From: Clostridia bacterium
Lineage (GTDB): Bacteria > Bacillota > Clostridia > UMGS1883 > UMGS1540
Assembly (NCBI GenBank): GCA_017436645.1
Contig: JAFSCR010000025.1
Location: 543 to 64,542, forward strand
Length of the DNA: 64,000 nt
Reading direction: 5' to 3'
Part shown: positions 1-64,000 of the stretch, piece by piece
Numbering within the stretch: position 1 is the first letter of the stretch
Layout of the letters: the number at the start of each line of letters is the position of its first letter
Notes under the pieces: model-generated
Databases searched by the model: none
What the model was told of the DNA's origin: nothing
What the model saw: the letters and a program-made list of their open reading frames with translations, nothing else
Translations under genes and position numbers: made by a program

Positions 1-225
1 TTTACCTATGACTATCAGGAATATGCGGAAAAGAGAGGCGTATATTTTGATATTCGGGCGTATCTTTCCGGAAGCGAAACGGAGGACGGTGTCATCCGTC
101 TTCTTGAGAACATGCATGCAGAGGAAGAAAAGGAACGAAATAAAAAGTTCAGAGAGAAGTTCGTGGAAGAATATGGACATGCCGCAGAAAAGGCGGTAGA
201 GTGTATTTGGGAAGCGATAAATTAA
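1..225 (+). CDS. C-terminal part of a CDP-glycerol glycerophosphotransferase (TagF/TarF family), 5' end outside the window
   Basis: Frame 1 is open from base 1 to TAA at 223-225: FTYDYQEYAEKRGVYFD...EEYGHAAEKAVECIWEAIN. This resembles the YD-x-EEY-x3-RG-x-Y-x-D C-terminus of the family, and a TagD-like gene lies in the same locus. Not in the ORF track. Confidence 0.7.
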   Translation, partial: FTYDYQEYAEKRGVYFDIRAYLSGSETEDGVIRLLENMHAEEEKERNKKFREKFVEEYGHAAEKAVECIWEAIN

Positions 226-241
226 AGGGGGCTTAAAACCC

Positions 242-1174
242 GTGTTTGAACCGAAAATATCCATTATCATCCCCGTTTATAACGGCGGAAACTTTATGCG
301 CGAGGCCATTGACAGCGCTCTCGGGCAAACGTATAAAAACATAGAAATTATCGTCGTAAACGACGGGTCTCCCGATGGCGGAGAAACGGATGAAATCGCA
401 AGAAGTTATGGGGATAAAATTATTTATGTGCCAAAAGAAAACGGCGGCTCCTCTTCTGCACTGAATGAAGGCATTCGTCATATGACGGGAGATTATTTTT
501 CATGGCTGAGTCATGATGATTTATATATGCCGATTCGCACAGAAGAAATGGTAAAGCGTATTGTACCCGAGGAAGCGGATGTGCAGGCAATTGTTTGCGG
601 CGATAAGCTTATTGATGCGGAAGGCAAACCCATTCCCCATCCAAAGAAACAGCTGGACGGTGCATTTTCGGGCAAAGAGATGCTCTCCCTTTTGCAAAAA
701 GGACTCCGTATTAACGGTTGCGGCATTCTCGTCCCCAAAAAACTGATAGAAAAAGTCGGTCTTTTTGACGAAACACTTCGCTATGTCAATGACACAGATT
801 ATTGGTACCGCCTGATTATTGCAGGCTGTAAGTTTACCTGTTTTACAGAGCCTTTGGTGGCAACCCGTATCCACGGAAAGCAGGTAACTGTCACCCATTC
901 CTCTCTTTTTACCACAGAAAGCGCTCGCCTTTGCCAAAAAGTGTTTGAGGCACTTATGAAAGATACGGAAAAAAACATGCCGCTTATAAAAGTTTACCGA
1001 AAAAAAGCGGCAATTGACGGCAATCTCTCTGTTTTAAAATCTGTAATGCCCCTAATGGCGTCCGGGATAGGGGAGAAAATAGCTGCATACATAGAGATTT
1101 ATATATATTTCCTGTATGGAAAAGGTATTAAATTTGCCAAAAAAATTTATAAAAAACTGGCTTTTAAAAGATAG
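242..1174 (+). CDS. GT2 family glycosyltransferase
   Basis: ISIIIPVYN, IIVVNDGS, ENGG-x-S-x-ALN-x-G, WLSHDD, GLFDE motifs; GTG start. Confidence 0.93.
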   Translation: MFEPKISIIIPVYNGGNFMREAIDSALGQTYKNIEIIVVNDGSPDGGETDEIARSYGDKIIYVPKENGGSSSALNEGIRHMTGDYFSWLSHDDLYMPIRTEEMVKRIVPEEADVQAIVCGDKLIDAEGKPIPHPKKQLDGAFSGKEMLSLLQKGLRINGCGILVPKKLIEKVGLFDETLRYVNDTDYWYRLIIAGCKFTCFTEPLVATRIHGKQVTVTHSSLFTTESARLCQKVFEALMKDTEKNMPLIKVYRKKAAIDGNLSVLKSVMPLMASGIGEKIAAYIEIYIYFLYGKGIKFAKKIYKKLAFKR

Positions 1175-1183
1175 GGTGAAAAA

Positions 1184-2359
1184 ATGAAAGTTGTTCAGAT
1201 TAATGCTGTATGTTCGGGCAGTACAGGAAAAATTGCCGTGGATATCAGTCGGCTTCTTGACCAAAACGGCATTGAAAATTACATACTGTATTCCATGGGA
1301 AACTCCGATTTTAAAAATGCGGTAAAATATGCCTCGGACAAGGAAATTAAGCTCAATGCGCTGTTTGCAAAAACCAGCGGCAAATACGGGTTTCATTCCG
1401 TCATGATGACAAAACGGCTCATAAAAAAGCTGAAAGCAATCAAACCGGATGTGATTCAGCTGCATAATCTTCATGGCCATAATGTGCACCTCGGCATGCT
1501 TTTCCGCTATTTGAAAAAGTCGGATGCAAAAATTTTCTGGACACATCATGATGCTTGGGCGTTTACAGGATACTGTATGTATTTTGATTATGTAAGCTGT
1601 GACAGGTGGAAAACGGGCTGCCATACTTGCCCCCAGAAGAAAAAATACAGCTGGTTTTTCGATAAAAGTCAATTTCTATATGAAAAAAAGAAAACCTTAT
1701 TCGAAGGCTTTCGTGACCTTACAATGATTACACCCTCTGCCTGGCTGGGAGACCTTATAAAAAAGTCCCATCTTGGGGAGTATCCCGTCAAGGTGATACC
1801 AAATGGCATTGATTTGAATCTTTTTAAACCGACGAAATCGGACTTTCGTGCAAAATACGGTCTTGCGGACAAGAAAATCTATCTTGGCGTTGCCATGGCG
1901 TTTGAACCGAGAAAGGGCGGAAAGTACTTCCTCGAGCTTGCAAAGCTTCTTCCCGATGATGCGTGTCTTGTTCTGGTGGGACTCACAAAGGAGCAGATAG
2001 CTTCTCTTCCTGAAAACATAATCGGCATCACAAGAACGGAAAACCAAAAAGAGCTTGCCGGCATTTATACGGCGGCAGATGTGTTTGTAAACTGCACGCT
2101 GGAAGATAATTTCCCCACGGTAAATCTGGAGGCACTTGCCTGCGGCACGCCGGTGGTCACCTTTCAGACAGGCGGCAGCCCGGAAGCTGTGGATGAAACA
2201 TGCGGCAGCGTGGTACCCCAAGGGGATGTAGAAACAATGAAAGCCGAAGCCCAAAAATGGGCAGCAGACGATTTTTCTGCCGAATGCCGCGCACGTGCAG
2301 AAAAACTCTATATGGCGGAAGCACGATTCCTTGACTATATCAATCTCTATAAAGGGTGA
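1184..2359 (+). CDS. GT4 family glycosyltransferase (WcaC-like)
   Basis: IQLHNLHG, WTHHDAWAFTG-C, VIPNGID and EDNFPTVNLEALACGTPVV motifs. Confidence 0.92.
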   Translation: MKVVQINAVCSGSTGKIAVDISRLLDQNGIENYILYSMGNSDFKNAVKYASDKEIKLNALFAKTSGKYGFHSVMMTKRLIKKLKAIKPDVIQLHNLHGHNVHLGMLFRYLKKSDAKIFWTHHDAWAFTGYCMYFDYVSCDRWKTGCHTCPQKKKYSWFFDKSQFLYEKKKTLFEGFRDLTMITPSAWLGDLIKKSHLGEYPVKVIPNGIDLNLFKPTKSDFRAKYGLADKKIYLGVAMAFEPRKGGKYFLELAKLLPDDACLVLVGLTKEQIASLPENIIGITRTENQKELAGIYTAADVFVNCTLEDNFPTVNLEALACGTPVVTFQTGGSPEAVDETCGSVVPQGDVETMKAEAQKWAADDFSAECRARAEKLYMAEARFLDYINLYKG

Positions 2360-2365
2360 TGAGAT

Positions 2366-3496
2366 ATGACCATCTTCTGGGCGCTTCTTTCATTTACCGG
2401 TCTTCTTTACCCGGTTATGAAGTTTGTTTTAAACAAACAAAAAGGCGTTCCTGAATTTAAGAAACTTAAAAACAATGAAATAAAGCTGTATTTTATTCTG
2501 GTTTCCATTGCCATGATTCTTGTCATCGGACTCCGTGGTGTTTTGGTGGGGAGAGATACGCTGCATTATTATTATTCCTATGCGAGTCTGCAAAGAATCG
2601 GCATTTTGCAGGTTCTTCGGGCACAGGATGTAACAGAAAAGGGGTATATGCTGTTTGAGGTTCTCAGCCACAGGCTTCACCTTGGCTTTGCAGGGTATAA
2701 CCTTTTATATGCAAGTTTCAATATTTCTATTATTTCCTATATCATTTATAAAAAGTCCCGTATGCCGTGGCTAAGCTATTTTATTTATATTTGCTTTGAA
2801 TTTTTTATTCTGGATCTTACCATGATGCGGCAAACCCTTGCCATAAGTATTGTGGCCCTTGCAATTACGCTGGATAAAAATGAAACATTCTTGGATTTTC
2901 TGAAGTTTGCACTCTGCGTTTTTATTGCACAGACGTTTCATCAGTCGGCTATTATCGCGCTGCCGCTGTGGTTTTTAAAAAAGCTGCCGCTTAATAATAT
3001 CGGCGTTGTCGCTACGCTTTTTGTAATTCTGCTTGGCTATTTAATGCGTACGCAGATTGCCGGCCTTATAGGGGAACTGGCAGGGGACGTATCAGAAAAA
3101 TATACGAAATACGGCGAACTGGAGGAAGGGACTGCGGGGATGCGCCTGTATCTTATGGTGGCGGTTACCATAGCTCTCGGCATGATCCTTGGACGGTATA
3201 AAAACATAAAAGGAAACGGGCTCCCCTTTTACAGCCTTTGCATGATGCTGTTTCTCTTTCCGGCGGTGCAGGCCGGTGGTGTGTTCATGCGTATTTATTA
3301 TTACTATTACATATTTATTATTCTTTATGTGCCGAATCTTGTGGCGGCGCTGGACCCGAAAAAGGATACACATATTAAGATTCTGATTGTTCTGTTGTAT
3401 CTTGCCGTCGGCATTTACTTTTTCCACTTGTCCTTAGGTCCCGGGTCTCTCGTCGGCGAAGAATATAAATTTTTCTGGCAACCCATATATGATTAA
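2366..3496 (+). CDS. EpsG-family polysaccharide polymerase-like membrane protein, copy 1
   Basis: Multiple hydrophobic helices; GLR-x3-VG-x-DT-x2-Y, E-x-GY, MRQ-x-LA and H-x-SA motifs. Confidence 0.85.
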   Translation: MTIFWALLSFTGLLYPVMKFVLNKQKGVPEFKKLKNNEIKLYFILVSIAMILVIGLRGVLVGRDTLHYYYSYASLQRIGILQVLRAQDVTEKGYMLFEVLSHRLHLGFAGYNLLYASFNISIISYIIYKKSRMPWLSYFIYICFEFFILDLTMMRQTLAISIVALAITLDKNETFLDFLKFALCVFIAQTFHQSAIIALPLWFLKKLPLNNIGVVATLFVILLGYLMRTQIAGLIGELAGDVSEKYTKYGELEEGTAGMRLYLMVAVTIALGMILGRYKNIKGNGLPFYSLCMMLFLFPAVQAGGVFMRIYYYYYIFIILYVPNLVAALDPKKDTHIKILIVLLYLAVGIYFFHLSLGPGSLVGEEYKFFWQPIYD

Positions 3497-3545
3497 AGGC
3501 GAGAAGCGCTTTTTTAGAAATCAAAATACGTGACAAACAAAAAGG

Positions 3546-4685
3546 ATGAAATTATCAATGACAATTTACTGGATTCTTCTGGCGTTTTGCGTCTTTCTGT
3601 TCCCGATTTGCAAATTTATTGCCAACCGAATTAAAAAAGTGCCGGACTTTAATAAAGTAGAAAACCGGGAAATCAAAGTATACTTTATTCTTGTATCTTT
3701 GGCTTTGATTTTTGTAATCGGCTGCCGCGGTCTGTTTGTTGGAAGAGACACGCTGAATTATTATTACACATATGCAAAGTTGCAGGACGTGAGCGGCCGT
3801 GCGGTGCTTTTGTCTGACGCGACTGAAAAGGGATATCTTCTTTTCAATATTTTAGGGCACAGACTCCATCTTGGCTTTGCCGGTTTTAACATTTTGTATG
3901 CCCTCATTAACATTTCCGTGGTATCTTATATGATCTATAAAAAGTCCGAGATGCCGTGGCTAAGCTATTTTATTTATATTTGCTTTGAATTTTTTATTCT
4001 GGATCTTACCATGATGCGGCAAACCCTCGCCATGAGCGTGGTGGCACTTGCGATTACGCTGGATAAAAACGAAACGGTGTGGGATTTTCTGAAGTTTGTA
4101 CTCTGCATTTTTATCGCACAGACGATACATCAGTCCGCCATTATCGCCCTGCCACTCTGGTTTTTGAAAAAGCTGCCCATGGATAATTATATCATCTTTA
4201 TCTTTCTTTTCTTCATTGGCATTGCATATTTAATGCGGGATTCGGTGGCCGTGCTTATGGGCAATACGGCGGAGATGATTTCAGAACGTTATGCGAAATA
4301 CGGCGAACTCGAAGAAGGAACGGCAGGCATGCGCCTTTATCTTATGGTGCTTGTAACCGTTGGCCTTGGCATGTTTCTTCGCCGGTACAGGCAAATCGAA
4401 GGAAACAGCTGGCCGTTTTACAGCCTTTGCATTATGCTGATGCTGCTTCCTGCCCTGCAGGGCGGCGGCGTTGCCATGCGTTCTTATTATTACTATTATC
4501 TGTTTATTATTATCTATGTGCCGAACCTTGTTGCGGCGCTGGATCCCAAAAAGGACCTATTCATTAAAATTCTGATTGTTTCCTTATATCTCATCGTCGG
4601 CGTTTATTTTTTAAACAGTTCTCTCGGGGAAAATTCCCTTGCCGGAGAAACGTATAAATTTTTCTGGCAGCCGATGTTTGATTAA
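3546..4685 (+). CDS. EpsG-family polysaccharide polymerase-like membrane protein, copy 2
   Basis: Same motifs as 2366-3496 and colinear with it over the full length. Confidence 0.85.
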   Translation: MKLSMTIYWILLAFCVFLFPICKFIANRIKKVPDFNKVENREIKVYFILVSLALIFVIGCRGLFVGRDTLNYYYTYAKLQDVSGRAVLLSDATEKGYLLFNILGHRLHLGFAGFNILYALINISVVSYMIYKKSEMPWLSYFIYICFEFFILDLTMMRQTLAMSVVALAITLDKNETVWDFLKFVLCIFIAQTIHQSAIIALPLWFLKKLPMDNYIIFIFLFFIGIAYLMRDSVAVLMGNTAEMISERYAKYGELEEGTAGMRLYLMVLVTVGLGMFLRRYRQIEGNSWPFYSLCIMLMLLPALQGGGVAMRSYYYYYLFIIIYVPNLVAALDPKKDLFIKILIVSLYLIVGVYFLNSSLGENSLAGETYKFFWQPMFD

Positions 4686-4705
4686 AAGAAAAAGGGAGAG
4701 CCTTT

Positions 4706-5851
4706 ATGAAAATTGCCTTCTGTTCCAATTATTTTAATCACCATCAGGAAGCGATGTCAAAAGCACTTTATAATCTTTCAGATGGAAACTTCCGATTTGT
4801 TGCTCGCTGCACCGTGGGAGAAGAGCGGCTTCGCCTCGGGTATGAAGATATGAATAAAAAATATGATTTCATACTCCGCCCCTATGAAAGTGAGGCGCAA
4901 AAAAAAGAAGCGCTTTCCTGGGCGATAGATTGCGACGTGATGATTTTCGGCTCCGGCGATGAAGCTCTTTTTGAAAAGCGGATGGAAAAGAATGGTCTTA
5001 CCTTCCGCTATCTTGAAAGACCTTTTAAAAAAGGGACTTGGCGGCGGCTTGTTCCCAGAACAAAAAAGACAATTTATGAAAGCTATGTAAAATACAAAAA
5101 TAATAATTTATACATTCTTTGTTCCAGCGCATATACCGCTTCCGACCTTTCTCTTTGCGGATTTCCGCCGGAAAAATGCTTTAAATGGGGATATTTTCCC
5201 GAAGTAAAAGAACACGACATAGAGGCCCTGCTCTCTAAAAAAACGCCCCGTTCCATTTTATGGGTCGGCAGATTTATCGACTGGAAGCACCCGGAAGCAC
5301 CCGTAAAAATGGCGGAAAAGCTTAAAAAGAACGGTAAGGATTTTCATCTTACCATGATTGGGGACGGCGTGGAAAAACCCCGCATTGAAAAAATGATAAA
5401 AGAGAAAAACCTTGCAGACGTGATTACCCTTACGGGCAGTATGCCTCCCGAAAAGGTACGGGAATATATGGAAAAAGCCGAAATTTTCCTTGCCACGAGC
5501 GATTTTCAGGAAGGCTGGGGCGCCGTTTTAAATGAAGGGATGAACAGCGGCTGTGCCCTCATTGCAAGCCATGCCATGGGTGGGGCACCCTATCTTATCA
5601 AAGATGGGGAAAACGGCCTTTTATATAAAAGCGGCGACATCAAAGCCCTTGCAGACAAAGCGGTATTTTTGCTGGATAACCCTGAGAATAGACGGACAAG
5701 CGGGAAAAATGCTTACGAAACATTGCAAAACACATGGAATGCGGAAGATGCGGCAAAACGGCTTTTGGCACTTGTTTCCAAAGCGGATGCCGCAGAAAAG
5801 GGACCGTGTTCACTTGCGCCTGTTTTGAAAAATTTCTGGTATAAGGAATAG
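4706..5851 (+). CDS. GT4 family glycosyltransferase
   Basis: ILWVGRFIDWKH, MIGDG and EGWGAVLNEGMNSGC (Ex7E) motifs. Confidence 0.9.
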   Translation: MKIAFCSNYFNHHQEAMSKALYNLSDGNFRFVARCTVGEERLRLGYEDMNKKYDFILRPYESEAQKKEALSWAIDCDVMIFGSGDEALFEKRMEKNGLTFRYLERPFKKGTWRRLVPRTKKTIYESYVKYKNNNLYILCSSAYTASDLSLCGFPPEKCFKWGYFPEVKEHDIEALLSKKTPRSILWVGRFIDWKHPEAPVKMAEKLKKNGKDFHLTMIGDGVEKPRIEKMIKEKNLADVITLTGSMPPEKVREYMEKAEIFLATSDFQEGWGAVLNEGMNSGCALIASHAMGGAPYLIKDGENGLLYKSGDIKALADKAVFLLDNPENRRTSGKNAYETLQNTWNAEDAAKRLLALVSKADAAEKGPCSLAPVLKNFWYKE

Positions 5852-5862
5852 GGAGAAAAATT

Positions 5863-6936
5863 ATGATTTATATCACAACACATCACAGGACCAAAAATTT
5901 TGGGGCCTGTCTCCAATCTTATGCACTGCAGAAAACGCTAGATTCCATGGGCTATGACAGCCGCTTGATTTTGCTTCGGGATGAAAGAGACAAAAAGCCT
6001 CCAAAGGCACTGAAGAAAAGAGTGCGCCATTATTTTCTAAAGCTGTACAGATTTTTTCATAGAAGAACCATTTTAAAAGGTGAAGAAGCCTTTAACGAGT
6101 TCTTTTTGAAATATCATAAAACAACCTCGCCGTATGAAAACTTTGCGACGCTTCAGAAAAATCCGCCGAAAGGGGAAGTATACCTTTCGGGAAGCGACCA
6201 GGTATTTAATCCCACAGATGTTAAGCCTTTGTTTTTCCTTCAGTTTGGGGATAAAAATACGAAAAGAATTTCCTATGCAGGAAGTGTTTCTGTGCAGAAT
6301 GTGCCGGAAAATGCAAAGGAGATTTTTCGCAGATATCTTTCCGCTTTTGATCGGTTATCCATTCGGGAAAGTGAATCTCTGCCGCTTGTAAATGCCTACT
6401 ATGATAAAAACGTGGAAGTCCACGTGGATCCGTCTTATCTCCTTGCCAAGGAAGAATGGGAGAAGCTTAGTGCGGAAAGCAGAAGGACCCCTTTAAAAAA
6501 ACCGTATATTTTGGTCTATATCCTTTATAGGCCTCTATGGCTTAATGCCTATTTAAAAAAGCTTTATAAAGAAACAGGATATGAAATTGTGACGGTGCAG
6601 TATGATACATACCGTCGCATTTATGGCACAAAAACGGTACGCGATGCAGGACCTTTGGAATTTTTGAAACTGATTCGGGATGCAGAAATGGTAATATCCA
6701 GTTCCTATCACGGCTGTGTGTTTTCTTCGATTTTCAAAAAACCATTTTATGCCGTTGTTAATCCCGCCTCGCCTGCAAGAATACACTCCATGTTGCAACT
6801 TTTTCACTTGACGGACCGTGTGCTTTCGGCAGAAACCAAGCCGGCATTTGAAATAGATTATACATATTTTGAAGAGGTCTTGCCAAAAGAAATTGAAAAA
6901 TCAAAACGGTATTTAAAAGAAGCGATAGAAGGATAG
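5863..6936 (+). CDS. Polysaccharide pyruvyl transferase family protein
   Basis: NFGA-x-LQ-x-YAL, GSDQVFN, ISYA-x-S, SIRE, VDP and SSYHG motifs. Confidence 0.9.
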   Translation: MIYITTHHRTKNFGACLQSYALQKTLDSMGYDSRLILLRDERDKKPPKALKKRVRHYFLKLYRFFHRRTILKGEEAFNEFFLKYHKTTSPYENFATLQKNPPKGEVYLSGSDQVFNPTDVKPLFFLQFGDKNTKRISYAGSVSVQNVPENAKEIFRRYLSAFDRLSIRESESLPLVNAYYDKNVEVHVDPSYLLAKEEWEKLSAESRRTPLKKPYILVYILYRPLWLNAYLKKLYKETGYEIVTVQYDTYRRIYGTKTVRDAGPLEFLKLIRDAEMVISSSYHGCVFSSIFKKPFYAVVNPASPARIHSMLQLFHLTDRVLSAETKPAFEIDYTYFEEVLPKEIEKSKRYLKEAIEG

Positions 6937-6940
6937 TTTT

Positions 6941-8077
6941 ATGTATATTGAAGAAGTAGGAAAAGCCTGCACGGGATGCATGGCGTGCAAAAGTGCCTGC
7001 CGCACAGATGCCATCAGGATGATTCCCGATGAAGAAGGGTTCCCGTACCCGAAGGTTTTAGCTGATAAATGCAAGGATTGTGGTCTGTGTACCCGGGTTT
7101 GCCCCATGCTAAATACCGAAGAGCGGCAAATGCTGAAAAAATTATTCTGCGGCAGGGCAAAAGATAAAGAAACCGTTCGGAAAAGCTCTTCCGGCGGTGT
7201 TTTCACAGCGCTTGCAGAGAAAGTTTTAGCGAAGGGCGGCGTAGTATTTGGCGCTGCATACGAGAAAGACCCCTGGTCTGTTTCTTATAAGAGCACCGAA
7301 GAAGTATCCCTTGATGCGCTTCGTCGAAGTAAGTATGTGGAAGCCCATGTGGGAGACAGCTTCCACAAAGTAAAGGTGGCGCTGGAAGCAGGGAAACAGG
7401 TGCTGTTTGTCGGCACGCCCTGCCACGTCACGGGGCTGAAGCTGTTTTTAACTAAAGACTACCCGAATCTTCTTACGGTGGATTTCATTTGCGGCGGTGG
7501 TGCTTCCCCCAGATATTTTCAGGAGCATCTTGCAACCTTGGAGAAAAAGTACGGCGGAAAAGTAACAGACGTGAATTTTCGCCCAAAGCTTTACGGATGG
7601 AAGGAATATGCTTTAAAAATAGATTTTGATAACAAAAAAACGTATAAGGCGTATGCCTATTTGGACACATATTTCCGTGGTTTTTTGCACGAAGGGACCA
7701 TTAAACGAGAAACGTGCTTTTCGTGCCGATTCCGAAAGAACCATGCGGCAGACATCATCCTGGGGGATTTCTGGGGACACGGTGCGGCAGGCATAAAGAC
7801 GGATAACGAAGGACTTTCCTTGCTCATTACCAACTCGGAAAAGGGTGAGGTGGCACTTTTGGAAATTGCGCCTTTTATGGAACTTTGCGAAATTGCCCCA
7901 AAAGATGTGGCGTATGCGTTTGAACCGTATAAAAAAGCGCAAGAAAAAATCGAAAAAAAGAAGGCCTTTTCAGAAGCATACAAAAAATGGGGCTTTGAAA
8001 AAGCTGCAAAGAAGTTATATATGAAAAAATGTATGATATTTAAACTGAAAAAACGGATAAAGGGCTTATTAAAATGA
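6941..8077 (+). CDS. 4Fe-4S ferredoxin domain plus coenzyme F420 hydrogenase beta-subunit (FrhB)-like protein
   Basis: CTGCMACKSAC and CKDCGLCTRVCP; SSSGGVF, SKYV, FVGTPC and DIILGDFWG motifs. Confidence 0.88.
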   Translation: MYIEEVGKACTGCMACKSACRTDAIRMIPDEEGFPYPKVLADKCKDCGLCTRVCPMLNTEERQMLKKLFCGRAKDKETVRKSSSGGVFTALAEKVLAKGGVVFGAAYEKDPWSVSYKSTEEVSLDALRRSKYVEAHVGDSFHKVKVALEAGKQVLFVGTPCHVTGLKLFLTKDYPNLLTVDFICGGGASPRYFQEHLATLEKKYGGKVTDVNFRPKLYGWKEYALKIDFDNKKTYKAYAYLDTYFRGFLHEGTIKRETCFSCRFRKNHAADIILGDFWGHGAAGIKTDNEGLSLLITNSEKGEVALLEIAPFMELCEIAPKDVAYAFEPYKKAQEKIEKKKAFSEAYKKWGFEKAAKKLYMKKCMIFKLKKRIKGLLK

Positions 8078-9588
8078 AAAATCAAATTAAATCCGGCGCT
8101 GTCATTTCTTATTTTAATCTTGTTCTGAATATGTGCATAAACATATTCTTTACGCCGTTTTTGATTCGTTCCTTAGGAGATGCAGAGTACGGGGTTTACC
8201 GCGTTATTCAGTCTTTTGCCGGCCCTCTGGCGATTATGACGCTGGGCATGGCAACGTTGGTGACGAGAAATATCGTATATTATGACACAAGGCGGCAACA
8301 AAAAGAGAAAGAAAATTTTCTCGCCATGGGTATTGTTATATCTTTGGCAATGGCGGCGGTTACGCTTCTCGTTGGAGCAGGTATGTATGCGGCTGCCGAT
8401 AAAATGTTTCAATCTTCGCTCACGCCGGCGGAAGTCGTAACAGCGAAAAAACTGATTCTTTTCTTTGTAGGTAATATGGCACTGACCGTTGTGAACGATT
8501 TTTTTGCAGGCATGGTGCGGGGGCACGAGAAATTTGCCGTGGCAAACGGAATCAGGACGTTGCGCCTTGTTTTGCGTGTAATTACTTTGGTCGTTATACT
8601 TCGGCTCGGATTTAAATCCGTAGCCATTGTAGCCACAGACCTGGCCCTTACCGCATTAGTTCTTCTATTCAATGTTTTTTACGGCATGGGTCGGCTCGGG
8701 GAAAAAATAAAATTTCATTACTGGGATAAAGTAATGTTCAAAAGCTCCATGCTGTTTTCTGCGGCGATTTTACTCCAGACCATCATCAATCAGGTGAATC
8801 AGAACTTAGACAGCGTAATTTTAGGCGTTATGACAGATTCCAAAACGGTGGCGCTTTATTCTGTCGGGCTTGTGATTTATACAACGTATAACAGTGTTTC
8901 TAGCATAATTGCCGGGCTCTTTACCCCGGCGGCCACACGGCTTGTAGCAAATGAAGCAAGTGCGGAACAGCTTACGGATTTTGTTTCCCGCATCGGCAGA
9001 TATCAGCTGATGCTGGTCGGTGCCGTTTTAAGCGGATTTATCCTCTTTGGAAAGGAATTTATCCTGCATTGGCTGGGAGAAGGCTATCAGCCCGTTTACG
9101 CAGTTGTCCTCTGGCTCATCATTCCCACAACCATACCGCTTATCCAAAGTGCATATCAGGCAATACTCGATGCAAAGATGAAAAGAATGTCCCGCTCGGT
9201 GATTTTATCCGTAATGGCGGGGTTGAACGTAGCAATATCTATAGTGCTGATTCACTATATCGGATATATCGGGGCTGCTATTGGTACGGCAATTTCCATT
9301 CTTCTTGGTCACGGCTTAATTATGAATATCTATCTTTATAAAGTGATTAAACTCGACGTTATTAAAATGTTTAAAGATATTTTACGGGGCCTTTTTCCCT
9401 CGATTCTTCTCAGCATGGCACTGGGATGTCCTCTTGCAAAATTCTTGCCTAACACACTTCTGATGTTCGTTGTTAAAATCATTTTGTTTTTGATAATATA
9501 CGGGCTGTCAGTATATTTCTTCGGCATGAACGGGACAGAAAAAGAAGCTGTCCAACAGATTGCGAAAAAGTGCGGCTGCAAAAAGTAA
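8074..9588 (+). CDS. wzx: Wzx-type oligosaccharide flippase
   Basis: About 12-14 hydrophobic segments; TPFLIRSLG-x2-EYGVY and GYIGAAIGT motifs; located in a polysaccharide locus. Confidence 0.85.
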   Translation: MKNQIKSGAVISYFNLVLNMCINIFFTPFLIRSLGDAEYGVYRVIQSFAGPLAIMTLGMATLVTRNIVYYDTRRQQKEKENFLAMGIVISLAMAAVTLLVGAGMYAAADKMFQSSLTPAEVVTAKKLILFFVGNMALTVVNDFFAGMVRGHEKFAVANGIRTLRLVLRVITLVVILRLGFKSVAIVATDLALTALVLLFNVFYGMGRLGEKIKFHYWDKVMFKSSMLFSAAILLQTIINQVNQNLDSVILGVMTDSKTVALYSVGLVIYTTYNSVSSIIAGLFTPAATRLVANEASAEQLTDFVSRIGRYQLMLVGAVLSGFILFGKEFILHWLGEGYQPVYAVVLWLIIPTTIPLIQSAYQAILDAKMKRMSRSVILSVMAGLNVAISIVLIHYIGYIGAAIGTAISILLGHGLIMNIYLYKVIKLDVIKMFKDILRGLFPSILLSMALGCPLAKFLPNTLLMFVVKIILFLIIYGLSVYFFGMNGTEKEAVQQIAKKCGCKK

Positions 9589-9606
9589 CCGGAAAGGATG
9601 ATAAAC

Positions 9607-10428
9607 ATGCGGAAGTTAAGTTTCGAAGAGACAAAAAAACTGGAGCTTGGAATCTTGAAAACTGTAACCTCATTTTGCGAGGAAAACGGCATCCGATATT
9701 TTCTTGCTTACGGTACCCTCATCGGTGCTGCACGGCACAAAGGCTTTATTCCTTGGGATGATGACATTGATTTGCAGATGCCCCGTCCCGACTATGAAAA
9801 GTTTATGTCACTGTACAATGAAAAAAACGACGCTTCCCCATACAGGGCGCTGCTTCCTTTAAAGGACGGCTCTCGGCACACTTTTCTTAAGGTAGTGGAT
9901 ACCCGTACTGCCAAGGTAGAAAAAGGGATGCACTATGAGGATGGAAAGGCCCCCGGTATTGATATTGATATTTTTCCGATAGACGGCCAGCCCGAGGACG
10001 ACAGGGAATACGAAAAATACTATAAGAAGAAAAACCGGATTTTCAGAGAAATTTATGAGCTTGTAGGCACTTATTCGTGGAAAAGAAAGCTTTTGTACCT
10101 TTTCCCCCGTATCCATGCCCACATTCTCGGCAAGGAAAAGCTGTTTGCCAAAATTGAAAAAATCAATGCACCCTATCCTTATGAAGAAGCAAAAATGGTG
10201 GGGGCCACCAATTCTCTTTATAACGGCATCAAAAACAGAACCGAAAAGAAAAACTACGAGAGCCATGTTCTTCTCGAATTTGAGGGAGAAATGTTCCGTG
10301 CACCCGTAGGGTACCACGAAATTCTTTCTTCCTTCTACGGAGATTATATGATTCTGCCGCCGCCTGAAAAACAGGTGACGCACCATAAAAATGAAACGTA
10401 TTGGAGAAATGAAAATGAAGAAATATAA
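9607..10428 (+). CDS. licD: LicD family phosphotransferase
   Basis: YGTLIGAARHKGFIPWDDDID, IDIFPID and YGDYM-x-LPP motifs. Start set at ATG 9607 after GGAAAGGA; the track gives 9598. Confidence 0.92.
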   Translation: MRKLSFEETKKLELGILKTVTSFCEENGIRYFLAYGTLIGAARHKGFIPWDDDIDLQMPRPDYEKFMSLYNEKNDASPYRALLPLKDGSRHTFLKVVDTRTAKVEKGMHYEDGKAPGIDIDIFPIDGQPEDDREYEKYYKKKNRIFREIYELVGTYSWKRKLLYLFPRIHAHILGKEKLFAKIEKINAPYPYEEAKMVGATNSLYNGIKNRTEKKNYESHVLLEFEGEMFRAPVGYHEILSSFYGDYMILPPPEKQVTHHKNETYWRNENEEI

Positions 10429-10843
10429 AAGAGGAATCACCGTCGGCGTTTTTGATCTTTTCCATGTGGGACATTTAAATCTCTTGGAAAGATGCAAGGA
10501 AATGTGCGATGAGCTTATCGTTGCAGTATGTGATGACGGGTACGTGCGGGATATCAAGCACAAAGAACCCGTTGTTTCCGAGGGGGACCGGGTTCGTCTT
10601 CTGAATGCGCTGAAGTGTGTGGACAGCGCTGTCCTTGTAAACTTTACGGAGACAGATGACAAAATGCTGCTTTGGGAAAAATTCGGGTTTGACGTCCTCT
10701 TTTCGGGGGATGACTGGAAAGGCTCCGAACGATATATTAAAACAGAAGCGGCTTTTTCGAAAATCGGTGTGTCCATTGAATACCTGCCGTATACGCAAGG
10801 TGTTTCCACCTCCGATTTAAAAGAAAAGATAAAGAACAATTAG
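10415..10843 (+). CDS. tagD: Glycerol-3-phosphate cytidylyltransferase family (TagD-like)
   Basis: GVFDLFHVGH (HxGH), GDDWKG and LPYTQGVSTS motifs. Start placed after a GGAG RBS. Confidence 0.85.
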   Translation: MKKYKRGITVGVFDLFHVGHLNLLERCKEMCDELIVAVCDDGYVRDIKHKEPVVSEGDRVRLLNALKCVDSAVLVNFTETDDKMLLWEKFGFDVLFSGDDWKGSERYIKTEAAFSKIGVSIEYLPYTQGVSTSDLKEKIKNN

Positions 10844-10854
10844 GGGGAGAAAAA

Positions 10855-11886
10855 ATGTTCAAAGATAAAACCTTACTGATTACAGGCGGCACCGGTTCCT
10901 TCGGCAATGCGGTACTCAATCGCTTTCTTGAAACAGACATCGGTGAAATCCGCATTTTCTCAAGAGATGAGAAAAAGCAGGATGATATGCGCCACGAGTA
11001 TCAGGCAAAATACCCTGCCCATGCAGGTAAAATCAAATTTTATCTTGGCGACGTCCGTGACCTTGCCGGCGTGAAAAACGCCATGCACGGCGTAGACTAT
11101 ATTTTCCACGCCGCCGCCTTAAAGCAGGTGCCTTCCTGTGAGTTTTTCCCCATTGAGGCGGTAAAGACCAACGTTCTCGGCACGGAAAATGTACTGACTG
11201 CCGCAATCGAGGCAGGCGTTAAAAAAGTCATTTGCCTTTCTACCGATAAGGCAGCCTACCCCGTAAACGCCATGGGCACCTCCAAGGCCATGATGGAAAA
11301 GGTGGCGGTGGCAAAAGCGAGAACGGTTTCTCCCGAGAAAACAGAAATCTGCTGCACAAGATACGGTAACGTTATGTGCTCCCGTGGCTCCGTCATTCCC
11401 CTTTGGATTGACCAGATCAGAAAGGGCGAGGCCATTACCGTCACAGAGCCGACCATGACCCGCTTTATCATGAGCCTTGAAGAAGCCGTTGACCTCGTCC
11501 TCTTTGCTTTCGAAAACGGGCAAAGCGGTGACATTCTCGTACAGAAAGCCCCTGCCTGCACCATTAAAACACAGGCCGAAGCCGTTTGCGAGCTGTTCGG
11601 CGGAAACAAGGAAGCGATTAAAATCATCGGTATCCGCCACGGCGAAAAAATGTACGAAACCCTTCTTACAAACGAAGAGTGTGCAGGCGCCATTGATATG
11701 GGCGATTTCTACCGTGTCCCTGCCGACAGACGTGACCTTAACTACGATAAATATTTTAAAGACGGCAACACGGAAAGAACGGCCCTTTCGGAATTCAATT
11801 CCAATAACACAAAACTTCTCTCGGCAGAGGAAGTCAAAGAAAGACTCCTTGCCCTTCAATATATCAGGGAAGAACTTAATAAATAA
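10855..11886 (+). CDS. fnlA: UDP-GlcNAc 4,6-dehydratase/5-epimerase (CapE/WbjB/FnlA)
   Basis: ITGGTGSFG, FSRDEKKQ, HAAALKQVPSCEFFP, LSTDKA, RYGNV-x2-SRGSV and GIRHGEK motifs. Confidence 0.92.
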   Translation: MFKDKTLLITGGTGSFGNAVLNRFLETDIGEIRIFSRDEKKQDDMRHEYQAKYPAHAGKIKFYLGDVRDLAGVKNAMHGVDYIFHAAALKQVPSCEFFPIEAVKTNVLGTENVLTAAIEAGVKKVICLSTDKAAYPVNAMGTSKAMMEKVAVAKARTVSPEKTEICCTRYGNVMCSRGSVIPLWIDQIRKGEAITVTEPTMTRFIMSLEEAVDLVLFAFENGQSGDILVQKAPACTIKTQAEAVCELFGGNKEAIKIIGIRHGEKMYETLLTNEECAGAIDMGDFYRVPADRRDLNYDKYFKDGNTERTALSEFNSNNTKLLSAEEVKERLLALQYIREELNK

Positions 11887-11895
11887 GAGGTTTTC

Positions 11896-13029
11896 ATGGA
11901 CATCATTCAGTTTATATTCCTGGCTGTGCGCCGTGCACTTTTCGGGGAAGACATGCTTCCCGAAAAAATGCCCGACCTTAAAAAGGTCTATGCGGCGGCA
12001 CAAAAGCGTGGCATTGAAAATATAGTTGCATATGGGCTCTGGGACAGGCGTGATAGCTTTCCCGAGGATGTGTGGTCGCTTTTTGAAAAAAGCATTTACC
12101 GTGCCATGGCGCAGGAGGCACGGCAGGAAAAGGCGCTTGCCGCCTTTTTGGAAGTGCTCGGCCATGGCGGCACCCCCCATATGATTTTAAAAGGATACGT
12201 ACTCAAAAAACTGTATCCTTCTTCTGACATGCGCTATATGGGTGACATTGACATTTTGATTCCTCCCGAAAAAAAGGAAACGGCACGGGAAATCCTGCAC
12301 CAAATGGGTTTTCGTATCAATTTTGAAAACATGCGGGAACTCAATGCCGTAAACGATGCGGGCGTGGATTTGGAAATCCACTTTGATATGGTTTCCCCCG
12401 ATTATAAAGTGTGGCACGCCTATTACGAGGATATTTGGGAGAGGGCCATCAAAGGCGAAAGGGGGGCCTACTTCCTTTCGGATGAGGATTACTTTATTTA
12501 CCATATTGTGCATCTTACAAAACACTATAAAGGTACGGGCATCGGCCCGAGAGTGTTTCTCGATGTGTTTTTGTATCTTTCAAAAAAGCGGAATACCCTT
12601 GATTTTGCCTATCTGGAAGCAGAACTCGGGAAGCTGGGCCTTTGGGGCTTTACGAAAAACGTAATCGCCCTTTCCGAAATGTGGTTTGGGGAAGGCGAGA
12701 GAACGCCCCTTCTTTCTGACATGGAAGCATACGTTCTCGAAAGCGACCTTTACGGAAGCCGTGCCCATGCCGCCGCCTTTGGTGCGTTAGATACAATCCG
12801 GAAGGGAAAACTTAAAAGAATCTTTCGGATTCTGTTTCCCACCATGCACACCATGTCCATTTTGTACCCTGCCTTAAGAAACAAGAAATATTTACTTTGG
12901 TATTATTATATAAAGCGCCTATTTGACCGTGCTTTCCATGGCCGCCGCAGTGCCGTGCCCGAGAAGAATGCGGAAACGGCAAAAAAAGCGGCAGAAATTG
13001 CCGCACATTTTGAGGCTCTCGGCCTCTAA
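11896..13029 (+). CDS. Nucleotidyltransferase family protein (NTP_transf_5-like)
   Basis: ILKG-x2-L-x3-YP, R-x-MGDIDIL and LEIH motifs. Confidence 0.8.
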   Translation: MDIIQFIFLAVRRALFGEDMLPEKMPDLKKVYAAAQKRGIENIVAYGLWDRRDSFPEDVWSLFEKSIYRAMAQEARQEKALAAFLEVLGHGGTPHMILKGYVLKKLYPSSDMRYMGDIDILIPPEKKETAREILHQMGFRINFENMRELNAVNDAGVDLEIHFDMVSPDYKVWHAYYEDIWERAIKGERGAYFLSDEDYFIYHIVHLTKHYKGTGIGPRVFLDVFLYLSKKRNTLDFAYLEAELGKLGLWGFTKNVIALSEMWFGEGERTPLLSDMEAYVLESDLYGSRAHAAAFGALDTIRKGKLKRIFRILFPTMHTMSILYPALRNKKYLLWYYYIKRLFDRAFHGRRSAVPEKNAETAKKAAEIAAHFEALGL

Positions 13030-13041
13030 GGAGGAAACTTT

Positions 13042-14181
13042 ATGCAAATTCTCGTAACCGGCGCCGCCGGATTTCTGGGGAAAAATCTGGTGTATGCCCT
13101 TGAAAACATTCGGGATGGCAAGGATAAAACACGGGGCATTTCGCCGGACATTACCATCCTTCCCTTTGATTTGGACACGCCCCCTGAAGTACTTAACGAA
13201 TACTGCCAAAAGGCGGACTTTGTTTATAACCTTGCAGGCATTAACCGCCCCGAAAAGGAAGAGGATTTTATGGAAGGGAACTTCTCTTTTGGCGAAACCC
13301 TTCTGAAAACCCTTGAAAAACACGGGAACAAGTGCCCTGTTATGCTTTCCTCGTCGATTCAGGCCACCCTTGATAACCCGTACGGCCGCTCGAAAAAGGC
13401 AGGAGAAGATTTGTTCTTTTCTTACGCCGCACGCACCGGCGCCAAGGCGTATGTATTTCGTTTCCCCAATCTTTTCGGCAAGTGGTGCCGCCCAAACTAT
13501 AACAGCGCCGTGGCAACCTTTTGTCATAACATGGCAAGAGACCTGCCCATTACGGTCAATGACCGAAGCCATAAAATGCACCTTGCCTATATTGACGATG
13601 TGGTGGATGCACTCCTCGGCCTTTTGGAAGGGAAAGCGGAATATGACGGGGACTATTGCATCGTCCCCACCACCTATCATACAACCCTCGGCGAAATTGT
13701 AGAGATTATTGAAGCCTGCAAAGAATGCCGAAAGTCGCTTTACGTTCCCAACATGCAAGGGTTATCCATGAAGCTTTATGCAACGTACCTTTCTTATATC
13801 CCCCCGGAGAAAATGGCCTACCCCCTCACAAAACATACGGACGACAGAGGGAGCTTTACGGAAATTATCCGTACTTTGGAGCGTGGCCAGTTCAGCGTAA
13901 ACGTTTCAAAACCGGGCATCACAAAGGGCAACCATTGGCACCATACGAAAAACGAAAAGTTTATGGTGGTTAGCGGAAAGGGCGTTATCCGCCTTCGGAA
14001 AATCGGTGAAGAAAAGGTGCATGAATTCTTTGTTTCCGGCGAGAAACATGAAATTGTGGACATTCTTCCCGGCTACACCCATAACATTGAAAATGTAGGG
14101 GAGGGTGACCTTGTCACCTTCATGTGGGCAAACGAATGCTTTGACCCCACTCGCCCCGATACGTTCTTTGAGGAGGTATAA
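13042..14181 (+). CDS. fnlB: UDP-2-acetamido-2,6-dideoxy-hexulose reductase with C-terminal cupin (CapF/WbjC/FnlB)
   Basis: VTGAAGFLG, YGRSK, FGKWCRPNYNS and KGNHWHHTK-x-EKF motifs. Confidence 0.92.
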   Translation: MQILVTGAAGFLGKNLVYALENIRDGKDKTRGISPDITILPFDLDTPPEVLNEYCQKADFVYNLAGINRPEKEEDFMEGNFSFGETLLKTLEKHGNKCPVMLSSSIQATLDNPYGRSKKAGEDLFFSYAARTGAKAYVFRFPNLFGKWCRPNYNSAVATFCHNMARDLPITVNDRSHKMHLAYIDDVVDALLGLLEGKAEYDGDYCIVPTTYHTTLGEIVEIIEACKECRKSLYVPNMQGLSMKLYATYLSYIPPEKMAYPLTKHTDDRGSFTEIIRTLERGQFSVNVSKPGITKGNHWHHTKNEKFMVVSGKGVIRLRKIGEEKVHEFFVSGEKHEIVDILPGYTHNIENVGEGDLVTFMWANECFDPTRPDTFFEEV

Positions 14182-14182
14182 C

Positions 14183-15328
14183 ATGACGAAACTGAAACTT
14201 ATGACCATTATCGGCACAAGACCGGAAATCATCCGTCTTTCGGCAACGATAAAGGCCTGCGACAAATATTTTGACCAGATCCTAGTGCATACAGGGCAAA
14301 ATTATGACTACACTTTAAATCAGGTCTTCTTTGATGACTTAGGCCTTCGTGCGCCGGACCATTATTTGAATGCTGTCGGCAATTCTCTCGGCGAGACCAT
14401 CGGCAACATTATTGCAAAGAGCTATGACCTGATGGCAGAAGTAAAGCCGGATGCCCTTCTTGTACTTGGCGACACAAATTCCTGCCTTTCCGTTATCGGT
14501 GCCAAAAGACTCCACATTCCCATTTTCCATATGGAAGCCGGCAACCGCTGCTTTGACGAATGCCTCCCCGAGGAAACAAACCGCCGCATTGTGGATGTGA
14601 CGGCAGATGTAAACCTTTGCTACTCCGAACACGCCAGAAGATACTTAAACGCTGCAGGTGTGCCACGGGAAAGAACGTATGTCACAGGCTCTCCCATGGC
14701 GGAAGTGCTCCATGCAAATCTGGAGAAAATCAAAAAGAGCGATATTCTCTCCCGCCTCGGCCTCAAAAAGCAAAAATATATTCTCCTCTCTGCCCACAGA
14801 GAAGAGAATATTGATACGGAAAAGAATTTCCTAAGTCTTATGAACGCCGTCAACGCCATGGCGGAAAAATACGATATGCCCATTTTGTACTCCTGCCACC
14901 CCAGAAGCAAAAAGTTTATTGAAAAACGTGGCTTTACCTTTGATAAACGTGTCATCTGTCACGAGCCCCTCGGCTTCCACGATTATAATAACCTCCAGAT
15001 GAACGCCTTCTGTGTGGTAAGCGACAGCGGCACCCTTCCCGAAGAATCCAGCTTCTTCCTTTCTGTCGGGAATCCCTTCCCCGCAGTTTGCATCCGCACT
15101 TCTACCGAGCGCCCCGAGGCCATGGACAGCGGCAACTTTATCTTAGCCGGCATTACTAACGATGAAGTCCTCGGTGCCGTGGACACTGCCGTTTCCATGC
15201 AGGCAAACGGTGATTTCGGTAAACCCTGCGAAATGTATACCGACGAAAACGTTTCCATAAAGGTTGTAAAGTTTATTCAAAGCTATACCGGTATCGTGAA
15301 TAAAATGGTTTGGCGGAAAGAGAGCTAA
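14183..15328 (+). CDS. fnlC: UDP-N-acetylhexosamine 2-epimerase, non-hydrolysing (CapG/WbjD/FnlC)
   Basis: GTRPEIIRL, HTGQNYD, LGDTNS, HMEAGNR, SDSGT and TERPE motifs; ATG 14183 after GGAGG. Confidence 0.92.
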   Translation: MTKLKLMTIIGTRPEIIRLSATIKACDKYFDQILVHTGQNYDYTLNQVFFDDLGLRAPDHYLNAVGNSLGETIGNIIAKSYDLMAEVKPDALLVLGDTNSCLSVIGAKRLHIPIFHMEAGNRCFDECLPEETNRRIVDVTADVNLCYSEHARRYLNAAGVPRERTYVTGSPMAEVLHANLEKIKKSDILSRLGLKKQKYILLSAHREENIDTEKNFLSLMNAVNAMAEKYDMPILYSCHPRSKKFIEKRGFTFDKRVICHEPLGFHDYNNLQMNAFCVVSDSGTLPEESSFFLSVGNPFPAVCIRTSTERPEAMDSGNFILAGITNDEVLGAVDTAVSMQANGDFGKPCEMYTDENVSIKVVKFIQSYTGIVNKMVWRKES

Positions 15329-15335
15329 AAATTAC

Positions 15336-15365
15336 TTGACAAATCCGGCTAAATAATGGTATACT
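15336..15365 (+). promoter_or_regulatory. SigA-type promoter for tRNA-Ala
   Basis: TTGACA-18 nt-TATACT with a TG extended -10, 18 nt upstream of the tRNA. Confidence 0.75.
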
Positions 15366-15382
15366 GGATTTCGTCAAGATTC

Positions 15383-15458
15383 GGGCTTGTAGCTCAGCTG
15401 GGAGAGCGCTGCGTTCGCAACGCAGAGGTCGAGGGTTCGATCCCCTTCAGGTCCACCA
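15383..15458 (+). tRNA. tRNA-Ala (anticodon CGC)
   Basis: 76-nt cloverleaf; anticodon arm CTGCG-TTCGCAA-CGCAG; G3:U70 alanine identity pair; GGTTCGATCC T arm; encoded CCA. Confidence 0.97.
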
Positions 15459-15698
15459 CGTCGGGGCAAAGTACGCTTTGCTCCGTTTTTCTTTGCAGAA
15501 AAACATCCGCCTGCTTCCTTGCCCCTCCTTCTCCCCAAAAAGCCGATGGCTTTTCGGGGACCCCGGAAGTCCTAATGAAGAAAGCTCGAATATTAAAGCA
15601 TTTGCTCCACCAAAAAAGACATTTTTCATTGTGGAAAAATGTCTTTTTTTCATCTTTGCAAAGCAAATATATCGCGCGAGCGAAAGCGAGCATATCGC

Positions 15699-15727
15699 AA
15701 AAAAAGCACTCATTCGAGTGCTTTTTT
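15699..15727. terminator. Bidirectional intrinsic terminator
   Basis: AAAAAAAGCACTC-ATTC-GAGTGCTTTTT between convergent units. Confidence 0.75.
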
Positions 15728-15733
15728 ATCTTG

Positions 15734-16984
15734 TTACTTTCTTACATCCCAAAGCCCAAGCGCAGGATTACTGATATAGTAAATTTCCTCACCGTCGGGA
15801 AGCGTATTGAAGCCATCCTTTAAAACTTCGGGATTATACTTTGCTGCAGCTTCCTTATAGGGCATGTAATTAAAGGCTACGCCTCTGACTTCTTCTTCCG
15901 TCACCTGTTCTGTGCAGTAGGTAATGGAGAAGCGGCCATCGGAAGAACCGTGAATAAGATGCGCTGCAACGGAAAGGTTTTCCTGCAGGTCGCGGTTTTC
16001 ATCAACAAGCTTTAAGACGTTTTCACGGCCTACATAACCGTACTTGCGGATGAGGCGGTCATTTTCCTCGTCCTCACCGAACATGCGGATGCCGGGGGCG
16101 AGAACAATGAGCTCACCGCCGTCAGCGATTGCCATACGGGTACGGTAAACCGACTTATTGCCAAGCCAGGTGGACTTAAATTCTCTCGGGTCAAGGTATA
16201 CAACAACCTTCTTAAGCGGTGCATCCACATAGGTAAAGTTCGTGTTTTGGCTCTTTGCAACTGCCTTTTCAAAGTAAGAACGTTCAGAGCCGATGTAAAG
16301 ACCGTGGATAAACACTTCGTCTGCCACGTTTGTGGTAACGGTCAGAACAAACAGAAGGGGAACATTGGAAAGGAAGTTTTCCTGTGCGTAGTCAAATACC
16401 TTGCGGACAGGAGAGAAGTCCTTACCCATAATGCGTTCCATGCCGTAGAAAGCGCCCAGCATGTGAGAAGAGTTAATCATGCTGTTGCCGCCGCAGCCAA
16501 CGAAGATATTCTTCGAGTAGTTTGCCATACCCACAACTTCGTGGGGAACAACCTGACCGATAGAAATAATAAGGTCATAGCTGGGATCGAGAAGGCGACG
16601 GTTGACTTCAACGTCAACCTTATTATTTACAAGACCTTCCGACACCTCGGAAACAAATTCCGCCGGCACTTCGCCGATTTTTTCAACGTCCGTTTTCCAG
16701 TTATGCACAATCATTCTGTCAAAGGGAACGTCAGGACCGAAAAATGCAACCCATTCTTCCTCCGTCATGGGCACGTGGGTGCCGAGGGCGGGGAGAATGT
16801 CAATTTCGCACTTGTCCTTTAAAATTTCATAGTAAATACGGGTGATGTCCCCTGCGCCGGAGTACATACGGGTATAATCCGGGGGAATCAGCAGTACTTT
16901 TTTAAGATTTTTGCCTTCGATGGATTTTTCCAGTGCTGCACGAAGCTCGCTCTGGGAAAGTCCCTTTTCACTTTCGAAAACCAT
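15734..16984 (-). CDS. LarA-superfamily (DUF2088) nickel-pincer racemase/epimerase, probably a sugar-acid 2-epimerase
   Basis: PDYTR, ALGTH, VPHEVVGMANYSK, SSH and LGNK match the LarA active-site motifs; co-transcribed with a mannonate oxidoreductase-like SDR. Confidence 0.85.
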   Translation of the reverse strand: MVFESEKGLSQSELRAALEKSIEGKNLKKVLLIPPDYTRMYSGAGDITRIYYEILKDKCEIDILPALGTHVPMTEEEWVAFFGPDVPFDRMIVHNWKTDVEKIGEVPAEFVSEVSEGLVNNKVDVEVNRRLLDPSYDLIISIGQVVPHEVVGMANYSKNIFVGCGGNSMINSSHMLGAFYGMERIMGKDFSPVRKVFDYAQENFLSNVPLLFVLTVTTNVADEVFIHGLYIGSERSYFEKAVAKSQNTNFTYVDAPLKKVVVYLDPREFKSTWLGNKSVYRTRMAIADGGELIVLAPGIRMFGEDEENDRLIRKYGYVGRENVLKLVDENRDLQENLSVAAHLIHGSSDGRFSITYCTEQVTEEEVRGVAFNYMPYKEAAAKYNPEVLKDGFNTLPDGEEIYYISNPALGLWDVRK

Positions 16985-17007
16985 AGCACTTTTCTCCTTA
17001 TTATATA

Positions 17008-17859
17008 TTAGACGCCGGAGTATGCAGCAAAACCACCGTCAACGGGAACAACAACGCCGTTTACAAAGCCGGAAGCGCCGTTGTCACAAAGCCAGAGAAG
17101 TGTGCCGAGGAGTTCTTCTGCTTCGCCGAAACGGTCCATGGGTGTCTGGGAAAGAATCTTCTTGGAGCGGTCGGTGTAAGAGCCGTCTTCCTTTAAAAGA
17201 AGTGCACGGTTCTGGTTTGTTACGAAGAAACCGGGTGCAATGGCGTTTACACGGATGCCGACTTTAGAGAAGTGAACGGCGAGCCACTGGGTAAAGTTCG
17301 AGATAGCGGCTTTTGCGCCGGAGTATGCAGGAATCTTTGTGAGGGGGCAGAAAGCGTTCATGGAAGAAACGTTTACGATAATGGAGTTTCTTTCAATCAT
17401 GTCTTTTGCAAAAACCTGTGTGGGAAGAAGTGTGCCGAGGAAGTTGAGGTTAAATACGAATTCAACGCCCTTGGGGTCGAGGTTGAAGAAAGTTTTGATT
17501 TCTTCATTGTCAACATCTTCGGGGAAGAGGTATTCCTTATCGGTGGTGCCTCTGGGGTTGTTGCCGCCTGCACCGTTTAAGAGAATGTCACACTTGCCGA
17601 AGGCTTTGAGGACTTCTTCACGTGCGGCTTCGATGCTTTCTTTCTGCAGAACGTTTGTTTCAATGCCGATGGCCTTGCCGCCTTCTGCACAGATTTTTGC
17701 GGCAACTTCTTTTGCCTTTTCGCCGTTGAGGTCGAGAAGGGCGACGGATGCGCCGTTTGCGGCAAGTGCTTCTGCAAACATGCTGCAAAGAACGCCTGCA
17801 GCGCCTGTTACAACTGCAACTTTGCCTTTGAGATCAATGGAAAGGGGTGTTTTCATCAT
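17008..17859 (-). CDS. uxuB: SDR family D-mannonate oxidoreductase (fructuronate reductase)
   Basis: VTGAAGVLC, NGAGGNNP, SSMNA-x2-PLTKIPAYSGAK and PVDGGFAAYSGV are typical of the Firmicutes UxuB SDR. Confidence 0.82.
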   Translation of the reverse strand: MMKTPLSIDLKGKVAVVTGAAGVLCSMFAEALAANGASVALLDLNGEKAKEVAAKICAEGGKAIGIETNVLQKESIEAAREEVLKAFGKCDILLNGAGGNNPRGTTDKEYLFPEDVDNEEIKTFFNLDPKGVEFVFNLNFLGTLLPTQVFAKDMIERNSIIVNVSSMNAFCPLTKIPAYSGAKAAISNFTQWLAVHFSKVGIRVNAIAPGFFVTNQNRALLLKEDGSYTDRSKKILSQTPMDRFGEAEELLGTLLWLCDNGASGFVNGVVVPVDGGFAAYSGV

Positions 17860-18055
17860 GGGACTGGCCTCCTAATAATTTAATTTTCCTTATTATAGCA
17901 AAAAGATGCGAAAAAGTCAAGAGCTTATACGGAAAAGCCGCTTTTCCTGTCCGGAACCGAAATACAGGAAAACACATATATTATATAAATAAGGAAGAAA
18001 TCCGTCCGGATATGCGGAAAAATAGCAAAATCCATAGAAAAAAAGATAAAAAACC

Positions 18056-18084
18056 TTGACAAAAAGAGAAAAAAGTCGTATACT
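18056..18084 (+). promoter_or_regulatory. SigA-type promoter P1 of the S-layer gene
   Basis: TTGACA-17-TATACT. Confidence 0.75.
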
Positions 18085-18185
18085 TACCATTAGGATTGTC
18101 TGCCTTGGATACGGGCAGAGGGGTACCCTTATGTGACAATGATTTTCACACAAGTTTACATTTGTGTTACAAGTGAGAAAATCGC

Positions 18186-18214
18186 TTGACGAATGTTTTT
18201 TGGGGTGCTATAAT
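18186..18214 (+). promoter_or_regulatory. SigA-type promoter P2 of the S-layer gene
   Basis: TTGACG-17-TATAAT with a TG extension. Confidence 0.75.
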
Positions 18215-18332
18215 CAGTCCTGTAAGGGAAATACTCCGTATTTTCCATGCACAGTCGCAGTTGAAAGAGATGCGACGGTGCACGTCGCAAAATCTCTTTC
18301 AGAATAAAAATTTTTTTAGGAGGAATTGAGAC

Positions 18333-21119
18333 ATGAAAAATCTCAGAAAAGTTCTGGCACTCGTAACAATGCTTACGATGCTGCTTAGCGTAGCAGTTAG
18401 CGCCGGCACCCTGTATCCGGATGTTGCTGACGATGCTTCCTACGTTCAGGCAGTAGAAACCCTTAACGCTCTTGAAATCATGGTTGGTGATGAAAAGGGC
18501 AACTTTAACCCGGATGCAAGCATCACAAGAGCAGAAGCTGCTGCTGTTGTTGTTCGCTTAAAGAATCTGGGCGATGCAGCAAACGCTGCAGGTGCAACAG
18601 TATTTACAGACGTTCCCGCTGACCACTGGGCAGCTGGCTATGTAAACTTTGCACAGCAGAGCGGCATCATCAACGGTTATGGCGATGGTACCTTCGGTCC
18701 TTCCGACCCTGTTACCTACGAACAGATCGTTAAGATGATCGTTGCAGCTCTCGGTTACACCCCCGAAGCAGAAGCTAAGGGCGGCTATCCTTCCGGTTAC
18801 ATGATGGTTGCTTCCCAGAACGACATCACCAAGGGTGTTGGCGTTAAGGTTGGCGCTGAAGCTCCCCGTGCAGCAGTTGCTCGTGCAGCTTACAACGCTC
18901 TCGAAGTTCCCATGATGGCTCAGAGCGAATTCTCTAACACAGGCGAAGCTAAGTACGAAGTTACTTCCGATACTCTCCTCGACGACTACCTCCACGTAGA
19001 AAAAGTTGAAGGTATCGTAACAAACACCGTTCTTACAAACGGCACACCTGAAGATGACGCTTGGATTAAGATCGACGGCGGCGACGAACTCCTCGTTGGC
19101 AAGACCAATGCAGTTGCTTACCTCGGCTACGCTGTAGAAGCATACGTTGCTGAAGACGAAGAATCCGGCGACCTCGTAGTTAAGGGCATCACCAAGAAGT
19201 CCTTCAACGACGAACTCGTTATTGACCATACCATGTTCTCTGACCTGGATGGCACAACCCTGAAGTACTTTGCAAGCGCTTCTGCTCTTAACGACACAGA
19301 AGTTGAACTTGCACTCACAGGCAAAATCTACAACGGCAGAGCCTATGCAACAGCTGTTGACGACTTCCTTGCAGACCTCGATGCTGACGTTGCTAACACA
19401 TTCGGCACACTGAAGCTCGTTTCTAACGACAAGGATGACGATTACGAATATGCTTTCTTAACACAGGCTTCTTACAATGACGTTATCGAAGAAGTTAATG
19501 CAGAAGCTCTTACCCTTACCGGTAAAGCAGGTCTTGCAAACGCTATCGACATTGAAGACGAAAACGTTATCACAATGTTCTTCAAGGCTGACGGCACTGT
19601 AGCAGAATTCGCTGACATCAAAGCTGGCGACGTTCTCACAGTATACGCTTCCAACGACGGCGCTCTCCAGGAAGTTTACATTTCCGACGCTAAGGTTGAA
19701 GGCTCTGTAGAAGAAATCATCCCCGGCGAAGACGGCGATGACACCTACGTAATCGGTGGCAAAGAATACCGCATAGCATACGCTGACGGCGCATTCGCAG
19801 CTTCCGTTAACAACGGCGATGAAGGCACATTCTTCATCAACGCTGAAGGCAAAATCGTTTCTAAGAAGGCAACTGCTGCTGCAGGCGCATACGCATACCT
19901 CTACAAAGCAGACTACATCAAGGACATTGATGGCGCTGCTGTTCAGATGAAGGTTCTGACAAGCGAAGGCAAGTGGGAACTCTTAACAACTGCTGCTAAG
20001 GTTACAGCTGTTGTTGACGGTGTAGTATCCGCTTCCAACGTATTTGCTGCAAAGCCCGCTTCCGGCAGCCCCGCTGCAGTAATTGACGCTTTCGATCCCC
20101 TCTTCACAACTTCCGTAACAGATGCTGGCGTTTACTCCGTATCCATCAGCGCTGACGGTACAAACAGACTCTTCCAGTATGCAACAGATGCTAACGGCTA
20201 CATCAACAAGCTGTACATCATCGATGCAAACTCTGGTCAGTACGATGATTCCATCTTCTCTCTCGACTACGATTACACCGCAGGCAAAACCTTCAAGGCT
20301 TCTGCTAACAAGATGGGTAACGTATACTTCGCAGACGAAACAATCGTATTCAGCGTTCCTTCTGCAGCTCCCGCTGACGAAGACGAAGTTACTGTAACAA
20401 AGGTTTCCGCTCTCTTCCAGGATGCTGAATCCTACGAAGTAGAAGTTTACGACGTAGTTGACGAAGTTCCCTCTATCGCTGTTGCTTACGATGCAACTTC
20501 TGCTATCGTAGAAGGCACAAACCTCTTCGTTGTAACCAAGGTTTCTTCTACCACCGGTGAAAACAACGAAAACCTCGTAAAACTCTATGGTTACCAGAAC
20601 GGTGCTGAAGTTTCCGGCACATACGATGTTGCTGATGTAACTCTCCTCGAAGCTGACGGCACAACTGATGCAGTCTCCATCGAAGCTGGCGACGTTATCA
20701 TCTTCAGCCTCAACGGCGAAGGCCTCATCAACAACGCTCAGGTTCTCATGGACAATGCTACAGCTCTTGCTACAACAGCATTCGGCGATGGCGTTGAAAT
20801 CGGTGCTGACAACACAGCAAACGATATCTTCGGTTTCGTAGCTGAAAGAAAGAACACCAGAATCACTCTGGCTGATGGCTGGGCTGCAGGTAGCAACATT
20901 CTTGTTGACGACGAAAGCAATAACATTGCTATCGCTCTCAACGGCACCTTCTCCGTATACGAAGTAAACCTCAACAGAGCTAACCCCACAGTTACTGTAT
21001 CTTCTATCGCTAAGATCACAGCTAACAACAGAGCTGGTGCTGACGGTTCTTGGGTATACATCCGCATGTACGACGGCGCTATCGTAGACGTTGTTGTTTA
21101 CAAGCTGGAAAACGCCTAA
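18333..21119 (+). CDS. S-layer protein with N-terminal SLH domains
   Basis: Signal peptide; SLH repeats (FNPD-x2-ITRAE, FTDV-x3-HWA-x-GY, GYGDGTFGP); acidic Ala/Val/Thr-rich body; strong high-expression codon bias; AGGAGG RBS. Confidence 0.92.
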   Translation: MKNLRKVLALVTMLTMLLSVAVSAGTLYPDVADDASYVQAVETLNALEIMVGDEKGNFNPDASITRAEAAAVVVRLKNLGDAANAAGATVFTDVPADHWAAGYVNFAQQSGIINGYGDGTFGPSDPVTYEQIVKMIVAALGYTPEAEAKGGYPSGYMMVASQNDITKGVGVKVGAEAPRAAVARAAYNALEVPMMAQSEFSNTGEAKYEVTSDTLLDDYLHVEKVEGIVTNTVLTNGTPEDDAWIKIDGGDELLVGKTNAVAYLGYAVEAYVAEDEESGDLVVKGITKKSFNDELVIDHTMFSDLDGTTLKYFASASALNDTEVELALTGKIYNGRAYATAVDDFLADLDADVANTFGTLKLVSNDKDDDYEYAFLTQASYNDVIEEVNAEALTLTGKAGLANAIDIEDENVITMFFKADGTVAEFADIKAGDVLTVYASNDGALQEVYISDAKVEGSVEEIIPGEDGDDTYVIGGKEYRIAYADGAFAASVNNGDEGTFFINAEGKIVSKKATAAAGAYAYLYKADYIKDIDGAAVQMKVLTSEGKWELLTTAAKVTAVVDGVVSASNVFAAKPASGSPAAVIDAFDPLFTTSVTDAGVYSVSISADGTNRLFQYATDANGYINKLYIIDANSGQYDDSIFSLDYDYTAGKTFKASANKMGNVYFADETIVFSVPSAAPADEDEVTVTKVSALFQDAESYEVEVYDVVDEVPSIAVAYDATSAIVEGTNLFVVTKVSSTTGENNENLVKLYGYQNGAEVSGTYDVADVTLLEADGTTDAVSIEAGDVIIFSLNGEGLINNAQVLMDNATALATTAFGDGVEIGADNTANDIFGFVAERKNTRITLADGWAAGSNILVDDESNNIAIALNGTFSVYEVNLNRANPTVTVSSIAKITANNRAGADGSWVYIRMYDGAIVDVVVYKLENA

Positions 21120-21151
21120 TCGTTAGACAGAATAATCCGTAAGGATTCAAT

Positions 21152-21185
21152 AAAAACGGCCTCCCATTCGGGAGGTCGTTTTTTT
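21152..21185 (+). terminator. Intrinsic terminator of the S-layer gene
   Basis: AAAAACGGCCTCCC-ATTC-GGGAGGTCGTTTTTTT. Confidence 0.85.
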
Positions 21186-21196
21186 GTTATCTATTA

Positions 21197-21665
21197 AAAG
21201 AAGAAAGAATAAATAATAATGAATAAATAAAGAATAAATGCTCTGCTACCCAAGAGAAATTTCTTATTTCATTTATTCTCTCTTCTTTATTTTTTAAACC
21301 CTTCGCCATGCCTTCCCCTTGAGGGGAAGGGGGACCGCTTGCGGTGGATGAGGTGTGTCTGCTCCCTCTGTGCCGCCAATCTCTAAATCCGCACTTTCCC
21401 AAAAGCGCATCAAAAGGAGCGGCAGGCGGCTCGAAGGAAGACCCGAAGGGGCTTACCTGAGATAGTCGAGGAAGACCGCTCTGCGGGCTTGCCGAGCGGA
21501 AAGCATGTAAAAGTCGGAGACGTTTAGCGAGTTGCGCCACGGGGCGCATAGTGTCGTGTCACACCCCACAAAAATATAAAAAGAACAAAGAAGAAAGAAT
21601 AAAGAATAACTGTCCAGTTGTCCGCCGGAAAATTTCTTATTACTTCTTTATTCTTTTCTTCCTTT
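21197..21665. repeat. Composite intergenic repeat cluster: two purine-rich/pyrimidine-rich inverted modules flanking GC-rich palindromes
   Basis: AAAGAAGAAAGAATAAA...AATTTCTTATT occurs at about 21197-21295 and 21587-21665; CCTTCCCCT-TG-AGGGGAAGG palindrome at 21311-21330. Confidence 0.7.
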
Positions 21666-21685
21666 CCACATATCAGAGCAAAATT

Positions 21686-21714
21686 AAAGGACAGTGATTT
21701 TCACTGTCCCTTTT
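21686..21714 (-). terminator. Intrinsic terminator of the HPr-like gene
   Basis: AAAGGACAGTGA-TTT-TCACTGTCC-CTTTT hairpin. Confidence 0.7.
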
Positions 21715-21735
21715 GTCTTTCGTATGAAACTAAAA

Positions 21736-21963
21736 TTAAGCGATAAAATCTTTAAGATCTGCTTCAATAGCTTCCGGAGCGTCCGTGTGCACTTCCACAC
21801 GAATGGGCTTGCCAAGGTCAAGGCTGAAAATACCCATAATGGATTTGGCGTCAACAACGTAACGGCCGGAGATTAAATCAATCTCAAAATCATACTTGTT
21901 TACGATGTTTACAAAGTTCTTAACATCCGTAATGGATTTTAAAACAACATCAAATGCTTTCAT
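21736..21963 (-). CDS. HPr family protein lacking the His15 motif
   Basis: VDAKSIMGIFSL (Ser46 motif) present, GLHARP absent; GGAGG RBS. Confidence 0.88.
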   Translation of the reverse strand: MKAFDVVLKSITDVKNFVNIVNKYDFEIDLISGRYVVDAKSIMGIFSLDLGKPIRVEVHTDAPEAIEADLKDFIA

Positions 21964-22044
21964 GTTAAAATACCTCCTAAAATTATTTTTTCCTTACTTT
22001 CTATTATATAGAAATTTGGGAAAAAGTCAAGAGATATTTTAAAC

Positions 22045-22662
22045 TTATTCACCGGAGGCCTCAATTTTTACAACAGAAATTTCGTATGCCGTTTTGGTAA
22101 TAAACGTGTCCTCTGCCGTCCGTTTTCTGTATTCTCTGGATTGAATCCGCCCGGAAAGGCGAACCTTGTCACCCACCGCCAGATTTTTTGAAAATCTCGC
22201 ATTTCTGCCCCATGCAATGCCGGGGATATAATCGGATTTATTATAGGAACGGTTTACCGCAAGCAGCATATCCGCAATTTCCCGACCAAACGGCGTGTGC
22301 CTGTACACGGGCGGCTTGCAAATATATCCCACAAGCACAATCTCGTTGGGCGGTGCATCCGTTTCCGCCTCCGGAAATCGAATGTCACGGGCGAAAAGAG
22401 TGAGCATCAGTCGGCTGCCCTCGTCGCTGTAATTGTTGTAAGACCGAAATTGCCCCGCAATTTCCACTCTGTCCCCGACTTTCAGCCCCGAAGGGTCACA
22501 CAGCCTTTCCGAAACGGTTACGGGAATAGAGTCCTTTGCCTCCGAAAGTCTCGGTACACAAACGTGAAACGTATAAAACCCTTCTCCGTAAACGCTGTGG
22601 GAAAATACGGCCTCGTCCTCCACAAGCCCCGCAATCAGCGCTGTGTTGGTTTCCATCATCAT
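22045..22662 (-). CDS. Single-stranded DNA-binding protein, clostridial double-OB-fold type
   Basis: FSH-x-VYGEGFY, GQFRSYN, YR-x-TPFGREIAD, SDYIP-x-IAWGRNA and GRIQSREY motifs. Confidence 0.88.
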   Translation of the reverse strand: MMMETNTALIAGLVEDEAVFSHSVYGEGFYTFHVCVPRLSEAKDSIPVTVSERLCDPSGLKVGDRVEIAGQFRSYNNYSDEGSRLMLTLFARDIRFPEAETDAPPNEIVLVGYICKPPVYRHTPFGREIADMLLAVNRSYNKSDYIPGIAWGRNARFSKNLAVGDKVRLSGRIQSREYRKRTAEDTFITKTAYEISVVKIEASGE

Positions 22663-22900
22663 TTCTCCTTCCAAATCGTATCTCTCCTTTTTTGTTGTAA
22701 TTTATGCAGGAATCTGGAAATAGTTTCCAATTTATGTATAGTATACCAGAAAATGGAAATCAATGCAAGAGAAAAATGCCAAATTCTGGAAATTATTTTT
22801 ACAATAGGAATACAGACCCGATTTTCCGTGGTTTTTGCATTTTCCCCCTACCTTTCGCATAGAGTAAAACGGACACTTTAGCTTTGAAAGGAAATGGAAT

Positions 22901-23299
22901 ATGCGCCGGAAATGGATGCTGCCTCTTATTCTTTTTGCCGTCTTTATTCTTCTTGCCATGATTCTGCCGGTGCCGGACGCCGAAGAAACGTGCAGAGCCT
23001 ATCTTTCGGACTGTGGATATGAAACGGACACGACTGTAAATGCCGAGCCTGTAACTTTGCCAAAAGCGGAGGATCGTGTATGGCAAGATTATCTTTTTAT
23101 GCAACGGGAAACCGGTTTTGACATGGCGCCTTACAGCGGCAGGCGAGTCATCCGCTATACATTTACGATTTTAAATTATCCCTTCCAAGGCCCCGTGTTT
23201 GCAAATCTTTACTGGGCAGACGGCAAAATCGTCGGCGGAGATATCATGTCGCCGGCGCTGGACGGGTTTATGCATGGGCTTCCACTCGACTTATTGTGA
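22901..23299 (+). CDS. DUF4830-like exported protein
   Basis: N-terminal hydrophobic helix; Q-x3-GFD-x2-PY-x-G-x-x-V-x-RY and GKIVGGDI motifs. Confidence 0.7.
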   Translation: MRRKWMLPLILFAVFILLAMILPVPDAEETCRAYLSDCGYETDTTVNAEPVTLPKAEDRVWQDYLFMQRETGFDMAPYSGRRVIRYTFTILNYPFQGPVFANLYWADGKIVGGDIMSPALDGFMHGLPLDLL

Positions 23300-23457
23300 C
23301 ATGATAATTTTTGTTTTATGCAAATGTTACAAACTTCCCACCTGTATTTTGTGAGTGTTCACTCTTTACAAGGAGAGGGAACTATGCTATACTAAGTATT
23401 AATGAATTATGGTAAGGGTGAAGTATGCCCTCTTTAAAAAAGAAAGGAATGTTCGAA

Positions 23458-24573
23458 ATGGCAAGTTTAAGTCTGAAAGGCGTTTATAAGCGTTATGCAG
23501 GCGGCGTTACTGCTGTTAGTGACGTAAACCTCGAAATTGCTGATAAGGAGTTCTTAATCCTTGTTGGTCCCTCCGGTTGTGGTAAATCTACAACACTCCG
23601 TATGATTGCAGGTCTTGAAGAAATCTCCGAAGGTGAAATTTACATTGGCGACACCCTCGTTAACGAAGTCGTTCCGAAGGACAGAGACATTGCAATGGTT
23701 TTCCAGAACTATGCTCTCTATCCTCATATGACTGTGTTTGAAAACATGGCATTCGGTCTGCGTCTTAGAAAGACCCCGAAGGATGAAATCAAAAGACGTG
23801 TAGAAGAAGCTGCACGTATTCTCGATATCGAACATCTTCTTGACAGAAAGCCGAAGGCTCTTTCCGGCGGTCAGCGCCAGAGAGTTGCGCTTGGTCGTGC
23901 TATCGTTCGTGAACCGAAGGTCTTCCTTATGGACGAACCGCTCTCGAACCTGGACGCCAAGCTCCGTGTACAGATGCGTGCTGAAATCGGTAAGCTGCAC
24001 AGAAGACTGGCTACAACCTTCATATACGTAACCCATGACCAGGTTGAAGCTATGACAATGGGTACACGTATCGTTGTTATGAAGGACGGCTTCATTCAGC
24101 AGGTTGCATCTCCGCAGGAACTTTATGATACACCCGCAAACCTCTTCGTTGCAGGCTTTATCGGTTCTCCCCAGATGAACTTCTTCGATGCAAAGCTTGA
24201 CAAAGAAGGCGATAAGGTTACCCTCACATTCGGCGAACAGAAGATTGTTCTTCCCGAAGGCAAAGCAAAGGCCCTCGAAGGCAAGGAAGAATACTTCGGC
24301 AAGGAAGTTGTCGTTGGTGTCCGTCCCGAATCCATCTATGATGATGAAGCACACCTTTCCACACTCGCCGAAAGCCTCGTAAAGGTTCACGTTGATAACA
24401 CCGAAATGATGGGTGCCGAAACATATCTGTACCTCATCATGAACGGTGGTCAGCTCACGGCAAGAGTTAACCGTCGTTCTACCGCATCTGTCGGTGATGA
24501 TATTACGGTTGCAATCGATGCAAACAAGATTCACCTCTTTGATAAGGAAACAGAACTCACCATCATTAACTAA
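23458..24573 (+). CDS. msmX: Multiple-sugar ABC transporter ATP-binding protein (MsmX/MalK/UgpC type)
   Basis: GPSGCGKST, VFQNYALYPH, LSGGQRQR, DEPLSNLD and a C-terminal TOBE-type region; stand-alone and highly biased codons. Confidence 0.93.
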   Translation: MASLSLKGVYKRYAGGVTAVSDVNLEIADKEFLILVGPSGCGKSTTLRMIAGLEEISEGEIYIGDTLVNEVVPKDRDIAMVFQNYALYPHMTVFENMAFGLRLRKTPKDEIKRRVEEAARILDIEHLLDRKPKALSGGQRQRVALGRAIVREPKVFLMDEPLSNLDAKLRVQMRAEIGKLHRRLATTFIYVTHDQVEAMTMGTRIVVMKDGFIQQVASPQELYDTPANLFVAGFIGSPQMNFFDAKLDKEGDKVTLTFGEQKIVLPEGKAKALEGKEEYFGKEVVVGVRPESIYDDEAHLSTLAESLVKVHVDNTEMMGAETYLYLIMNGGQLTARVNRRSTASVGDDITVAIDANKIHLFDKETELTIIN

Positions 24574-24652
24574 TAGTGGGAGCTGTAAAAAAAGCCCAGA
24601 CCGCAAAAAGGCAATGTTTAAACTTGGTTGCTATAAAGCGGCTTGATTAGAA

Positions 24653-25036
24653 TTAAAAGAGAAAGAAGAAACCCTTCAAAATATTGAAGGGTTTCTTTTC
24701 ATATATGCCTTTGGCAATCAGTTCAGAATACGTTTCAAGGTCCCTTGACCACGGTGTGATTTTCGAATTGCGGCGGTAACCCATGGAGCTGCCGTGAAGA
24801 TAGAGAAGAATGGGATATTCTTTTTTACTGTCAAAGTTTTCGGGAAGGTACACGTTATAACGAAGTGCACCATGTTCCATATCGGGGCGAACAACCTCGC
24901 CCGCAATTGTTTTCCAGACTCTGCCGGAAACGTTTTTTAGTGTGCCTTCTTCATGGACGGTGATTTCGGTTTCAACTTCGGGATGGGGATACATCACGCC
25001 CTGTGCATTCGTCGCAGCAGAAAAAGTCAGCGTCAT
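24653..25036 (-). pseudogene. Truncated alpha/beta-hydrolase (esterase/peptidase) fragment
   Basis: LRYNVYLPENFDSKKEYPILLYLHG is an esterase N-terminal motif, but the ORF ends in a hairpin before any GxSxG nucleophile motif and has no clear RBS. Confidence 0.6.
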
Positions 25037-25067
25037 TACGAGTACACAAATTCAATTCTTCTTTGCA

Positions 25068-26207
25068 TTATTTATATAGCTTATCATAATTTATTACCTT
25101 GGCACTTGAAACATCTACATCTCCAAGATATTTTGTGCTGTCAAGGCCTACGTTGTTACATAAGTCTATCATCTCTGCAACAGTACTCATATTAACAGGT
25201 ATTCCTTCTTTCAGCATTTTTTTCATACAAATGATTTCTTTTTCGCCATGGGTGTATATTGGAACATTTTCATCAGCACGCCTTGCATCTCGTAGCTCTT
25301 GCATAAAAACAGAAAGATTTTTCTTCATTAATTCTGCATCGCCAAAGATTTTGGGGTCGATTACGATAAAGCTGTGACATAGAGTTGAACCTTGTCCTTT
25401 TACTCTTGCGAAGTGATTTGAAGTGTTACCAAATGATGTTATTGCACTTAAAATTTCGCATATCATACTGTAACCATAACCTTTGTGGCTTCCCATTTCC
25501 TCGGTATTTCCGCCCATAACAAGAATGCCGCCGTCAGTTTTGTTGAATAGACATTCAAGTACGTGCTCTGCATCTGAAGAAACTTTTCCGTCCGAACCAA
25601 TAGCCCAACCCTCAGGCATTGGCTTGCCTTCCTTGTTATATACCTCAAGCTTTCCTCTCGGAACAACAGTAGTTGCGGCATCAAACCAGAATGGATATGG
25701 ATCTGCAGGCATTGCAAAGGCAATAGGATTGGAACCTAAAATGGCTTGTTTCGAGTTCGTATGAACAGCTATAGAATCAGAATTAGTTGTGGATATTCCG
25801 ATAAAGCCTGCATCACATGCCATCTTAGTATAATAACCTGCAATTCCATAATGGCAGGAATTGCGAACAGAAACCATTGCCATACCAACATTTCTTGCTT
25901 TTTCCATAGCTAAAGTCATTGCATAGTGAGCAGTTAGCTGTCCCATGCCGCTATGCCCGTCAATAACTGCTGAAACAGGCGTTTCAAATACAATCTCCGG
26001 CTTTGCGTCAAGATTTATAGATTTGTTTACAATACTCTGATAATATCTTGCAAGTCTCTGTGTTCCGTGTGACTTAATTCCGTACAAATCTGCCAGAATT
26101 AATACGTCTGTAATGATCTCTGACTCCTCCGCAGAAAAGCCAATTTTACAAAAGGCATCATAACACAAGCTTCTTAATTTTTCACTTTCAAATTTTATGT
26201 AACTCAT
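25068..26207 (-). CDS. Ldh_2 family (malate/L-lactate/ureidoglycolate-type) dehydrogenase
   Basis: ADLYG-x2-SHG, RNS-x-HYGIAG, LGSNPIA, D-x-AT and GSHKGYG motifs; visibly AT-rich. Confidence 0.9.
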   Translation of the reverse strand: MSYIKFESEKLRSLCYDAFCKIGFSAEESEIITDVLILADLYGIKSHGTQRLARYYQSIVNKSINLDAKPEIVFETPVSAVIDGHSGMGQLTAHYAMTLAMEKARNVGMAMVSVRNSCHYGIAGYYTKMACDAGFIGISTTNSDSIAVHTNSKQAILGSNPIAFAMPADPYPFWFDAATTVVPRGKLEVYNKEGKPMPEGWAIGSDGKVSSDAEHVLECLFNKTDGGILVMGGNTEEMGSHKGYGYSMICEILSAITSFGNTSNHFARVKGQGSTLCHSFIVIDPKIFGDAELMKKNLSVFMQELRDARRADENVPIYTHGEKEIICMKKMLKEGIPVNMSTVAEMIDLCNNVGLDSTKYLGDVDVSSAKVINYDKLYK

Positions 26208-26475
26208 TTGTCGTCATTCCTCTCCCCAAATTATATTTATATTATAACGTAATATAAATTAAATGGCAATATGTAAATGACAATATGTGAATGTTTAATA
26301 AAATTTTTATGATTCCTTAAAATATTCTGTGTTTTAAGTCGTATTCTTACACATTCTTTATAAATTTCATTGCAAGGCTCGCAATACCTTCATACTCTTC
26401 ATTTTCAAGCTTTTGCATTTACAATACCATTTCCGATGCCCACGCCAAAAAAAATAATTGGAAATGGTTTTTCGT

Positions 26476-27762
26476 TTATTTTTGTGCTTTCTTTGCCATC
26501 TGCGCTGTTATTTTGAGGAATGCATCAATATCGTCAGTGCCGTGGCAGTGGAGCGGCGATACACGGATGGCGCCTGCAAGACCCAGTGCCTCCAGTATTC
26601 GTTTGGAATAGATACTGGAAACCACTCTTTCGTAAACCGTTACGCCCCGTCGTTGGTACTCCGCCGTGCATGCCGTATAGTCCATATTTTCGATTTTAAT
26701 GGCACAAATCAGGTCACGGATTGTAAGGTCCGCCGTGTCCATAAATACAGTCACGCCCTCAATATGGCGAAGTCCCGGCACCTCCTTTGTCCCTTCCAGC
26801 ATGCGGTGCAGAAGCGCTCTTTCCTGCAGATGAATCCGGCGCATACCTTCCAGAAAACGCTCTCTTTTGCTCCCTGCACAGCCAAAATGTTCCCCGATGT
26901 TTACAACGTAATTCATAATTTCCATACACGCCGCAAAGTTTCCGGGGGCGCTTGTGCCAAGCTCAAACACGGATTGGTCTTTGGCGATGAGCTTATGGTG
27001 GGGAAGTGCCGCCACTCTGTCCGAAACATATGCAAAGCCGCATCCCCGAATGCCGAAAAACTTATAAGGCGCAAAGTTCATGCCGTCAATCCCTAAGGAT
27101 TCCACATCCATGGCGTGGTGTGGGGCATGCTGCACCGCATCGGAAACGATGTAAAGGTCAGGCTTTATGGCCCTTGCCTTCTTTACAATGTCCTCCATGT
27201 CCATAATGGTGCCGGAAATGTTGGAGGCGGACATAATGCTTAAAAGACAGGTGTCCCCATCCACATATTTAATAACCTCGTCCGCATCAATTCTGCCCGT
27301 TTGGGGGTTTGCAGGCACAACTCTTAGTTCCTTCCCCGTCTTTTTGCAGTAAAACTCCACCGCATCAAAGGCGGAAGGGTGCTCAATGGAGGAAACCACC
27401 GCATTTTTGCCGGGAATGTTTTCCATAATGAGGCCCACCATGTGGAACATGGTCTGGGAAGCCGTCAGCTCCGTTATAAGCGCCCCGCTCTTTGCTCCGA
27501 AAATAATTTCTAAAATTTCTTTGGTGCCCGTGTCCACAATATTTTTTAAATAGCGGGAGCGTGCATGAATCCGCTCAGGGCAGTCTGGAAAACATTCAAG
27601 CTCTGCTTTTGCATTTACACAAGCTTCAAGCCGCAAGCTGCCGCCCGAGTTTTCAAAGAACAGACGGTCCCCATAGATAGGGTCCGCATCTGCATGGCAA
27701 AACTTTGCCTTTAATTCTTTCTGATAATCGGCATCAAATAATAATCCGTTTGGGAAATGCAT
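26476..27762 (-). CDS. Class V PLP-dependent aminotransferase-fold enzyme
   Basis: FENSGGS, EHPS, DAVQHAPH, FAPYKFFG (PLP Lys), FELGT and IRVS motifs. Confidence 0.85.
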   Translation of the reverse strand: MHFPNGLLFDADYQKELKAKFCHADADPIYGDRLFFENSGGSLRLEACVNAKAELECFPDCPERIHARSRYLKNIVDTGTKEILEIIFGAKSGALITELTASQTMFHMVGLIMENIPGKNAVVSSIEHPSAFDAVEFYCKKTGKELRVVPANPQTGRIDADEVIKYVDGDTCLLSIMSASNISGTIMDMEDIVKKARAIKPDLYIVSDAVQHAPHHAMDVESLGIDGMNFAPYKFFGIRGCGFAYVSDRVAALPHHKLIAKDQSVFELGTSAPGNFAACMEIMNYVVNIGEHFGCAGSKRERFLEGMRRIHLQERALLHRMLEGTKEVPGLRHIEGVTVFMDTADLTIRDLICAIKIENMDYTACTAEYQRRGVTVYERVVSSIYSKRILEALGLAGAIRVSPLHCHGTDDIDAFLKITAQMAKKAQK

Positions 27763-27765
27763 TTT

Positions 27766-28893
27766 TTATGCTCCTTTCTGTGGGGATAAATCCCCGAGTT
27801 TTATGTATCGGATGGCATCTTTGCCCCGTACCTTCGGGTTGCCGTTTTGGAATTCGAGGGCAAGCTCGCTGGTCGAGTATGCAAAATACACATCATTTAA
27901 AATGTCGATTACGGCCACGTTTACAATGCCGCATTTCGAGTATAAATCCTGTACTTCCTCCAAGGCCTCGCCATAAACGAGCTTAACGCTCGTTCTGCCC
28001 TGCTGAATTTCGGGGCGGTTTTTCGTGTCCCCATTATAATAATTGTAGGAAATAAGGAAACTGTCTTTGTAATTGATTATTCTCGGGCGGCACTGGATGC
28101 TGTTTTCAAATGCAAGCGGCTCTGCCCACGTTTTGCCCATGTCGCAAGAATAGATATAATGCACGCTGCCTAAATCCTTCTCCGTGCGGAAAACGGCATG
28201 TATTGTATCGCCAACAAACTTATAGTCCATTTCATACTGTGCAGGAAAAGGGCAAACGGCAAAAAATTCAAGGGTTTTGAGATTGTCTTTGGAGCGGTAG
28301 AGAATCGGCTCTGCCACATAGCTCGTAATGGCACCGTAGGTGTAGCCGTCCGAATGGGTGAAAATGGTGTGACTTCCAAAGGAAATTTGCTCCGTGCAGC
28401 GGTGTATGCGGCCGGAAAGGCCGTGCTTATCAAGGTAGGCATACTGTTCCGACTGGCAAAGGGGCACGACCTCGCCGTTTTCCTTTTGAAGCATCACCGT
28501 TTCTTCTTGAGAGAGGGTATCGGCAAGATAGTCGTAGTCCTTAAAAAAGGTCTTATGGTCGCCTTCGGCACGGCTGTTCTTTTCGTAAAAAACACGTACC
28601 CGTCCTTCGCCGAGCCCTAAAATATTCTGGCAATAAACGTCCTCACCCGTGGCAATGGTAAGAAATCGAATATTCGTCGGCTGGGATGCAGGGAAATAGG
28701 AAAGGGCAATTTTCCCTCTCGATTCGCCGTAATGGCCTTGCGGCCCCGGCATATAGGCGCAAAACATAATGCCGTACTTTTTGTCAAAGGCAAGGGATGC
28801 CCCGTCGGCACTCGTTTCCGTAAGTCCGTTACTAATTTGGACCGATGCACGCAAAATTGCGGAACAGGCTTCGTTTTGTAAGCACATAAACAT
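27766..28893 (-). CDS. Asp-box (BNR)/sialidase-fold-like protein, paralog A
   Basis: YSCDMGKTW Asp-box and YRSKDN repeat; no signal peptide; paralogous to 30615-31724. Start estimated from the GGAAGGTGG RBS. Confidence 0.7.
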   Translation of the reverse strand: MFMCLQNEACSAILRASVQISNGLTETSADGASLAFDKKYGIMFCAYMPGPQGHYGESRGKIALSYFPASQPTNIRFLTIATGEDVYCQNILGLGEGRVRVFYEKNSRAEGDHKTFFKDYDYLADTLSQEETVMLQKENGEVVPLCQSEQYAYLDKHGLSGRIHRCTEQISFGSHTIFTHSDGYTYGAITSYVAEPILYRSKDNLKTLEFFAVCPFPAQYEMDYKFVGDTIHAVFRTEKDLGSVHYIYSCDMGKTWAEPLAFENSIQCRPRIINYKDSFLISYNYYNGDTKNRPEIQQGRTSVKLVYGEALEEVQDLYSKCGIVNVAVIDILNDVYFAYSTSELALEFQNGNPKVRGKDAIRYIKLGDLSPQKGA

Positions 28894-28997
28894 TCCACCT
28901 TCCTTTATGCACAGTATATCACGGTGTTTATGAAATAAAAAGTGCCTTTTTAGCAAAAAACATTGAAAAAAAGGCAAAAGCGTGCTATACTGCAATT

Positions 28998-29774
28998 ATG
29001 AAAACTTTTTTTGAAACGGAAATCACCTATAACCGAATTAAATTCTATTTCAGCGACCGTCCTGCCTTTTTGGAACGGGAAATGCACCCCTACCATGAAA
29101 TCCTTTATGTCCTTTCCGGCGGTGCGGAAGTTTTCCTTGCAGGCGGCTCCAAATGTGTGCAAGAAAAAACGCTGTTTATTATCCCTGAGGAAACCTATCA
29201 TTTCTTCAAAATCGGGGATGAAGAACGGTTTTTGCGCCTGAAAATCAGCATTCCTACGGATATGGACGAGCCGGTTTTTGCCCGCACCTTAGAAAAACTG
29301 CGGATATTGGAGGTGCAGGGGGAAGGGGTTCGTTATGCGCTTGAGGCCTTATGCCGTGCTTTAAGGGAAGACGGGCAGGACAAGGGCTTTCATGCCTATG
29401 CCGCTCTTCTCATGCTCATCTCGGCGCTTGAGATGGAGGAGACGGAAGGGATGCCTCGTTTTACCGAAACGAGCCAAGGCGTGCAAAGCCTTATGGAATA
29501 CATAGGCGACCATCTTTCTGCGGATTTAACGGTAAACCGCCTTGCAAACCGGTTTCACACTTCGCCCTCATCCCTTACCCACAATTTTAAAAAGGAATGC
29601 GGTATATCCCTCCATAAGTTCATTCTGCAAAAACGCCTCCTTCATGCGAGAAAGCATATTCTGGACGGCGGCAGACCTACGAAAATATACGCCTTGTGCG
29701 GTTTTCAGGATTATTCCTCTTTCTATAAAGCATACACAAAATTCTGGGGCATTTCCCCCTCGGAAGAAAAATAA
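28998..29774 (+). CDS. AraC family transcriptional regulator
   Basis: Cupin H-x-YHE sensor; C-terminal GF-x-DYSSFYKAY-x-K-x2-G-x-SP. Confidence 0.92.
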   Translation: MKTFFETEITYNRIKFYFSDRPAFLEREMHPYHEILYVLSGGAEVFLAGGSKCVQEKTLFIIPEETYHFFKIGDEERFLRLKISIPTDMDEPVFARTLEKLRILEVQGEGVRYALEALCRALREDGQDKGFHAYAALLMLISALEMEETEGMPRFTETSQGVQSLMEYIGDHLSADLTVNRLANRFHTSPSSLTHNFKKECGISLHKFILQKRLLHARKHILDGGRPTKIYALCGFQDYSSFYKAYTKFWGISPSEEK

Positions 29775-29846
29775 GCGGACTTTTAAAGGCGTCTTCACAT
29801 AGGGATAATTTCTCCCTATGCGAAGACGCCTAAAGTCCGCTTTTTC
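29775..29846. terminator. Long hairpin, probable bidirectional terminator
   Basis: GCGGACTTT..AGGCGTCTTC.CATAGGGA pairs with TCCCTATG.GAAGACGCCT AAAGTCCGC between convergent genes. Confidence 0.7.
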
Positions 29847-30614
29847 TTATTTCATATATTTTCGCATTGTTTCCAGCGTAGCTTTTCCCTGTGCGAAGAG
29901 AAAGTTCCAGTCCCCGCCGGAAAACAGAATGTCAAGGTCTAAAGACGCCCATTTCGCAATGTCACTTTCCCGAAAACCGCCTGCAAGACCTATGATTTTT
30001 CCGCTTTCGCGCACTTTCTTCGTGGCTTTTTGGATCAGGGAGAAAGTGGCATCCCCAAAAACATTCAAAAATTCATTTATGGAGCCGGATAAGTCATTGG
30101 GGCCGAAAATAAAGCCGTCAATATAGGGGTTTTTCAGAATTTCGTCTAAGTCCTCTATCATATCAATGTGCTCAATCTGCACAAAGCGGCAAAGGTCAAG
30201 GCTGTCTTTTCCGGTATAGGTTTTGGCATCATCCGCGCCGTAGCGGATGGCGCGCATAGGCCCGAAACCACGGGTGCCGTGGGGTGGGTACAGGGTCATT
30301 TCAATGAGAGAATTGATTTCTTCTGCACTTTTTGCCATGGGGAAGATGATGCCGTCCGGTCCCATTTCCAGAATTTTCTTCGTTGCCGTCAGGTCGTTTT
30401 GCGGCAGGCGGATAACGGCAGGAATGTTGGCCGCCTTGGCGCCGTTTAAGTGGGCGAGAACCTCTTTGTAGCTCATATAGGTGTGTTCCGTGTCAATCCA
30501 CACACAGTCATAGCCGATATACCCCATCATTTCGCAAAGGCAAGGGTCCGTCAGGCACACGAGTGTTCCCGAAAGCTTTTTCTTCTCTTTAAATTTCTCA
30601 CGAAGGGCGTTCAT
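29847..30614 (-). CDS. HpcH/HpaI family class II pyruvate aldolase
   Basis: WIDTEH, GPDGIIFPM, YPPHGTRGFGP, QIE and FIFGPNDLS motifs. Confidence 0.92.
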   Translation of the reverse strand: MNALREKFKEKKKLSGTLVCLTDPCLCEMMGYIGYDCVWIDTEHTYMSYKEVLAHLNGAKAANIPAVIRLPQNDLTATKKILEMGPDGIIFPMAKSAEEINSLIEMTLYPPHGTRGFGPMRAIRYGADDAKTYTGKDSLDLCRFVQIEHIDMIEDLDEILKNPYIDGFIFGPNDLSGSINEFLNVFGDATFSLIQKATKKVRESGKIIGLAGGFRESDIAKWASLDLDILFSGGDWNFLFAQGKATLETMRKYMK

Positions 30615-31724
30615 TTATGCTTCCTCCTTTTCAAATAAATCGCCGAGAGAAATGTATCTTACGGCATCCTTCCCTCTTACATAGGGCGTGCCGTTTTGGT
30701 ATTCAAGGGCGGAGTGACTTGTGGAGTAGGCAAGGTACACATCCCCTAAAACGTCACAAAGTGCCACATTTACAATGCCGTATTTAGAGTGCATATCCAT
30801 AAGGGGCTTCACTTCGTTTTTTTCCATGGTGCAAAGGCGGATTGCCGTTCTGCCCATAATCACGTTCGGGCGGTTGCCGCTGTTATCATCAAAATAATTG
30901 TAGCAAAGAACCACTTTTCCGCCGCTTATAATTACCCTTGGGCGGCACTGAATACTGCCTTCCATATCCATGGGGGCAGACCAGGTTTTGCCCCCATCCT
31001 CGGAATAGGCGAAGGTGTTGCCGTTTTCCTTCTGATTCGTTCTGTATAAGGCGTAAATCTTGCCGTCCAAAATCTTATAGTCAAATTCATACTGGACAGG
31101 TCTCGGATATACGGCAAAAAATTCAACCGTTTCCATATTGTCTTTCGAGCGGAATAAAACCACCTCAGAAAGTTCACTCGGCAGGGCGCCGTAAGTGTAG
31201 CCATCTTCGTCCCGAAACGGTGTAAAGCCGCCAAAAATCATCTGCTCAGAAGCACGGTACACATGGTCAAAGTACCCGTTTTTCTCAAGATATGTATTTA
31301 CTTCGGAAAGGCAAAGGGGCGAAAGGGTGCCGTCTGCACGGCAGACAGAAACAATCTTTTCAGCCGAAAGTTCTTCCGTGATAAAATCAAAATCCCGAAA
31401 GCAAATGGCGTGATCCCCGTCTTTTCGGGAGTATCTTTCATAAAACACACGGACGCTTCCGTCCCCAAGACCTAAAATGTTGGGAACATACACATCGTCC
31501 CCACGTGCTATCTCCACATAGCGGATATTCGTCGGCTGGGAAGCGGGGAAATAGGAAAGATGAATCTTCCCTCTCGATTCGCCATAGTCTCCGTGATATC
31601 CGGGCATATAGGCACAAAACATAATGCCGTATTTGGTGTCAAAGGCAAGGGATGCCCCGTCGGCACAGGTTTCATGAAGCCCGTCATTAATCTGGGTGGA
31701 AAACCGTAAATCAACTGTTTTCAT
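30615..31724 (-). CDS. Asp-box (BNR)/sialidase-fold-like protein, paralog B
   Basis: YSEDGGKTWS Asp-box; shares DGASLAFD.KYGIMFCAYMPG and VRGKDA.RYI.LGDL with paralog A. Confidence 0.72.
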   Translation of the reverse strand: MKTVDLRFSTQINDGLHETCADGASLAFDTKYGIMFCAYMPGYHGDYGESRGKIHLSYFPASQPTNIRYVEIARGDDVYVPNILGLGDGSVRVFYERYSRKDGDHAICFRDFDFITEELSAEKIVSVCRADGTLSPLCLSEVNTYLEKNGYFDHVYRASEQMIFGGFTPFRDEDGYTYGALPSELSEVVLFRSKDNMETVEFFAVYPRPVQYEFDYKILDGKIYALYRTNQKENGNTFAYSEDGGKTWSAPMDMEGSIQCRPRVIISGGKVVLCYNYFDDNSGNRPNVIMGRTAIRLCTMEKNEVKPLMDMHSKYGIVNVALCDVLGDVYLAYSTSHSALEYQNGTPYVRGKDAVRYISLGDLFEKEEA

Positions 31725-31734
31725 CGTATTCCTC

Positions 31735-33378
31735 CTATTTGCCGCCGTTTTTCAAAATTTCCATAGTCTTATTATCGCTGTTTGCAAAAAACTCGGAAAG
31801 CGTTTCATATTCTTTGTAAAGCTTTTCATAAATTCCGGTGTTTTCGGGATTGGGCTTATAGGAAACCGCTTTGATTTTCTTCATTTTTTCTGCAGCTTTC
31901 GTAAGAGAGGCATAGCCGTTTTGGTTGACAGCACCAAGCACTGCACTGCCAAAGGCACAAGCCTGCCCTGTTCCCGATAAAAAGATTTCCTTGCCTAAAA
32001 CGTCGGCATAAATCTGCATTAAGAGTTCATCCTTTTCTGCAATGCCGCCTGCGGCAAAAATCTTATTGATTTTGATGCCGCTTTTTTCGTAAATGTCCAC
32101 AATCCTTTTTGTGCCATATGCGGTGGACTCAATTAAAGCACGGTAAATCTCTTCGGGGGAAGTCGTAATGTTCAGCCCTAAAATCAGACCGCTTAAAGTA
32201 CCGCTTACGTAAGGGGTGCGGTTGCCGTTAAACCAGTCCAGCGCCAAAATTCCGTTGGAACCCGGCGGAAGTAAAGCTGCTTTTTTGCGAAGATATTTGT
32301 GAATGTTTATGCCCTCGGCGCCTGCCTTTTCCGTATAGGAAGCCGGCACGCAGTTTTTAATAAACCAGTCAAAGCTGTCACCCACGCACGCCTGCCCTGC
32401 TTCAAAAGCATAAAGGTTCTCTGCAATGCCGTCTTTCACAAAGCCGGAAATGCCCGGAATATATGATTTTTTATCCCCTAAAAGAATGTGACAGGTGGAG
32501 GTGCCGATGATCATTAAAAGTTCACCCGAATGGGTAATGCCAAGGGCAGGAAGTGCCGCGTGTGCATCAATAAATGCAGGGTGGACCGGCGTTCCCGCTT
32601 TCAGACCTGTTTTTTCTTCTGCTTCTTTGGTAATATATCCTGCAATCTGCGAAAGCTTTATTACATCTTCCGAAATCTTTGTGCCGACGATGTTCTCAAA
32701 ATCAGGGTGAAGGGCTTTTAAAAATGCTTTATCGGGGTATCCGTTTTCCTCGTCCCATATCGCCTTAAACCCTGTTGTGCAAATAGAATGCGTCTCTTTT
32801 CCTGTCAGCATCCACACAATCCAGTCGCCTGCTTCTATAAATCGGAACGTTTCGCTGTAAACTTCGGGGGCTTCTTTTCGTATTTCCAAAACTTTGGGGA
32901 AAAGCCATTCGCTTGAAATGGTGCCGCCGTATCGCCGGAGCCATTGGGCGTCCGTCTTTTTTGCAAGCGCGTTAATTTCGTCCGCTTCTTTTTGTGCGGC
33001 GTGATGCTTCCAAAGCTTTACATAGGCGTGGGGCGTGTTTTTAAATTTTTCCGTAAAGCAAAGGGGCGTACCGTCCTCTAAAACGGGAAGAACGGTGGAG
33101 GCAGTAAAGTCAACACCTACCCCCGTAATATCATAAGGGTCAACGCTTGCTTTTTCGATGCAGTCTTTGATAACGAAAAACATACAGTCCAGATAGTCCC
33201 CGGGATGCTGCAAGGCATAATCTGAAGGCAGGGCGGAGCCATCTATAAATGTTTCCGTCATAACGCCGTGGGGGTAATCACATACGGATGTTGCCACTTC
33301 TTCGCCGGAATGAATATCAACGAGAATGGCGCGTGCCGAAAGCGTTCCAAAATCAATACCTAAAGAATATTTACGCAT
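31735..33378 (-). CDS. araB: Ribulokinase (FGGY family)
   Basis: GIDFGTLS-x-RA, ALQHP-x-DY, GVDFTAST, KLWKHHAAQ, GTSTCH, EAGQ and LDWFNGNRT motifs. Confidence 0.88.
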   Translation of the reverse strand: MRKYSLGIDFGTLSARAILVDIHSGEEVATSVCDYPHGVMTETFIDGSALPSDYALQHPGDYLDCMFFVIKDCIEKASVDPYDITGVGVDFTASTVLPVLEDGTPLCFTEKFKNTPHAYVKLWKHHAAQKEADEINALAKKTDAQWLRRYGGTISSEWLFPKVLEIRKEAPEVYSETFRFIEAGDWIVWMLTGKETHSICTTGFKAIWDEENGYPDKAFLKALHPDFENIVGTKISEDVIKLSQIAGYITKEAEEKTGLKAGTPVHPAFIDAHAALPALGITHSGELLMIIGTSTCHILLGDKKSYIPGISGFVKDGIAENLYAFEAGQACVGDSFDWFIKNCVPASYTEKAGAEGINIHKYLRKKAALLPPGSNGILALDWFNGNRTPYVSGTLSGLILGLNITTSPEEIYRALIESTAYGTKRIVDIYEKSGIKINKIFAAGGIAEKDELLMQIYADVLGKEIFLSGTGQACAFGSAVLGAVNQNGYASLTKAAEKMKKIKAVSYKPNPENTGIYEKLYKEYETLSEFFANSDNKTMEILKNGGK

Positions 33379-33422
33379 ATTTTCACCTTCTTATAAAGTC
33401 TCTGAAATTTGCAAAAAGTCTT

Positions 33423-34865
33423 TTATTTCCAGTTTTGAAAGGGGTACCCGTCGGGCACGGGATTTGCAATGCCGGGAAGGGCAACCGCTTCCAGTCTGTC
33501 CGTAATTTCGCCGTAGGCGGCACGGTAATGCACGGCAGATTTCGTTATAATAATTTTATGTTCCTCAGGGCGTATGCCGTGAGAATAAAATACTTCCGTA
33601 TCCCACGGCTGACGGGGAATGGATGCGATAAGCACCGTATTCTCTTCGATTTCCACAACTGCCGTTTTGCCGTGTTTGATGATTTCTCCCGGGGCAATTT
33701 TGGCTTTCGCCACATATTTGCCGTCCGAAATCATTTTTACGTATGCGGTAACGTCCAATGGTCCGCCTGAAAGGAGGGGGTCACTTTTGCCGCCAAGGGC
33801 AAGGCGCACCGTACTTCCCACACCTGCCGCTTCGCATTTCGTAACGCTTTCCGGGTCAACAATGGTGGCAAGGATGGTATTGCGGATGCCTCTTTTCAGT
33901 ATTTCTCTTAAAATATGGGTGGAATCGCTGAAGGCACCGGCACCGGGATTGTCGGAAGCGTCAGCAATGACGAGGGGCTTATGGGAAGAAAGTGCTTTTT
34001 CCAAAACTTCGTCTAAAGTGGGGAACGTTCTTTTTAATGTGGGGGTTCTTTCGGAGATAAAGATAAAAAGCTCGTCCGCCATTTCCTCGGCAAGGGGGCG
34101 GTCCCCATCCGTCACGATGGTAATGCCCATGCCCATCTCCTCTATATCTGCGGCAAAAAAGCCGTGGCAAAAGCCGGGGAAAAGAACGCCCTTCGTCTTT
34201 TTCATTTCTGCCGTTTTATCATAAATACATTTCATTTCCGGCTCTTCACTCGGAAAAAGGGGCAATAAATAAGGGACAAGGCGAAAAGCCATTTGGGGAT
34301 GTATTTTTCCGTCCAAAGTGTCCTGCATCATATGGGCGGCACGAAGCCCCGTTTTATATGTATCCGTGTGGGGATAGCACTCGTAAGGAATAAGTGCGGT
34401 GGCATTTTCCGCCATTTTTTTCGTGGTGTTGGAATGGAGGTCAAGGGAGACGATAATGGGCACATCCGCACCCACAGCCGTGCGGATTTCTTCCAGTAAA
34501 TCCCCTTCACCGTCGGGATGCCCCACCGCCACCATAGCACCGTGCAGGGCAAGGAGAACGCCGTCTACGGGCGCATTTTTTTCGATTGCGGAAAGGATTT
34601 CACGAAGGGCATAGTCAAAAACATCGCCCGTAACCGGCCCCGTGGGGTTTGCAACGAAATCCACCGTGGGGAGAAGGACAATATCGTCCCGGGTTTCAAA
34701 AACATCTATAAAGGCACCGATTTCACTGCCGACGCCCTTCTGGTTTTTCAAAATGCAGTCGCCCACGTCAAAACAAAGGTTCCGAAACATGGTTTCGTCC
34801 CCCGGTTTGGAGCAAAAGGAATTGGTTTCGTGCTGGAATCTGCCGATAATAACCTTTTTCTGCAT
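33423..34865 (-). CDS. M81 family metallopeptidase (MlrC-like)
   Basis: HETNSF, LHGAM, DGEG, LDLH-x-N, YPHTD, DNPGAG and KS-x2-HYRA motifs. Confidence 0.92.
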   Translation of the reverse strand: MQKKVIIGRFQHETNSFCSKPGDETMFRNLCFDVGDCILKNQKGVGSEIGAFIDVFETRDDIVLLPTVDFVANPTGPVTGDVFDYALREILSAIEKNAPVDGVLLALHGAMVAVGHPDGEGDLLEEIRTAVGADVPIIVSLDLHSNTTKKMAENATALIPYECYPHTDTYKTGLRAAHMMQDTLDGKIHPQMAFRLVPYLLPLFPSEEPEMKCIYDKTAEMKKTKGVLFPGFCHGFFAADIEEMGMGITIVTDGDRPLAEEMADELFIFISERTPTLKRTFPTLDEVLEKALSSHKPLVIADASDNPGAGAFSDSTHILREILKRGIRNTILATIVDPESVTKCEAAGVGSTVRLALGGKSDPLLSGGPLDVTAYVKMISDGKYVAKAKIAPGEIIKHGKTAVVEIEENTVLIASIPRQPWDTEVFYSHGIRPEEHKIIITKSAVHYRAAYGEITDRLEAVALPGIANPVPDGYPFQNWK

Positions 34866-34947
34866 CAGATTGCCTCCATTTTTCATATTATCTTCATTAT
34901 AGCACACTTTTTAGAAATATAAATAGTCTTTTTGGCAAAAAACATAG

Positions 34948-34977
34948 AAAAAGCGGCAAACGAGAGTTTGCCGCTTT
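34948..34977 (-). terminator. Intrinsic terminator
   Basis: AAAAGCGGCAAAC-GAGA-GTTTGCCGCTTT. Confidence 0.75.
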
Positions 34978-34991
34978 AAGCTCTTTTATTT

Positions 34992-36095
34992 TTATATGTT
35001 GTTTTCCCGTTTCCGGAATATTTTCTTTCTGAAAACAAGTACAATTACAATCACCAAGACAAGTGCTGCGCCGATGATGTAAAGCGTGATATTTCCTTTT
35101 CCTTCTATTACATTCACATCGAAGGAAAACTGATTTTCTTCGAGGAAATATGCATCATGAACGGTTGAAATGTATTCCACCTGCACATTTTTTCCGTCCT
35201 CGGAGAAATAAAGCATGGCAACATAGCCGCCGGGCCCGTATTTTTGGTCAGTTACCTGTGGGTCTACAAGCATTTCCGTTACCGTGTTGCCGTGTACCCC
35301 TTCTCTCTTATTTACAACAATTTTATCCGAAGGGATGTGTCCGGCAAGAACCATAGTGATGTTTTCGTGGTTTTTTACAAGCTTTTCCCAGATATCTTCT
35401 CCATCGTTACCATCCGACGAAACCTTATAGAAAGAACCGTTGCCACTCAGATATGCGTGGGTGACGATGATTACATTGTGGTCCGGATGGTCTTCAATGA
35501 CGCCGGCGGCCCAGGCAAGAATATCATCCCCCGGGTATGTATCAATATTCAGGGCCAGATATTTGATTTTACCAATATTAAATTTATGATACGTATAAAG
35601 CATGGTTTTATTGTAGCTGCCGCTTATTTTATCGGCATAATCTCCATATGGGAAAGCACCGATAAAGGTTTCCGGCGTGTCGTGATTGCCTCTTATATGC
35701 ATATTGGGAACGACCCCATCCAGCTTTTTAATTTCTTTTTTAGCCACAGCCCATTCTTTGGTGGTGGAAAAATATGTTATATCCCCAAGGCCAAACACAT
35801 ATTTTATCTTTTTTTCTTCTGCATTTTGTACAATCCAGTCATAAATGCAGGAAAGCTTGTCGGGATTATGGGCTGTAATGGTCTGGGTGTCACCAATGAC
35901 TGCAAAGGAATAGGCGTAGTCCCATACCGGCTCTTTGTCCTTTATCAGCATGCCGCTTTCGTGTTTTCCTACTTCGCCTTCTTCAGAAGCAGGGGTTTCT
36001 CCGGTGGCGAAAACAGTTGCCCCAAAGGAAAAACAAATGAAGAGGGTTAAAACGAGAGAAAGGATTCCTAAAAAGTGTTTTCGGGACGTTTTCAT
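34992..36095 (-). CDS. Exported, C-terminally anchored calcineurin-like metallophosphoesterase, paralog 1
   Basis: Signal peptide; GDTQ, GD, GNHD, TH and AGH metal motifs; C-terminal TM helix and basic tail. Confidence 0.87.
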   Translation of the reverse strand: MKTSRKHFLGILSLVLTLFICFSFGATVFATGETPASEEGEVGKHESGMLIKDKEPVWDYAYSFAVIGDTQTITAHNPDKLSCIYDWIVQNAEEKKIKYVFGLGDITYFSTTKEWAVAKKEIKKLDGVVPNMHIRGNHDTPETFIGAFPYGDYADKISGSYNKTMLYTYHKFNIGKIKYLALNIDTYPGDDILAWAAGVIEDHPDHNVIIVTHAYLSGNGSFYKVSSDGNDGEDIWEKLVKNHENITMVLAGHIPSDKIVVNKREGVHGNTVTEMLVDPQVTDQKYGPGGYVAMLYFSEDGKNVQVEYISTVHDAYFLEENQFSFDVNVIEGKGNITLYIIGAALVLVIVIVLVFRKKIFRKRENNI

Positions 36096-36201
36096 AATAA
36101 TCACTCCTTGACTTTTTGATTTAAGTTCAGTATAATAAAACCAACACAAAAAATCAATAGTGGCCAAAATTTTTCAAAATAATCAACAATAATCAAACGA
36201 G

Positions 36202-36960
36202 GTGTGGGCATTGTATCAGCAGGAACGAATGGATGAAATCATGAAAATCCTCAAAGAGAACCATTATGTCACGGTGGACTATCTTGTAAAAGAGATAAAA
36301 TACAGTCCCGCAAGCATCCGACGGGATCTTGTGCTTTTGGAAAAGCAGGGGCTTATCACGAGAAGCTATGGCGGCGTCGCCTATAAAGATGCCAACAGTT
36401 CTCCCTTCCGCTTTCGCCAACACAGTATGAAATCGGCAAAGAATGCCATTGCAAAAAAGGCGGCGTCCCTCGTACAAAACGGGGATATAATTTTTCTGGA
36501 CGGGTCATCAACCATCCAGTATATGGGGCAATTTCTCTTGGAAAAAAAGGGCATAACTGTAATCACCTGCAATATGCTCCTTGCAGATTTTTTAAGTGAA
36601 CACGGGATAAACACCTATTGTACCGGCGGCAGAGTCGTGGAATATCCGGGTATTTTAGGCGGTGAATATATGTTTATGTCTCTTGAAAATTTTAAGGTTG
36701 ATATTGCATTCTATTCGTCACACGCCATTGATTCTAAAGGGCAGATTCTTTTTATAAACGAACACGGCGTGCGCAGGCAAAAAGCCATCCGAAACTGCGC
36801 ACGGAAGCAGGCATATCTTTGCGGCAGCGATAAGTTTAACGGCGATGGCGGTTTTGTGGCCCTTTCGCTTTCTGAGGTGGACTATTTTGTAAGCGATGCC
36901 CAGCTTCCCGAAGAATTAAAACAGAAATTTCAATCCACAACGTTTCTCTGCACAAAATAA
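36202..36960 (+). CDS. DeoR/GlpR family transcriptional regulator
   Basis: S-x-ASIRRDL-x2-LE-x2-G-x3-RSYGG HTH; IFLDGSST. Confidence 0.92.
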   Translation: MWALYQQERMDEIMKILKENHYVTVDYLVKEIKYSPASIRRDLVLLEKQGLITRSYGGVAYKDANSSPFRFRQHSMKSAKNAIAKKAASLVQNGDIIFLDGSSTIQYMGQFLLEKKGITVITCNMLLADFLSEHGINTYCTGGRVVEYPGILGGEYMFMSLENFKVDIAFYSSHAIDSKGQILFINEHGVRRQKAIRNCARKQAYLCGSDKFNGDGGFVALSLSEVDYFVSDAQLPEELKQKFQSTTFLCTK

Positions 36961-36990
36961 GGGGATGTAAATAAAACTTACATCCCCTTT
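36961..36990. terminator. Hairpin terminator between convergent genes
   Basis: GGGGATGTAA-ATAAAAC-TTACATCCCC-TTTT. Confidence 0.7.
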
Positions 36991-36997
36991 TAATCTT

Positions 36998-38104
36998 TTA
37001 TATGTTGTTTTCCCGCTTCCGGAATATTTTCTTTCTGAAAACGAGGACAAGTACAATCGCCACTACAAGTGCTGCACCGATGATGTAAAGCGGAACGTAA
37101 CTTTTTCCTTCTATGACATTCACTTCGAAGGGAGACGGACTTTCATTGAGGACATATGCCTTGTGAACGGTTGAAATGTATTCCGTCTGCACCTTTTTTC
37201 CGTCCTCGGAAAAATAAAGCATTGCCACAAAGCCACCGGGCCCGTATTTCAAATCTACGCCCTGGGGGTCTACAAGGATTTCCGTAACGGTGTTTCCGTG
37301 CACCCCTTCTCTTTGGTGCACCTTGATATTATTCGTGTCCACATGTCCGGCGAGCACCATAACGATATTTTCGTGGTTTTTTACAAGCTTATCCCAAATT
37401 TCCGGCCCCAGGTTAGTGCCGTATTGGCCTAATTTTTTGTTATCATACAAAGAACCGTCAGGCTTCTTATAGATATGGGTTACGATAATTACGTTGTGGT
37501 CCGGATGGTCCTCAATAACGCCATTGGCCCAGGCAATAACGTCATCCGACGGGCCCAGATCAATATTCAGAGCCAGGTATTTGATTTTGCCGACTTTGAA
37601 TTTATGATATGTATATTGCATGGTGTTGTTGTAGCTGCCGCTGATTTGGTCGGCATATTCTTTGTATGGGAAAGCGAGGAGGAAGTCTTCCGGCTTGTCG
37701 TGATTTCCTCTTATATGCATATTGGGAACGACGCCGCGGAGCTTGTCGATTTCTTTTTTAGCCACATGCCATTCCCTTGTGGTGGAGTTGTCTGTTATAT
37801 CCCCAAGACCAAACACATATTTAATCTTTTTTTCATCCTTATTTTCCAAAATCCAGTCATAAATGCAGGAAAGCTTGTCGGAATAAAGGGATGTCATAAT
37901 CTGTGTGTCACCGATTAGCGCAAAGGAATATGCGTAGTCCCGTGCCGGCTCCTTGTCTTTTATAAGCATACCGCTTTCATATTCATTTTTGTCAGAAGAA
38001 TAGGTTTCTCCAGTGGCGAAAACAGTTGTTCCAAAGGAAAAACAAAGCATCAGGGTTAAAGCGAGGGAAAGGATTCTTAAAAGGTGTTTTCGGGATGAGT
38101 TCAT
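36998..38104 (-). CDS. Exported, C-terminally anchored calcineurin-like metallophosphoesterase, paralog 2
   Basis: Same motifs as 34992-36095 and an identical C-terminus VLVFRKKIFRKRENNI. Confidence 0.87.
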   Translation of the reverse strand: MNSSRKHLLRILSLALTLMLCFSFGTTVFATGETYSSDKNEYESGMLIKDKEPARDYAYSFALIGDTQIMTSLYSDKLSCIYDWILENKDEKKIKYVFGLGDITDNSTTREWHVAKKEIDKLRGVVPNMHIRGNHDKPEDFLLAFPYKEYADQISGSYNNTMQYTYHKFKVGKIKYLALNIDLGPSDDVIAWANGVIEDHPDHNVIIVTHIYKKPDGSLYDNKKLGQYGTNLGPEIWDKLVKNHENIVMVLAGHVDTNNIKVHQREGVHGNTVTEILVDPQGVDLKYGPGGFVAMLYFSEDGKKVQTEYISTVHKAYVLNESPSPFEVNVIEGKSYVPLYIIGAALVVAIVLVLVFRKKIFRKRENNI

Positions 38105-38222
38105 AATGTTCACTCCTTAATTTTATTTGACATATTTTAATTATATTGCTATAATGAGTGTGAGTCAATGGAACAAATTGACTATATATTCAGGTTTATT
38201 GCTATTTTTAGGGGGTGCTGAT

Positions 38223-39035
38223 ATGATTTTTAACGCATATCAGGATACGAAGAAGGGTATTTCCGGCGTTTCGATTGTGAGCAGTGGACATATCTTTGCC
38301 CAAAAGGGAAGAAAAATCAGTCGTCCCAAAGGAAGATCCGATTATCTGCTGTTTTATGTAGCAAAAGGCAAAGAACTTTTTTTTCTTAAAAACGAAACAG
38401 TTGTCGATGCAGGCGCATTTATATTTTTCAGACCCTTTGAAAAAGAAGAGCATAAACATATGGAAAATGAAACGGGCGAATTTTATTATGTTCGTTTTAA
38501 TGCGCCCGAGGATTTTGATTTGCTTGGTTTTGAAAGTTCCACTGTGTATCATACAAAGCCAAGCACAAAAGTGCGGGACATATTTGAAGAAATGATCAGC
38601 GAACTGCAAACAAAACAACCGGCGTACGAAATGCTCTGCGCCGCAAAGCTTTTTAATATTATTTCCCTCTTACGCAGAAAAACAGAAAAAGAATCAGCTC
38701 CCCAAGGCAGATATTTTGATAAAATCTCTTTTGTAATTCAAAAGATGAACAAAGAATATCAGAAAAGCTACACTTTAGACGAATATGCAACAATGTGTAA
38801 TATGAGTAAGTTTCATTTTTTAAGGGTGTTTAAGGGTATCACAGGCACATCTCCCCTTGCATACAGAAACAATATAAGGCTTGACCATGCAAAGGAACTG
38901 CTAATCGACACGAATAACCCCATAAATGAAATCGGAAGGAGCGTAGGCTTTTCCTCTGACACCTATTTCTGCGATGCCTTCAAGGCAGAAGTCGGCATGT
39001 CACCGGGTCAATACAGAAAAACTGCGAAAAAATAA
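38223..39035 (+). CDS. AraC family transcriptional regulator
   Basis: RPKGR-x-DY sensor motif; MSKFHF-x-RVFK and GFS-x3-YF-x3-FK-x3-GMSP-x2-YRK. Confidence 0.92.
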   Translation: MIFNAYQDTKKGISGVSIVSSGHIFAQKGRKISRPKGRSDYLLFYVAKGKELFFLKNETVVDAGAFIFFRPFEKEEHKHMENETGEFYYVRFNAPEDFDLLGFESSTVYHTKPSTKVRDIFEEMISELQTKQPAYEMLCAAKLFNIISLLRRKTEKESAPQGRYFDKISFVIQKMNKEYQKSYTLDEYATMCNMSKFHFLRVFKGITGTSPLAYRNNIRLDHAKELLIDTNNPINEIGRSVGFSSDTYFCDAFKAEVGMSPGQYRKTAKK

Positions 39036-39284
39036 GGGGATGTTAAAAAATGTCCGGATCGCAAAAAGGCAAAAAAATGATGCTTTTAAAACAGCACGTT
39101 CATGTTGTTTTTCATTCTTTTTGACAAAAATCTCAAATTTTCGATTTTTCTTTTAAAAACAAGCCTTTTTGCTACGAACAACCTTCGTCGCTCGGCGTAC
39201 CGATGTACGCCATCGGATAACCCAAAGCAGGATTTTTCCTGCTTTGGCTCAGTTTGTCCGTTCCAAACTATTTTTTCTCATCCC
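39036..39284. mobile_element. Putative MITE-like element with imperfect terminal inverted repeats
   Basis: GGGATGTTAAAAAA at the left and TTTTTTCTCATCCC at the right; internal hairpins; the left end resembles 24578-24614. Confidence 0.5.
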
Positions 39285-39291
39285 AAAGTTT

Positions 39292-39332
39292 GGGGCTGTT
39301 TAAAAAAGTTAACTTTTTAAACAGCCCCTTTT
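39292..39332. terminator. Perfect palindromic hairpin/terminator
   Basis: GGGGCTGTTTAAAAA-AGTTAAC-TTTTTAAACAGCCCC-TTTT. Confidence 0.7.
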
Positions 39333-40502
39333 TTATTTCGTTCCAAAAGCCTTTTCCATTCTGCTTAGTGCCTCTTTTATGTCCTCATATTTCGAAGCGT
39401 AGCATATTCTTATATATCCTTCGCCGTCAGGCCCGAAAGCATCGCCGGGGGAGGTTACTACGTGTGTTTTTTCAAGAATGTATTCTGCTGTCTCACGGCT
39501 ACGCATACCAAAGCCTGTAATGTTAGGAAACACATAAAATGCACCTTTGGGGCAAAGGCAGGAAAATCCGTTAATTCTGTTCAGACCTTCAACAATCAGT
39601 TTGCGGTTTCTGTCGTAGTATGCCACCATTTCCCGAACATCTTTTTCACCATTATAAATCGCTTCAACTGCGGCAAGCTGCATGGGTTCGGGAACGCTTG
39701 CAATCATATTTTCGTGGAGCTTTATAAGGTTTTCCGTAATCTTTTCATTTGCACATATATATCCTACTCTAAAGCCTGTCATAGCAAAGGTTTTGGAAAA
39801 GCTGTTGATTGTTAATACGTACTCTTCAATACCGGGGATTGAAGCCAGACTTTTTTGCTCGAAACCGTCATACACTAATTTTTCATATGGTTCATCGGAA
39901 ATGATAAAAATTTTATACTTTTTCACAAGCTCTGCTATTTTTATTAAATCCGCATAATCAAGGACACCACCTGTAGGATTGGAGGGGGAGTTTATAATAA
40001 TCAGCTTGGTTTTATCTGTAATTAGTGGTTCAATCACATCAGCTGTCATTTTAAAGTCATTTTTTTCATCCACTTTTGCGTAAACGGTTTTAGCATTTAC
40101 CATGTCAATCTGACCACGGTAATCCGGCCAGTTTGGGCCTTGTATAATAACCTCATCACCGGGATTGACAAGCGTTACCATAGAGAGCATAAGCGCCTGC
40201 GTGGCACCTGCCGTTACAATTAAATTTTTATCCGGATCACACTTAATCCCATTTTCTTTTTCAAGCTTATATGCAATAGCATCACGAAGCTCTTTAATTC
40301 CGGCGTTGGGGGTGTATTTTGTTTTTTTGTCTTTTAGACCTTTAATCCCTGCTTCAATAATATGGTCGGGCGCCGTAAAGCCCGGTTCCCCTAAAGTAAG
40401 GTTAATGGAATCATCATATTTTTTGGCAAGCTCAAACATCCTTCTTACACCGCTCGGAAGTGCGTTTTGCGCTGCTGTACTTAATATGTTTTTGTTATGC
40501 AT
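39333..40502 (-). CDS. Class I/II PLP-dependent aminotransferase
   Basis: LGEP, NSPSNPTG, SDE-x-Y, NSFSKTFAMTGFRVG and PKGAFY motifs. Confidence 0.93.
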   Translation of the reverse strand: MHNKNILSTAAQNALPSGVRRMFELAKKYDDSINLTLGEPGFTAPDHIIEAGIKGLKDKKTKYTPNAGIKELRDAIAYKLEKENGIKCDPDKNLIVTAGATQALMLSMVTLVNPGDEVIIQGPNWPDYRGQIDMVNAKTVYAKVDEKNDFKMTADVIEPLITDKTKLIIINSPSNPTGGVLDYADLIKIAELVKKYKIFIISDEPYEKLVYDGFEQKSLASIPGIEEYVLTINSFSKTFAMTGFRVGYICANEKITENLIKLHENMIASVPEPMQLAAVEAIYNGEKDVREMVAYYDRNRKLIVEGLNRINGFSCLCPKGAFYVFPNITGFGMRSRETAEYILEKTHVVTSPGDAFGPDGEGYIRICYASKYEDIKEALSRMEKAFGTK

Positions 40503-40505
40503 TTT

Positions 40506-41657
40506 TTAAATTTCCTTCCTGATTTTTTTGTATATTCGGGGTACGCGCTTTGAAATCACACAGGTCACTTCACCGCTGACACTTTCGCCAAATTCGCTCA
40601 GCGCCTGCGCTGAAATGGTATTTGTGCCGTCAAAACCCAAAAGGATAACCTCGTCGCCGATTTTCGCTCCGGGTACGTCGGTGACATCTATCAAAAGGTA
40701 ATCCATGGCAACCCTGCCGAGAACCCGAACACGCTTTCCGCCCACCAGAACGTGGGATTTATTGGAATAAACACGTCTGTATCCATCGGCATAGCCGCAG
40801 GTAACCATAGCAATGCGCATATCTTTTTCCGCTCGGAAGGTACAGCCGTAGCTTACAGCCTCCCCTTCCTCGATTTCGCTGATTTGCGAAATGAAGCTTG
40901 CCCATTTTAAAGCGGGCTGTAAACCAAGCTCCCGAACACTTTCGTCGCTGTAAGACATACCAAGAGGCATCATGCCGAGCCGAACCATATCCAGCTGATA
41001 TTCTGTATGCACCAGAGAGCCGCCTGTTGAAGAAGCGTGTCGCAGCCCGATCGTAAACCCGTTTTCATCAAGCGTTTCTAAAACGTTTATAAAACGGTTA
41101 AACTGAAGCTGTGTAAATTCCAGTTCCCAGTCAAGCTGCCCTTCGCCGCAGGCAAAATGGGTGTACGTTCCCGTGAAATTAAGGTTTGGAAGGCTGTATA
41201 TGTATTTAATTTCTTCTATGGCATCGTTGTTTTCACGCCACCGTATGCCGGAGCGGTTCAGCCCCGTATCGATTTTTAAATGACAGTCACACCTTAAGCC
41301 CGCCTCGCCTAGCTTTGCCGAAACCTTCTCCGCGTATGCGACGCTGCCAACCGTAAGCGTAAGATCGTTTTTTGCGGCAGTTTCGATTTGCCCTTCCGGG
41401 AGGGGACCAAAAATAAGGATGGGTTTATCGCTCTGCAAACGTATCTGCAAGCCTTCCTCAATGGTGGCGACTGCATACCAGTCTGTAAAGGTTTCGTAAG
41501 CAGGGACAACGCCTTCTATTCCATGCCCATACGCGTCAGCCTTTAAAACGGACATTATTTTTTTATTTTTAAATGTATCTTTTATAATTTTGCCGTTATG
41601 CACAATACTTCCTAAATCTATCTGTGCATACGTTCTGTATATTTCATTTGCCTTCAT
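40506..41657 (-). CDS. Alanine racemase family amino acid racemase, substrate uncertain
   Basis: VLKADAYGHG (PLP Lys), HLKIDTG-x2-R, YTHFA, VSYG, GYADG and GRV-x-MD motifs. Confidence 0.9.
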   Translation of the reverse strand: MKANEIYRTYAQIDLGSIVHNGKIIKDTFKNKKIMSVLKADAYGHGIEGVVPAYETFTDWYAVATIEEGLQIRLQSDKPILIFGPLPEGQIETAAKNDLTLTVGSVAYAEKVSAKLGEAGLRCDCHLKIDTGLNRSGIRWRENNDAIEEIKYIYSLPNLNFTGTYTHFACGEGQLDWELEFTQLQFNRFINVLETLDENGFTIGLRHASSTGGSLVHTEYQLDMVRLGMMPLGMSYSDESVRELGLQPALKWASFISQISEIEEGEAVSYGCTFRAEKDMRIAMVTCGYADGYRRVYSNKSHVLVGGKRVRVLGRVAMDYLLIDVTDVPGAKIGDEVILLGFDGTNTISAQALSEFGESVSGEVTCVISKRVPRIYKKIRKEI

Positions 41658-41659
41658 AT

Positions 41660-43240
41660 TCAACGTCCACTCCGTCTCAAATATTTTCCGTTATAGACGC
41701 CCGTCAGTTCATTGTTTTCAAGCACCAATTCCCCGTCCACATATACCTGATAAATGCCTTCATTGGGCTTAAACGGATTTGCAAAGTCAAGATTATCGGT
41801 GATGGAATCGTAGTCAAAAAGCACCAAATCCGCATCATACCCTGCCGCAATGCGCCCTTTGCCGCGCAGCCCGTACGTTTCGGCAGGCATAGAGGTAATC
41901 CGCCTGATGGCTTCTTCCCTTGAAAGAAGTCCGCGTTTACGAATATAGTGACCGAGATACCGCGGAAAAGTGCCGAATGCCCGCGGATGTGCAGAAAGGT
42001 CCCCCGGCTTATAAATGCCGTCAGAGCCGACCATACATTTCGGGTGCTTTAAAATCATTTCCACATTGTCCTCGCACATGGAAAAACGACATTCGTACAC
42101 CACGCCCCGGTTTGCCTTTAAAAGGTATACCACGGCATCAAAGGGGGATATGCCAAGTTCTTCTCCCACCTGCGCATACGTTTTTCCGATTGCCCACGGC
42201 GTTTCTTTTGCCCGGACAATCAGGAAGTTTTCAAGACCCACATAATACATGCTGTTGTCCCACGAAGGGTCATTTATTTCAAAAATTTCCCGGTAGATTG
42301 CCTTTACAACGAGGGGATTATCGAGGCTTTCTGCAAATGCATCCACGCCTTTTGACAAAAACTGCGGTGGGATGGCGCTGAGGGTAGTGGTTGACGCCGC
42401 CGTGTAAGGATATGCATCCAGCGTAATATGGAGGCCGTCTTTGTTGGCAGCATCAATCATGCCGAGTGCCCTTTCGCATCGCCCCCAGAATTCTTTCCCC
42501 ACACATTTGAAATGGGAAATGTTTACGGGCACGTTGCCATCTCTTGCAATATTGATACATTCCTGCACGCTGTCAAAAAGTCCCATGGATTCAGAACGGG
42601 AATGTGTAACGTAAAGTCCGCCCCATTCGCCGGCGGTTTTTGCCAGCATTGTAAGCTCTTTTGTATCGGAATAGATGCCGGGAACATAGGAAAGCCCTGT
42701 GGAAAAGCCTGCGCTTCCGCTCTTTATCTCTTGCTCCAGCATTTTCTGCATTCTTTCTATTTCATCGGGACTTGCTTTCCGTGCCTCTGTGCCCATTACC
42801 ACGCCGCGCACCAGACCGTGCCCTGTGAAATAACATTGATTTGTGCCAAGTTCCAGCTCGTTTACAGCATCAATGGCGGAGGCCATATCCGGAAAATACC
42901 GTAATGCGCCGCCGTTAACAGATTTTCTGGTTTCGCTTTTCATAGAGCCGTCATCGGGACTTATGGAGTGCCCGCATTGCCCTGCGATTTCCGTTGTTGC
43001 ACCCATACGAAGAACGTGCTCCCGGTGCGGGTCTTTAAAAATGGATTGGTCGCTGTGGCTATGCGAATCAATAAAACCGGGGGCAAGTGCAAGCCCCTCT
43101 GCATCCACAATGCGCTTTGCCGGATGGGTTTCTTCTCCTATATAAACAATCTTTCCGTCGGTGGCGGTTACGTTGGAATAATATGCATCCTTGCCGCTGC
43201 CGTCGTAAATAAGGGCGTTTCTGATTTCTAAATCATACAT
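41660..43240 (-). CDS. N-acyl-D-amino-acid deacylase (D-aminoacylase)
   Basis: APGFIDSHSHSD, GQCG, STGL-x-Y-x-PG, H-x-R-x-E, ISHFK, DAYPY, GSDG and HPRAFGTFPR motifs. Confidence 0.92.
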   Translation of the reverse strand: MYDLEIRNALIYDGSGKDAYYSNVTATDGKIVYIGEETHPAKRIVDAEGLALAPGFIDSHSHSDQSIFKDPHREHVLRMGATTEIAGQCGHSISPDDGSMKSETRKSVNGGALRYFPDMASAIDAVNELELGTNQCYFTGHGLVRGVVMGTEARKASPDEIERMQKMLEQEIKSGSAGFSTGLSYVPGIYSDTKELTMLAKTAGEWGGLYVTHSRSESMGLFDSVQECINIARDGNVPVNISHFKCVGKEFWGRCERALGMIDAANKDGLHITLDAYPYTAASTTTLSAIPPQFLSKGVDAFAESLDNPLVVKAIYREIFEINDPSWDNSMYYVGLENFLIVRAKETPWAIGKTYAQVGEELGISPFDAVVYLLKANRGVVYECRFSMCEDNVEMILKHPKCMVGSDGIYKPGDLSAHPRAFGTFPRYLGHYIRKRGLLSREEAIRRITSMPAETYGLRGKGRIAAGYDADLVLFDYDSITDNLDFANPFKPNEGIYQVYVDGELVLENNELTGVYNGKYLRRSGR

Positions 43241-43365
43241 AATAAATCCTCCGTCTTTAAAATCACATATCCGGCAAAACAATTCTTGCGAAAAGCTTTA
43301 CCCCATCACACATAACAAAGGAAGCTGCTTTAATAATCATAAAATTTTCCTGTATCTATAAAGTT

Positions 43366-44517
43366 TCATCCAAAATTCCGGCACTGCATAACATATGCAC
43401 AAAATGCCTGTATGGCTATTTTCATACCTTCTTCATCAATACAGAAGTCATTTCTGTGGGCAAGAGCTGTGCAACCGGTTTCCTCGTTTCTTGTCCCAAA
43501 CCGGAATATCATGCCGGGTACTTTCTCAAGATACCATCCAAAATCTTCGCTGCTCATTCTTTGTGGCATATCCTGCATATTTAAGCCTGCATTTCTTGCT
43601 GTTTTCTTAAATTTTTCTGTAATAGTTTCATCATTATGAACTGGCCCTGTACTCATATTCCATATAATTTCCACGCTGCCGCCATATCGGTTAGCGATTT
43701 CGCTGCAAATATTGCGAACATTTCTTTCAACTCGTTTTGAGAAATCCATATTATAAAAGCGGAAAGAAATATCCATTTGGCATAAATCCGCAATAACATT
43801 ATGTACATGACCGCCCTGGAAGTGCCCCACAGACCAGATGTATTTTAATTCTCCGGCCTCTTCCTTAACCATAGCTTTCATTTTGTTGTACGCTTCAACA
43901 GCCATTGCAACAGCATCTATACCATATTCAGGCAATGCTGCGTGGGAGGTACGACCTTTAAAACGTATGGTTGCAGGAATACACGCAGCCATATAATCAC
44001 CATAGCATATTCCTATTTTGCCGGTGTTAATTGCATTATCACAATGGGTGCAAATTATATGGTCAACACCGTCGCAAACACCATTTTCTACCATCATTTT
44101 TGCACCGCTTACTGCCCCTTCTTCGCTTGGCTGAAAAATAAGTCTTACTCTGCATGTGAGTTTGTTTTCATTTTCTTTTAAATATTTGGCAACTGCCAGA
44201 AGTACTGCCGTATGCGAATCGTGTCCACAAGCGTGCATCTGTCCCGAAATTTTAGACTTATAAGGCACATCTGTTTTTTCTTCAACGGGGAGAGCATCCA
44301 TATCAGCCCGCAGGGCAATCATTTTATCACCCTGCCCAAGATGCGCCACAACACTTCCTTTTCCATATTCATAAGTATACGGAATGCCGATTTTATCAAG
44401 TTCTTCCGATACCAGCTTAACGGTTTTGTCAAGTTCAAAACCTATTTCCGGATATTGATGGAGCTGTCTTCTTACAGATACTGCATATTCATACAATTCG
44501 TTTGAAACAAAATCCAT
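43366..44517 (-). CDS. M20D family amidohydrolase
   Basis: RR-x-LHQYPE, LRADMDALP, MHACGHD-x-H, FQP-x-EEG and SEDF motifs. Confidence 0.93.
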   Translation of the reverse strand: MDFVSNELYEYAVSVRRQLHQYPEIGFELDKTVKLVSEELDKIGIPYTYEYGKGSVVAHLGQGDKMIALRADMDALPVEEKTDVPYKSKISGQMHACGHDSHTAVLLAVAKYLKENENKLTCRVRLIFQPSEEGAVSGAKMMVENGVCDGVDHIICTHCDNAINTGKIGICYGDYMAACIPATIRFKGRTSHAALPEYGIDAVAMAVEAYNKMKAMVKEEAGELKYIWSVGHFQGGHVHNVIADLCQMDISFRFYNMDFSKRVERNVRNICSEIANRYGGSVEIIWNMSTGPVHNDETITEKFKKTARNAGLNMQDMPQRMSSEDFGWYLEKVPGMIFRFGTRNEETGCTALAHRNDFCIDEEGMKIAIQAFCAYVMQCRNFG

Positions 44518-44518
44518 C

Positions 44519-44986
44519 TTATTTCCCCTCCGCTTTTTCCATACTCGGTAAAATCGTTGGAGAAAATTTATGCTCCATTAAAGAAATCATGGTGTGACTT
44601 TGCATAACACCTTTTATTTTTTTAATACACAAAATTTTCTCTTCAAGGGACTCTATGTCCTTGGCACAGATTTTAAGCATATGGTCATATTCTCCGGTCA
44701 CCGAATAACATTCCAATACATCAGGGTCATTGTTTGCATATTTTATAAGCGATTTGATACTGTCCCCGTATTGCATGACGATAAAAACAAATGCCGTAAT
44801 GGTCTTATCTAACTTTTTGGGATTTGTCACGATTGTAAAATAATCTATGATGCCCTCTTTTTGCATGCGGAGAATTCTTTTGTTGACAGCCGGCACAGAC
44901 AGATTGACCATATTGCTGATTTCTGTTGCAGTAGTATTTGCATCTCTGGAAAGAATTTCTAAAATCTTTTTGTCTGTTATATCCAT
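44519..44986 (-). CDS. Lrp/AsnC family transcriptional regulator
   Basis: MD-x2-DKKIL-x2-L, LS-x-PAV-x2-RI HTH and ECY-x-VTGEYD. Confidence 0.93.
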   Translation of the reverse strand: MDITDKKILEILSRDANTTATEISNMVNLSVPAVNKRILRMQKEGIIDYFTIVTNPKKLDKTITAFVFIVMQYGDSIKSLIKYANNDPDVLECYSVTGEYDHMLKICAKDIESLEEKILCIKKIKGVMQSHTMISLMEHKFSPTILPSMEKAEGK

Positions 44987-45138
44987 ACTTTGCGCCCTCC
45001 CGTTTCGGTTTTAAATAAATTATAGCATATAGCAATAAATAAGCCAATATATTTCGAATAATAAGAGCGGAAGTTAACTGTAATTGCAAATTTATTAAAT
45101 TTTGCTCGAGTTGCATTCTGTTTTTGGGGAAGGAACAC

Positions 45139-45169
45139 AAAAATGCTCGCCTTTATAGACGAGCATTTT
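45139..45169 (-). terminator. Intrinsic terminator after spoIVB fragment 2
   Basis: AAAATGCTCGCC-TTTATA-GACGAGCATTTT; nearly the same hairpin occurs at 47003-47038. Confidence 0.75.
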
Positions 45170-45171
45170 AC

Positions 45172-45297
45172 TTATTTTTTATTTTCCGCCAGCATATTCT
45201 CGATAAACACCCCGTATCCTCTCGTTGGGTCATTCACAAACACATGAGTTACTGCACCAACTAATTTTCCATTCTGCACGATGGGGCTACCACTCAC
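45172..45297 (-). pseudogene. spoIVB: Displaced 3'-end copy of spoIVB (fragment 2)
   Basis: Reads (V)[40 protein letters not shown], against [43 protein letters not shown] in the intact gene. Confidence 0.93.
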
Positions 45298-45305
45298 GAC
45301 TGTTG

Positions 45306-46229
45306 TCAATGGTGGACAACAGTTTTACTTTTTTCTGATGTGTAATTTACAATGTAAATTCCAAAACTCACAAGCAATAATGCAACAATATACTGCCATG
45401 TGAATATATTCTCTTTCAGAAACAGTCCTGAAAGTATTGTGCCGGAAACAGGAATAACAAAATTATAAACACTTAATTTTCCTATGGGGTAGTTTTTCAA
45501 AAGCATGCTCCACAGAGTAAATCCTGCAGAAGAAACCAGTATAAGATACAGCAAAACAATAATTCCGGGGAGATTAACTGTTATTTCTCCACTATATCCG
45601 AACACTCCTGTGATGATCAATAAAAATCCACCAATCAACAAATTATAAGCAGTTACGGTAAAGCTATTATTTAGCTGTGAAGCTTTTTTGTTTATTGCGG
45701 AACCTATAACAAAAAAGGTTCCGGCAACCAATATAAGTCCTTCTCCCCAAAAAGAGATTTTTTCCACACCGCTATTTGCAAAACAAGCAATGACTACACC
45801 TGAAAATCCAATAAGGCAACCGGCAATTTTTTTGAAATTCAACTTGTCATCAGGGTAAATAAAGTGTGCTAATATTATAGCTATAAACGCCGATGCCGAA
45901 TTCACAACAGAACCGGATGCGCCTGTTGTATTTGACAAACCAACATAGAAGAATATGTATTGCATATATGTATATGTCAACCCAAGAAAAAAAACATTAA
46001 TCCAATTCCCTTTTTTAACGGCCGGAAATTTTTTCTGTTTTAATGAATCAATGATTAAAACTATAACTCCTGATATAAAAAACCTGATTCCAGCATAAAG
46101 AATTTTTGAAAATACATCATCAGATATGTTAAAAAATTTATATCCTAACTTAATCATCGGAAATGCGCTTCCAAATAAAACATTACAGAATACTGCTACC
46201 AAAACAGCCCTCATTGTTAATTTATTCAT
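45306..46229 (-). CDS. DMT/EamA family transporter
   Basis: About ten TM helices; GSAFP-x-IK-x-GY, AGIRF, FFY-x-GL and IPV-x-G-x-ILS-x-LFL-x-E motifs; AT-rich. Confidence 0.9.
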
Positions 46230-46938
46230 AATAATCCTCTGATTTACTTTTTTTATTTGCAATTGTTTTAATATTACCAATTACATTTTTTATATGTGTT
46301 TCCATGGTTTTAAACGCCTTTTGTGCATCACGTTCTGCAATTGCATCAGCTATTTCCTGATGTTCTAAAACTGCAGCTTTTCCGTTGTTTTCAACTGTAA
46401 ATAAGTTTTTCTTACATTCCATTGACGCTTCGTACAGTTGCTTATAAACCCTTATGTAAACTTCGTTATGTGCACAGGTAGCTATGCAATTATGAAACTT
46501 ATTATCAGACTCAATCATCCCTATGATATCGTGATTCTTATATGCCTTTTCAAAAAAAGAAAGTATGCCGAAAAGCGTGAATATTTCATCTTCAGTTGCT
46601 CGCTCTGCCGCATATTTGGAGACAGTGGGTTCAATTCCGAGTCTGAACTCTGAAATCTCAAGGTAATCATCCTCTTTCGAAAAAATGCTGTCTACGGCTG
46701 TTTTATTAAGCATCGACTCATCACAAGACGCAACAAAAGCACCTTTTCCCGGTTTCAATTCTAAAAAACCTATTGCCTGCAACACTTTCATCGCTTCACG
46801 CACAGTAGTTCTGCTTACTTTAAACTTATCACACACCTCATTTTCAGAAAGATACTTCTCGCCTTCTTTATAAGTACCTGAAAGTATGTCGGATTTTATT
46901 TCTCTTATAGTTTCTTCGATTTTAGAAAATTTCTTCAT
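46222..46938 (-). CDS. GntR/FadR family transcriptional regulator
   Basis: SE-x-E-x4-F-x-VSRTTVREA HTH, GKGAFV and an FCD domain (D-x2-FH, EH-x2-I). Confidence 0.93.
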   Translation of the reverse strand: MKKFSKIEETIREIKSDILSGTYKEGEKYLSENEVCDKFKVSRTTVREAMKVLQAIGFLELKPGKGAFVASCDESMLNKTAVDSIFSKEDDYLEISEFRLGIEPTVSKYAAERATEDEIFTLFGILSFFEKAYKNHDIIGMIESDNKFHNCIATCAHNEVYIRVYKQLYEASMECKKNLFTVENNGKAAVLEHQEIADAIAERDAQKAFKTMETHIKNVIGNIKTIANKKSKSEDYYE

Positions 46939-46951
46939 ATCAACTCTCCAT

Positions 46952-47001
46952 ATTGTATGACATCATACAATTATAATATCACGTCCCTTTTAGTTTGTCA
47001 A
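46952..47001 (-). promoter_or_regulatory. SigA promoter with an adjacent FadR-type operator (probable autoregulation)
   Basis: Minus strand TTGACA-17-TATTAT followed by the palindrome ATTGTATGA-N2-TCATACAAT (46952-46971). Confidence 0.7.
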
Positions 47002-47002
47002 C

Positions 47003-47038
47003 AAAAAATACTCGTCCAAATTACATAGACGAGCATTT
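47003..47038 (-). terminator. Intrinsic terminator after spoIVB fragment 1
   Basis: AAAAAATACTCGTC-CAAATTACATA-GACGAGCATTT; shares ATAGACGAGCATTT with the 45139-45169 hairpin. Confidence 0.7.
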
Positions 47039-47041
47039 AAG

Positions 47042-47092
47042 TTATTTAATTTTTTCAGATTCTGTCAACATATTCTCAATAAATACCCCGTA
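47042..47092 (-). pseudogene. spoIVB: Displaced short 3'-end copy of spoIVB (fragment 1)
   Basis: Reads [16 protein letters not shown], matching YGVFIENML of the intact gene with synonymous changes. Confidence 0.85.
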
Positions 47093-47102
47093 CGTGCTGT
47101 TA

Positions 47103-47263
47103 ATGAATTGACAACCCTGCTGTCATGAATTGGCTTCGCCATGAATTCTCGCTCCGCTCCATGAATTGAATTGCCTTTTCATGCACCGAAAGGTGCAATT
47201 CATGAGCCAAAAGGCTCAATTCATGAAACTGGAAGTTTCAATTCATGCCGTAAGGCAATTCAT
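47103..47263. repeat. Array of small hairpins separated by CAATTCATG/CATGAATTG linkers (REP-like), copy 1
   Basis: ATGAATT units at 47103-47172 face four hairpin-AATTCAT units at 47181-47263; the array overlaps the spoIVB stop codon. Confidence 0.85.
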
Positions 47264-48480
47264 TCTGCCCCCTCTGCCGCCGCCAGCATATTCTCGATAA
47301 ACACCCCGTACCCACGTGTTGGGTCATTGACAAATACGTGTGTTACGGCACCAATGAGTTTTCCGTTCTGCACAATGGGGCTTCCGCTCATGCCCTGCAC
47401 AATACCGCCCGAAAGAGAGAGAAGGCGCTCGTCGGTAATGCGGATGACCATATTTTTATTACTGTCCTTTTTATGGGGAAATATTTCCTGAATTTCTGCG
47501 GCATAGCCTACAGGTGCGCCGCCGGCAATGTCGGTATACACGGTGGCGGAGCCTTTTTCCACCTGGGTGCTGACGCCGATGGGAATGCGAGGGGCCGAGG
47601 GAAGACTTTCCCGTTTGCCGTAAAGACCGAGATGGGTGTTTTTTGAAATGGTGCCGAGGGTGTCTTTTCCGAATACACCGCAAATTTCTCCCGGGGCACC
47701 CGGTTCACTTTTGGTAATGAAAGCAATGGAGCAGTCTGTAATACTGCCGCCTGCAGGCTCTAAAACGCCCCCCGTTTCAAAATCTTCAATGGCGTGACCG
47801 AGAGCACCGTAAACGCCGGTTTCCGGCTGACAAAACGTAACCGTTCCCACCCCTTGTGCGCTTTCCTTTACCCAAAGGCCGATTTTATAGCTTCCGCCGT
47901 CCCCATAATATACGGGGGTGATGACGGTGTCCTGTATCTTGCCGTCTCTTGAAACGGTAAGGGTAATGGGCGCACCGCCGCTTTCTTTTACTGCCCTGTC
48001 CAGTGCATCCGTTCCGGAGAGGGGCTCGTGATTCAGTTTCAGAATTCTGTCCCCTGTTCGGATGCCGGCCTCTTTTCCGGGGCATATGCGCCTCTCGCCG
48101 GGGATTTCACTCATGGCCACCACAATAACGCCCTGCATATAGAGCTTTATGCCTACGGTTTCGCCGCCCAGAATCACAGCCTGCGGGTCCACCACCTGAA
48201 TGGTGGCGGTTTTTCGGAGAAGACCAAAGACGGAAAAATCCACATTGTATGCCCCTGTTTTCTGCGGCGTCAGAAATGCTTTATTTCCGTTTTTTTCAAA
48301 TAAAAAACCGTCCTCCGCCCCATAGGGCGTAAAGAAGGCCGGCAAGGAATGCGCTTCGCCTTCGAGCATGGTAAACTGCCCGGGCAAAAGCGAAAACTGC
48401 TGAAGAAGGAACACGGCCGACGATATAAGAAGCACCGCACTCCCTTTCAGCAGAATTTTAAATTTTCGCATTTTTCTCAC
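47260..48480 (-). CDS. spoIVB: SpoIVB serine peptidase (S55, PDZ domain)
   Basis: PDZ-like AGI-x2-GD-x-I, G-x-GTVTF, YGALGH-x-I-x-D and [30 protein letters not shown] motifs. Confidence 0.96.
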   Translation of the reverse strand: MRKMRKFKILLKGSAVLLISSAVFLLQQFSLLPGQFTMLEGEAHSLPAFFTPYGAEDGFLFEKNGNKAFLTPQKTGAYNVDFSVFGLLRKTATIQVVDPQAVILGGETVGIKLYMQGVIVVAMSEIPGERRICPGKEAGIRTGDRILKLNHEPLSGTDALDRAVKESGGAPITLTVSRDGKIQDTVITPVYYGDGGSYKIGLWVKESAQGVGTVTFCQPETGVYGALGHAIEDFETGGVLEPAGGSITDCSIAFITKSEPGAPGEICGVFGKDTLGTISKNTHLGLYGKRESLPSAPRIPIGVSTQVEKGSATVYTDIAGGAPVGYAAEIQEIFPHKKDSNKNMVIRITDERLLSLSGGIVQGMSGSPIVQNGKLIGAVTHVFVNDPTRGYGVFIENMLAAAEGAE

Positions 48481-48489
48481 CCCGCAAAT

Positions 48490-48519
48490 TAGTTTCTCCC
48501 TTTTTTGCGGGGATATAAG
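48490..48519 (-). promoter_or_regulatory. Possible SigF/SigG-type promoter of spoIVB
   Basis: Minus strand TTATA-N14-GGAGAAACTA resembles the SigF consensus GYATA-N15-GGnnAnAHTR. Confidence 0.4.
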
Positions 48520-48532
48520 GATTAATTTTTAA

Positions 48533-49891
48533 TTACAAAGCCAAATTTTTTCTGATTTTTTTGCGGACAATCAGGAAACAGATAAAATGGGCGGCAGTCG
48601 TCAAAATCCAAGAGATGGGGTAGGAAACGAAAAGACTTGCTTCCGTGTGGTAATGGGCGAAAATCGTAGAAATCCAGACAACGCGGAACACACACGCACC
48701 CATTAAGGATGTAAACATAGGCAGAAGAGAATATCCGACGCCGCGCACCGAACCCATTACCGTTTCCATAAGGCCGCAAAGGGCATAGGGCAGAACCAAA
48801 AGGTAAAAACGCTCGGTCACAGAGGAAATTACGGCGGGATCCGAGGAATAAATAGAAATGAGGGAGCTTCGGAAAATGGTGGCAAGTACGCCTAAAACGA
48901 GACCAATTACCGCAGCGCAGCCGCAGCACACGCCAAGTCCCTTATCAATGCGGTCAAATTTTTTCGCACCGAGATTCTGGCCGGCAAGGGTCAGATTCGT
49001 CTGATAAATAGCGTGCATCCCTGCATAAATAAAGCCTTCAATATTGGAACAGGCGGCGTTGCCGGCAATAAATGCCGTAGACCCGAAGGAATTGATGGAC
49101 GCCGTAATGAGCATATTGGAAATAGAAAAAAGAGAACTTTGAATGCCTGCCGGAAGGCCAAGCCTTAAAATTTCGGCGGTTTCGGCTTTTCGCAGGCGGA
49201 GCTTTGAAAAATACAGTTTGCAAGGCCCGTCCTCATGGGCAAGACAAAGAAGAATAAGGACGCAGGCAACAATCTGGGATGCTGCCGTGGCAATACCGAC
49301 GCCAACTGCCCCGAGGTGAAAGCCGAGAACGGAAATGAGGTTTAAAATTACGTTCACAACCCCTGCAATCACGAGGAAATAAAGGGGTCTTGTCGTGTCC
49401 CCTTTGGCACGGAGAATGCCGGCGCCGAAGTTATAGATAATATTTGCAGGCACGCCCACGGCGTATGCCTTTAAATATTTGGAAGCAGAAGCGAGGATAT
49501 CCGAAGGCGTGTCGAGAAGGCGCAAAAAATAGGGTGCAAAGAAGAAGAGGACAATTGCTGAAAAAACGCCCATAATCATAGCGAGAAGAATGGAAGTGTG
49601 CACCGTTTTGCCGATGGCGGCATAATCACGGGCACCAATCTGCCGGGCTACAATAATGTTTGCGCTGATGGAGAGACCGATAAAAACGTTTACAATAAGG
49701 TTTACCGTTGTCCCCGTAGACCCAACGGCGGCAAGCTCCGTTTCTCCTGCAAAGCGGCCTACAACAATTACGTCCGCCGCATTGAAAAGAAGCTGGAGAA
49801 TACTTGATAAAATAATGGGAATTGCAAACAGAAGAACGTTTTTAAGAAGCGGCCCTTCCGTAAGATTTATATCCCGCCTTTGCAGTTTCAC
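48533..49891 (-). CDS. MATE family efflux transporter
   Basis: LQLLFNAAD-x2-VVGRF, LAAVG, LRA-x-GDT-x2-PL, QNLGA and SYP-x-SW motifs; GTG start after an RBS. Confidence 0.93.
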   Translation of the reverse strand: MKLQRRDINLTEGPLLKNVLLFAIPIILSSILQLLFNAADVIVVGRFAGETELAAVGSTGTTVNLIVNVFIGLSISANIIVARQIGARDYAAIGKTVHTSILLAMIMGVFSAIVLFFFAPYFLRLLDTPSDILASASKYLKAYAVGVPANIIYNFGAGILRAKGDTTRPLYFLVIAGVVNVILNLISVLGFHLGAVGVGIATAASQIVACVLILLCLAHEDGPCKLYFSKLRLRKAETAEILRLGLPAGIQSSLFSISNMLITASINSFGSTAFIAGNAACSNIEGFIYAGMHAIYQTNLTLAGQNLGAKKFDRIDKGLGVCCGCAAVIGLVLGVLATIFRSSLISIYSSDPAVISSVTERFYLLVLPYALCGLMETVMGSVRGVGYSLLPMFTSLMGACVFRVVWISTIFAHYHTEASLFVSYPISWILTTAAHFICFLIVRKKIRKNLAL

Positions 49892-50028
49892 TTTAATCCC
49901 TTCTCTCCTTGTTTTCTGGGGGTATTGTATCACAAGGGAAGGGGAAAGGCAAGGCTTTTTTTGCGGAAAAAAATCTTTTGACATTTTATACAAGATATAG
50001 TATAATGTAGACTAGGTAGGTGGTATTT

Positions 50029-51990
50029 ATGACAAATTACGGCAATGAAAGCATATCCAGTTTAAAGGGTGCAGACAGAGTCCGCAAACGTCCCGGTGTT
50101 ATTTTCGGCTCGGACGGGCTGGAGGGCTGTCAGCACGCTGTTTTTGAAATCCTCTCAAACTCCATTGACGAAGCCAGAGAAGGCTACGGCAAGGTTATTG
50201 AGGTTACACGTTTTCTTGATAAATCCATAGAAGTCAAAGATATGGGCCGTGGCATTCCCATGGAATATAACCCCAAGGAAGAACGGTATAACTGGGAGCT
50301 TGTATTTTGTGAAATGTATGCAGGCGGCAAGTATGACAATAATTCCGGTAAGAACTATGAGTATAGCCTTGGTCTCAACGGTCTCGGCAGCTGCGCCACC
50401 CAGTATGCCTCTGAATATATGGAAGTCACCGTCCAGCGAGACGGTTACCGCTATCAGCTTTTCTTTGAAAAGGGCGAAAATCAGGGCGGCCTTTATAAGG
50501 AACAGGTAAGATACCGCCACACGGGCACCACCATTAAATGGCGGCCGGACCTGGACGTTTTTACGAATATTGATATTCCTCTCGAGTTTTTCCAGACCAC
50601 GATGAAGAAACAGGCTGTTGTCAACGCCGGCATTACCTTCAAGCTGAAAAATGAAACAAAAGAAGGCATGGAGGAATACGTTTACTGCTATGAAAACGGA
50701 ATTTCCGACTATTTGCAGGAGGTCAGCGGTGAGGGCGCCTTTACGGGCATTGCCAGATATGAAGCCGAATGCACCGGACGGGACAGAGAGGATATGCCCG
50801 ATTACAAACTCCGTATGCAGGTGGTATTCTGTTTTAATAATACGGATACGATTTTGGAGTATTACCATAACTCCAGCTTCCTCGAGCATGGCGGTTCCCC
50901 TGAAAAGGCAGTAAAAAGCGCCTTTGTTTCGGCACTGGATGCCTATATCCGAGGGGCAAACAAGTATACAAAAGGCGAATCGAAGATTACGTTTCAGGAC
51001 GTGCAGGACAGCCTTTGCCTCGTTATGAACTCCTTCTCCACCATGACGAGCTATGAAAACCAGACGAAAAAGGCCATCACCAACCCCTTCATCGCCGAAG
51101 CCATGACGGATTTCCTCCGCAAAAATCTGGAAATCTACTTTATTGAAAACCGCATCGAGGCAGAAAAAATTGCCGAGCAGGTGCTTCTCAATAAGCGAAG
51201 CCGTGAAACGGCGGAAAAAACGAGAGTAAATTTAAAGAAAAAGCTTGCAAAGAATATTGACGTTACAAACCGAGTCCAGAAGTTTGTGGACTGCCGCACA
51301 AGGGACACGGAACGCCGTGAGCTTTATATCGTGGAAGGCGACTCGGCACTCGGCTCCGTAAAGCTTGCCCGAAATGCAGAGTTTCAGGCCATTATGCCCG
51401 TCCGTGGTAAAATCTTAAACGTTTTAAAATGTGATTTGCCCCGTATTTTCAAAAGCGATATTATTATGGACCTGATGCGGGTGCTCGGCTGCGGCATTGA
51501 AGTGAAAACCAAGGACTTTAACAGCTTTGACCTTGAAAACCTGCGATGGGATAAAATTATTATCTGTACAGATGCGGACGTTGACGGCTATCATATCCGC
51601 ACCCAGATTCTGGCCATGATTTTCCGCCTGACGCCCACACTCATCCGTGAAGGCAAGGTGTACATTGCCGAATCGCCCCTTTTTGAAATCACCACAAAGA
51701 ACGAAACCTTCTTTGCCTACACCGAGCAGGAAAAGGCGCAGATTCTCTCCCAGCTCGGCAATACGAAATGCACCATTCAGCGCTCTAAAGGTCTTGGCGA
51801 AAATAATCCGGACATGATGAGTAAAACCACCATGAACCCCGAATCCCGCCGCCTTATCCGTGTCCTTCCCGAGGATGTGGAAAAAACGGCAGAAGTGTTC
51901 GAGCTTCTCCTCGGCGATAACCTGCAAGGGCGAAAGGACCATATTGCAAAGGTCGGCGCACAGTATATTGACCTTGCCGATGTAATGTAA
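50029..51990 (+). CDS. Type IIA topoisomerase B subunit (GyrB/ParE-like, divergent clostridial type)
   Basis: E-x3-NSIDE, D-x-GRGIP, GLNGLG, VEGDSA, PVRGKILN, TDADVDG-x-HI and KGLGE motifs; TTGACA...TATAAT promoter at about 49978-50006. Confidence 0.92.
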   Translation: MTNYGNESISSLKGADRVRKRPGVIFGSDGLEGCQHAVFEILSNSIDEAREGYGKVIEVTRFLDKSIEVKDMGRGIPMEYNPKEERYNWELVFCEMYAGGKYDNNSGKNYEYSLGLNGLGSCATQYASEYMEVTVQRDGYRYQLFFEKGENQGGLYKEQVRYRHTGTTIKWRPDLDVFTNIDIPLEFFQTTMKKQAVVNAGITFKLKNETKEGMEEYVYCYENGISDYLQEVSGEGAFTGIARYEAECTGRDREDMPDYKLRMQVVFCFNNTDTILEYYHNSSFLEHGGSPEKAVKSAFVSALDAYIRGANKYTKGESKITFQDVQDSLCLVMNSFSTMTSYENQTKKAITNPFIAEAMTDFLRKNLEIYFIENRIEAEKIAEQVLLNKRSRETAEKTRVNLKKKLAKNIDVTNRVQKFVDCRTRDTERRELYIVEGDSALGSVKLARNAEFQAIMPVRGKILNVLKCDLPRIFKSDIIMDLMRVLGCGIEVKTKDFNSFDLENLRWDKIIICTDADVDGYHIRTQILAMIFRLTPTLIREGKVYIAESPLFEITTKNETFFAYTEQEKAQILSQLGNTKCTIQRSKGLGENNPDMMSKTTMNPESRRLIRVLPEDVEKTAEVFELLLGDNLQGRKDHIAKVGAQYIDLADVM

Positions 51991-51992
51991 AA

Positions 51993-52073
51993 ATGCACCG
52001 TAAGGTGCAATGCATGAGCCAAAGGCTCAAATCATGAAATCGAAGATTTCAATTCATGCCGAAGGCAATTCAT
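51993..52073. repeat. Four-hairpin CAATTCATG array (REP-like), copy 2
   Basis: Direct-orientation homolog of 47181-47263 with the same order of hairpins. Confidence 0.85.
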
Positions 52074-52110
52074 AAAAAAGCGACTTGCTAAAAACAAGTC
52101 GCTTTTCTTT
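52074..52110. terminator. Bidirectional terminator
   Basis: AAAAAAGCGACTTG-CTAAAAA-CAAGTCGCTTTTCTTT. Confidence 0.8.
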
Positions 52111-52111
52111 T

Positions 52112-52186
52112 TGGCACCCTCTACGTGAGTCGAACACGTGACTAGCCCTTAGGAGGGGCTTGTTATATCCACTTAACTAAGAGGGC
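52112..52186 (-). tRNA. tRNA-Arg (anticodon CCT)
   Basis: Reverse complement is GCCCTCTTAGTTAAGTGGATATAACA-AGCCC-CTCCTAA-GGGCT-AGTC-ACGTG-TTCGACT-CACGT-AGAGGGTG-CCA. Confidence 0.95.
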
Positions 52187-52194
52187 ATAGTGCT

Positions 52195-52223
52195 ATTATA
52201 CCCCGTCTTACCATTTTTGTCAA
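52195..52223 (-). promoter_or_regulatory. Consensus SigA promoter for tRNA-Arg
   Basis: Minus strand TTGACA-17-TATAAT, 8 nt upstream of the tRNA. Confidence 0.85.
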
Positions 52224-52245
52224 TATCAAAGCACTACATCCCTTT

Positions 52246-53529
52246 TTATTTTGCTTCATATCGGATAAGTCTCCCTGCTTCCGATGCATTTTTATATTTT
52301 CCTGCGGCGATGAGTCCGTAAAGCGCTGCACCGAAGGAAGCTTCCTCAAGATGGGCAGGAACAGAAAGCGGATGCCCGAAAATTTCTTCCAGCTCTTTTT
52401 TAAGTGCCTCGTTTTTGCGGATGCCGTTGCCGCTTCCCACAATGCCGCGAAGTGGAATTCCCATTTCCTTTTGCATACGGAAAAGCTCTTCCGCCATACC
52501 CCGAAGAATGCCTTTCGTGAAGGAAGCAGGGGTAAAGTTTTCCGTGCGGATGCCCGAAATGCTCCCTGAAAGGGACGGGTTTTGCCGCGTGCCTGCAAAA
52601 CGGGTGTCAACGGAAAGGGGCGAAACAGCCGTATTTGCCATTTCATCCATAAAAGCATAGATTTCTCCGTCATCCGGTGATGCAAAAGGCGAAATAACAG
52701 ATTTAAAAAAGTCCTTCAGAAGGGAATAGGCCCTGCCGCCGCAAAGTGCCGCACCGCAGGCGAGGTACTTGCCTTCAAAATACGGTCTCGTTTCCACATT
52801 TTCTGTTTTCAAAATTTTTTCCGTCACCACAGAAATCTGACTGCCCGTGCCGATGTTTAAAAGGGCAGTTCCGGTTTCCCGAAGGGAAGAAAAAACGCTT
52901 GCCTGATTATCCCCGATAGGAAGAGCGACGGGAACGCCCCGATAGGTGCCTATAATTTGATACCCTTCCTCGGGCACGATTCCCACATCATAGGAAAAGC
53001 TGTGGGTTAAAAGGTCAAAAAAGCCAAGACTTGCCGCATTTGTAATATGCATTCGAGGGGCGGCGAGACCGCAAAGGTGCATGGCAAAATAGTCCATAAT
53101 GGTGCAAAAATATGCAGCCTCTTTCGGTCTTATGCCGTTTTCTCTGTTGTAAAAATCCGTAACGCACCCGTATCCTGCAGGGGTGGAAAGGTGGATAGCA
53201 TAAGTAGTGTCTTTATAGGGAAGGTCGCCGCGTCCGTCCTGCCAGGTATAAAGGGGGCTTATGCTCTGCCCTTTCTTATCCACATATACAATGCCGTGCA
53301 TCTGCCCCGTTATGCCGATGACAGCGACTTCGGGCGTAATAAAAGCATCTAAAATCCCTTTTGCCACGTCCAGAATTTTCTCAACGGACTGGATTTTCTC
53401 AAAAGATGCGGAAGGGGGCAGAAAAGCATTACTTTGGACGGTTTCCCTTCTTAAAACCTCGCCCGTTTCCGCATTAAGAAGTATGCCGCAGATGCTCGTG
53501 GTGCCAATATCAATTCCAATGGCGTGCAT
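52246..53529 (-). CDS. FGGY carbohydrate kinase, sedoheptulokinase-like
   Basis: GIDIGTTS, GITGQMHG, YTWQD-x-R, NAASLG, GDNQAS, LNIGTGSQIS and ALCGG motifs. Confidence 0.85.
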   Translation of the reverse strand: MHAIGIDIGTTSICGILLNAETGEVLRRETVQSNAFLPPSASFEKIQSVEKILDVAKGILDAFITPEVAVIGITGQMHGIVYVDKKGQSISPLYTWQDGRGDLPYKDTTYAIHLSTPAGYGCVTDFYNRENGIRPKEAAYFCTIMDYFAMHLCGLAAPRMHITNAASLGFFDLLTHSFSYDVGIVPEEGYQIIGTYRGVPVALPIGDNQASVFSSLRETGTALLNIGTGSQISVVTEKILKTENVETRPYFEGKYLACGAALCGGRAYSLLKDFFKSVISPFASPDDGEIYAFMDEMANTAVSPLSVDTRFAGTRQNPSLSGSISGIRTENFTPASFTKGILRGMAEELFRMQKEMGIPLRGIVGSGNGIRKNEALKKELEEIFGHPLSVPAHLEEASFGAALYGLIAAGKYKNASEAGRLIRYEAK

Positions 53530-54197
53530 TATAAAACCTCCAGAAAAGCTTTCAGCCTTTGGGCGATGATTTTATGTCCTTCGTCGCTTGGGTGCACGCC
53601 GTCCGGCATAAAAGCTTCGCGGACTTCTTCAATTTCAGGCTGAATAGGGCAAGTGGCAAAAAGGTCTAAAACGGGAAGACCGTAAAATTCTGCCACCTCT
53701 CTGATGGCGGTGACATAGTCCTTTAAAGTACCGAAGCCGTAAACTTTTTCCTGCCCGTTGTTTTTCGTTTCGTTTGTGCGGTGAAGTGGCGTCATAATCA
53801 CAATGGTTTTTCCGAGATATTTTCGGATAAGCCCCGAGAAAAGATAGTGGCAGGCACCGTAAAAGGTGTCGGGCGTTCTATCACAAAAAGCGCCCATAGG
53901 TGCATCGCCGTGGCCGAAATCGTTGGTGCCGCCGAACACCACTACAACGTCCGCATCGTCATCCATTTTATCATATCGCTCAGAAAAAGAGTTTACATCC
54001 ACGAAAGTATCTTTAGGGCGAAGGGGCGTTCCTTTCTGTAGCGCAAACCGTGTGCCGCCAATGCCGTAATTTCGGATTTCTGCAAGATTTGCCTCCCGCT
54101 TTAAAATGGCGCAGTAGGTCGCTTCTTTACTGGAAGCTTTTACGCCTTCCGTAATGCTGTCGCCAAGAAAATTTATTTTTAAGCCTTCAAGTTTCAT
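53529..54197 (-). CDS. SGNH/GDSL hydrolase
   Basis: FLGDSITEG, GIGGT, FGGTND and DGVHP motifs. Confidence 0.92.
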   Translation of the reverse strand: MKLEGLKINFLGDSITEGVKASSKEATYCAILKREANLAEIRNYGIGGTRFALQKGTPLRPKDTFVDVNSFSERYDKMDDDADVVVVFGGTNDFGHGDAPMGAFCDRTPDTFYGACHYLFSGLIRKYLGKTIVIMTPLHRTNETKNNGQEKVYGFGTLKDYVTAIREVAEFYGLPVLDLFATCPIQPEIEEVREAFMPDGVHPSDEGHKIIAQRLKAFLEVL

Positions 54198-54243
54198 TTT
54201 TCTCTTCCTTTCTTAAGCCTTATGGGGTTCGCCTCCCCTTGGC

Positions 54244-55305
54244 TTAACCCAGACAAACTTCCGCCGCACTCGGCAAAGGTGCAAGGGGCGAGGTGGGAAG
54301 GGTCTGGTACCAATATGCCACCGTCACAAAATCATCGTGGCGGTGGAGGTTACCGTGGGGCGAAAAACGAATATCCTGCAGCGTCATCCGAAATTCCTTT
54401 TCAAAGCGGATGGGGTCCGGCAGGTGCCAGCGGTAAAGCATAAAGCGGGGCATCATTGTTTTTCCCGAAAAAGGTTTGCCCGCTATGGGGCCGAACATAG
54501 CATACATCCCCATATAAGGGGTGGAATAGGTCTGATACTTGCCGAGAAGAGGGTCGCAGTCCCCGAAATTATAAGAGCCACCGAAATAATCTTCAAGTCC
54601 CGTATAATTTATAGAGGGGTATTTCTCACCGTCAATGTACATTTTCGGTTCCCCCTCCGTCCAGCAGCCGCCGCAGCCTCCGGGGGTCACGCCCATGGAA
54701 AGACCGACGAAATGCCCTTTCCCTTTTATGCCGTCAACGGCAACGTACGCACGCAAAGGGTCCGTGGGGAGTGCCTGCCGGTAGGATGCACAGAAATAAA
54801 GGGAATCTTCGGGCACTTCTCTATATTCCCCCGTAATCATATAGTGGGTTTTGATGGCTTCCGAAGGATGGCGGTTTTCGAGGGTGATTCTGCAGTGCTT
54901 TTTAAAGGGCATCTGCCAGAAGCAGTTAAGACCGCGGCAAGGGGTAACGGAAACCATAGCGGAGGAAAGGGTGGGAAAATTCCCGTCCGTATCCACCACA
55001 TTTTCGTAAAAAGGATAGGCGAAGAAAGCGGAAAGAGGAGATTCCACGCTGGGGTTTTTCTGCCCGTCCCAGTAAATTCTTAAAATAAAGTCCCAGGGCG
55101 CAAAGCCGCCGAACCACATACTTTCAATCACACCGGGTCCGTCCGTGTCTACAAGGGTCAGCGTTTCCCCCGGTTGTACCCAAAGAAGGCATTGCCGTTT
55201 TTCAAGATGATCGCCCTGACTTCCGCCTCCCTTTTCCCCTTTCGGGTTTTCGGGACAAAAGGCAAAGCTTTTTGCATTTATGCTTCGGGTTAAATCAGTA
55301 AACAT
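54244..55305 (-). CDS. DUF2961 / GH172 family glycoside hydrolase
   Basis: ENP-x-GEKG-x-G, GPG-x-I, LRIYWD, MPF, W-x-EGE-x-K-x-YIDG, TGLEDYF, YRWH-x2-DPI-x-F and VAYWYQ motifs. Confidence 0.88.
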   Translation of the reverse strand: MFTDLTRSINAKSFAFCPENPKGEKGGGSQGDHLEKRQCLLWVQPGETLTLVDTDGPGVIESMWFGGFAPWDFILRIYWDGQKNPSVESPLSAFFAYPFYENVVDTDGNFPTLSSAMVSVTPCRGLNCFWQMPFKKHCRITLENRHPSEAIKTHYMITGEYREVPEDSLYFCASYRQALPTDPLRAYVAVDGIKGKGHFVGLSMGVTPGGCGGCWTEGEPKMYIDGEKYPSINYTGLEDYFGGSYNFGDCDPLLGKYQTYSTPYMGMYAMFGPIAGKPFSGKTMMPRFMLYRWHLPDPIRFEKEFRMTLQDIRFSPHGNLHRHDDFVTVAYWYQTLPTSPLAPLPSAAEVCLG

Positions 55306-55372
55306 ATTGATTTCCTCCAATTTCTTTCTGGTTTCAGTATAACACGCCTGAAATTTCTTTGCAAGAAAAAGG

Positions 55373-57685
55373 CTACATTTTCGTTGAGTTTAAATCGAGC
55401 CTTGTAATAATGTCCTTCTGAATGGCGGGAGAAAGGTCTAAAAAGTTTACGAACGTGCCGTGAATCCGCATAATGTAAACGCCGCTGGGGGCATATTTTT
55501 TCGGGTTTTCCAAAACTTTGCGAAGCATGTCGGGCGTGGTGACGTTTACATAGAGGTAAAACGGCGAAACACCTTCCGAAAGCGGATTAAAGAAGAGGGG
55601 CAAAATCACATTTTCATAAAACTCTGTGCCTTTTTCCTCGTTTGTTTCACCACGGAAATATTTCGGGTCAATGCCGAGATGGGAAGCATAGCCGCCGCGG
55701 AATTTTTCAAAAGGCAGCTGCATATTGGAAAGCATACGGAAGCCGAGGCCCCCGCTCGCTTCGCCATATAAGGGGTCAACGCCATACCCCAGCATATCAC
55801 GGCTACGCCGTCCGTCAGGCGTGGCGCCCACCCAGTACCCGTAGGTAAGGTGGGTGGAAGGAGACGAAAAGTCAGGGCGGAAAGGATTGCCGAGATAGTT
55901 TTTCCGTTTTGAAAGCATATCGGAAACTCTTTCTGCGATTTCTGCCGCTTCCCTGTCAACTTCTTCGATGTTGTTGCCAAATTTCGGGCAGGCAAGAAGG
56001 AAAGTGCGTAATTCCTCATAGCCTTCAAAATTATTTTTGAGGGCAGAAAGGAGCATTTCCGCCCCGTCCGGATATTTTTCAAGAAATTTATCAATGGCGA
56101 TAAAGGAATCGGCTAAAACGGAAAGCCCGTGGATAAGACAGCCGCTTCCGTTATACTTTGTGCCCTGCACCTTTGTGTCCCGCATATCGGCGCCGTATTC
56201 CATGCCGCCCATAAAAACGCTTAAAAACGGCACGCGAAGATGGGAAAGGGCGCAGGATGCACCGTTTGCCGCCCGGCACATTTCGTCCATAACTTTTTCG
56301 AGGGTTTTATAGAAAGCTGTGCGAATCCGGGAAAGGTCATACGGCTCGGTCTCCATAAGCTTTTCGCCGGAAATGGCGGATGTACCGCCAAAGAGTACCA
56401 TTTCCAGAACTTTCGGAAGACTGAGCCAGCTGTTTGTGGTGTTGCCGTTGTCTTTTCCCATAATCAGGGGTTCCTGACAGCCTGCCACGGCATAGTCGGC
56501 AAGGTCCGCAGAATCAATGCCGTCATTTTCCAAAATGGCGAAAACCGAATCGTCATTAAAAAGGGACGGCGTCAGAACACCGGGGGAGAAGAAAAATCTG
56601 CCCATTTCTTCGTAAAGCTTTTGAGGCGTATTTTTGTGCAGCTTCACAGACAGAATAGGCTGGGGCAGGTTCATATCAAAGTAGGCATCGAGAATGGCGT
56701 AGGACATGGTGTTTGTAAGGTCCCTGCCCTCCGCATCCCGTCCGCTGATTAAAACGTTTTGAGAAATTGCCCAGCTTCTGTCCCCAACGTTATAGAAAAC
56801 AAGGAAATGCTTAAAAAGGGCGGCGGCTTCCTCTCTCGAAAGTGCGCCGCGGAAAGGCTCAAAAATTCTGTCCGCACCTCCGATGGAAAAGGCGTAAGGG
56901 TTCGGCGCCTGTTCAAGGCACATCACCTGCCAGAGGAGAAGGTAAAGCTGCATTGCCTCGTGCAGGTTTTTTGCACCCCCTGAAAGGATGGAAGAAAGAG
57001 AGGCTTCCATTTTGGAAATCCGCACCGTATTTTCCGCTGTCTTTTGTGCCTTAAGAATGGAAAGGTAGCGGCGAATAAGAATTTTCACGCCGTCCAAAGC
57101 GATGGCGGCGGCTTCATAAAAGGCACCGTCCTTCTTTTGGGCGTCGGCAATTAAGGCATCTATGCCGTAATGTAGGGCAAAGCGGAAATCGGGAATTACA
57201 TGCCCCGTTACCTGCTCAATGAAAAAAACAACTTCCCCTGTGTAGTTTTCCGCCTTTTTATATGTTTCGTTCAAAGCGGCAACCATGGGAGATTTTGCCG
57301 TGTGGGTGCGAACGCGTCCAATTCTTTCTTCCGTAAATTCTTCGTTTGGTGCAATGTCTCTATAAATGGCAAGGGGGTCGCAGTACCCCGAAAAGCCTTC
57401 CACCGTAAAGGAAGGGTTTATAAGGGCGTAGCTTTTTGCAAAGGCATCCCGCTGTGTGCCGACGAAGATGGCATTTTCGCTGACGGAGAGGGAAATGGTG
57501 CGAAGTACCTCACATAAAAGATGTGCCTTTTTGACCTCGGGATCAAACTTTGCATATTTTTCCTCCGAAAGCATTTCCGTTTCTTTGGCGAGAAACCATC
57601 CGTCAAGCCTTTTGATTTCCCGTTCTTCTCTGTAAAGTGCTTTTGCCATTTCCGTAATTTTTTCGGGGCTTAAAATCTGATTCAT
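55373..57685 (-). CDS. Glycyl radical enzyme (PFL superfamily), divergent, substrate unknown
   Basis: DYAVAGCQEP Cys loop, PKFGN, GATPDGR, and the C-terminal Gly loop IMRIHGTFVNFLDLSPAIQKDIITR. Confidence 0.85.
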   Translation of the reverse strand: MNQILSPEKITEMAKALYREEREIKRLDGWFLAKETEMLSEEKYAKFDPEVKKAHLLCEVLRTISLSVSENAIFVGTQRDAFAKSYALINPSFTVEGFSGYCDPLAIYRDIAPNEEFTEERIGRVRTHTAKSPMVAALNETYKKAENYTGEVVFFIEQVTGHVIPDFRFALHYGIDALIADAQKKDGAFYEAAAIALDGVKILIRRYLSILKAQKTAENTVRISKMEASLSSILSGGAKNLHEAMQLYLLLWQVMCLEQAPNPYAFSIGGADRIFEPFRGALSREEAAALFKHFLVFYNVGDRSWAISQNVLISGRDAEGRDLTNTMSYAILDAYFDMNLPQPILSVKLHKNTPQKLYEEMGRFFFSPGVLTPSLFNDDSVFAILENDGIDSADLADYAVAGCQEPLIMGKDNGNTTNSWLSLPKVLEMVLFGGTSAISGEKLMETEPYDLSRIRTAFYKTLEKVMDEMCRAANGASCALSHLRVPFLSVFMGGMEYGADMRDTKVQGTKYNGSGCLIHGLSVLADSFIAIDKFLEKYPDGAEMLLSALKNNFEGYEELRTFLLACPKFGNNIEEVDREAAEIAERVSDMLSKRKNYLGNPFRPDFSSPSTHLTYGYWVGATPDGRRSRDMLGYGVDPLYGEASGGLGFRMLSNMQLPFEKFRGGYASHLGIDPKYFRGETNEEKGTEFYENVILPLFFNPLSEGVSPFYLYVNVTTPDMLRKVLENPKKYAPSGVYIMRIHGTFVNFLDLSPAIQKDIITRLDLNSTKM

Positions 57686-57698
57686 ATTTTTCCTCCGT

Positions 57699-58400
57699 TT
57701 ATGTAGTGATTACTGAAAGACCGCGACTTTTAAATGCTTCTTTAAAAGCCGCCACCGTTTCCTTTGGCATAAATCCATCTTGAACAAGGTAAGGCGTTTT
57801 CCATTTTTCCTTGCCGTATTCGTGATAGGGCAAAAATTCAAAACACGTGTTTTTTGTGTCGTACTTTGCAAAGAAATCTGCAAAAGCCTCGGGGAAATTG
57901 CCGTTAAATTCCCGAATGAGGGGGATGCGGATGTGTTGCCTTTGTCCCGAATTGCAGTTTTTCGCAAAGTTCTGCAAGGTCACTTCGTTTCCGAGACCCG
58001 TATATGCTTTATGCACCGCAGGGTCATAATGCTTTATATCCATAATGAGATAATCGATAAAAGGGAGAAGATCCCCGAGCTTTTCCGAAGAGCCGTTTGT
58101 TTCAAGGCAGGTGTGAATGCCCTCTTTTTTCAGAAGCTTTAAAAGAGACAAAAGTTCATCAAATTGAAGGGTTGCCTCACCGCCCGTAAACGTAACGCCG
58201 CCGCCCGAAAAAAAGAGCTTCCGACTTCTTATGCATTCTGAAAGGAGTGTTTCGACTGTATATTCTTCCCCTGCCTCCCCCGAAAACCCTTCGGGATTCG
58301 AGCACCAGATGCAGCGCATATTGCAGCCTGCAAGGTGGTAAACGAGGCGGTTTCCCGGTCCGTCCTGAGAAAAGTTAAATCCTTTTTGAAAAATCCGCAT
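57699..58400 (-). CDS. Glycyl-radical activating enzyme (radical SAM)
   Basis: DGPG-x-R, GCNMRCIWCSNPE (CxxxCxxC), GGVTFTGGE, ETNG, DIK and LPYH motifs. Confidence 0.93.
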   Translation of the reverse strand: MRIFQKGFNFSQDGPGNRLVYHLAGCNMRCIWCSNPEGFSGEAGEEYTVETLLSECIRSRKLFFSGGGVTFTGGEATLQFDELLSLLKLLKKEGIHTCLETNGSSEKLGDLLPFIDYLIMDIKHYDPAVHKAYTGLGNEVTLQNFAKNCNSGQRQHIRIPLIREFNGNFPEAFADFFAKYDTKNTCFEFLPYHEYGKEKWKTPYLVQDGFMPKETVAAFKEAFKSRGLSVITT

Positions 58401-58516
58401 GCTACTTCTCCGATTATGTTTTTTTCTATTATAACACGGAAGGCATTGGGAGAAAAATTGACAAAAAGGAAAAAATGATGTAAAATAAAGAAAATATTTT
58501 CGAAAGGAAGGCTTGC

Positions 58517-59317
58517 ATGTACGCTTTTTTCTCTCCGGACGTCCGCCATCATATCACGGAAGCAAACGTAAATTACTATAAAAATCCTTTTATGCATCCT
58601 TCCCGCACCATGGCGGAGCATGATTTTATTTATATTTTGCAGGGGGAATGGAAATTCGGGCAAAACGGCGTTTGCCTTCCCGCAAAAAAGGATTCCCTTC
58701 TGATTCTGAGCGCTATGGAGCATCACTATGGCGTGGAGGAATGTACAAAGGGAACAAAAACCATGTATTTCCACGTAAGCCGCGAGATGGGGGACCGCTT
58801 TTCGGATTTAAAAGAGAAATGCGGGGAAGAAATTATGGCGGCAACGCTTCTGGATGCCGGCGGCATTCCCAAAATCAAAAAGTATTTTTCAAATATAGTT
58901 TCCGCAAAGCTTGCAGGAAAGGAAAGAGAAGCGGACGTGTGGTTTGACCTTCTGCTTTGCACCGTCGCGGAAGCGATGGAAAGCGGCGAAAGATCCGATA
59001 TTGCCGAACAGCTGAAGCACATTATTCATAAAAACCCCGAAATTTTTTATTCCAATGAAAAGCTTGCAAAGCTGGTGAAGGTTTCCGTAAAAACGGCGGA
59101 GAATAAGTTTAAAGCTGCCACGGGGCTTACCCTTCACCAGTATCTTCTGCAGTTTAAAATGGAGGAAGCCGTTTCCTATTTTAAAATTTTCCCCGAGCTT
59201 TCCGTAAAGGAAGTTGCCCATAACCTCGGGTTTTATGATGAATACCATTTTGCGAAGCAGTTTAAAAGACTCATGGGCAAATCTCCCGGCAAATATAAAA
59301 AAGAACTTTCCGAATAA
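58517..59317 (+). CDS. AraC family regulator, divergent from the GRE operon
   Basis: HP-x-R-x-M-x-EHD cupin sensor; LGFYDEYHF-x-KQFK-x3-G-x-SP; TTGACA-17-TAAAAT upstream. Confidence 0.92.
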   Translation: MYAFFSPDVRHHITEANVNYYKNPFMHPSRTMAEHDFIYILQGEWKFGQNGVCLPAKKDSLLILSAMEHHYGVEECTKGTKTMYFHVSREMGDRFSDLKEKCGEEIMAATLLDAGGIPKIKKYFSNIVSAKLAGKEREADVWFDLLLCTVAEAMESGERSDIAEQLKHIIHKNPEIFYSNEKLAKLVKVSVKTAENKFKAATGLTLHQYLLQFKMEEAVSYFKIFPELSVKEVAHNLGFYDEYHFAKQFKRLMGKSPGKYKKELSE

Positions 59318-59350
59318 AAGGCAGACAAGGTTCCCTTCGTCTGCCTTTTT
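59316..59350 (+). terminator. Intrinsic terminator
   Basis: AAAAGGCAGAC...GTCTGCCTTTTT. Confidence 0.7.
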
Positions 59351-59374
59351 CATATACTGAAAGAAAAAAGCGAG

Positions 59375-60676
59375 GTGTATATTTTGGAAATTCATGTTGT
59401 CAGACGGGGCGATACCGTCTCCGCCATTGCAAGGCGTTATGGCGTGTCGGCCAGCCGCATTCTTTCCGATAACGGCCTTCCCGCCCGTCAGCCTTTAGTG
59501 GTGGGGCAGGCGCTTCTCATTTTGTTTCCCGAGGAAATTTATACCGTGCGGCAGGGGGACTCTCTTTTCTCCATTGCGAGAAGATTCGGCACTACGGCCG
59601 ATGCGCTCCGCCGAAATAATCCGGAGCTGATTTTAAATCCCACCCTTTTCCCCGGCCAGCAGATTACCATTTCCTTTTCCGATGCAAAGCGCCGCACCAT
59701 AACCGTAGGCGGTTATGCATACCCCAACATAAACCGCGCCACTCTTTCTCTTACGGTGCCGTTTCTCTCCCGCCTTACCCCCTTCGGCTACGGCTTTACG
59801 GAAAACGGTAATCTCATTTCCATAAATGATGCCCGCCTTATCGAAGCGGCTCTTTCGGAAAATGCGGCGCCCTATATGCTCCTTTCCTCCATTACCGAGG
59901 ACGGCAACTTCAGCGGCGAAAGAGCGTCCGCTCTCTTCCGAAGCGAGAGTCTCCAAAACAGGGTGCTTGCATCCATTGTTGAAACCATGCAAAGAAAGGG
60001 ATATCAGGGCCTCGATATTGACTTTGAATATATTCCGCCCGAGGACAGCGACGGCTTTTTGAGGTTTTTGGAAAATGCCACGGAAAAACTTCACGCTGCA
60101 GGGTACCCTACCCATTGCGATCTTGCGCCGAAAACCTACGCCGACCAGCCGGGCCTTCTTTATGAAGCGCACCGCTACGGGGAAATCGGTAATATTGTGG
60201 ACACCGTTCTTCTCATGACGTACGAATGGGGTTATTCCTACGGGCCGCCCCTTGCGGTGGCACCGCTTTCTGAGGTGCGAAGGGTGGTTCAATATGCGGT
60301 GACGGAAATTCCGAGAAACAAAATCCTCATGGGCATCCCCAATTACGGGTACGACTGGACCCTTCCCTACGAAAAGGGCAACCGTGCCCGAAACATCGGC
60401 AATGAAGAGGCGGTGCGGATAGCCGCCGAGCGTGGTGCGGAAATTCTGTTTGACGAAAAATCCGCCTCCCCCTATTTTTATTATCGGGATAATACCGGAC
60501 GGCGTCACGTAGTCTGGTTTGAAGATGTTCGCTCCATTTCGGCAAAATACGACCTTTTGGACGAATTCGGTCTCCTCGGCACCGCCTACTGGACCATTAT
60601 GCGCCCCTTCCGCCAGAACTGGGCATTCGTAAACGCCCTTTATAACATAAGGAAGGGAAGACCTACAATCGGTTAA
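59375..60676 (+). CDS. yaaH: Two LysM domains plus GH18 spore germination/cortex N-acetylglucosaminidase (YaaH/SleL-like)
   Basis: Two LysM domains (HVV-x2-GDT, YTVRQGDSL); GLDIDFE, LMTYEWG, GIPNYGYDW and VWFED motifs. Confidence 0.88.
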   Translation: MYILEIHVVRRGDTVSAIARRYGVSASRILSDNGLPARQPLVVGQALLILFPEEIYTVRQGDSLFSIARRFGTTADALRRNNPELILNPTLFPGQQITISFSDAKRRTITVGGYAYPNINRATLSLTVPFLSRLTPFGYGFTENGNLISINDARLIEAALSENAAPYMLLSSITEDGNFSGERASALFRSESLQNRVLASIVETMQRKGYQGLDIDFEYIPPEDSDGFLRFLENATEKLHAAGYPTHCDLAPKTYADQPGLLYEAHRYGEIGNIVDTVLLMTYEWGYSYGPPLAVAPLSEVRRVVQYAVTEIPRNKILMGIPNYGYDWTLPYEKGNRARNIGNEEAVRIAAERGAEILFDEKSASPYFYYRDNTGRRHVVWFEDVRSISAKYDLLDEFGLLGTAYWTIMRPFRQNWAFVNALYNIRKGRPTIG

Positions 60677-60742
60677 AAACCTCTTGCCTTTTTTTCTGTG
60701 TAATGTTATAATATAGAAAAAACAAGGAAAAGAGGAAAAACG

Positions 60743-62137
60743 ATGAAAGCTTTCATGGATAAAGATTTTATGCTGCAGTCTGACACTGCAAAAACCCTGT
60801 ATCATGACTATGCTGCAAAAATGCCCATTATCGATTACCATTGCCATCTCATTCCCAGAGAAATCTGTGAGAACAGACAGTTTAAAAACATCACCGAAAT
60901 CTGGCTCGGCGGTGACCATTATAAATGGCGTGTTATGCGTTCCAACGGCATTGACGAAGCATATATGACGGGTGATAAGTCGGACTTTGAAAAATTTGAA
61001 GCTTTTGCCAAAAGCTTAAAGTATGCCATCGGCAACCCCATGTACCATTGGACACATCTGGAGCTTCAGCGCTATTTCGGCATTGAAGATATTTTAAATG
61101 AAAAGAGCGCTCGTGATATTTACGACAGATGTAATAAACTGATTGCAGGCGGCGGCTTTTCTGCTATGGACTTTATCGAAAAGTCCAACGTGGAAACCAT
61201 CTGCACCACCGATGACCCCGTAGACTCGCTCGAATACCATATCGAACTGAAAAAGCAGGATAAAGTAAAAGTTCTGCCCACATTCCGCCCCGATAAGGCT
61301 GTAAACTGTGAGCAGGAAACCTTCGTTCCTTATATAAAGGAACTGGAAAAGGTTGCAGGCACATCCATTTCCGATATTGACGGTCTCAGCGCCGCCCTTT
61401 TGGACAGAATCAATTTCTTCCACTCCGTCGGCTGCCGTGTATCCGACCACGCTCTCGCCGGCGTTCCCTTCGGCAAAACAAACAGGGAAATGGCAAACGC
61501 TTCCTTTAAAAAGGCCATGGCAGGGGATGCACTTTCCGAAGACGAAATCAATGCCTATAAAACTTACATGCTTCTTTTCTTTGCGGCAGAATACCATAAG
61601 CGTGACTGGGCCATGCAGCTCCACATCGGTGCCCTTCGCAATAACAATACAAGTATGTATAAAAAGCTCGGCCCCGATACAGGCTTTGACTCGATTGACG
61701 ATCAGAATATCGCCGCCCCCCTCTCATCACTCCTTAATGCCTGCAATGAAAGTGGCAGACTCCCCAAAACAATTCTTTATACCTTAAACCCCAAGGATAA
61801 TTACGTTCTCGCCACCATGCTCGGTAACTTCCAGGGTACGGAAGCACCCTCCAAAATTCAGTTCGGCTCCGGCTGGTGGTTCAATGACCAGCGTGACGGC
61901 ATGGAGGGCCAGATGCGTGCCCTTGCAAACCTCGGTCTCCTCGGCAGATTCGTCGGCATGCTCACAGACTCAAGAAGCTTCCTTTCCTACACACGCCACG
62001 AATATTTCCGCCGCATTATGTGTAACCTCATCGGCACTTGGGTGGAAAATGGGGAATATCCTGCCGATTTTGAGGCTCTGGGCGAAATCGTCCAAGGCAT
62101 CAGCTACAAGAACGCTAAAAATTACTTTAATTTCTAA
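60743..62137 (+). CDS. uxaC: Uronate (glucuronate) isomerase
   Basis: PIIDYHCHL, GDHYKWR, GNP-x-YHW-x-HLEL, TTDDP, GSGWWFND and GMLTDSRSFLSY-x-RHEYFRR motifs. Confidence 0.97.
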   Translation: MKAFMDKDFMLQSDTAKTLYHDYAAKMPIIDYHCHLIPREICENRQFKNITEIWLGGDHYKWRVMRSNGIDEAYMTGDKSDFEKFEAFAKSLKYAIGNPMYHWTHLELQRYFGIEDILNEKSARDIYDRCNKLIAGGGFSAMDFIEKSNVETICTTDDPVDSLEYHIELKKQDKVKVLPTFRPDKAVNCEQETFVPYIKELEKVAGTSISDIDGLSAALLDRINFFHSVGCRVSDHALAGVPFGKTNREMANASFKKAMAGDALSEDEINAYKTYMLLFFAAEYHKRDWAMQLHIGALRNNNTSMYKKLGPDTGFDSIDDQNIAAPLSSLLNACNESGRLPKTILYTLNPKDNYVLATMLGNFQGTEAPSKIQFGSGWWFNDQRDGMEGQMRALANLGLLGRFVGMLTDSRSFLSYTRHEYFRRIMCNLIGTWVENGEYPADFEALGEIVQGISYKNAKNYFNF

Positions 62138-62142
62138 AAAGC

Positions 62143-62175
62143 AAAACGAAGGTGCAAAATGCACCTTCGTTTTTT
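62143..62175 (+). terminator. Intrinsic terminator of uxaC
   Basis: AAAACGAAGGTGCA-AAA-TGCACCTTCGTTTTTT. Confidence 0.85.
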
Positions 62176-62289
62176 ATGTTTCGCACAAAAAAATAAAAAC
62201 GCCAAAACGAGAAAACGACATTTTTTCAAAGCCAATTTATATATTTTAAACAAAAAAATATGAATTATTTAAATAATTTTACAAAATGC

Positions 62290-62318
62290 TTGCAATTCGG
62301 TAAAAAAATCGGTATAAT
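62290..62318 (+). promoter_or_regulatory. SigA-type promoter of the surface protein gene
   Basis: TTGCAA-17-TATAAT, about 150 nt upstream of the ATG. Confidence 0.65.
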
Positions 62319-62469
62319 ATAAGAGCATGGTTGTATAGAATCGTGTTTTTGTCTTTAAAAATGTAATTTTATACGGGCGTGTATGCGAAAGGAGGGCGTA
62401 GATTTTGCCGAAAAATCTACGTATTCGCAGAAAAATTAATTTCCAATAAAAAGGAAAGGGGTAATACAC

Positions 62470-64000
62470 ATGTTCAAAGGAACAAACAAAATTGCAAAAG
62501 TCCTTGCTCTGGCACTGGCTCTGTGCATGCTTCCCATGGCTGCATTTGCAGAAGCTCCCACAGCAAAGACGGTTGCTATCACCACAACTGCAGACGCTGC
62601 AGCAGCAGCTTATGAAGCAGGTGAAGCAATTGAAATCGCAGGTACAACAACCAGCGGCACCGTAACAATGCTCGCAGTTCGTGATGCAGATGAGGTTGCA
62701 GAAGGCGCACTGACTACTGAATTCGACTTCACAAAAGTCGTTTATGCAGGTCAGAAGGCAGCTTCCGAAGGTGCATTCTCCTTCAAGTTCTTCCCCAAGG
62801 CTGACGTTGCCGGTGCTATGATTACCGTATTCGTTGGCGGCGAAGGCGTAAGCGACCTGGCTACACTTTCTTTCTCCGTTGCAGAACCCGCTCCGGCTAT
62901 GGCAGCTGAATGGTACAAGGGTGAAGATCTGACGATCACACTCTCCAGAGTTACAGATCCTACTGCTCAGGCAGCATGGTGGGCTGCTGTTGACTCTTTC
63001 AAGATCGGCGAAACCGAAATTTCTAAAGATGACGTTACTATTGTAGATAATACAACCATTACCTTTACTGCAGCTTACCTTGCAGGAAAGAGCATCACTT
63101 CTATCACAAGCATTACTGCAGTAGATAATGACGGTATTTACAACACTGCAAAGGCAACAGGCCTCAGCCTTCCCGCTCCCAAGCCCGCAGGTGCAATCAC
63201 AGTAACCTATCCTGCTGAAAAGGATTACTACATTGCGGGTGCAGATGTAGGCGTAGCCGTAGCAAACAGTTCTGATTTCGGTTCGGATTGGCTTGCTGCT
63301 CTCCAAGATCGCACAGCCGTTGTTGAAGTTAACGGTGTAGAGACCGAATACCTATACTATCCGTATCTGTATATAACCTTTACTACTTTTGCAGATGACT
63401 TTGAGGAAGGCAGCTATACTATCGTAATTAAGGTTGACGATTACGAAGATACAACCGCAACAATCGCATTCAAAGCTTCCGCTCCCCTCGATGCTCCTTC
63501 CGTTGCAGCACCCGTTGATGCATTTATGAATGCTTGGATGGATGCAGCTCCCGAAGTTGCTGACAAGGATGAACTGTACGGTAAGTACGCAGTTGAACTT
63601 CCCGCTACCGGCGAAAACGGTTCCACCATTACATGGAGCGTAAAGGTTGACGAAGCTGAATATGTAGCTGCTTCCGGCACATACGAACTCGTTCGTCCCG
63701 CTACAGACGGTGCAGATTCCGCATCATATACCTTCAAGGCTCTGGTTTCCGGCGTAGGTAAGGACGTTGAAGTAGGTCCTTTCCCCGCAATCGAAGTGAA
63801 TAAGTACGGCACACCTGTTCACGGTCACGGCGCACCTTCCATCACAGGCGTTGCAATCACACCCGCTCCCGAAGCTGACAATGTAGTTGCAGGCATTGCA
63901 CTTACAGCAGCTACCGAAGGCTTCTATGATAACAAGGGTTATGCAGATGCATCCACCTTCACATGGACTGTTGAAGGCAAGGATCCTGTTGCAGGCGCTA
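62470..64000 (+). CDS. Large secreted/surface protein with Ig-like beta-sandwich domains, 3' end outside the window
   Basis: ATG 62470 after GGAAAGGGG; signal peptide MFKGTNKIAKVLALALALCMLPMAAFA; open to the window end; high-expression codons; DUF1533-like GSYTIVIKVDDYED and Ig-like LPATGENGSTITWS segments. Not in the ORF track. Confidence 0.88.
   Translation, partial: MFKGTNKIAKVLALALALCMLPMAAFAEAPTAKTVAITTTADAAAAAYEAGEAIEIAGTTTSGTVTMLAVRDADEVAEGALTTEFDFTKVVYAGQKAASEGAFSFKFFPKADVAGAMITVFVGGEGVSDLATLSFSVAEPAPAMAAEWYKGEDLTITLSRVTDPTAQAAWWAAVDSFKIGETEISKDDVTIVDNTTITFTAAYLAGKSITSITSITAVDNDGIYNTAKATGLSLPAPKPAGAITVTYPAEKDYYIAGADVGVAVANSSDFGSDWLAALQDRTAVVEVNGVETEYLYYPYLYITFTTFADDFEEGSYTIVIKVDDYEDTTATIAFKASAPLDAPSVAAPVDAFMNAWMDAAPEVADKDELYGKYAVELPATGENGSTITWSVKVDEAEYVAASGTYELVRPATDGADSASYTFKALVSGVGKDVEVGPFPAIEVNKYGTPVHGHGAPSITGVAITPAPEADNVVAGIALTAATEGFYDNKGYADASTFTWTVEGKDPVAGA

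Follow-up and report, generated by a model that had tools for sequence, protein, structure and literature searches.

The spoIVB locus and its displaced tails

The window, by which we mean the whole stretch of 64,000 nt that was analysed, carries an intact spoIVB gene of 406 aa on the minus strand (47260-48480), with PDZ and Peptidase_S55 domains (ORF list and Pfam); unless stated otherwise, the features described below lie on this strand. The resident 3′-end unit of the gene (47280-47391) is the template that is repeated by two displaced tails. Copy A (45172-45297; nhmmer E 4e-40) is complete and encodes VSGSP..., and copy B (47042-47093; nhmmer E 0.005) is truncated at its 5′ end. The preliminary description of this DNA had reported two extra copies of the 3′ end downstream of an intact spoIVB, and both were recovered. 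The repeat proper of copy A comprises 112 nt (45186-45297), with 86% identity between 45186-45296 and positions 47280-47390 of the gene. Counting from the first codon gives 17 differences in the 112 nt, of which 15 fall in synonymous codons and 2 alter an amino acid (M>V and I>V), and the longest identical stretch is 31 nt (45186-45216, equal to 47280-47310); an earlier count by hand had likewise given 17 differences, 15 of them synonymous, but over 111 nt. The placing of the homology start at the catalytic GMSGS motif was also correct, as the long copy begins to match at the Met codon of GMSGSP. Copy B matches the gene over 42 nt (47051-47092), and a full-length version of it was found on one contig of sequencing run X6.

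The pattern TACGGGGTNTTTATNGAGAATATG occurs three times in the 1.75-Mb genome, each time at the spoIVB locus, and the reversed-pattern control gave no occurrence. An nhmmer profile of the motif described below plus the tail revealed no remnants in the window beyond these three sites. The present tail of the resident gene looks native (G+C 0.53) and has a lineage-specific YGV that is also found in the closest relative, genome G006, so that arrival of the tail with the last cassette would have to be supplemented by a gene conversion. The proposal that the repeats serve to swap SpoIVB C-termini was found to have little functional meaning, because the tails encode nearly the same protein.

Terminators, cargo and extent of the inserted DNA

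Each tail is followed by a terminator hairpin of 13 pairs, at 45140-45169 after copy A and, with a T run, at 47006-47038 after copy B. The two terminators are related and have ATAGACGAGCATTT in common, which bears out the shared terminator that had been described. A sigma-70-like promoter (46973-47001; TTGACA, a 17-nt spacer and TATTAT with TG; 11/12 consensus match) precedes a GntR/FCD regulator gene (46222-46938; Pfam), next to which lies an EamA (DMT) transporter gene (45306-46280; likely ATG start at 46229; ORF list and Pfam). These are the only genes between the repeats, where no integration or transfer genes are found. Behind copy A lies a second module, which encodes an Lrp/AsnC regulator, an M20 peptidase, an amidohydrolase, an alanine racemase and an aminotransferase (39333-44986; Pfam and comparison with locus L082). 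The earlier observation that a regulator-led module stands behind each copy was upheld for both. Between the spoIVB stop codon and copy B, an array of CATGAATTG plus 12-nt hairpin units was found (47100-47259), a repeat that is dispersed over this genome and has a high copy number in gut metagenomes; Rfam gave sub-threshold matches only, including Gut-1 at 47171-47248.

The inserted DNA is smaller than the 22-kb island first proposed. The repeat-bounded part of the locus amounts to 2.1 kb, about 12.4 kb (34908-47259) is extra relative to G006, and low G+C is mainly confined to 43-47 kb and 38-40 kb. No remnant was detected by the nhmmer profile at the far edge of the 12.4-kb segment. The statement that spo0A is absent from the window is correct, its place being on another contig (C12), but its role as the native neighbour of spoIVB did not stand for this genus; in G006 an M81 peptidase gene occupies the place downstream of spoIVB. 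The window's contig (C24) gave no match to PF00589 or PF00239, the two recombinase families covered by the search. A DNA search of 87 genomes of the order for the GntR-EamA cassette returned its own copy and short, chance-sized matches only, and thus gave no support for mobility of that particular cassette. Pieces of the cassette are present at 96-100% identity in assembled contigs of three further sequencing runs, which may represent the same species as the window.

A 24-nt motif in front of the tails

A 24-nt motif (45298-45321) lies directly before copy A and is missing from the spoIVB gene itself. It belongs to a longer element (45298-45335), the predicted P arm of an attR site, which consists of an A-rich tract and then TGTTGTCCACCATTGACAACAGTC; beyond it stand a G (45297) and then the central TG (45295-45296). 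The stop codon of the EamA gene, TGA, falls within this element. The motif had been missed in the earlier reading of the sequence. It was found in front of all 11 of 11 displaced tails that were identified independently in relatives by protein search, and in five genomes it occurs only beside tails (9 sites, 2 of these being read a second time, as a palindrome, on the reverse strand). Decayed remnants are also known: one in genome G004 and copy B in the window, whose P arm is lost or degenerate.

A scan with a pattern of motif plus tail fragment revealed at least 128 sites in at least 120 stretches from at least 108 assemblies of gut Clostridia. Among the 120 stretches listed, positions that the pattern left free are strongly conserved (C at -18 in 118, at -17 in 115 and at -2 in 109), as is an A-tract at -34 to -28 that was likewise not fixed, although the conservation is overstated since such a scan favours well-kept sites. 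The base before the TG is A in the genes, and G, C, A or T in 77, 31, 10 and 2 of the 120 fragments listed, a variability that fits a crossover at the TG. Position -7 is A in 60 and T in 60 of the stretches listed, with no compensating change. Unrelated cargo ORFs stop 0-30 nt short of an intact P arm.

Tails and arrays in related genomes

The view of spoIVB as a recurrent insertion hotspot was strengthened by the finding of displaced tails in 8 of 41 genomes of the order. Twelve tails were present in these genomes, with up to four in tandem; the start falls at query residues 362-364 in 11 of them, and the remaining one is interrupted by the beginning of its contig. The tail search that had been proposed as a check of the hotspot thus yielded repeated fragments, a near-constant 5′ breakpoint and modular cargo. 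The same cassette was found at different array positions in different genomes, with homology ending at the tail start or at the P arm. At locus L082, in another genome, the order P arm, tail, Lrp gene through to aminotransferase gene is the same as in the window, but the module stands after a different first cassette and its P arm is of a different variant. No PF00589 match was found on or near any of the five arrays examined.

The displaced tails look, from their codons, like sequences that keep the signature of a live gene. An open frame is kept in 108 of 113 fragments listed, and among the fragments listed, 1371 codon differences are synonymous and 555 non-synonymous (71% synonymous, compared with 23% expected by chance), in agreement with the earlier suggestion that the tails derive from functional alleles. 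Signs of exchange within tails were also seen. One cross-genus pair (G007 and G018) shows a jump in identity about 55 nt inside the tail and not at the TG. Among 14196 unit pairs, 9 are at least 95% alike in the 3′ half only and 5 in the 5′ half only, and some of these mosaic pairs consist of a gene and a fragment of the same genome.

Linked serine recombinases and reconstructed attachment sites

One to three large serine recombinase (LSR) genes abut the motif at 18 or more sites. For 18 of the 113 listed sites whose context is available, the nearest ORF upstream belongs to a cluster, c2, with Resolvase, Recombinase, Zn_ribbon_recom and DUF4368 domains; these ORFs lie on the same strand as the motif, 2-183 nt away, and in genome G045 three LSR genes stand in tandem at the site. 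The P-arm variant of the window (..TTGACAACA..) occurs at 2 LSR sites and at 57 others among the sites listed. The description of the array as integrase-less was therefore accurate in that the arrays hold no recombinase, but not as a statement about the kind of element, since LSRs adjoin the same motif elsewhere.

In 16 of 20 genomes with an LSR beside the motif, spoIVB is split at the Met codon of GMSGSP; the spoIVB matches end at residues 364-367 in 4 of 4 genomes of one set and in 12 of 16 of the other. In G041, both halves of the gene were located on one contig, about 72 kb apart. The LSR-linked split gene is also present in the records of cultured isolates, QXXE01000001.1 (L136) and RAYO01000061.1 (L137). 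The attL of G041-G044 reads ...CAGGGC ATG followed by TGAGTGATATATAATAGGGACAACA, and the attR reads TGTTGTCCCATATTGACATCAACCG, then TG, then AGCGG. When attL and attR are joined, they form an imperfect palindrome of 52 bp with 25-nt arms; TGTTGTCCC stands at either outer end, and the TG in the centre is shared with the spoIVB gene. This palindrome around the TG indicates that the 24-nt motif is, to judge from the joined sequences, the P half-site of attP, that is, the P arm in the attR of a serine recombinase. The predicted attB lies inside spoIVB, with its central TG in the ATG of GMSGSP (47389-47390). Genome G053 carries, in order, an intact spoIVB, about 34 kb of DNA, broken LSR ORFs, a P arm and a tail, an arrangement that by its gene order is a link between the split-gene and the array forms.

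P′ arms were absent from the arrays when GGGACAACA was searched in the P′ orientation; the site of a cassette has P on one side and a B′-like arm on the other. In six array genomes tested, no LSR was closer than 27-33% identity to the spoIVB-linked LSRs. No cognate LSR was found in G000, the genome of the window, where the best candidate is 27-32% identical and adjoins a tRNA gene. A scan of viral contigs returned one record, G045. Its ten largest ORFs contain no phage hallmark; they comprise the three LSRs, HD, DUF6744, VWA, DUF4367 and RHS-repeat proteins, and two ORFs without a family.

A model for cassette accumulation, and its alternatives

The repeated tails are best explained as attR-type scars of insertion by a family of LSRs, and the units in the window as recombinase-less cassettes that later underwent homologous exchange, a reading that we put at roughly two in three. 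We infer how the cassettes move from comparisons of the motif, the LSRs and the split genes, which together suggest that the cassettes are stacked at attB and that the gene is restored by a carried tail. The attB of the LSR family would lie in spoIVB, with the TG of the GMSGSP Met codon as the crossover dinucleotide. The autonomous relatives carry one to three LSR genes beside the P arm and split spoIVB. Each unit in the window would be made up of a tail with its terminator, a regulator gene with its promoter, cargo and a P arm, with no recombinase. An arriving cassette would supply a replacement 3′ end, so that spoIVB stays whole, and each new arrival would displace the earlier tail downstream, giving rise to a tandem array. 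The cassettes may have originated from LSR elements after loss of the recombinase genes, or may have been moved by an LSR acting in trans; against such movement, canonical phage LSRs are not known to recombine a P/B′-type site with attB without help. After insertion the 112-nt repeats evidently also recombine homologously, producing gene-conversion patches and cassette exchange, and copy B has been cut by a dispersed repeat. The array in this genome is now most likely fixed, because the genome has no cognate LSR.

A more tentative proposal, which we regard as possible but doubtful, is that the compact, self-contained units form a serine-recombinase-driven cassette system with an integron-like logic, moved in trans by a helper LSR. 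Such units would pile up at the codon for the catalytic serine of a sporulation protease and leave the protease unharmed, and the P arm would be maintained by selection for mobility. This selection would explain why the boundary between cargo and P arm is sharp in unrelated cassettes from many genera of gut Clostridia.

Homologous recombination alone, after one or a few ancient LSR insertions, was considered as a rival to the model of repeated LSR insertion. According to this explanation, cassettes would have spread by RecA-type exchange through the 112-nt tail (plus terminator), either through circles that are excised between repeats and then undergo Campbell integration or through double crossovers, and the LSR would be idle in the arrays. 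The mosaic tails are consistent with it, as are the 31-nt identical patch of the window with its lineage-specific YGV, the boundary inside the tail of the G007/G018 pair, and the array genomes without a cognate LSR; the P-arm variant that is mostly without an LSR also forms a separate group. However, it leaves without a cause the sharp end of the cargo 0-30 nt from an intact P arm, and the presence of two P-arm variants before the same Lrp module in two genomes suggests independent site-specific insertions. Stretches of 112 nt with about 80-86% identity, moreover, recombine poorly. We consider homologous exchange as the sole process unlikely, though a serious competitor.

The remaining explanations are far less probable. 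If the tail and motif were themselves a functional unit kept by selection, such as a 40-aa peptide, a terminator or an operator, then the open frames of the fragments, their possible start codons (GTG, CTG, ATG or TTG) and the plus-strand hairpin of 10 pairs, with a T run behind it, into which the window's motif folds would be accounted for. The arm was, however, without a Shine-Dalgarno-like sequence when read by eye, the inverted repeat is broken at about half of the listed sites without compensation, the rest of the protease is missing from the tail, and in LSR-bearing genomes the motif plus tail clearly represents the end that the split spoIVB lacks; we hold this reading to be very improbable. 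It is still harder to credit a misassembly, in which the 31-nt identical block led the chromosome to be joined to an excised circle or to DNA of a variant strain. The Logan contigs for run X3 do break exactly at 45187-45216 and 47152-47281, and the other route through the graph would yield an empty site and a circle, but the three X3 pieces match without any difference and at equal depth (9.32, 9.35 and 8.47), the 31-nt repeat is far below read length, and the same architecture recurs in the 8 of 41 related genomes and in at least 108 assemblies from many pipelines. Arms of 7-9 bp around a 7-nt spacer resemble the core-site geometry of tyrosine recombinases, and together with the cassette-like arrays they raise the idea of such a recombinase acting on TGTTGTC-N7-GACAACA as an attC- or dif-like site. 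We give this idea almost no weight, in view of the lack of a PF00589 match near any of the five arrays, the lack of such a repeat on the left side of the gene-proximal cassette, the imperfect repeat at half of the listed sites, and the promoters and regulators that the cassettes bear of their own; all linked recombinases found are, in addition, serine recombinases. A diversity-generating retroelement was also tried and rejected: the differences in copy A are mixed in type, mostly synonymous and not adenine-specific. No reverse transcriptase was found among 17 Pfam-scanned ORFs in 33.4-52 kb, the window as a whole containing 121 ORFs of at least 100 aa.

Significance of the integration site

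The integration site in spoIVB is widely used in gut Clostridia and apparently undescribed so far. No publication that joins spoIVB with a serine recombinase was found in a literature search with most subscription journals and supplementary tables outside its coverage; spoIVB was not named in the literature found on attB, prophage and integrase, and no paper with spoIVB as an intervening-element target for its subject was found among the texts accessible. The word is absent from the intervening-element papers PMC4191935 and PMC10747680, and in the accessible portion of 10.1101/2022.02.25.481979, SpoIVB is mentioned only as a protease. The exact crossover point and the attP half-site given here make natural LSR/att pairs directly testable. 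Insertion at spoIVB accounts for the high variability of the downstream region, which gathers small regulated metabolic modules, including transporters, glycyl-radical enzyme pairs and amino-acid enzymes. The combination of a serine-recombinase site with a long gene-restoring repeat is of further interest, the arrangement being usually associated with tyrosine recombinases. The split-gene relatives pose the question of an intervening element maintained in a gene that has been described as forespore-expressed.

Comparison with known systems

Intervening elements of sporulation genes include skin in sigK, SPbeta in spsM, vfbin, vrin, gin and yin (accessible parts of PMC4191935, PMC10747680 and 10.1101/2022.02.25.481979). 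The LSR-bearing spoIVB relatives likewise split a sporulation gene precisely and carry an LSR gene at one end, but no such split exists in the window, where spoIVB is intact at 406 aa with a full S55 match. The targets of these elements are described as mother-cell genes in the available text of PMC4191935, and SpoIVB is called forespore-expressed in that of 10.1101/2022.02.25.481979. Integron arrays likewise consist of tandem, co-oriented cassettes beside a fixed site, each ending in a recombination site. The spoIVB arrays differ from them in lacking both an IntI-type tyrosine recombinase and attC; their cassettes end in an LSR P arm and have their own regulators, promoters and terminators.

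The SCC and SCCmec elements, psiSCC elements and composite islands at rlmH (orfX) of staphylococci are likewise inserted by LSRs near the end of a gene that stays intact, and they too are stacked in tandem, with gene-end repeats as borders and some units without recombinase genes; this comparison draws in part on the abstracts of 10.1101/336396 and PMC13739063. SCC keeps its target gene whole, whereas the LSR-bearing relatives of the spoIVB family split theirs. The spoIVB-linked LSRs are one to three tandem genes with DUF4368. The repeat of SCC is about 15-18 bp, compared with a 112-nt coding tail plus terminator at spoIVB, where the target lies about 120 nt upstream of the stop codon and the whole of this tail and terminator must therefore be carried.

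In the accretion of CIMEs, an integration is followed by decay to an integrase-less element that keeps its att sites and then by an adjacent new integration, according to the accessible part of PMC5704250. This three-step model, as applied to CIMEs, to ICESt1 and ICESt3 at fda and to IMEs at tRNA genes, fits the spoIVB arrays; these systems use tyrosine recombinases, however, whereas the site in spoIVB is a serine-recombinase site. For serine-recombinase IMEs, the same part of PMC5704250 describes very short direct repeats and disrupted target genes, from which the spoIVB case departs by joining a serine-recombinase site with a long gene-restoring repeat. As in CIMEs and psiSCC elements, the GntR-EamA unit is flanked by bounding repeats, here the two of 112 nt at 47280-47391 and 45186-45297. 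SCC/psiSCC arrays and CIME accretion are the closest counterparts of the cassettes at spoIVB.

Repeated spoIVB Tails in the Window

The intact spoIVB gene of the window (47260-48480, minus strand) encodes a protein of 406 residues with a PDZ domain and a full-length Peptidase_S55 match, and is followed downstream by two additional copies of its 3′ end, referred to here as displaced tails. Copy A (45186-45297, minus strand), the counterpart of 47280-47391 in the gene, differs from it at 17 of 112 nt, 15 of them in synonymous codon changes and two amino-acid changing, and its final 31 nt are identical to the gene. This block encodes YGV, lies between stretches of diverged sequence, and is read as a gene-conversion patch between spoIVB and copy A; YGV is shared with the closest relative, G006, and YGI is found in most other tails. 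Copy B (47051-47092, minus strand) is a shortened tail with a 42-nt match, a full-length version of which is present on a metagenome contig. Both copies are followed on the same strand by 13-pair terminator hairpins of one family (45169-45140 behind copy A, 47038-47006 behind copy B), by a sigma-70-like promoter match, and by a module headed by a regulator: GntR/FCD with EamA in module 1, and Lrp/AsnC with an M20 peptidase, amidohydrolase, alanine racemase and aminotransferase in module 2. The preliminary description had reported two extra tails, their differences from the gene and coordinates, and a terminator with a regulator-led module behind each, all of which were reproduced. Genome-wide (1.75 Mb), the core 24-mer of the tail has three occurrences, all of them at the spoIVB locus, and the reversed-pattern control gave no occurrence in the same genome.

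An array of CATGAATTG-plus-hairpin units stands in place of the front of copy B. This dispersed repeat (47100-47259; also on contigs C5, C10, C12, C20, C28 and C31 of the same genome, with 15 matches genome-wide) alternates 9-nt CATGAATTG units with 12-nt hairpins, whose sequence varies from unit to unit with complementarity kept. Its depth was 138-1547 in four gut metagenome runs, and it gave a sub-threshold match to the Rfam Gut-1 RNA (31 bits, E 0.004).

Displaced Tails and a Conserved Motif in Relatives

The spoIVB tail feature is real and widespread. The protein search for tandem fragments and their 5′ breakpoints, which the preliminary description had proposed, recovered 12 displaced tails in 8 of the 41 genomes searched from the same order, on the same strand and downstream of spoIVB wherever the contig permits judging. 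Eleven start at query residues 362-364, and the remaining one is truncated by a contig start. Four consecutive tails, with spacings of 4148, 4327, 3452 and 3312 nt, were found in G003, which belongs to the genus of the window's genome, and two in G013. These counts are lower bounds, since the search missed a short decayed remnant (ATTGAGAATATGTTGGCAGAAGTTA) in G004 (L174), about 140 nt 3′ of the spoIVB stop and behind a small direct repeat. A contig end (L009, G005:C5) and a contig start (L041, G010:C86) fall within spoIVB tails; such breaks are expected if repeated tails disrupt short-read assemblies, and arrays are therefore probably under-counted in metagenome-assembled genomes.

A conserved 24-nt motif, TGTTGTCCC(C/A)TATTGACA(A/T)CA(C/G)TC, lies immediately ahead of all 11 tails whose flanks were compared, is missing from the homologous position of intact spoIVB, and is confined to tail-adjacent positions in five genomes. 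In the window it occupies 45298-45321 (minus strand) and is preceded by an A-rich tract. A scan for the motif pattern across prokaryotes, with each species represented by one genome, returned at least 120 stretches with at least 128 sites in at least 108 assemblies; record titles of the matches listed name Oscillospiraceae, Acutalibacteraceae, Lachnospiraceae, Ruminococcus, Flavonifractor, Congzhengia and many further Clostridia, from human and animal guts. Motif conservation in this set is largely imposed by the search pattern, and pattern-free positions are also conserved among the matches listed. As judged from their codons, the tails behave as live coding sequence: among the matches listed, the frame is open in 108 of 113, and comparison with the nearest gene tail gave 1371 synonymous and 555 non-synonymous codon differences (23% synonymous expected if random), against 728 and 198 between gene tails.

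A Serine Recombinase and Split spoIVB Genes

ORFs of the scan loci were clustered (113 sites with context). Members of one cluster are the ORFs closest to the motif at 18 of these sites among the matches listed, where they lie on the same strand and 2-183 nt upstream. They are large serine recombinases (LSRs; Resolvase, Recombinase, Zn_ribbon_recom and DUF4368 domains), often encoded two or three in tandem. The spoIVB protein match ends at residues 364-367 in 4/4 and 12/16 LSR-bearing genomes; among the other four of the 16, one has an intact spoIVB and three were impossible to judge. In 16 of 20 genomes with a motif-adjacent LSR, the sole spoIVB found is split at the Met codon of GMSGSP, with a stop codon directly next (G041:C1:106714-179987; L164-L168; genomes G046-G060). 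In G041, a single contig carries both the 5′ part and the tail, on the same strand and with about 72 kb between them. At the left junction the sequence is ...CAGGGC ATG|TGAGTGATATATAATAGGGACAACA, which places a stop codon after Met, and the right junction reads TGTTGTCCCATATTGACATCAACCG|TG|AGCGG.... Joining the element-side halves yields a palindromic attP, a 52-bp imperfect palindrome with TGTTGTCCC at either outer end and, at its centre, the TG common to element and spoIVB. Because of the LSR adjacency, the split genes and this palindrome around a gene-shared TG, we infer that the motif is the P half-site (P arm) of the LSR attP and that each motif-plus-tail unit would be an attR. Crossover at TG predicts a variable base ahead of it in fragments; this base is A in all genes, and G in 77, C in 31, A in 10 and T in 2 of the 120 fragment sites listed.

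A 31.8-kb IMG/VR record (L169/L170), rated complete and filed as viral, carries three tandem serine recombinase genes at its spoIVB-tail end. Its large ORFs include HD, DUF6744, VWA and DUF4367 proteins and a 1719-residue RHS-repeat protein, and no phage hallmark was found among the ten largest.

Restored Genes, Cassettes and History of the Locus

Unlike the split-gene form, the window and the array relatives have an intact spoIVB, and a search of the arrays for the P′ arm found none. In its arrangement, G053 is a link between the two forms: intact spoIVB, about 34 kb, fragmented LSR ORFs, P arm and tail follow in that order, and the 300 nt from TG are duplicated (115 nt coding plus about 180 nt past the stop). 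The small LSR-less units between tails (cassettes) measure 2-6 kb, compared with 30-70 kb for LSR-bearing elements, and sequence comparison shows them to be modular. G003 and another assembly have a cassette in common (AraC/PocR, EamA and a third gene), last in the G003 array and first in the other, with 94-95% identity from 6 nt inside the tail to the end of the following tail; in other cassette pairs, the break in homology falls on the first P-arm base. Among the genes that recur as cargo are those for an AraC/PocR regulator accompanied by a glycyl-radical enzyme and the activase of that enzyme, and also DeoR, MatE, FAD oxidoreductase and DUF4417 genes. Unrelated cargo ORFs terminate 0-30 nt from the P arm, and the EamA stop codon in the window is the TGA of TTGACA. 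Two loci from different genera (L039 of G007, L178 of G018) are about 96% identical from some 60 nt before the end of spoIVB, through the terminator, into the start of the following gene, and 30-60% identical at the DNA level over the remainder of spoIVB, which looks like recent transfer of the downstream module.

In G006, whose SpoIVB is 67% identical to that of the window, spoIVB is directly followed by a homologue of the M81 peptidase gene at 33423-34907, and the genes beyond it correspond to those of the window as far as about 22 kb. Relative to G006, the window thus carries an extra segment of about 12.4 kb (34908-47259), in place of the island of roughly 22 kb proposed previously, and repeats enclose no more than its proximal 2.1 kb; a profile search of the window found no further tail remnants. 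In other genomes, close homologues of several extra-segment genes sit immediately behind a P arm and tail. At L082, the P arm and tail are followed by Lrp (77% amino acid identity) and aminotransferase (90%) genes, this module being preceded by a different first cassette and carrying a P-arm variant that differs from that of the window; homologues of the AraC and DeoR genes lie behind a P arm and tail at four other loci. This pattern fits repeated, independent insertions between spoIVB and its then neighbour, the older boundaries of which would have eroded over time. The extra segment also contains two paralogous metallophosphoesterase genes (34992-36167 and 36998-38113) with near-identical 3′ ends (~35000 and ~37006), each with a divergent regulator (DeoR, 36202-36960; AraC, 38127-39035).

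Origin of the Arrays

The preliminary description had proposed a hotspot accumulating non-autonomous cassettes. The tandem tails and recurrent insertion site agree with this proposal, but LSR genes adjoin the same motif in relatives. Cassettes would have entered by LSR recombination at TG, and the reading of the arrays as attR scars built up by accretion is, on comparative grounds, given a probability of about two in three. The arrays are unlikely to be artefacts of assembly: contigs from an independent sample are free of errors and equal in depth, with breaks confined to the repeats (the joins themselves being unspanned), and the same architecture recurs in many assemblies.

The LSR-less units may be decay products of large elements, may be mobilised intact by a helper LSR in trans, or may now spread solely by homologous recombination through the tails. 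The P arm, sharp and intact beside unrelated cargo, speaks for a helper; however, all six array genomes searched lack an LSR above 27-33% identity to the spoIVB-linked LSRs, and the P-arm variant of the window is almost never LSR-adjacent among the matches listed. Mosaic tails and the one boundary inside a tail, which reveal homologous exchange, also argue against helper-driven movement and favor recombination through the tails, although it is doubtful that such recombination does all the later spreading.

Comparison with Known Systems

No link between spoIVB and a serine recombinase or intervening element was found in the literature searched, which covered main texts and few subscription journals. 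The arrays are alike in logic to the SCC/psiSCC composite islands at rlmH (10.1101/336396 and PMC13739063, in excerpt) and to CIME accretion (excerpts of PMC5704250). They fall outside both families, having a different target gene, and the likeness is one of logic. The excerpted review (PMC5704250) describes serine-recombinase elements as having very short repeats and disrupting their target, whereas the arrays described here carry a 112-nt coding tail that restores spoIVB. The split-gene relatives resemble the skin-type and SPbeta-type intervening elements. Known elements of this kind are described, in excerpts of PMC4191935, for mother-cell genes, whereas SpoIVB is called forespore-expressed (10.1101/2022.02.25.481979, in excerpt); excision there would therefore lose the element from the germ line.

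Follow-up and report, generated by a model that had tools for sequence, protein, structure and literature searches.

Gene organization of the locus

The window analyzed here is a 64,000-nucleotide stretch of a gut Clostridia bacterium genome (contig JAFSCR010000025.1, positions 543 to 64,542 of the forward strand). The ORF list and Pfam identified five closely packed genes on its minus strand, encoding a glycyl radical enzyme (GRE), its activating enzyme (activase), a GH172 glycosidase, an SGNH esterase and an FGGY kinase, together with a divergently oriented AraC-family gene. Each domain scored above its cut-off, and the arrangement proposed in an earlier note on this DNA, five co-oriented genes divergent from an AraC regulator, was thereby confirmed. 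The features, in window coordinates, are as follows.

52112-52186, minus strand: tRNA-Arg(CCT), detected by ARAGORN; low-coordinate border of the island described below
52246-53529, minus strand: short FGGY-family carbohydrate kinase, 427 aa; Pfam FGGY_N and FGGY_C
53529-54197, minus strand: cytoplasmic SGNH/GDSL esterase, 222 aa; Pfam Lipase_GDSL_2, 84.5 bits
54244-55305, minus strand: GH172 (DUF2961) glycosidase, likely ATG start at 55305; Pfam DUF2961, 240 bits
55373-57685, minus strand: GRE of the family here named F1, 770 aa; Pfam PFL-like, 316.8 bits
57699-58400, minus strand: GRE-activating radical SAM enzyme, 233 aa; Pfam Radical_SAM and Fer4_12, and NCBIfam
58401-58516, no strand: divergent control region between activase and AraC genes, 116 bp
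58517-59317, plus strand: AraC-family regulator, 266 aa; Pfam HTH_18/HTH_AraC

The activase gene lies 13 nt upstream of the GRE gene, as a dedicated radical SAM partner. The GRE and GH172 genes are separated by 52-67 nt, depending on the GH172 start: the ORF is also open from TTG at 55320 (54244-55320, 358 aa), but translation more likely begins at the ATG at 55305, which a GGAGGA site precedes. GH172 and SGNH genes are 46 nt apart, and SGNH and kinase genes overlap by 1 nt. Contigs from four other studies bridge each of the kinase-SGNH, SGNH-GH172 and GH172-GRE junctions in the same gene order, which rules out an assembly artefact. Adjacent to the operon, the ORF list and Pfam results showed neither formate nor acetate genes, nor any for a microcompartment, in agreement with the earlier note.

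A promoter scan of the control region found a promoter-like site at 58458-58486 on the plus strand (11 of 12 positions), which is a consensus match only, while the tRNA-Arg gene has a promoter-like site of its own (TTGACA-17-TATAAT, 52223-52195). For comparison we used 80 related GRE loci, 69 of which extend 2.6 kb or more beyond the GRE gene on its downstream side. AraC orthologues (49-56% identity) are located divergently upstream of the activase gene in 21 of the 80, all within the clade having GREs 72-78% identical, and the AraC product would control the operon.

Sequence features and classification of the GRE

The GRE carries the PFL-like barrel of the superfamily (PF02901, residues 18-616, 316.8 bits; cut-off 24.3), and the Pfam Gly_radical model gave no match at E ≤ 0.001. 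Its Gly loop, MRIHG743T, follows a 3-residue insert, and R740 and G743 align with RVxG of PflB, PflD and YbiW. The usual glycyl loop is R-V-x-G-[YFW], and RIHGT departs from it at G-[YFW]. The Cys loop, AGC403-Q-E405-P, is of the C-x-E type found in 1,2-eliminases and isomerases; its counterparts in the alignment are GCVE (PflD) and GCIE (YbiW). Gly743, Cys403, Glu405 and R740 are the same in all 78 relatives compared, and the stretches AGCQEPLIMGK and RIHGTFVNF were found in 77 of the 78 family members. C-x-E is the loop type of C-O, C-N and C-S cleaving GREs; sections 5.6.1 and 5.7 of PMC13450708 describe it for six C-O cleaving eliminases and three isomerases, YbiW, PflD and HplG.

A PFL or formate lyase role was rejected, as the enzyme has a single Cys where PflB has ACCVS and scored 80 bits against a TIGR01255 cut-off of 994. 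The C-x-E loop in place of the Cys-Cys of PFL bears out the earlier argument against a PFL role; the same genome holds a separate canonical PFL on another contig (C5, 682 bits). The best NCBIfam score was for PFL2-3 (TIGR01774, 210 against a cut-off of 678), followed by PflD-type PRK09983 (167 against 1109), HpsG (157 against 1000), HypD (131 against 1100) and CutC (113 against 1050). The best PDB sequence match was 1r8w (E 1.6e-47), DhaB1, the B12-independent glycerol dehydratase of Clostridium butyricum, and the second was PflD (8yjo, E 6e-45). Identities were 29% to E. coli PflD, its most similar E. coli GRE, 25% to YbiW and 26% to PflB. In a quick tree that included only three known GREs, F1 formed a separate clade with 100% support and a long stem. 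Among 400 other genomes of the phylum searched at E ≤ 1e-70, one held an F1 member, and intermediate sequences were not found. The sub-cut-off scores, the PDB matches, the low identities and the clade support the earlier proposal that the GRE lies outside the characterized classes; clustering with one of them did not occur.

Sequence membership in the PflD/YbiW class was rejected on the PRK09983 score, the identities and the separate clade in the same three-GRE tree. Many residues of the pocket region also differ from PflD and YbiW, with Asn270 in place of a shared Arg and NTTN at 415-418 in place of L/R-H/C-D/T-I/G. The glycerol dehydratase subfamily was rejected on the TIGR01774 score and on the residues aligned with Ser282 and Asp447, the glycerol-binding residues of glycerol dehydratase, which are Ala and Thr here. 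Like glycerol dehydratase and the other 1,2-eliminases (PD, HypD, CutC, HpsG/HpfG, IslA), F1 has the C-x-E loop and, following its first barrel strand, a G-H motif whose His is conserved, but its equivalog scores are far below cut-off, the aligned Ser282/Asp447 positions differ, and microcompartment, aldehyde dehydrogenase and alcohol dehydrogenase genes do not accompany it. By sequence, F1 is a widespread but unstudied family of oxygen-sensitive radical enzymes that fits no characterized class.

The activase-GRE-kinase unit

When aligned with PflA, PflC and YbiY of E. coli, the activase proved to be of the minimal PflA-like type (C26-x3-C-x2-C) with no ferredoxin-like insert; its NCBIfam PFLE_PFLC score, 162 bits, is just below the cut-off of 174. 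The activase is encoded in 78 of the 80 related loci and kinase orthologues (36-59% identity) in 71. A phosphomannose-isomerase-like (PMI-like) protein is encoded in 50. Where the downstream flank sufficed (69 loci), the co-directional run of the GRE gene included the kinase gene in 59 and the PMI-like gene in 45. The adjacency of activase, GRE and kinase genes is beyond chance, and non-conservation of the kinase linkage, which would have told against the earlier proposal, was not seen. The conserved unit is therefore activase-GRE-kinase, a portable three-gene module usually joined by a type-I phosphomannose-isomerase-like cupin; this usual fourth partner was not found in the genome studied here. 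Blautia schinkii DSM 10518 is one cultured organism that carries the module. The operon kinase is missing in five loci with downstream room (L009, L026, L043, L049, L050) and in genome G093, so the GRE substrate may be unphosphorylated.

The kinase belongs to the FGGY family (FGGY_N 50.1 against a cut-off of 28.8, FGGY_C 38.7 against 27). It reached no equivalog, the best being XylB (84.9 against 380); its best PDB match had an E value of only 6e-8, and its C-terminal half aligned best with glycerol kinases. Its Atlas neighbours are auto-named 'sedoheptulokinase' (feature score 0.98, TM 0.97), a label that rests on automatic cluster names only. Together with TalC-type transaldolase genes in L006 and L010, these neighbours would fit a heptose pathway with the kinase as a genuine sedoheptulokinase: the PMI-like protein would interconvert forms of glycero-manno-heptose and sedoheptulose, sedoheptulose 7-phosphate would enter the pentose phosphate pathway through TalC, and the task of the GRE would be to prepare an uncommon C7 sugar or a heptitol. 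We consider this highly improbable, as the names are automatic, none of the loci showed a heptose-specific gene, and the GRE has no defined role in it.

GH172 and SGNH genes on a horizontally acquired island

The GH172 protein has the DUF2961 domain and the two glutamates of its family. The glutamates of its two motifs, W-x-EGE and EDYF, are retained in the alignment, those of TEGE and LEDYF matching WGEG and TEDYF of 7v1v and 8ic8. Structure 7v1v is alphaFFase1 of Bifidobacterium dentium, a difructose dianhydride I synthase/hydrolase whose catalytic glutamates are E270 and E291. Although the GH172 protein shares fold family and both glutamates with alphaFFase1 and with the Microbacterium exo-alpha-D-arabinofuranosidase 8ic8, it is distant from them (E 3e-26 and 1e-43, respectively). 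Its nearest relatives in JGI metagenomes were at most 45% identical, and no signal peptide was apparent by eye. SGNH blocks I (GDS), II (G), III (GxND) and V (DxxH) are readable in the esterase (FLGDSITEG, YGIGGTR, FGGTNDF and DGVHP), placing it in the SGNH family; the best PDB match was 7bxd (E 3e-26).

The earlier note had read the five genes as one pathway: a glycoside, specified here as an acylated alpha-D-fructo- or arabinofuranoside, would lose its ester groups to SGNH and be hydrolyzed by GH172, and the phosphorylated sugar would be the dedicated GRE substrate. The co-directional genes with short gaps and an overlap, the intact SGNH blocks and GH172 glutamates, the same order in contigs of four other studies, and the pairing of GRE with GH38 and another esterase type in L043, L049 and L050 are in line with such a linear pathway. 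However, GH172 and SGNH genes occur in none of the 80 related GRE loci, also at E ≤ 1e-4, and a check of 80 metagenome loci with GH172 relatives revealed no GRE, activase or SGNH gene nearby. This makes the five-gene pathway a mosaic specific to its lineage, and the adjacency of GH172 and SGNH to the GRE is not beyond chance. Moreover, the GRE family elsewhere works with GH38, GH32, GH116 or no glycosidase, and GH172 therefore cannot define its substrate. The single conserved pathway thus did not hold up, and the dedicated linear route appears distinctly unlikely. GH172 and SGNH probably deacylate and hydrolyze an imported alpha-D-fructo- or arabinofuranoside, the sugar of which shares the kinase.

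The operon is on a horizontally acquired island beside tRNA-Arg. The F1 family is absent from all 40 nearest relatives, and GH172 is present in two of them, at 41% identity. In genome G115, of the same genus, the genes that flank the island enclose an alternative segment of 2 kb instead, and an 82-nt stretch at the tRNA-Arg gene is 100% identical to G115 while the flanks are 79% identical. The module arrived by horizontal transfer beside tRNA-Arg, with GH172 and SGNH between GRE and kinase replacing the isomerase.

Accessory genes and candidate substrates

At least one of the PMI-like, GH38, GH32, psicose-3-epimerase-like and TAL_FSA genes is present in 64 of the 80 loci. Accessory genes seen in other loci, namely those for GH38, GH32, psicose 3-epimerase and F6P aldolase, suggest mannose- or fructose-shaped substrates, and this convergence favours an alternative in which the GRE acts on D-fructose or a fructose phosphate in a new radical dehydration or ring opening of a ketohexose, the FGGY enzyme being a manno- or fructokinase. 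GH172, GH32, psicose 3-epimerase, and GH38 plus the PMI-like isomerase would all deliver fructose. Consistent with this, L062 encodes a psicose 3-epimerase equivalog (375 bits against a cut-off of 300); the GRE gene is followed directly by GH32 in G093 and L009; and the PMI-like gene is absent from L027, where the operon includes GH32, and was not found in the genome studied here, where GH172 is in the operon. On the other hand, L009 and L019 combine a PMI-like gene with GH32, fermentation of fructose and mannose needs no radical chemistry, we arrived at no product that would bring a metabolic advantage, and PFK is present in this genome, so that a bypass is not obviously needed. We regard a ketohexose substrate of this kind as unlikely.

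Glycosidases linked to the GRE in other loci (GH38, GH32, GH116, GH51 and GH4) have, like GH172, unrelated glycone specificities, which could mean that they and the esterases all release one and the same small polyol, such as a glycerol-like aglycone; the GRE would dehydrate it in the manner of B12-independent glycerol dehydratase, with the FGGY kinase phosphorylating the polyol or its product. Glycerol dehydratase as best PDB match of the GRE and the glycerol kinase-like C-terminal half of the kinase also agree with a polyol. This is nonetheless improbable given the Ala and Thr at the Ser282/Asp447 positions and the PFL2-3 score (210 against 678); 1,3-propanediol dehydrogenase or aldehyde dehydrogenase genes are not linked, and the PMI-like partner is left unexplained.

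Aldolase or transaldolase genes were found in only four of the 80 loci and none in this genome. In L076 and L078 the operon itself encodes a protein that reaches the F6P-aldolase equivalog (252 bits; cut-off 214) and carries Gln and Tyr at the FsaA Q59 and Y131 positions, and the other two loci are L006 and L010 with their TalC-type genes. Sugar ABC transporter genes take the PTS place in L062, L074 and L075. In E. coli, ybiW and pflD have fsaA and fsaB as neighbours, and pflD is within a 'fructose-like' PTS operon. YbiW/YbiY and PflD/PflC of E. coli are described as C-O lyases of 1,5-anhydroglucitol-6-P and 1,5-anhydromannitol-6-P (Ma et al. 2024, as summarized in PMC13450708, section 5.7, and in PMC12441222). 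The product of this lyase class is 1-deoxyfructose-6-P. A passage of one paper has one transporter take mannose, fructose, 1,5-anhydroglucitol and 1,5-anhydromannitol.

By analogy with these systems, we tentatively favour, at somewhat below an even chance, a module that would be a kinase-coupled analogue of PflD/YbiW anhydro-sugar cleavage ('anhydroglycolysis'). F1 resembles the YbiW/PflD system in its PFL-like GRE with a C-x-E Cys loop, adjacent activase and sugar context, in the F6P-aldolase gene of some operons, as fsaA/fsaB beside ybiW/pflD, and in PflD being its second-best PDB match and most similar E. coli GRE. Unlike that system, F1 loci have an FGGY kinase and ABC transporters in place of PTS, a PMI-like partner and a minimal PflA-type activase without a ferredoxin insert, and the GRE itself differs in its RIHGT loop with 3-residue insert, its PRK09983 score and its separate clade. 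In the proposed route, a mannose- or fructose-shaped sugar analogue, with 1,5-anhydro-D-mannitol and 1,5-anhydro-D-glucitol as leading candidates, would be taken up unphosphorylated and phosphorylated by the FGGY kinase. The thiyl radical would take H from a carbinol carbon and Glu405 the proton of the hydroxyl; cleavage of the adjacent C-O bond would yield a deoxy-ketose phosphate, which an F6P-aldolase/transaldolase-type or housekeeping aldolase would split.

It is possible, though rather doubtful, that F1 constitutes a new functional GRE class, with a RIHGT loop and a minimal single-cluster activase, performing radical chemistry on a ketohexose-shaped substrate, either fructose or mannose derivatives or 1,5-anhydro mimics reached by a kinase route unlike the E. 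coli PTS. If so, it would represent an undescribed, widespread branch of anaerobic sugar fermentation in Clostridia of the herbivore and human gut.

As for the partner genes, a 1,5-anhydrohexitol lacks a carbonyl, and the PMI-like isomerase therefore has no obvious role on it, which runs against the anhydrohexitol route; we know of no natural anhydrohexitol glycosides that GH38, GH32 or GH172 would release. The scarcity of aldolase and transaldolase genes, the loci that lack an operon kinase, the pocket-region differences from PflD and YbiW and the divergent Gly loop also weigh against this route. A PMI-like cupin also accompanies a second uncharacterized GRE family, F2 (L120-L124), in which activase and GRE genes lie beside a paralogous cupin gene (35-38% identical) in a sugar-type operon. 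F2 is, however, 22% identical to F1, has a G-C-H-W Cys loop without Glu and an RVTGF Gly loop, and has no kinase, its partners being Gfo/Idh/MocA oxidoreductases and xylose-isomerase-like TIM barrels.

The operon and its surroundings

Five ORFs on the minus strand of the window and a divergent AraC regulator all matched Pfam families above the cut-off:

52246-53529, minus strand: FGGY-family carbohydrate kinase, 427 aa
53529-54197, minus strand: GDSL/SGNH esterase, 222 aa
54244-55320, minus strand: DUF2961 (GH172) protein, 358 aa
55373-57685, minus strand: PFL-like glycyl radical enzyme (GRE), 770 aa
57699-58400, minus strand: radical SAM activase, 233 aa
58517-59317, plus strand: AraC regulator, 266 aa

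The start of the kinase gene is overlapped by the stop of the SGNH gene, and ribosome-binding sites are found upstream of the GRE gene, the SGNH gene and a GH172 ATG at 55305. The SGNH protein retains its sequence blocks and GH172 both of its motif glutamates. On one side the operon is bordered by LysM-GH18 and uxaC genes; on the other lie a MATE transporter gene, a divergent GyrB-like gene and tRNA-Arg(CCT), which is preceded by a promoter-like site of its own. Within the 67 nt that separate the end of the GRE gene from the GH172 ATG there is a further promoter-like site, a consensus match only (55336-55364, minus strand; TTGCAA-17-TATACT with a TG extension), which could be a candidate internal promoter imported with the inserted GH172-SGNH pair.

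The GyrB/ParE-like protein (656 aa; 50020-51990, plus strand) scored 500 bits against the gyrB cut-off of 740 and 485 against the parE cut-off of 882. It is kept at 90-97% in five genomes of the same genus, all with an additional match at only ~35% identity, and the gene beside the MATE transporter looks like a divergent extra paralogue of a type IIA topoisomerase B subunit. At window positions 46000-47500 G+C dips sharply, to 0.33-0.40 (genome mean 0.455).

The glycyl radical enzyme and its activase

The GRE carries the Cys loop A-G-C403-Q-E405-P and the Gly loop M-R-I-H-G743-T, and the Gly, Cys and Glu are invariant across an alignment of 78 members of its family, termed F1. As the Cys loop holds a single Cys, PFL chemistry is excluded for F1. 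The C-x-E motif is described for six C-O cleaving eliminases and three isomerases in sections 5.6.1 and 5.7 of PMC13450708. The Gly loop of F1 is unusual in having a three-residue insert and His and Thr flanking the glycine, and the Pfam Gly_radical model did not match the GRE of the window.

The top NCBIfam model was the broad PFL2-3 subfamily, at 210 bits against a cut-off of 678, and all equivalogs (PflD-type, HpsG, HpfG, HypD, CutC, PFL and decarboxylases) scored lower still, below their cut-offs. The closest PDB sequences were glycerol dehydratase (E 1.6e-47) and PflD (E 6e-45), and identities to E. coli PflD, YbiW and PflB were 29%, 25% and 26%, respectively. In a quick maximum-likelihood tree that included only three known GREs, F1 came out as a long-stemmed clade with full support. 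The GRE thus does not cluster with a characterised class, as the earlier note had anticipated, and judged by these comparisons it fits no described class.

The activase of the window lacks the Cys-rich ferredoxin-like insert found in PflC and YbiY and is therefore PflA-like. Activases vary within this one GRE family: in the Blautia branch (loci L075, L076 and L078) the CX3CX2C motif is still followed by an insert that contains Cys, and most other F1 activases, that of the window included, have no insert there.

Size and conserved neighbours of F1

Homologues number about 3,600 in all. At least 120 F1 homologues were found at 75% identity or more, and a scan of one genome per species yielded 158 stretches encoding an F1 relative. 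A sample of 400 other genomes from across the phylum contained one F1 member, and no intermediates at E<=1e-70. Neighbourhood counts were taken from the best 80 of the 158 relatives (GREs 59-77% identical); ORFs in these loci are longest-ORF calls, which makes their lengths, and a few of the adjacency counts, approximate. Nearly all of the 80 loci come from metagenome-assembled genomes of gut or rumen Clostridia, to which F1 is largely confined; cultured carriers are Blautia schinkii DSM 10518, Blautia sp. XA-2221, Ohessyouella blattaphilus and one Bacillota isolate.

By tblastn, the activase was present in 78 of the 80 loci, the kinase in 71 (four of the nine without it end at a contig end) and an orthologous divergent AraC gene in 21. 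GH172 and SGNH were found in none of the 80, even at E<=1e-4. Clustering of all ORFs in the 80 loci revealed a fourth frequent partner of ~340 aa in 50 loci, a type-I phosphomannose-isomerase-like (PMI-like) cupin matching PDB 1qwr at E 2e-17, with QAHPD, GKTESW, HAIGAG and LEVQEPTD conserved; one example is encoded at 13629-14645 of L003. In 69 loci the sequence continues for 2.6 kb or more beyond the GRE, and here the genes that run co-directionally with the GRE include a kinase gene 59 times, a PMI-like gene 45 times and GH38 10 times. Orthologues of the PMI-like protein (at least 48% identical) occurred in 17 of 399 sampled Clostridia genomes, 14 of them inside an F1 GRE-kinase cluster. 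Its paralogues without a GRE (loci L125-L128) lie among genes that give no clear substrate hint. The linkage of the kinase to the GRE is therefore conserved among homologues, as predicted from the window alone, but the proposal of five genes as one conserved unit does not hold: the conserved unit is activase-GRE-kinase, with or without the isomerase-like gene.

A mosaic on an island

The closest GH172 relatives in JGI metagenomes were at most 45% identical, and none of 80 metagenome loci with such relatives had a GRE, activase or SGNH gene beside them. The kinase-SGNH-GH172-GRE-activase order is nevertheless covered at ~95% identity by goat, pig, wildlife and bovine gut contigs from four other studies, a single 4,821-bp contig among them spanning 53910-58761; the mosaic is therefore real and circulating. 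No RNA run was listed among those that contain the operon. The one apparent SGNH-GRE linkage elsewhere, in genome G093 (50% identical, 5 kb off), was rejected as unlinked since DnaB/DnaC-like genes intervene.

The F1 GRE family was found in none of the 40 nearest relatives, eight of the same genus among them, and GH172 relatives (41% identity) occurred in two. Genome G115, the closest one, has 2 kb between its copies of the GyrB-like and LysM-GH18 genes, versus 7.4 kb in the window, and the interval holds an ORF of 463 aa that differs from those of the window, as well as the same tRNA-Arg, inverted. Contigs of two other sequencing runs (X4 and X8) likewise showed opposite-strand joints at 52108/52252-52255, the borders of the tRNA-Arg segment (52108-52255), indicating that strains differ by rearrangement at the site where the GyrB-like gene meets the operon. 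The G+C content is 48.4% in the operon and 45.5% in the genome. No PMI-like, TAL_FSA or GH38 gene was found anywhere in the 1.75-Mb, 94%-complete genome. The version in the window is a mosaic on an island acquired at a tRNA-adjacent variable site, and the F1 module is mobile and can have its isomerase exchanged for glycosidase and esterase genes. In the reading favoured below, GH172 and SGNH would be add-on feeders in this genome, whose product would share the kinase.

Elsewhere in the genome, contig C14 carries RhaA and a class II aldolase together (~24769-26828), 72% and 82% identical to those adjoining the F1 module in locus L012; the FGGY_N matches found in the genome all lie on other contigs.

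Accessory genes and a possible substrate

At least one fructose- or mannose-related accessory gene was found in 64 of the 80 loci. A GH38 alpha-mannosidase lies in or beside the F1 operon in 17 loci, together with an alpha/beta-hydrolase esterase in L043, L049 and L050. GH32 occurs in L009, L019, L027 and G093, the last having a compact cassette, AraC divergent from activase-GRE-GH32, amid housekeeping genes, with the kinase elsewhere. Locus L062 encodes a D-psicose 3-epimerase equivalog (375 bits against 300), with relatives in three further loci, and CUT2-type sugar ABC transporter genes lie in or beside other F1 operons. TAL_FSA proteins of 220 aa occur in four loci. When aligned with E. 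coli FsaA and FsaB, those of the Blautia branch (L076, from Blautia schinkii DSM 10518, and L078) have Gln and Tyr at FsaA Q59 and Y131 and pass the F6P-aldolase equivalog, and those of L006 and L010 have Glu and Phe, pairs that we take to be FSA-type and TalC-type transaldolase residues, respectively. The accessory genes of F1 loci thus converge on fructose and mannose.

Structurally, 1,5-anhydro-D-mannitol is both a 1-deoxy-mannopyranose and a 2-deoxy-fructopyranose. In E. coli, fsaA and fsaB flank ybiW and pflD, the latter within a fructose-like PTS operon. According to PMC12441222, mannose, fructose, 1,5-anhydroglucitol and 1,5-anhydromannitol are all taken up by one transporter. From the accessory genes, the fsaA/fsaB flanks, the shared transporter and the likeness to anhydromannitol, we favour the reading that the F1 module would be a kinase-dependent analogue of the PflD/YbiW route (C-O cleavage of anhydrohexitol 6-phosphates in E. 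coli), acting on an analogue shaped like mannose or fructose. Structures of PflD with AM6P and of YbiW with AG6P are available (PDB 8id0 and 8id7). Against this reading, an anhydrohexitol leaves the PMI-like partner without an evident task, few F1 loci carry an aldolase gene, the kinase is missing from some operons, and pocket-region residues of the GRE differ from those of PflD and YbiW. Rivals to the PflD/YbiW-like reading are radical chemistry directly on fructose or a fructose phosphate, the dedicated route for the GH172 product proposed in the earlier note, a glycerol-like aglycone route and a heptose route.

Sulfoglycolysis was rejected, as no GH31 or sulfonate genes are linked and the isomerases and kinases known to handle sulfoquinovose come from other families (PF07221, PF02952, PF00294 and PF00365, according to PMC9594981). 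A glycolytic bypass was examined and set aside; PFK is present in the genome. No class II FBA (PF01116) or DeoC/FbaB-type aldolase (PF01791) was found in the 94%-complete assembly; as every one of 20 relatives encodes PF01116, often on a small contig, an assembly gap is the most likely explanation. The PF00274 control profile matched nothing anywhere searched and was hence uninformative.

Relation to described enzymes

GREs catalyse chemically difficult anaerobic steps, and F1 is a large family that is directly testable because of its stable three- to four-gene signature. Once its substrate is found, gut carbohydrate metabolism would gain a catabolic route and GRE enzymology a new reaction or substrate class. 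Full-text searches gave no paper joining 'glycyl radical' with GH172 or with FGGY, and only unrelated titles among those listed for 'glycyl radical' with 'mannose-6-phosphate isomerase' or 'psicose'. Among the enzymes listed in a June 2026 review (PMC13450708), no GRE has the gene context of F1. New from this window are the GH172/SGNH mosaic, also in contigs from four other studies, the island acquisition, the fructose/mannose convergence, the FSA-versus-TalC split and the minimal activase.

Other GRE families

F2, a second orphan family of GREs, is also new. In loci L120-L124 (e.g. L122, 5512-13513) it is linked to a PMI-like cupin, a paralogue with 35-38% identity. The F2 GREs are 730-739 aa long and 22% identical to that of the window, with the Gly loop RVTGF and the Cys loop G-C-H-W, which therefore lacks the Glu of C-x-E. 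The F2 operon also encodes an activase of 299 aa, a cupin of 258 aa, TIM barrels resembling xylose isomerase and two or three oxidoreductases of the Gfo/Idh/MocA type, and no kinase. Two F1 modules adjoin further, unrelated GRE-activase pairs. In L058 (14876-17500) the GRE has 874 aa and its activase 305 aa; in L043 (1306-4333) the two proteins have 726 and 281 aa, respectively, and are encoded on the opposite strand.
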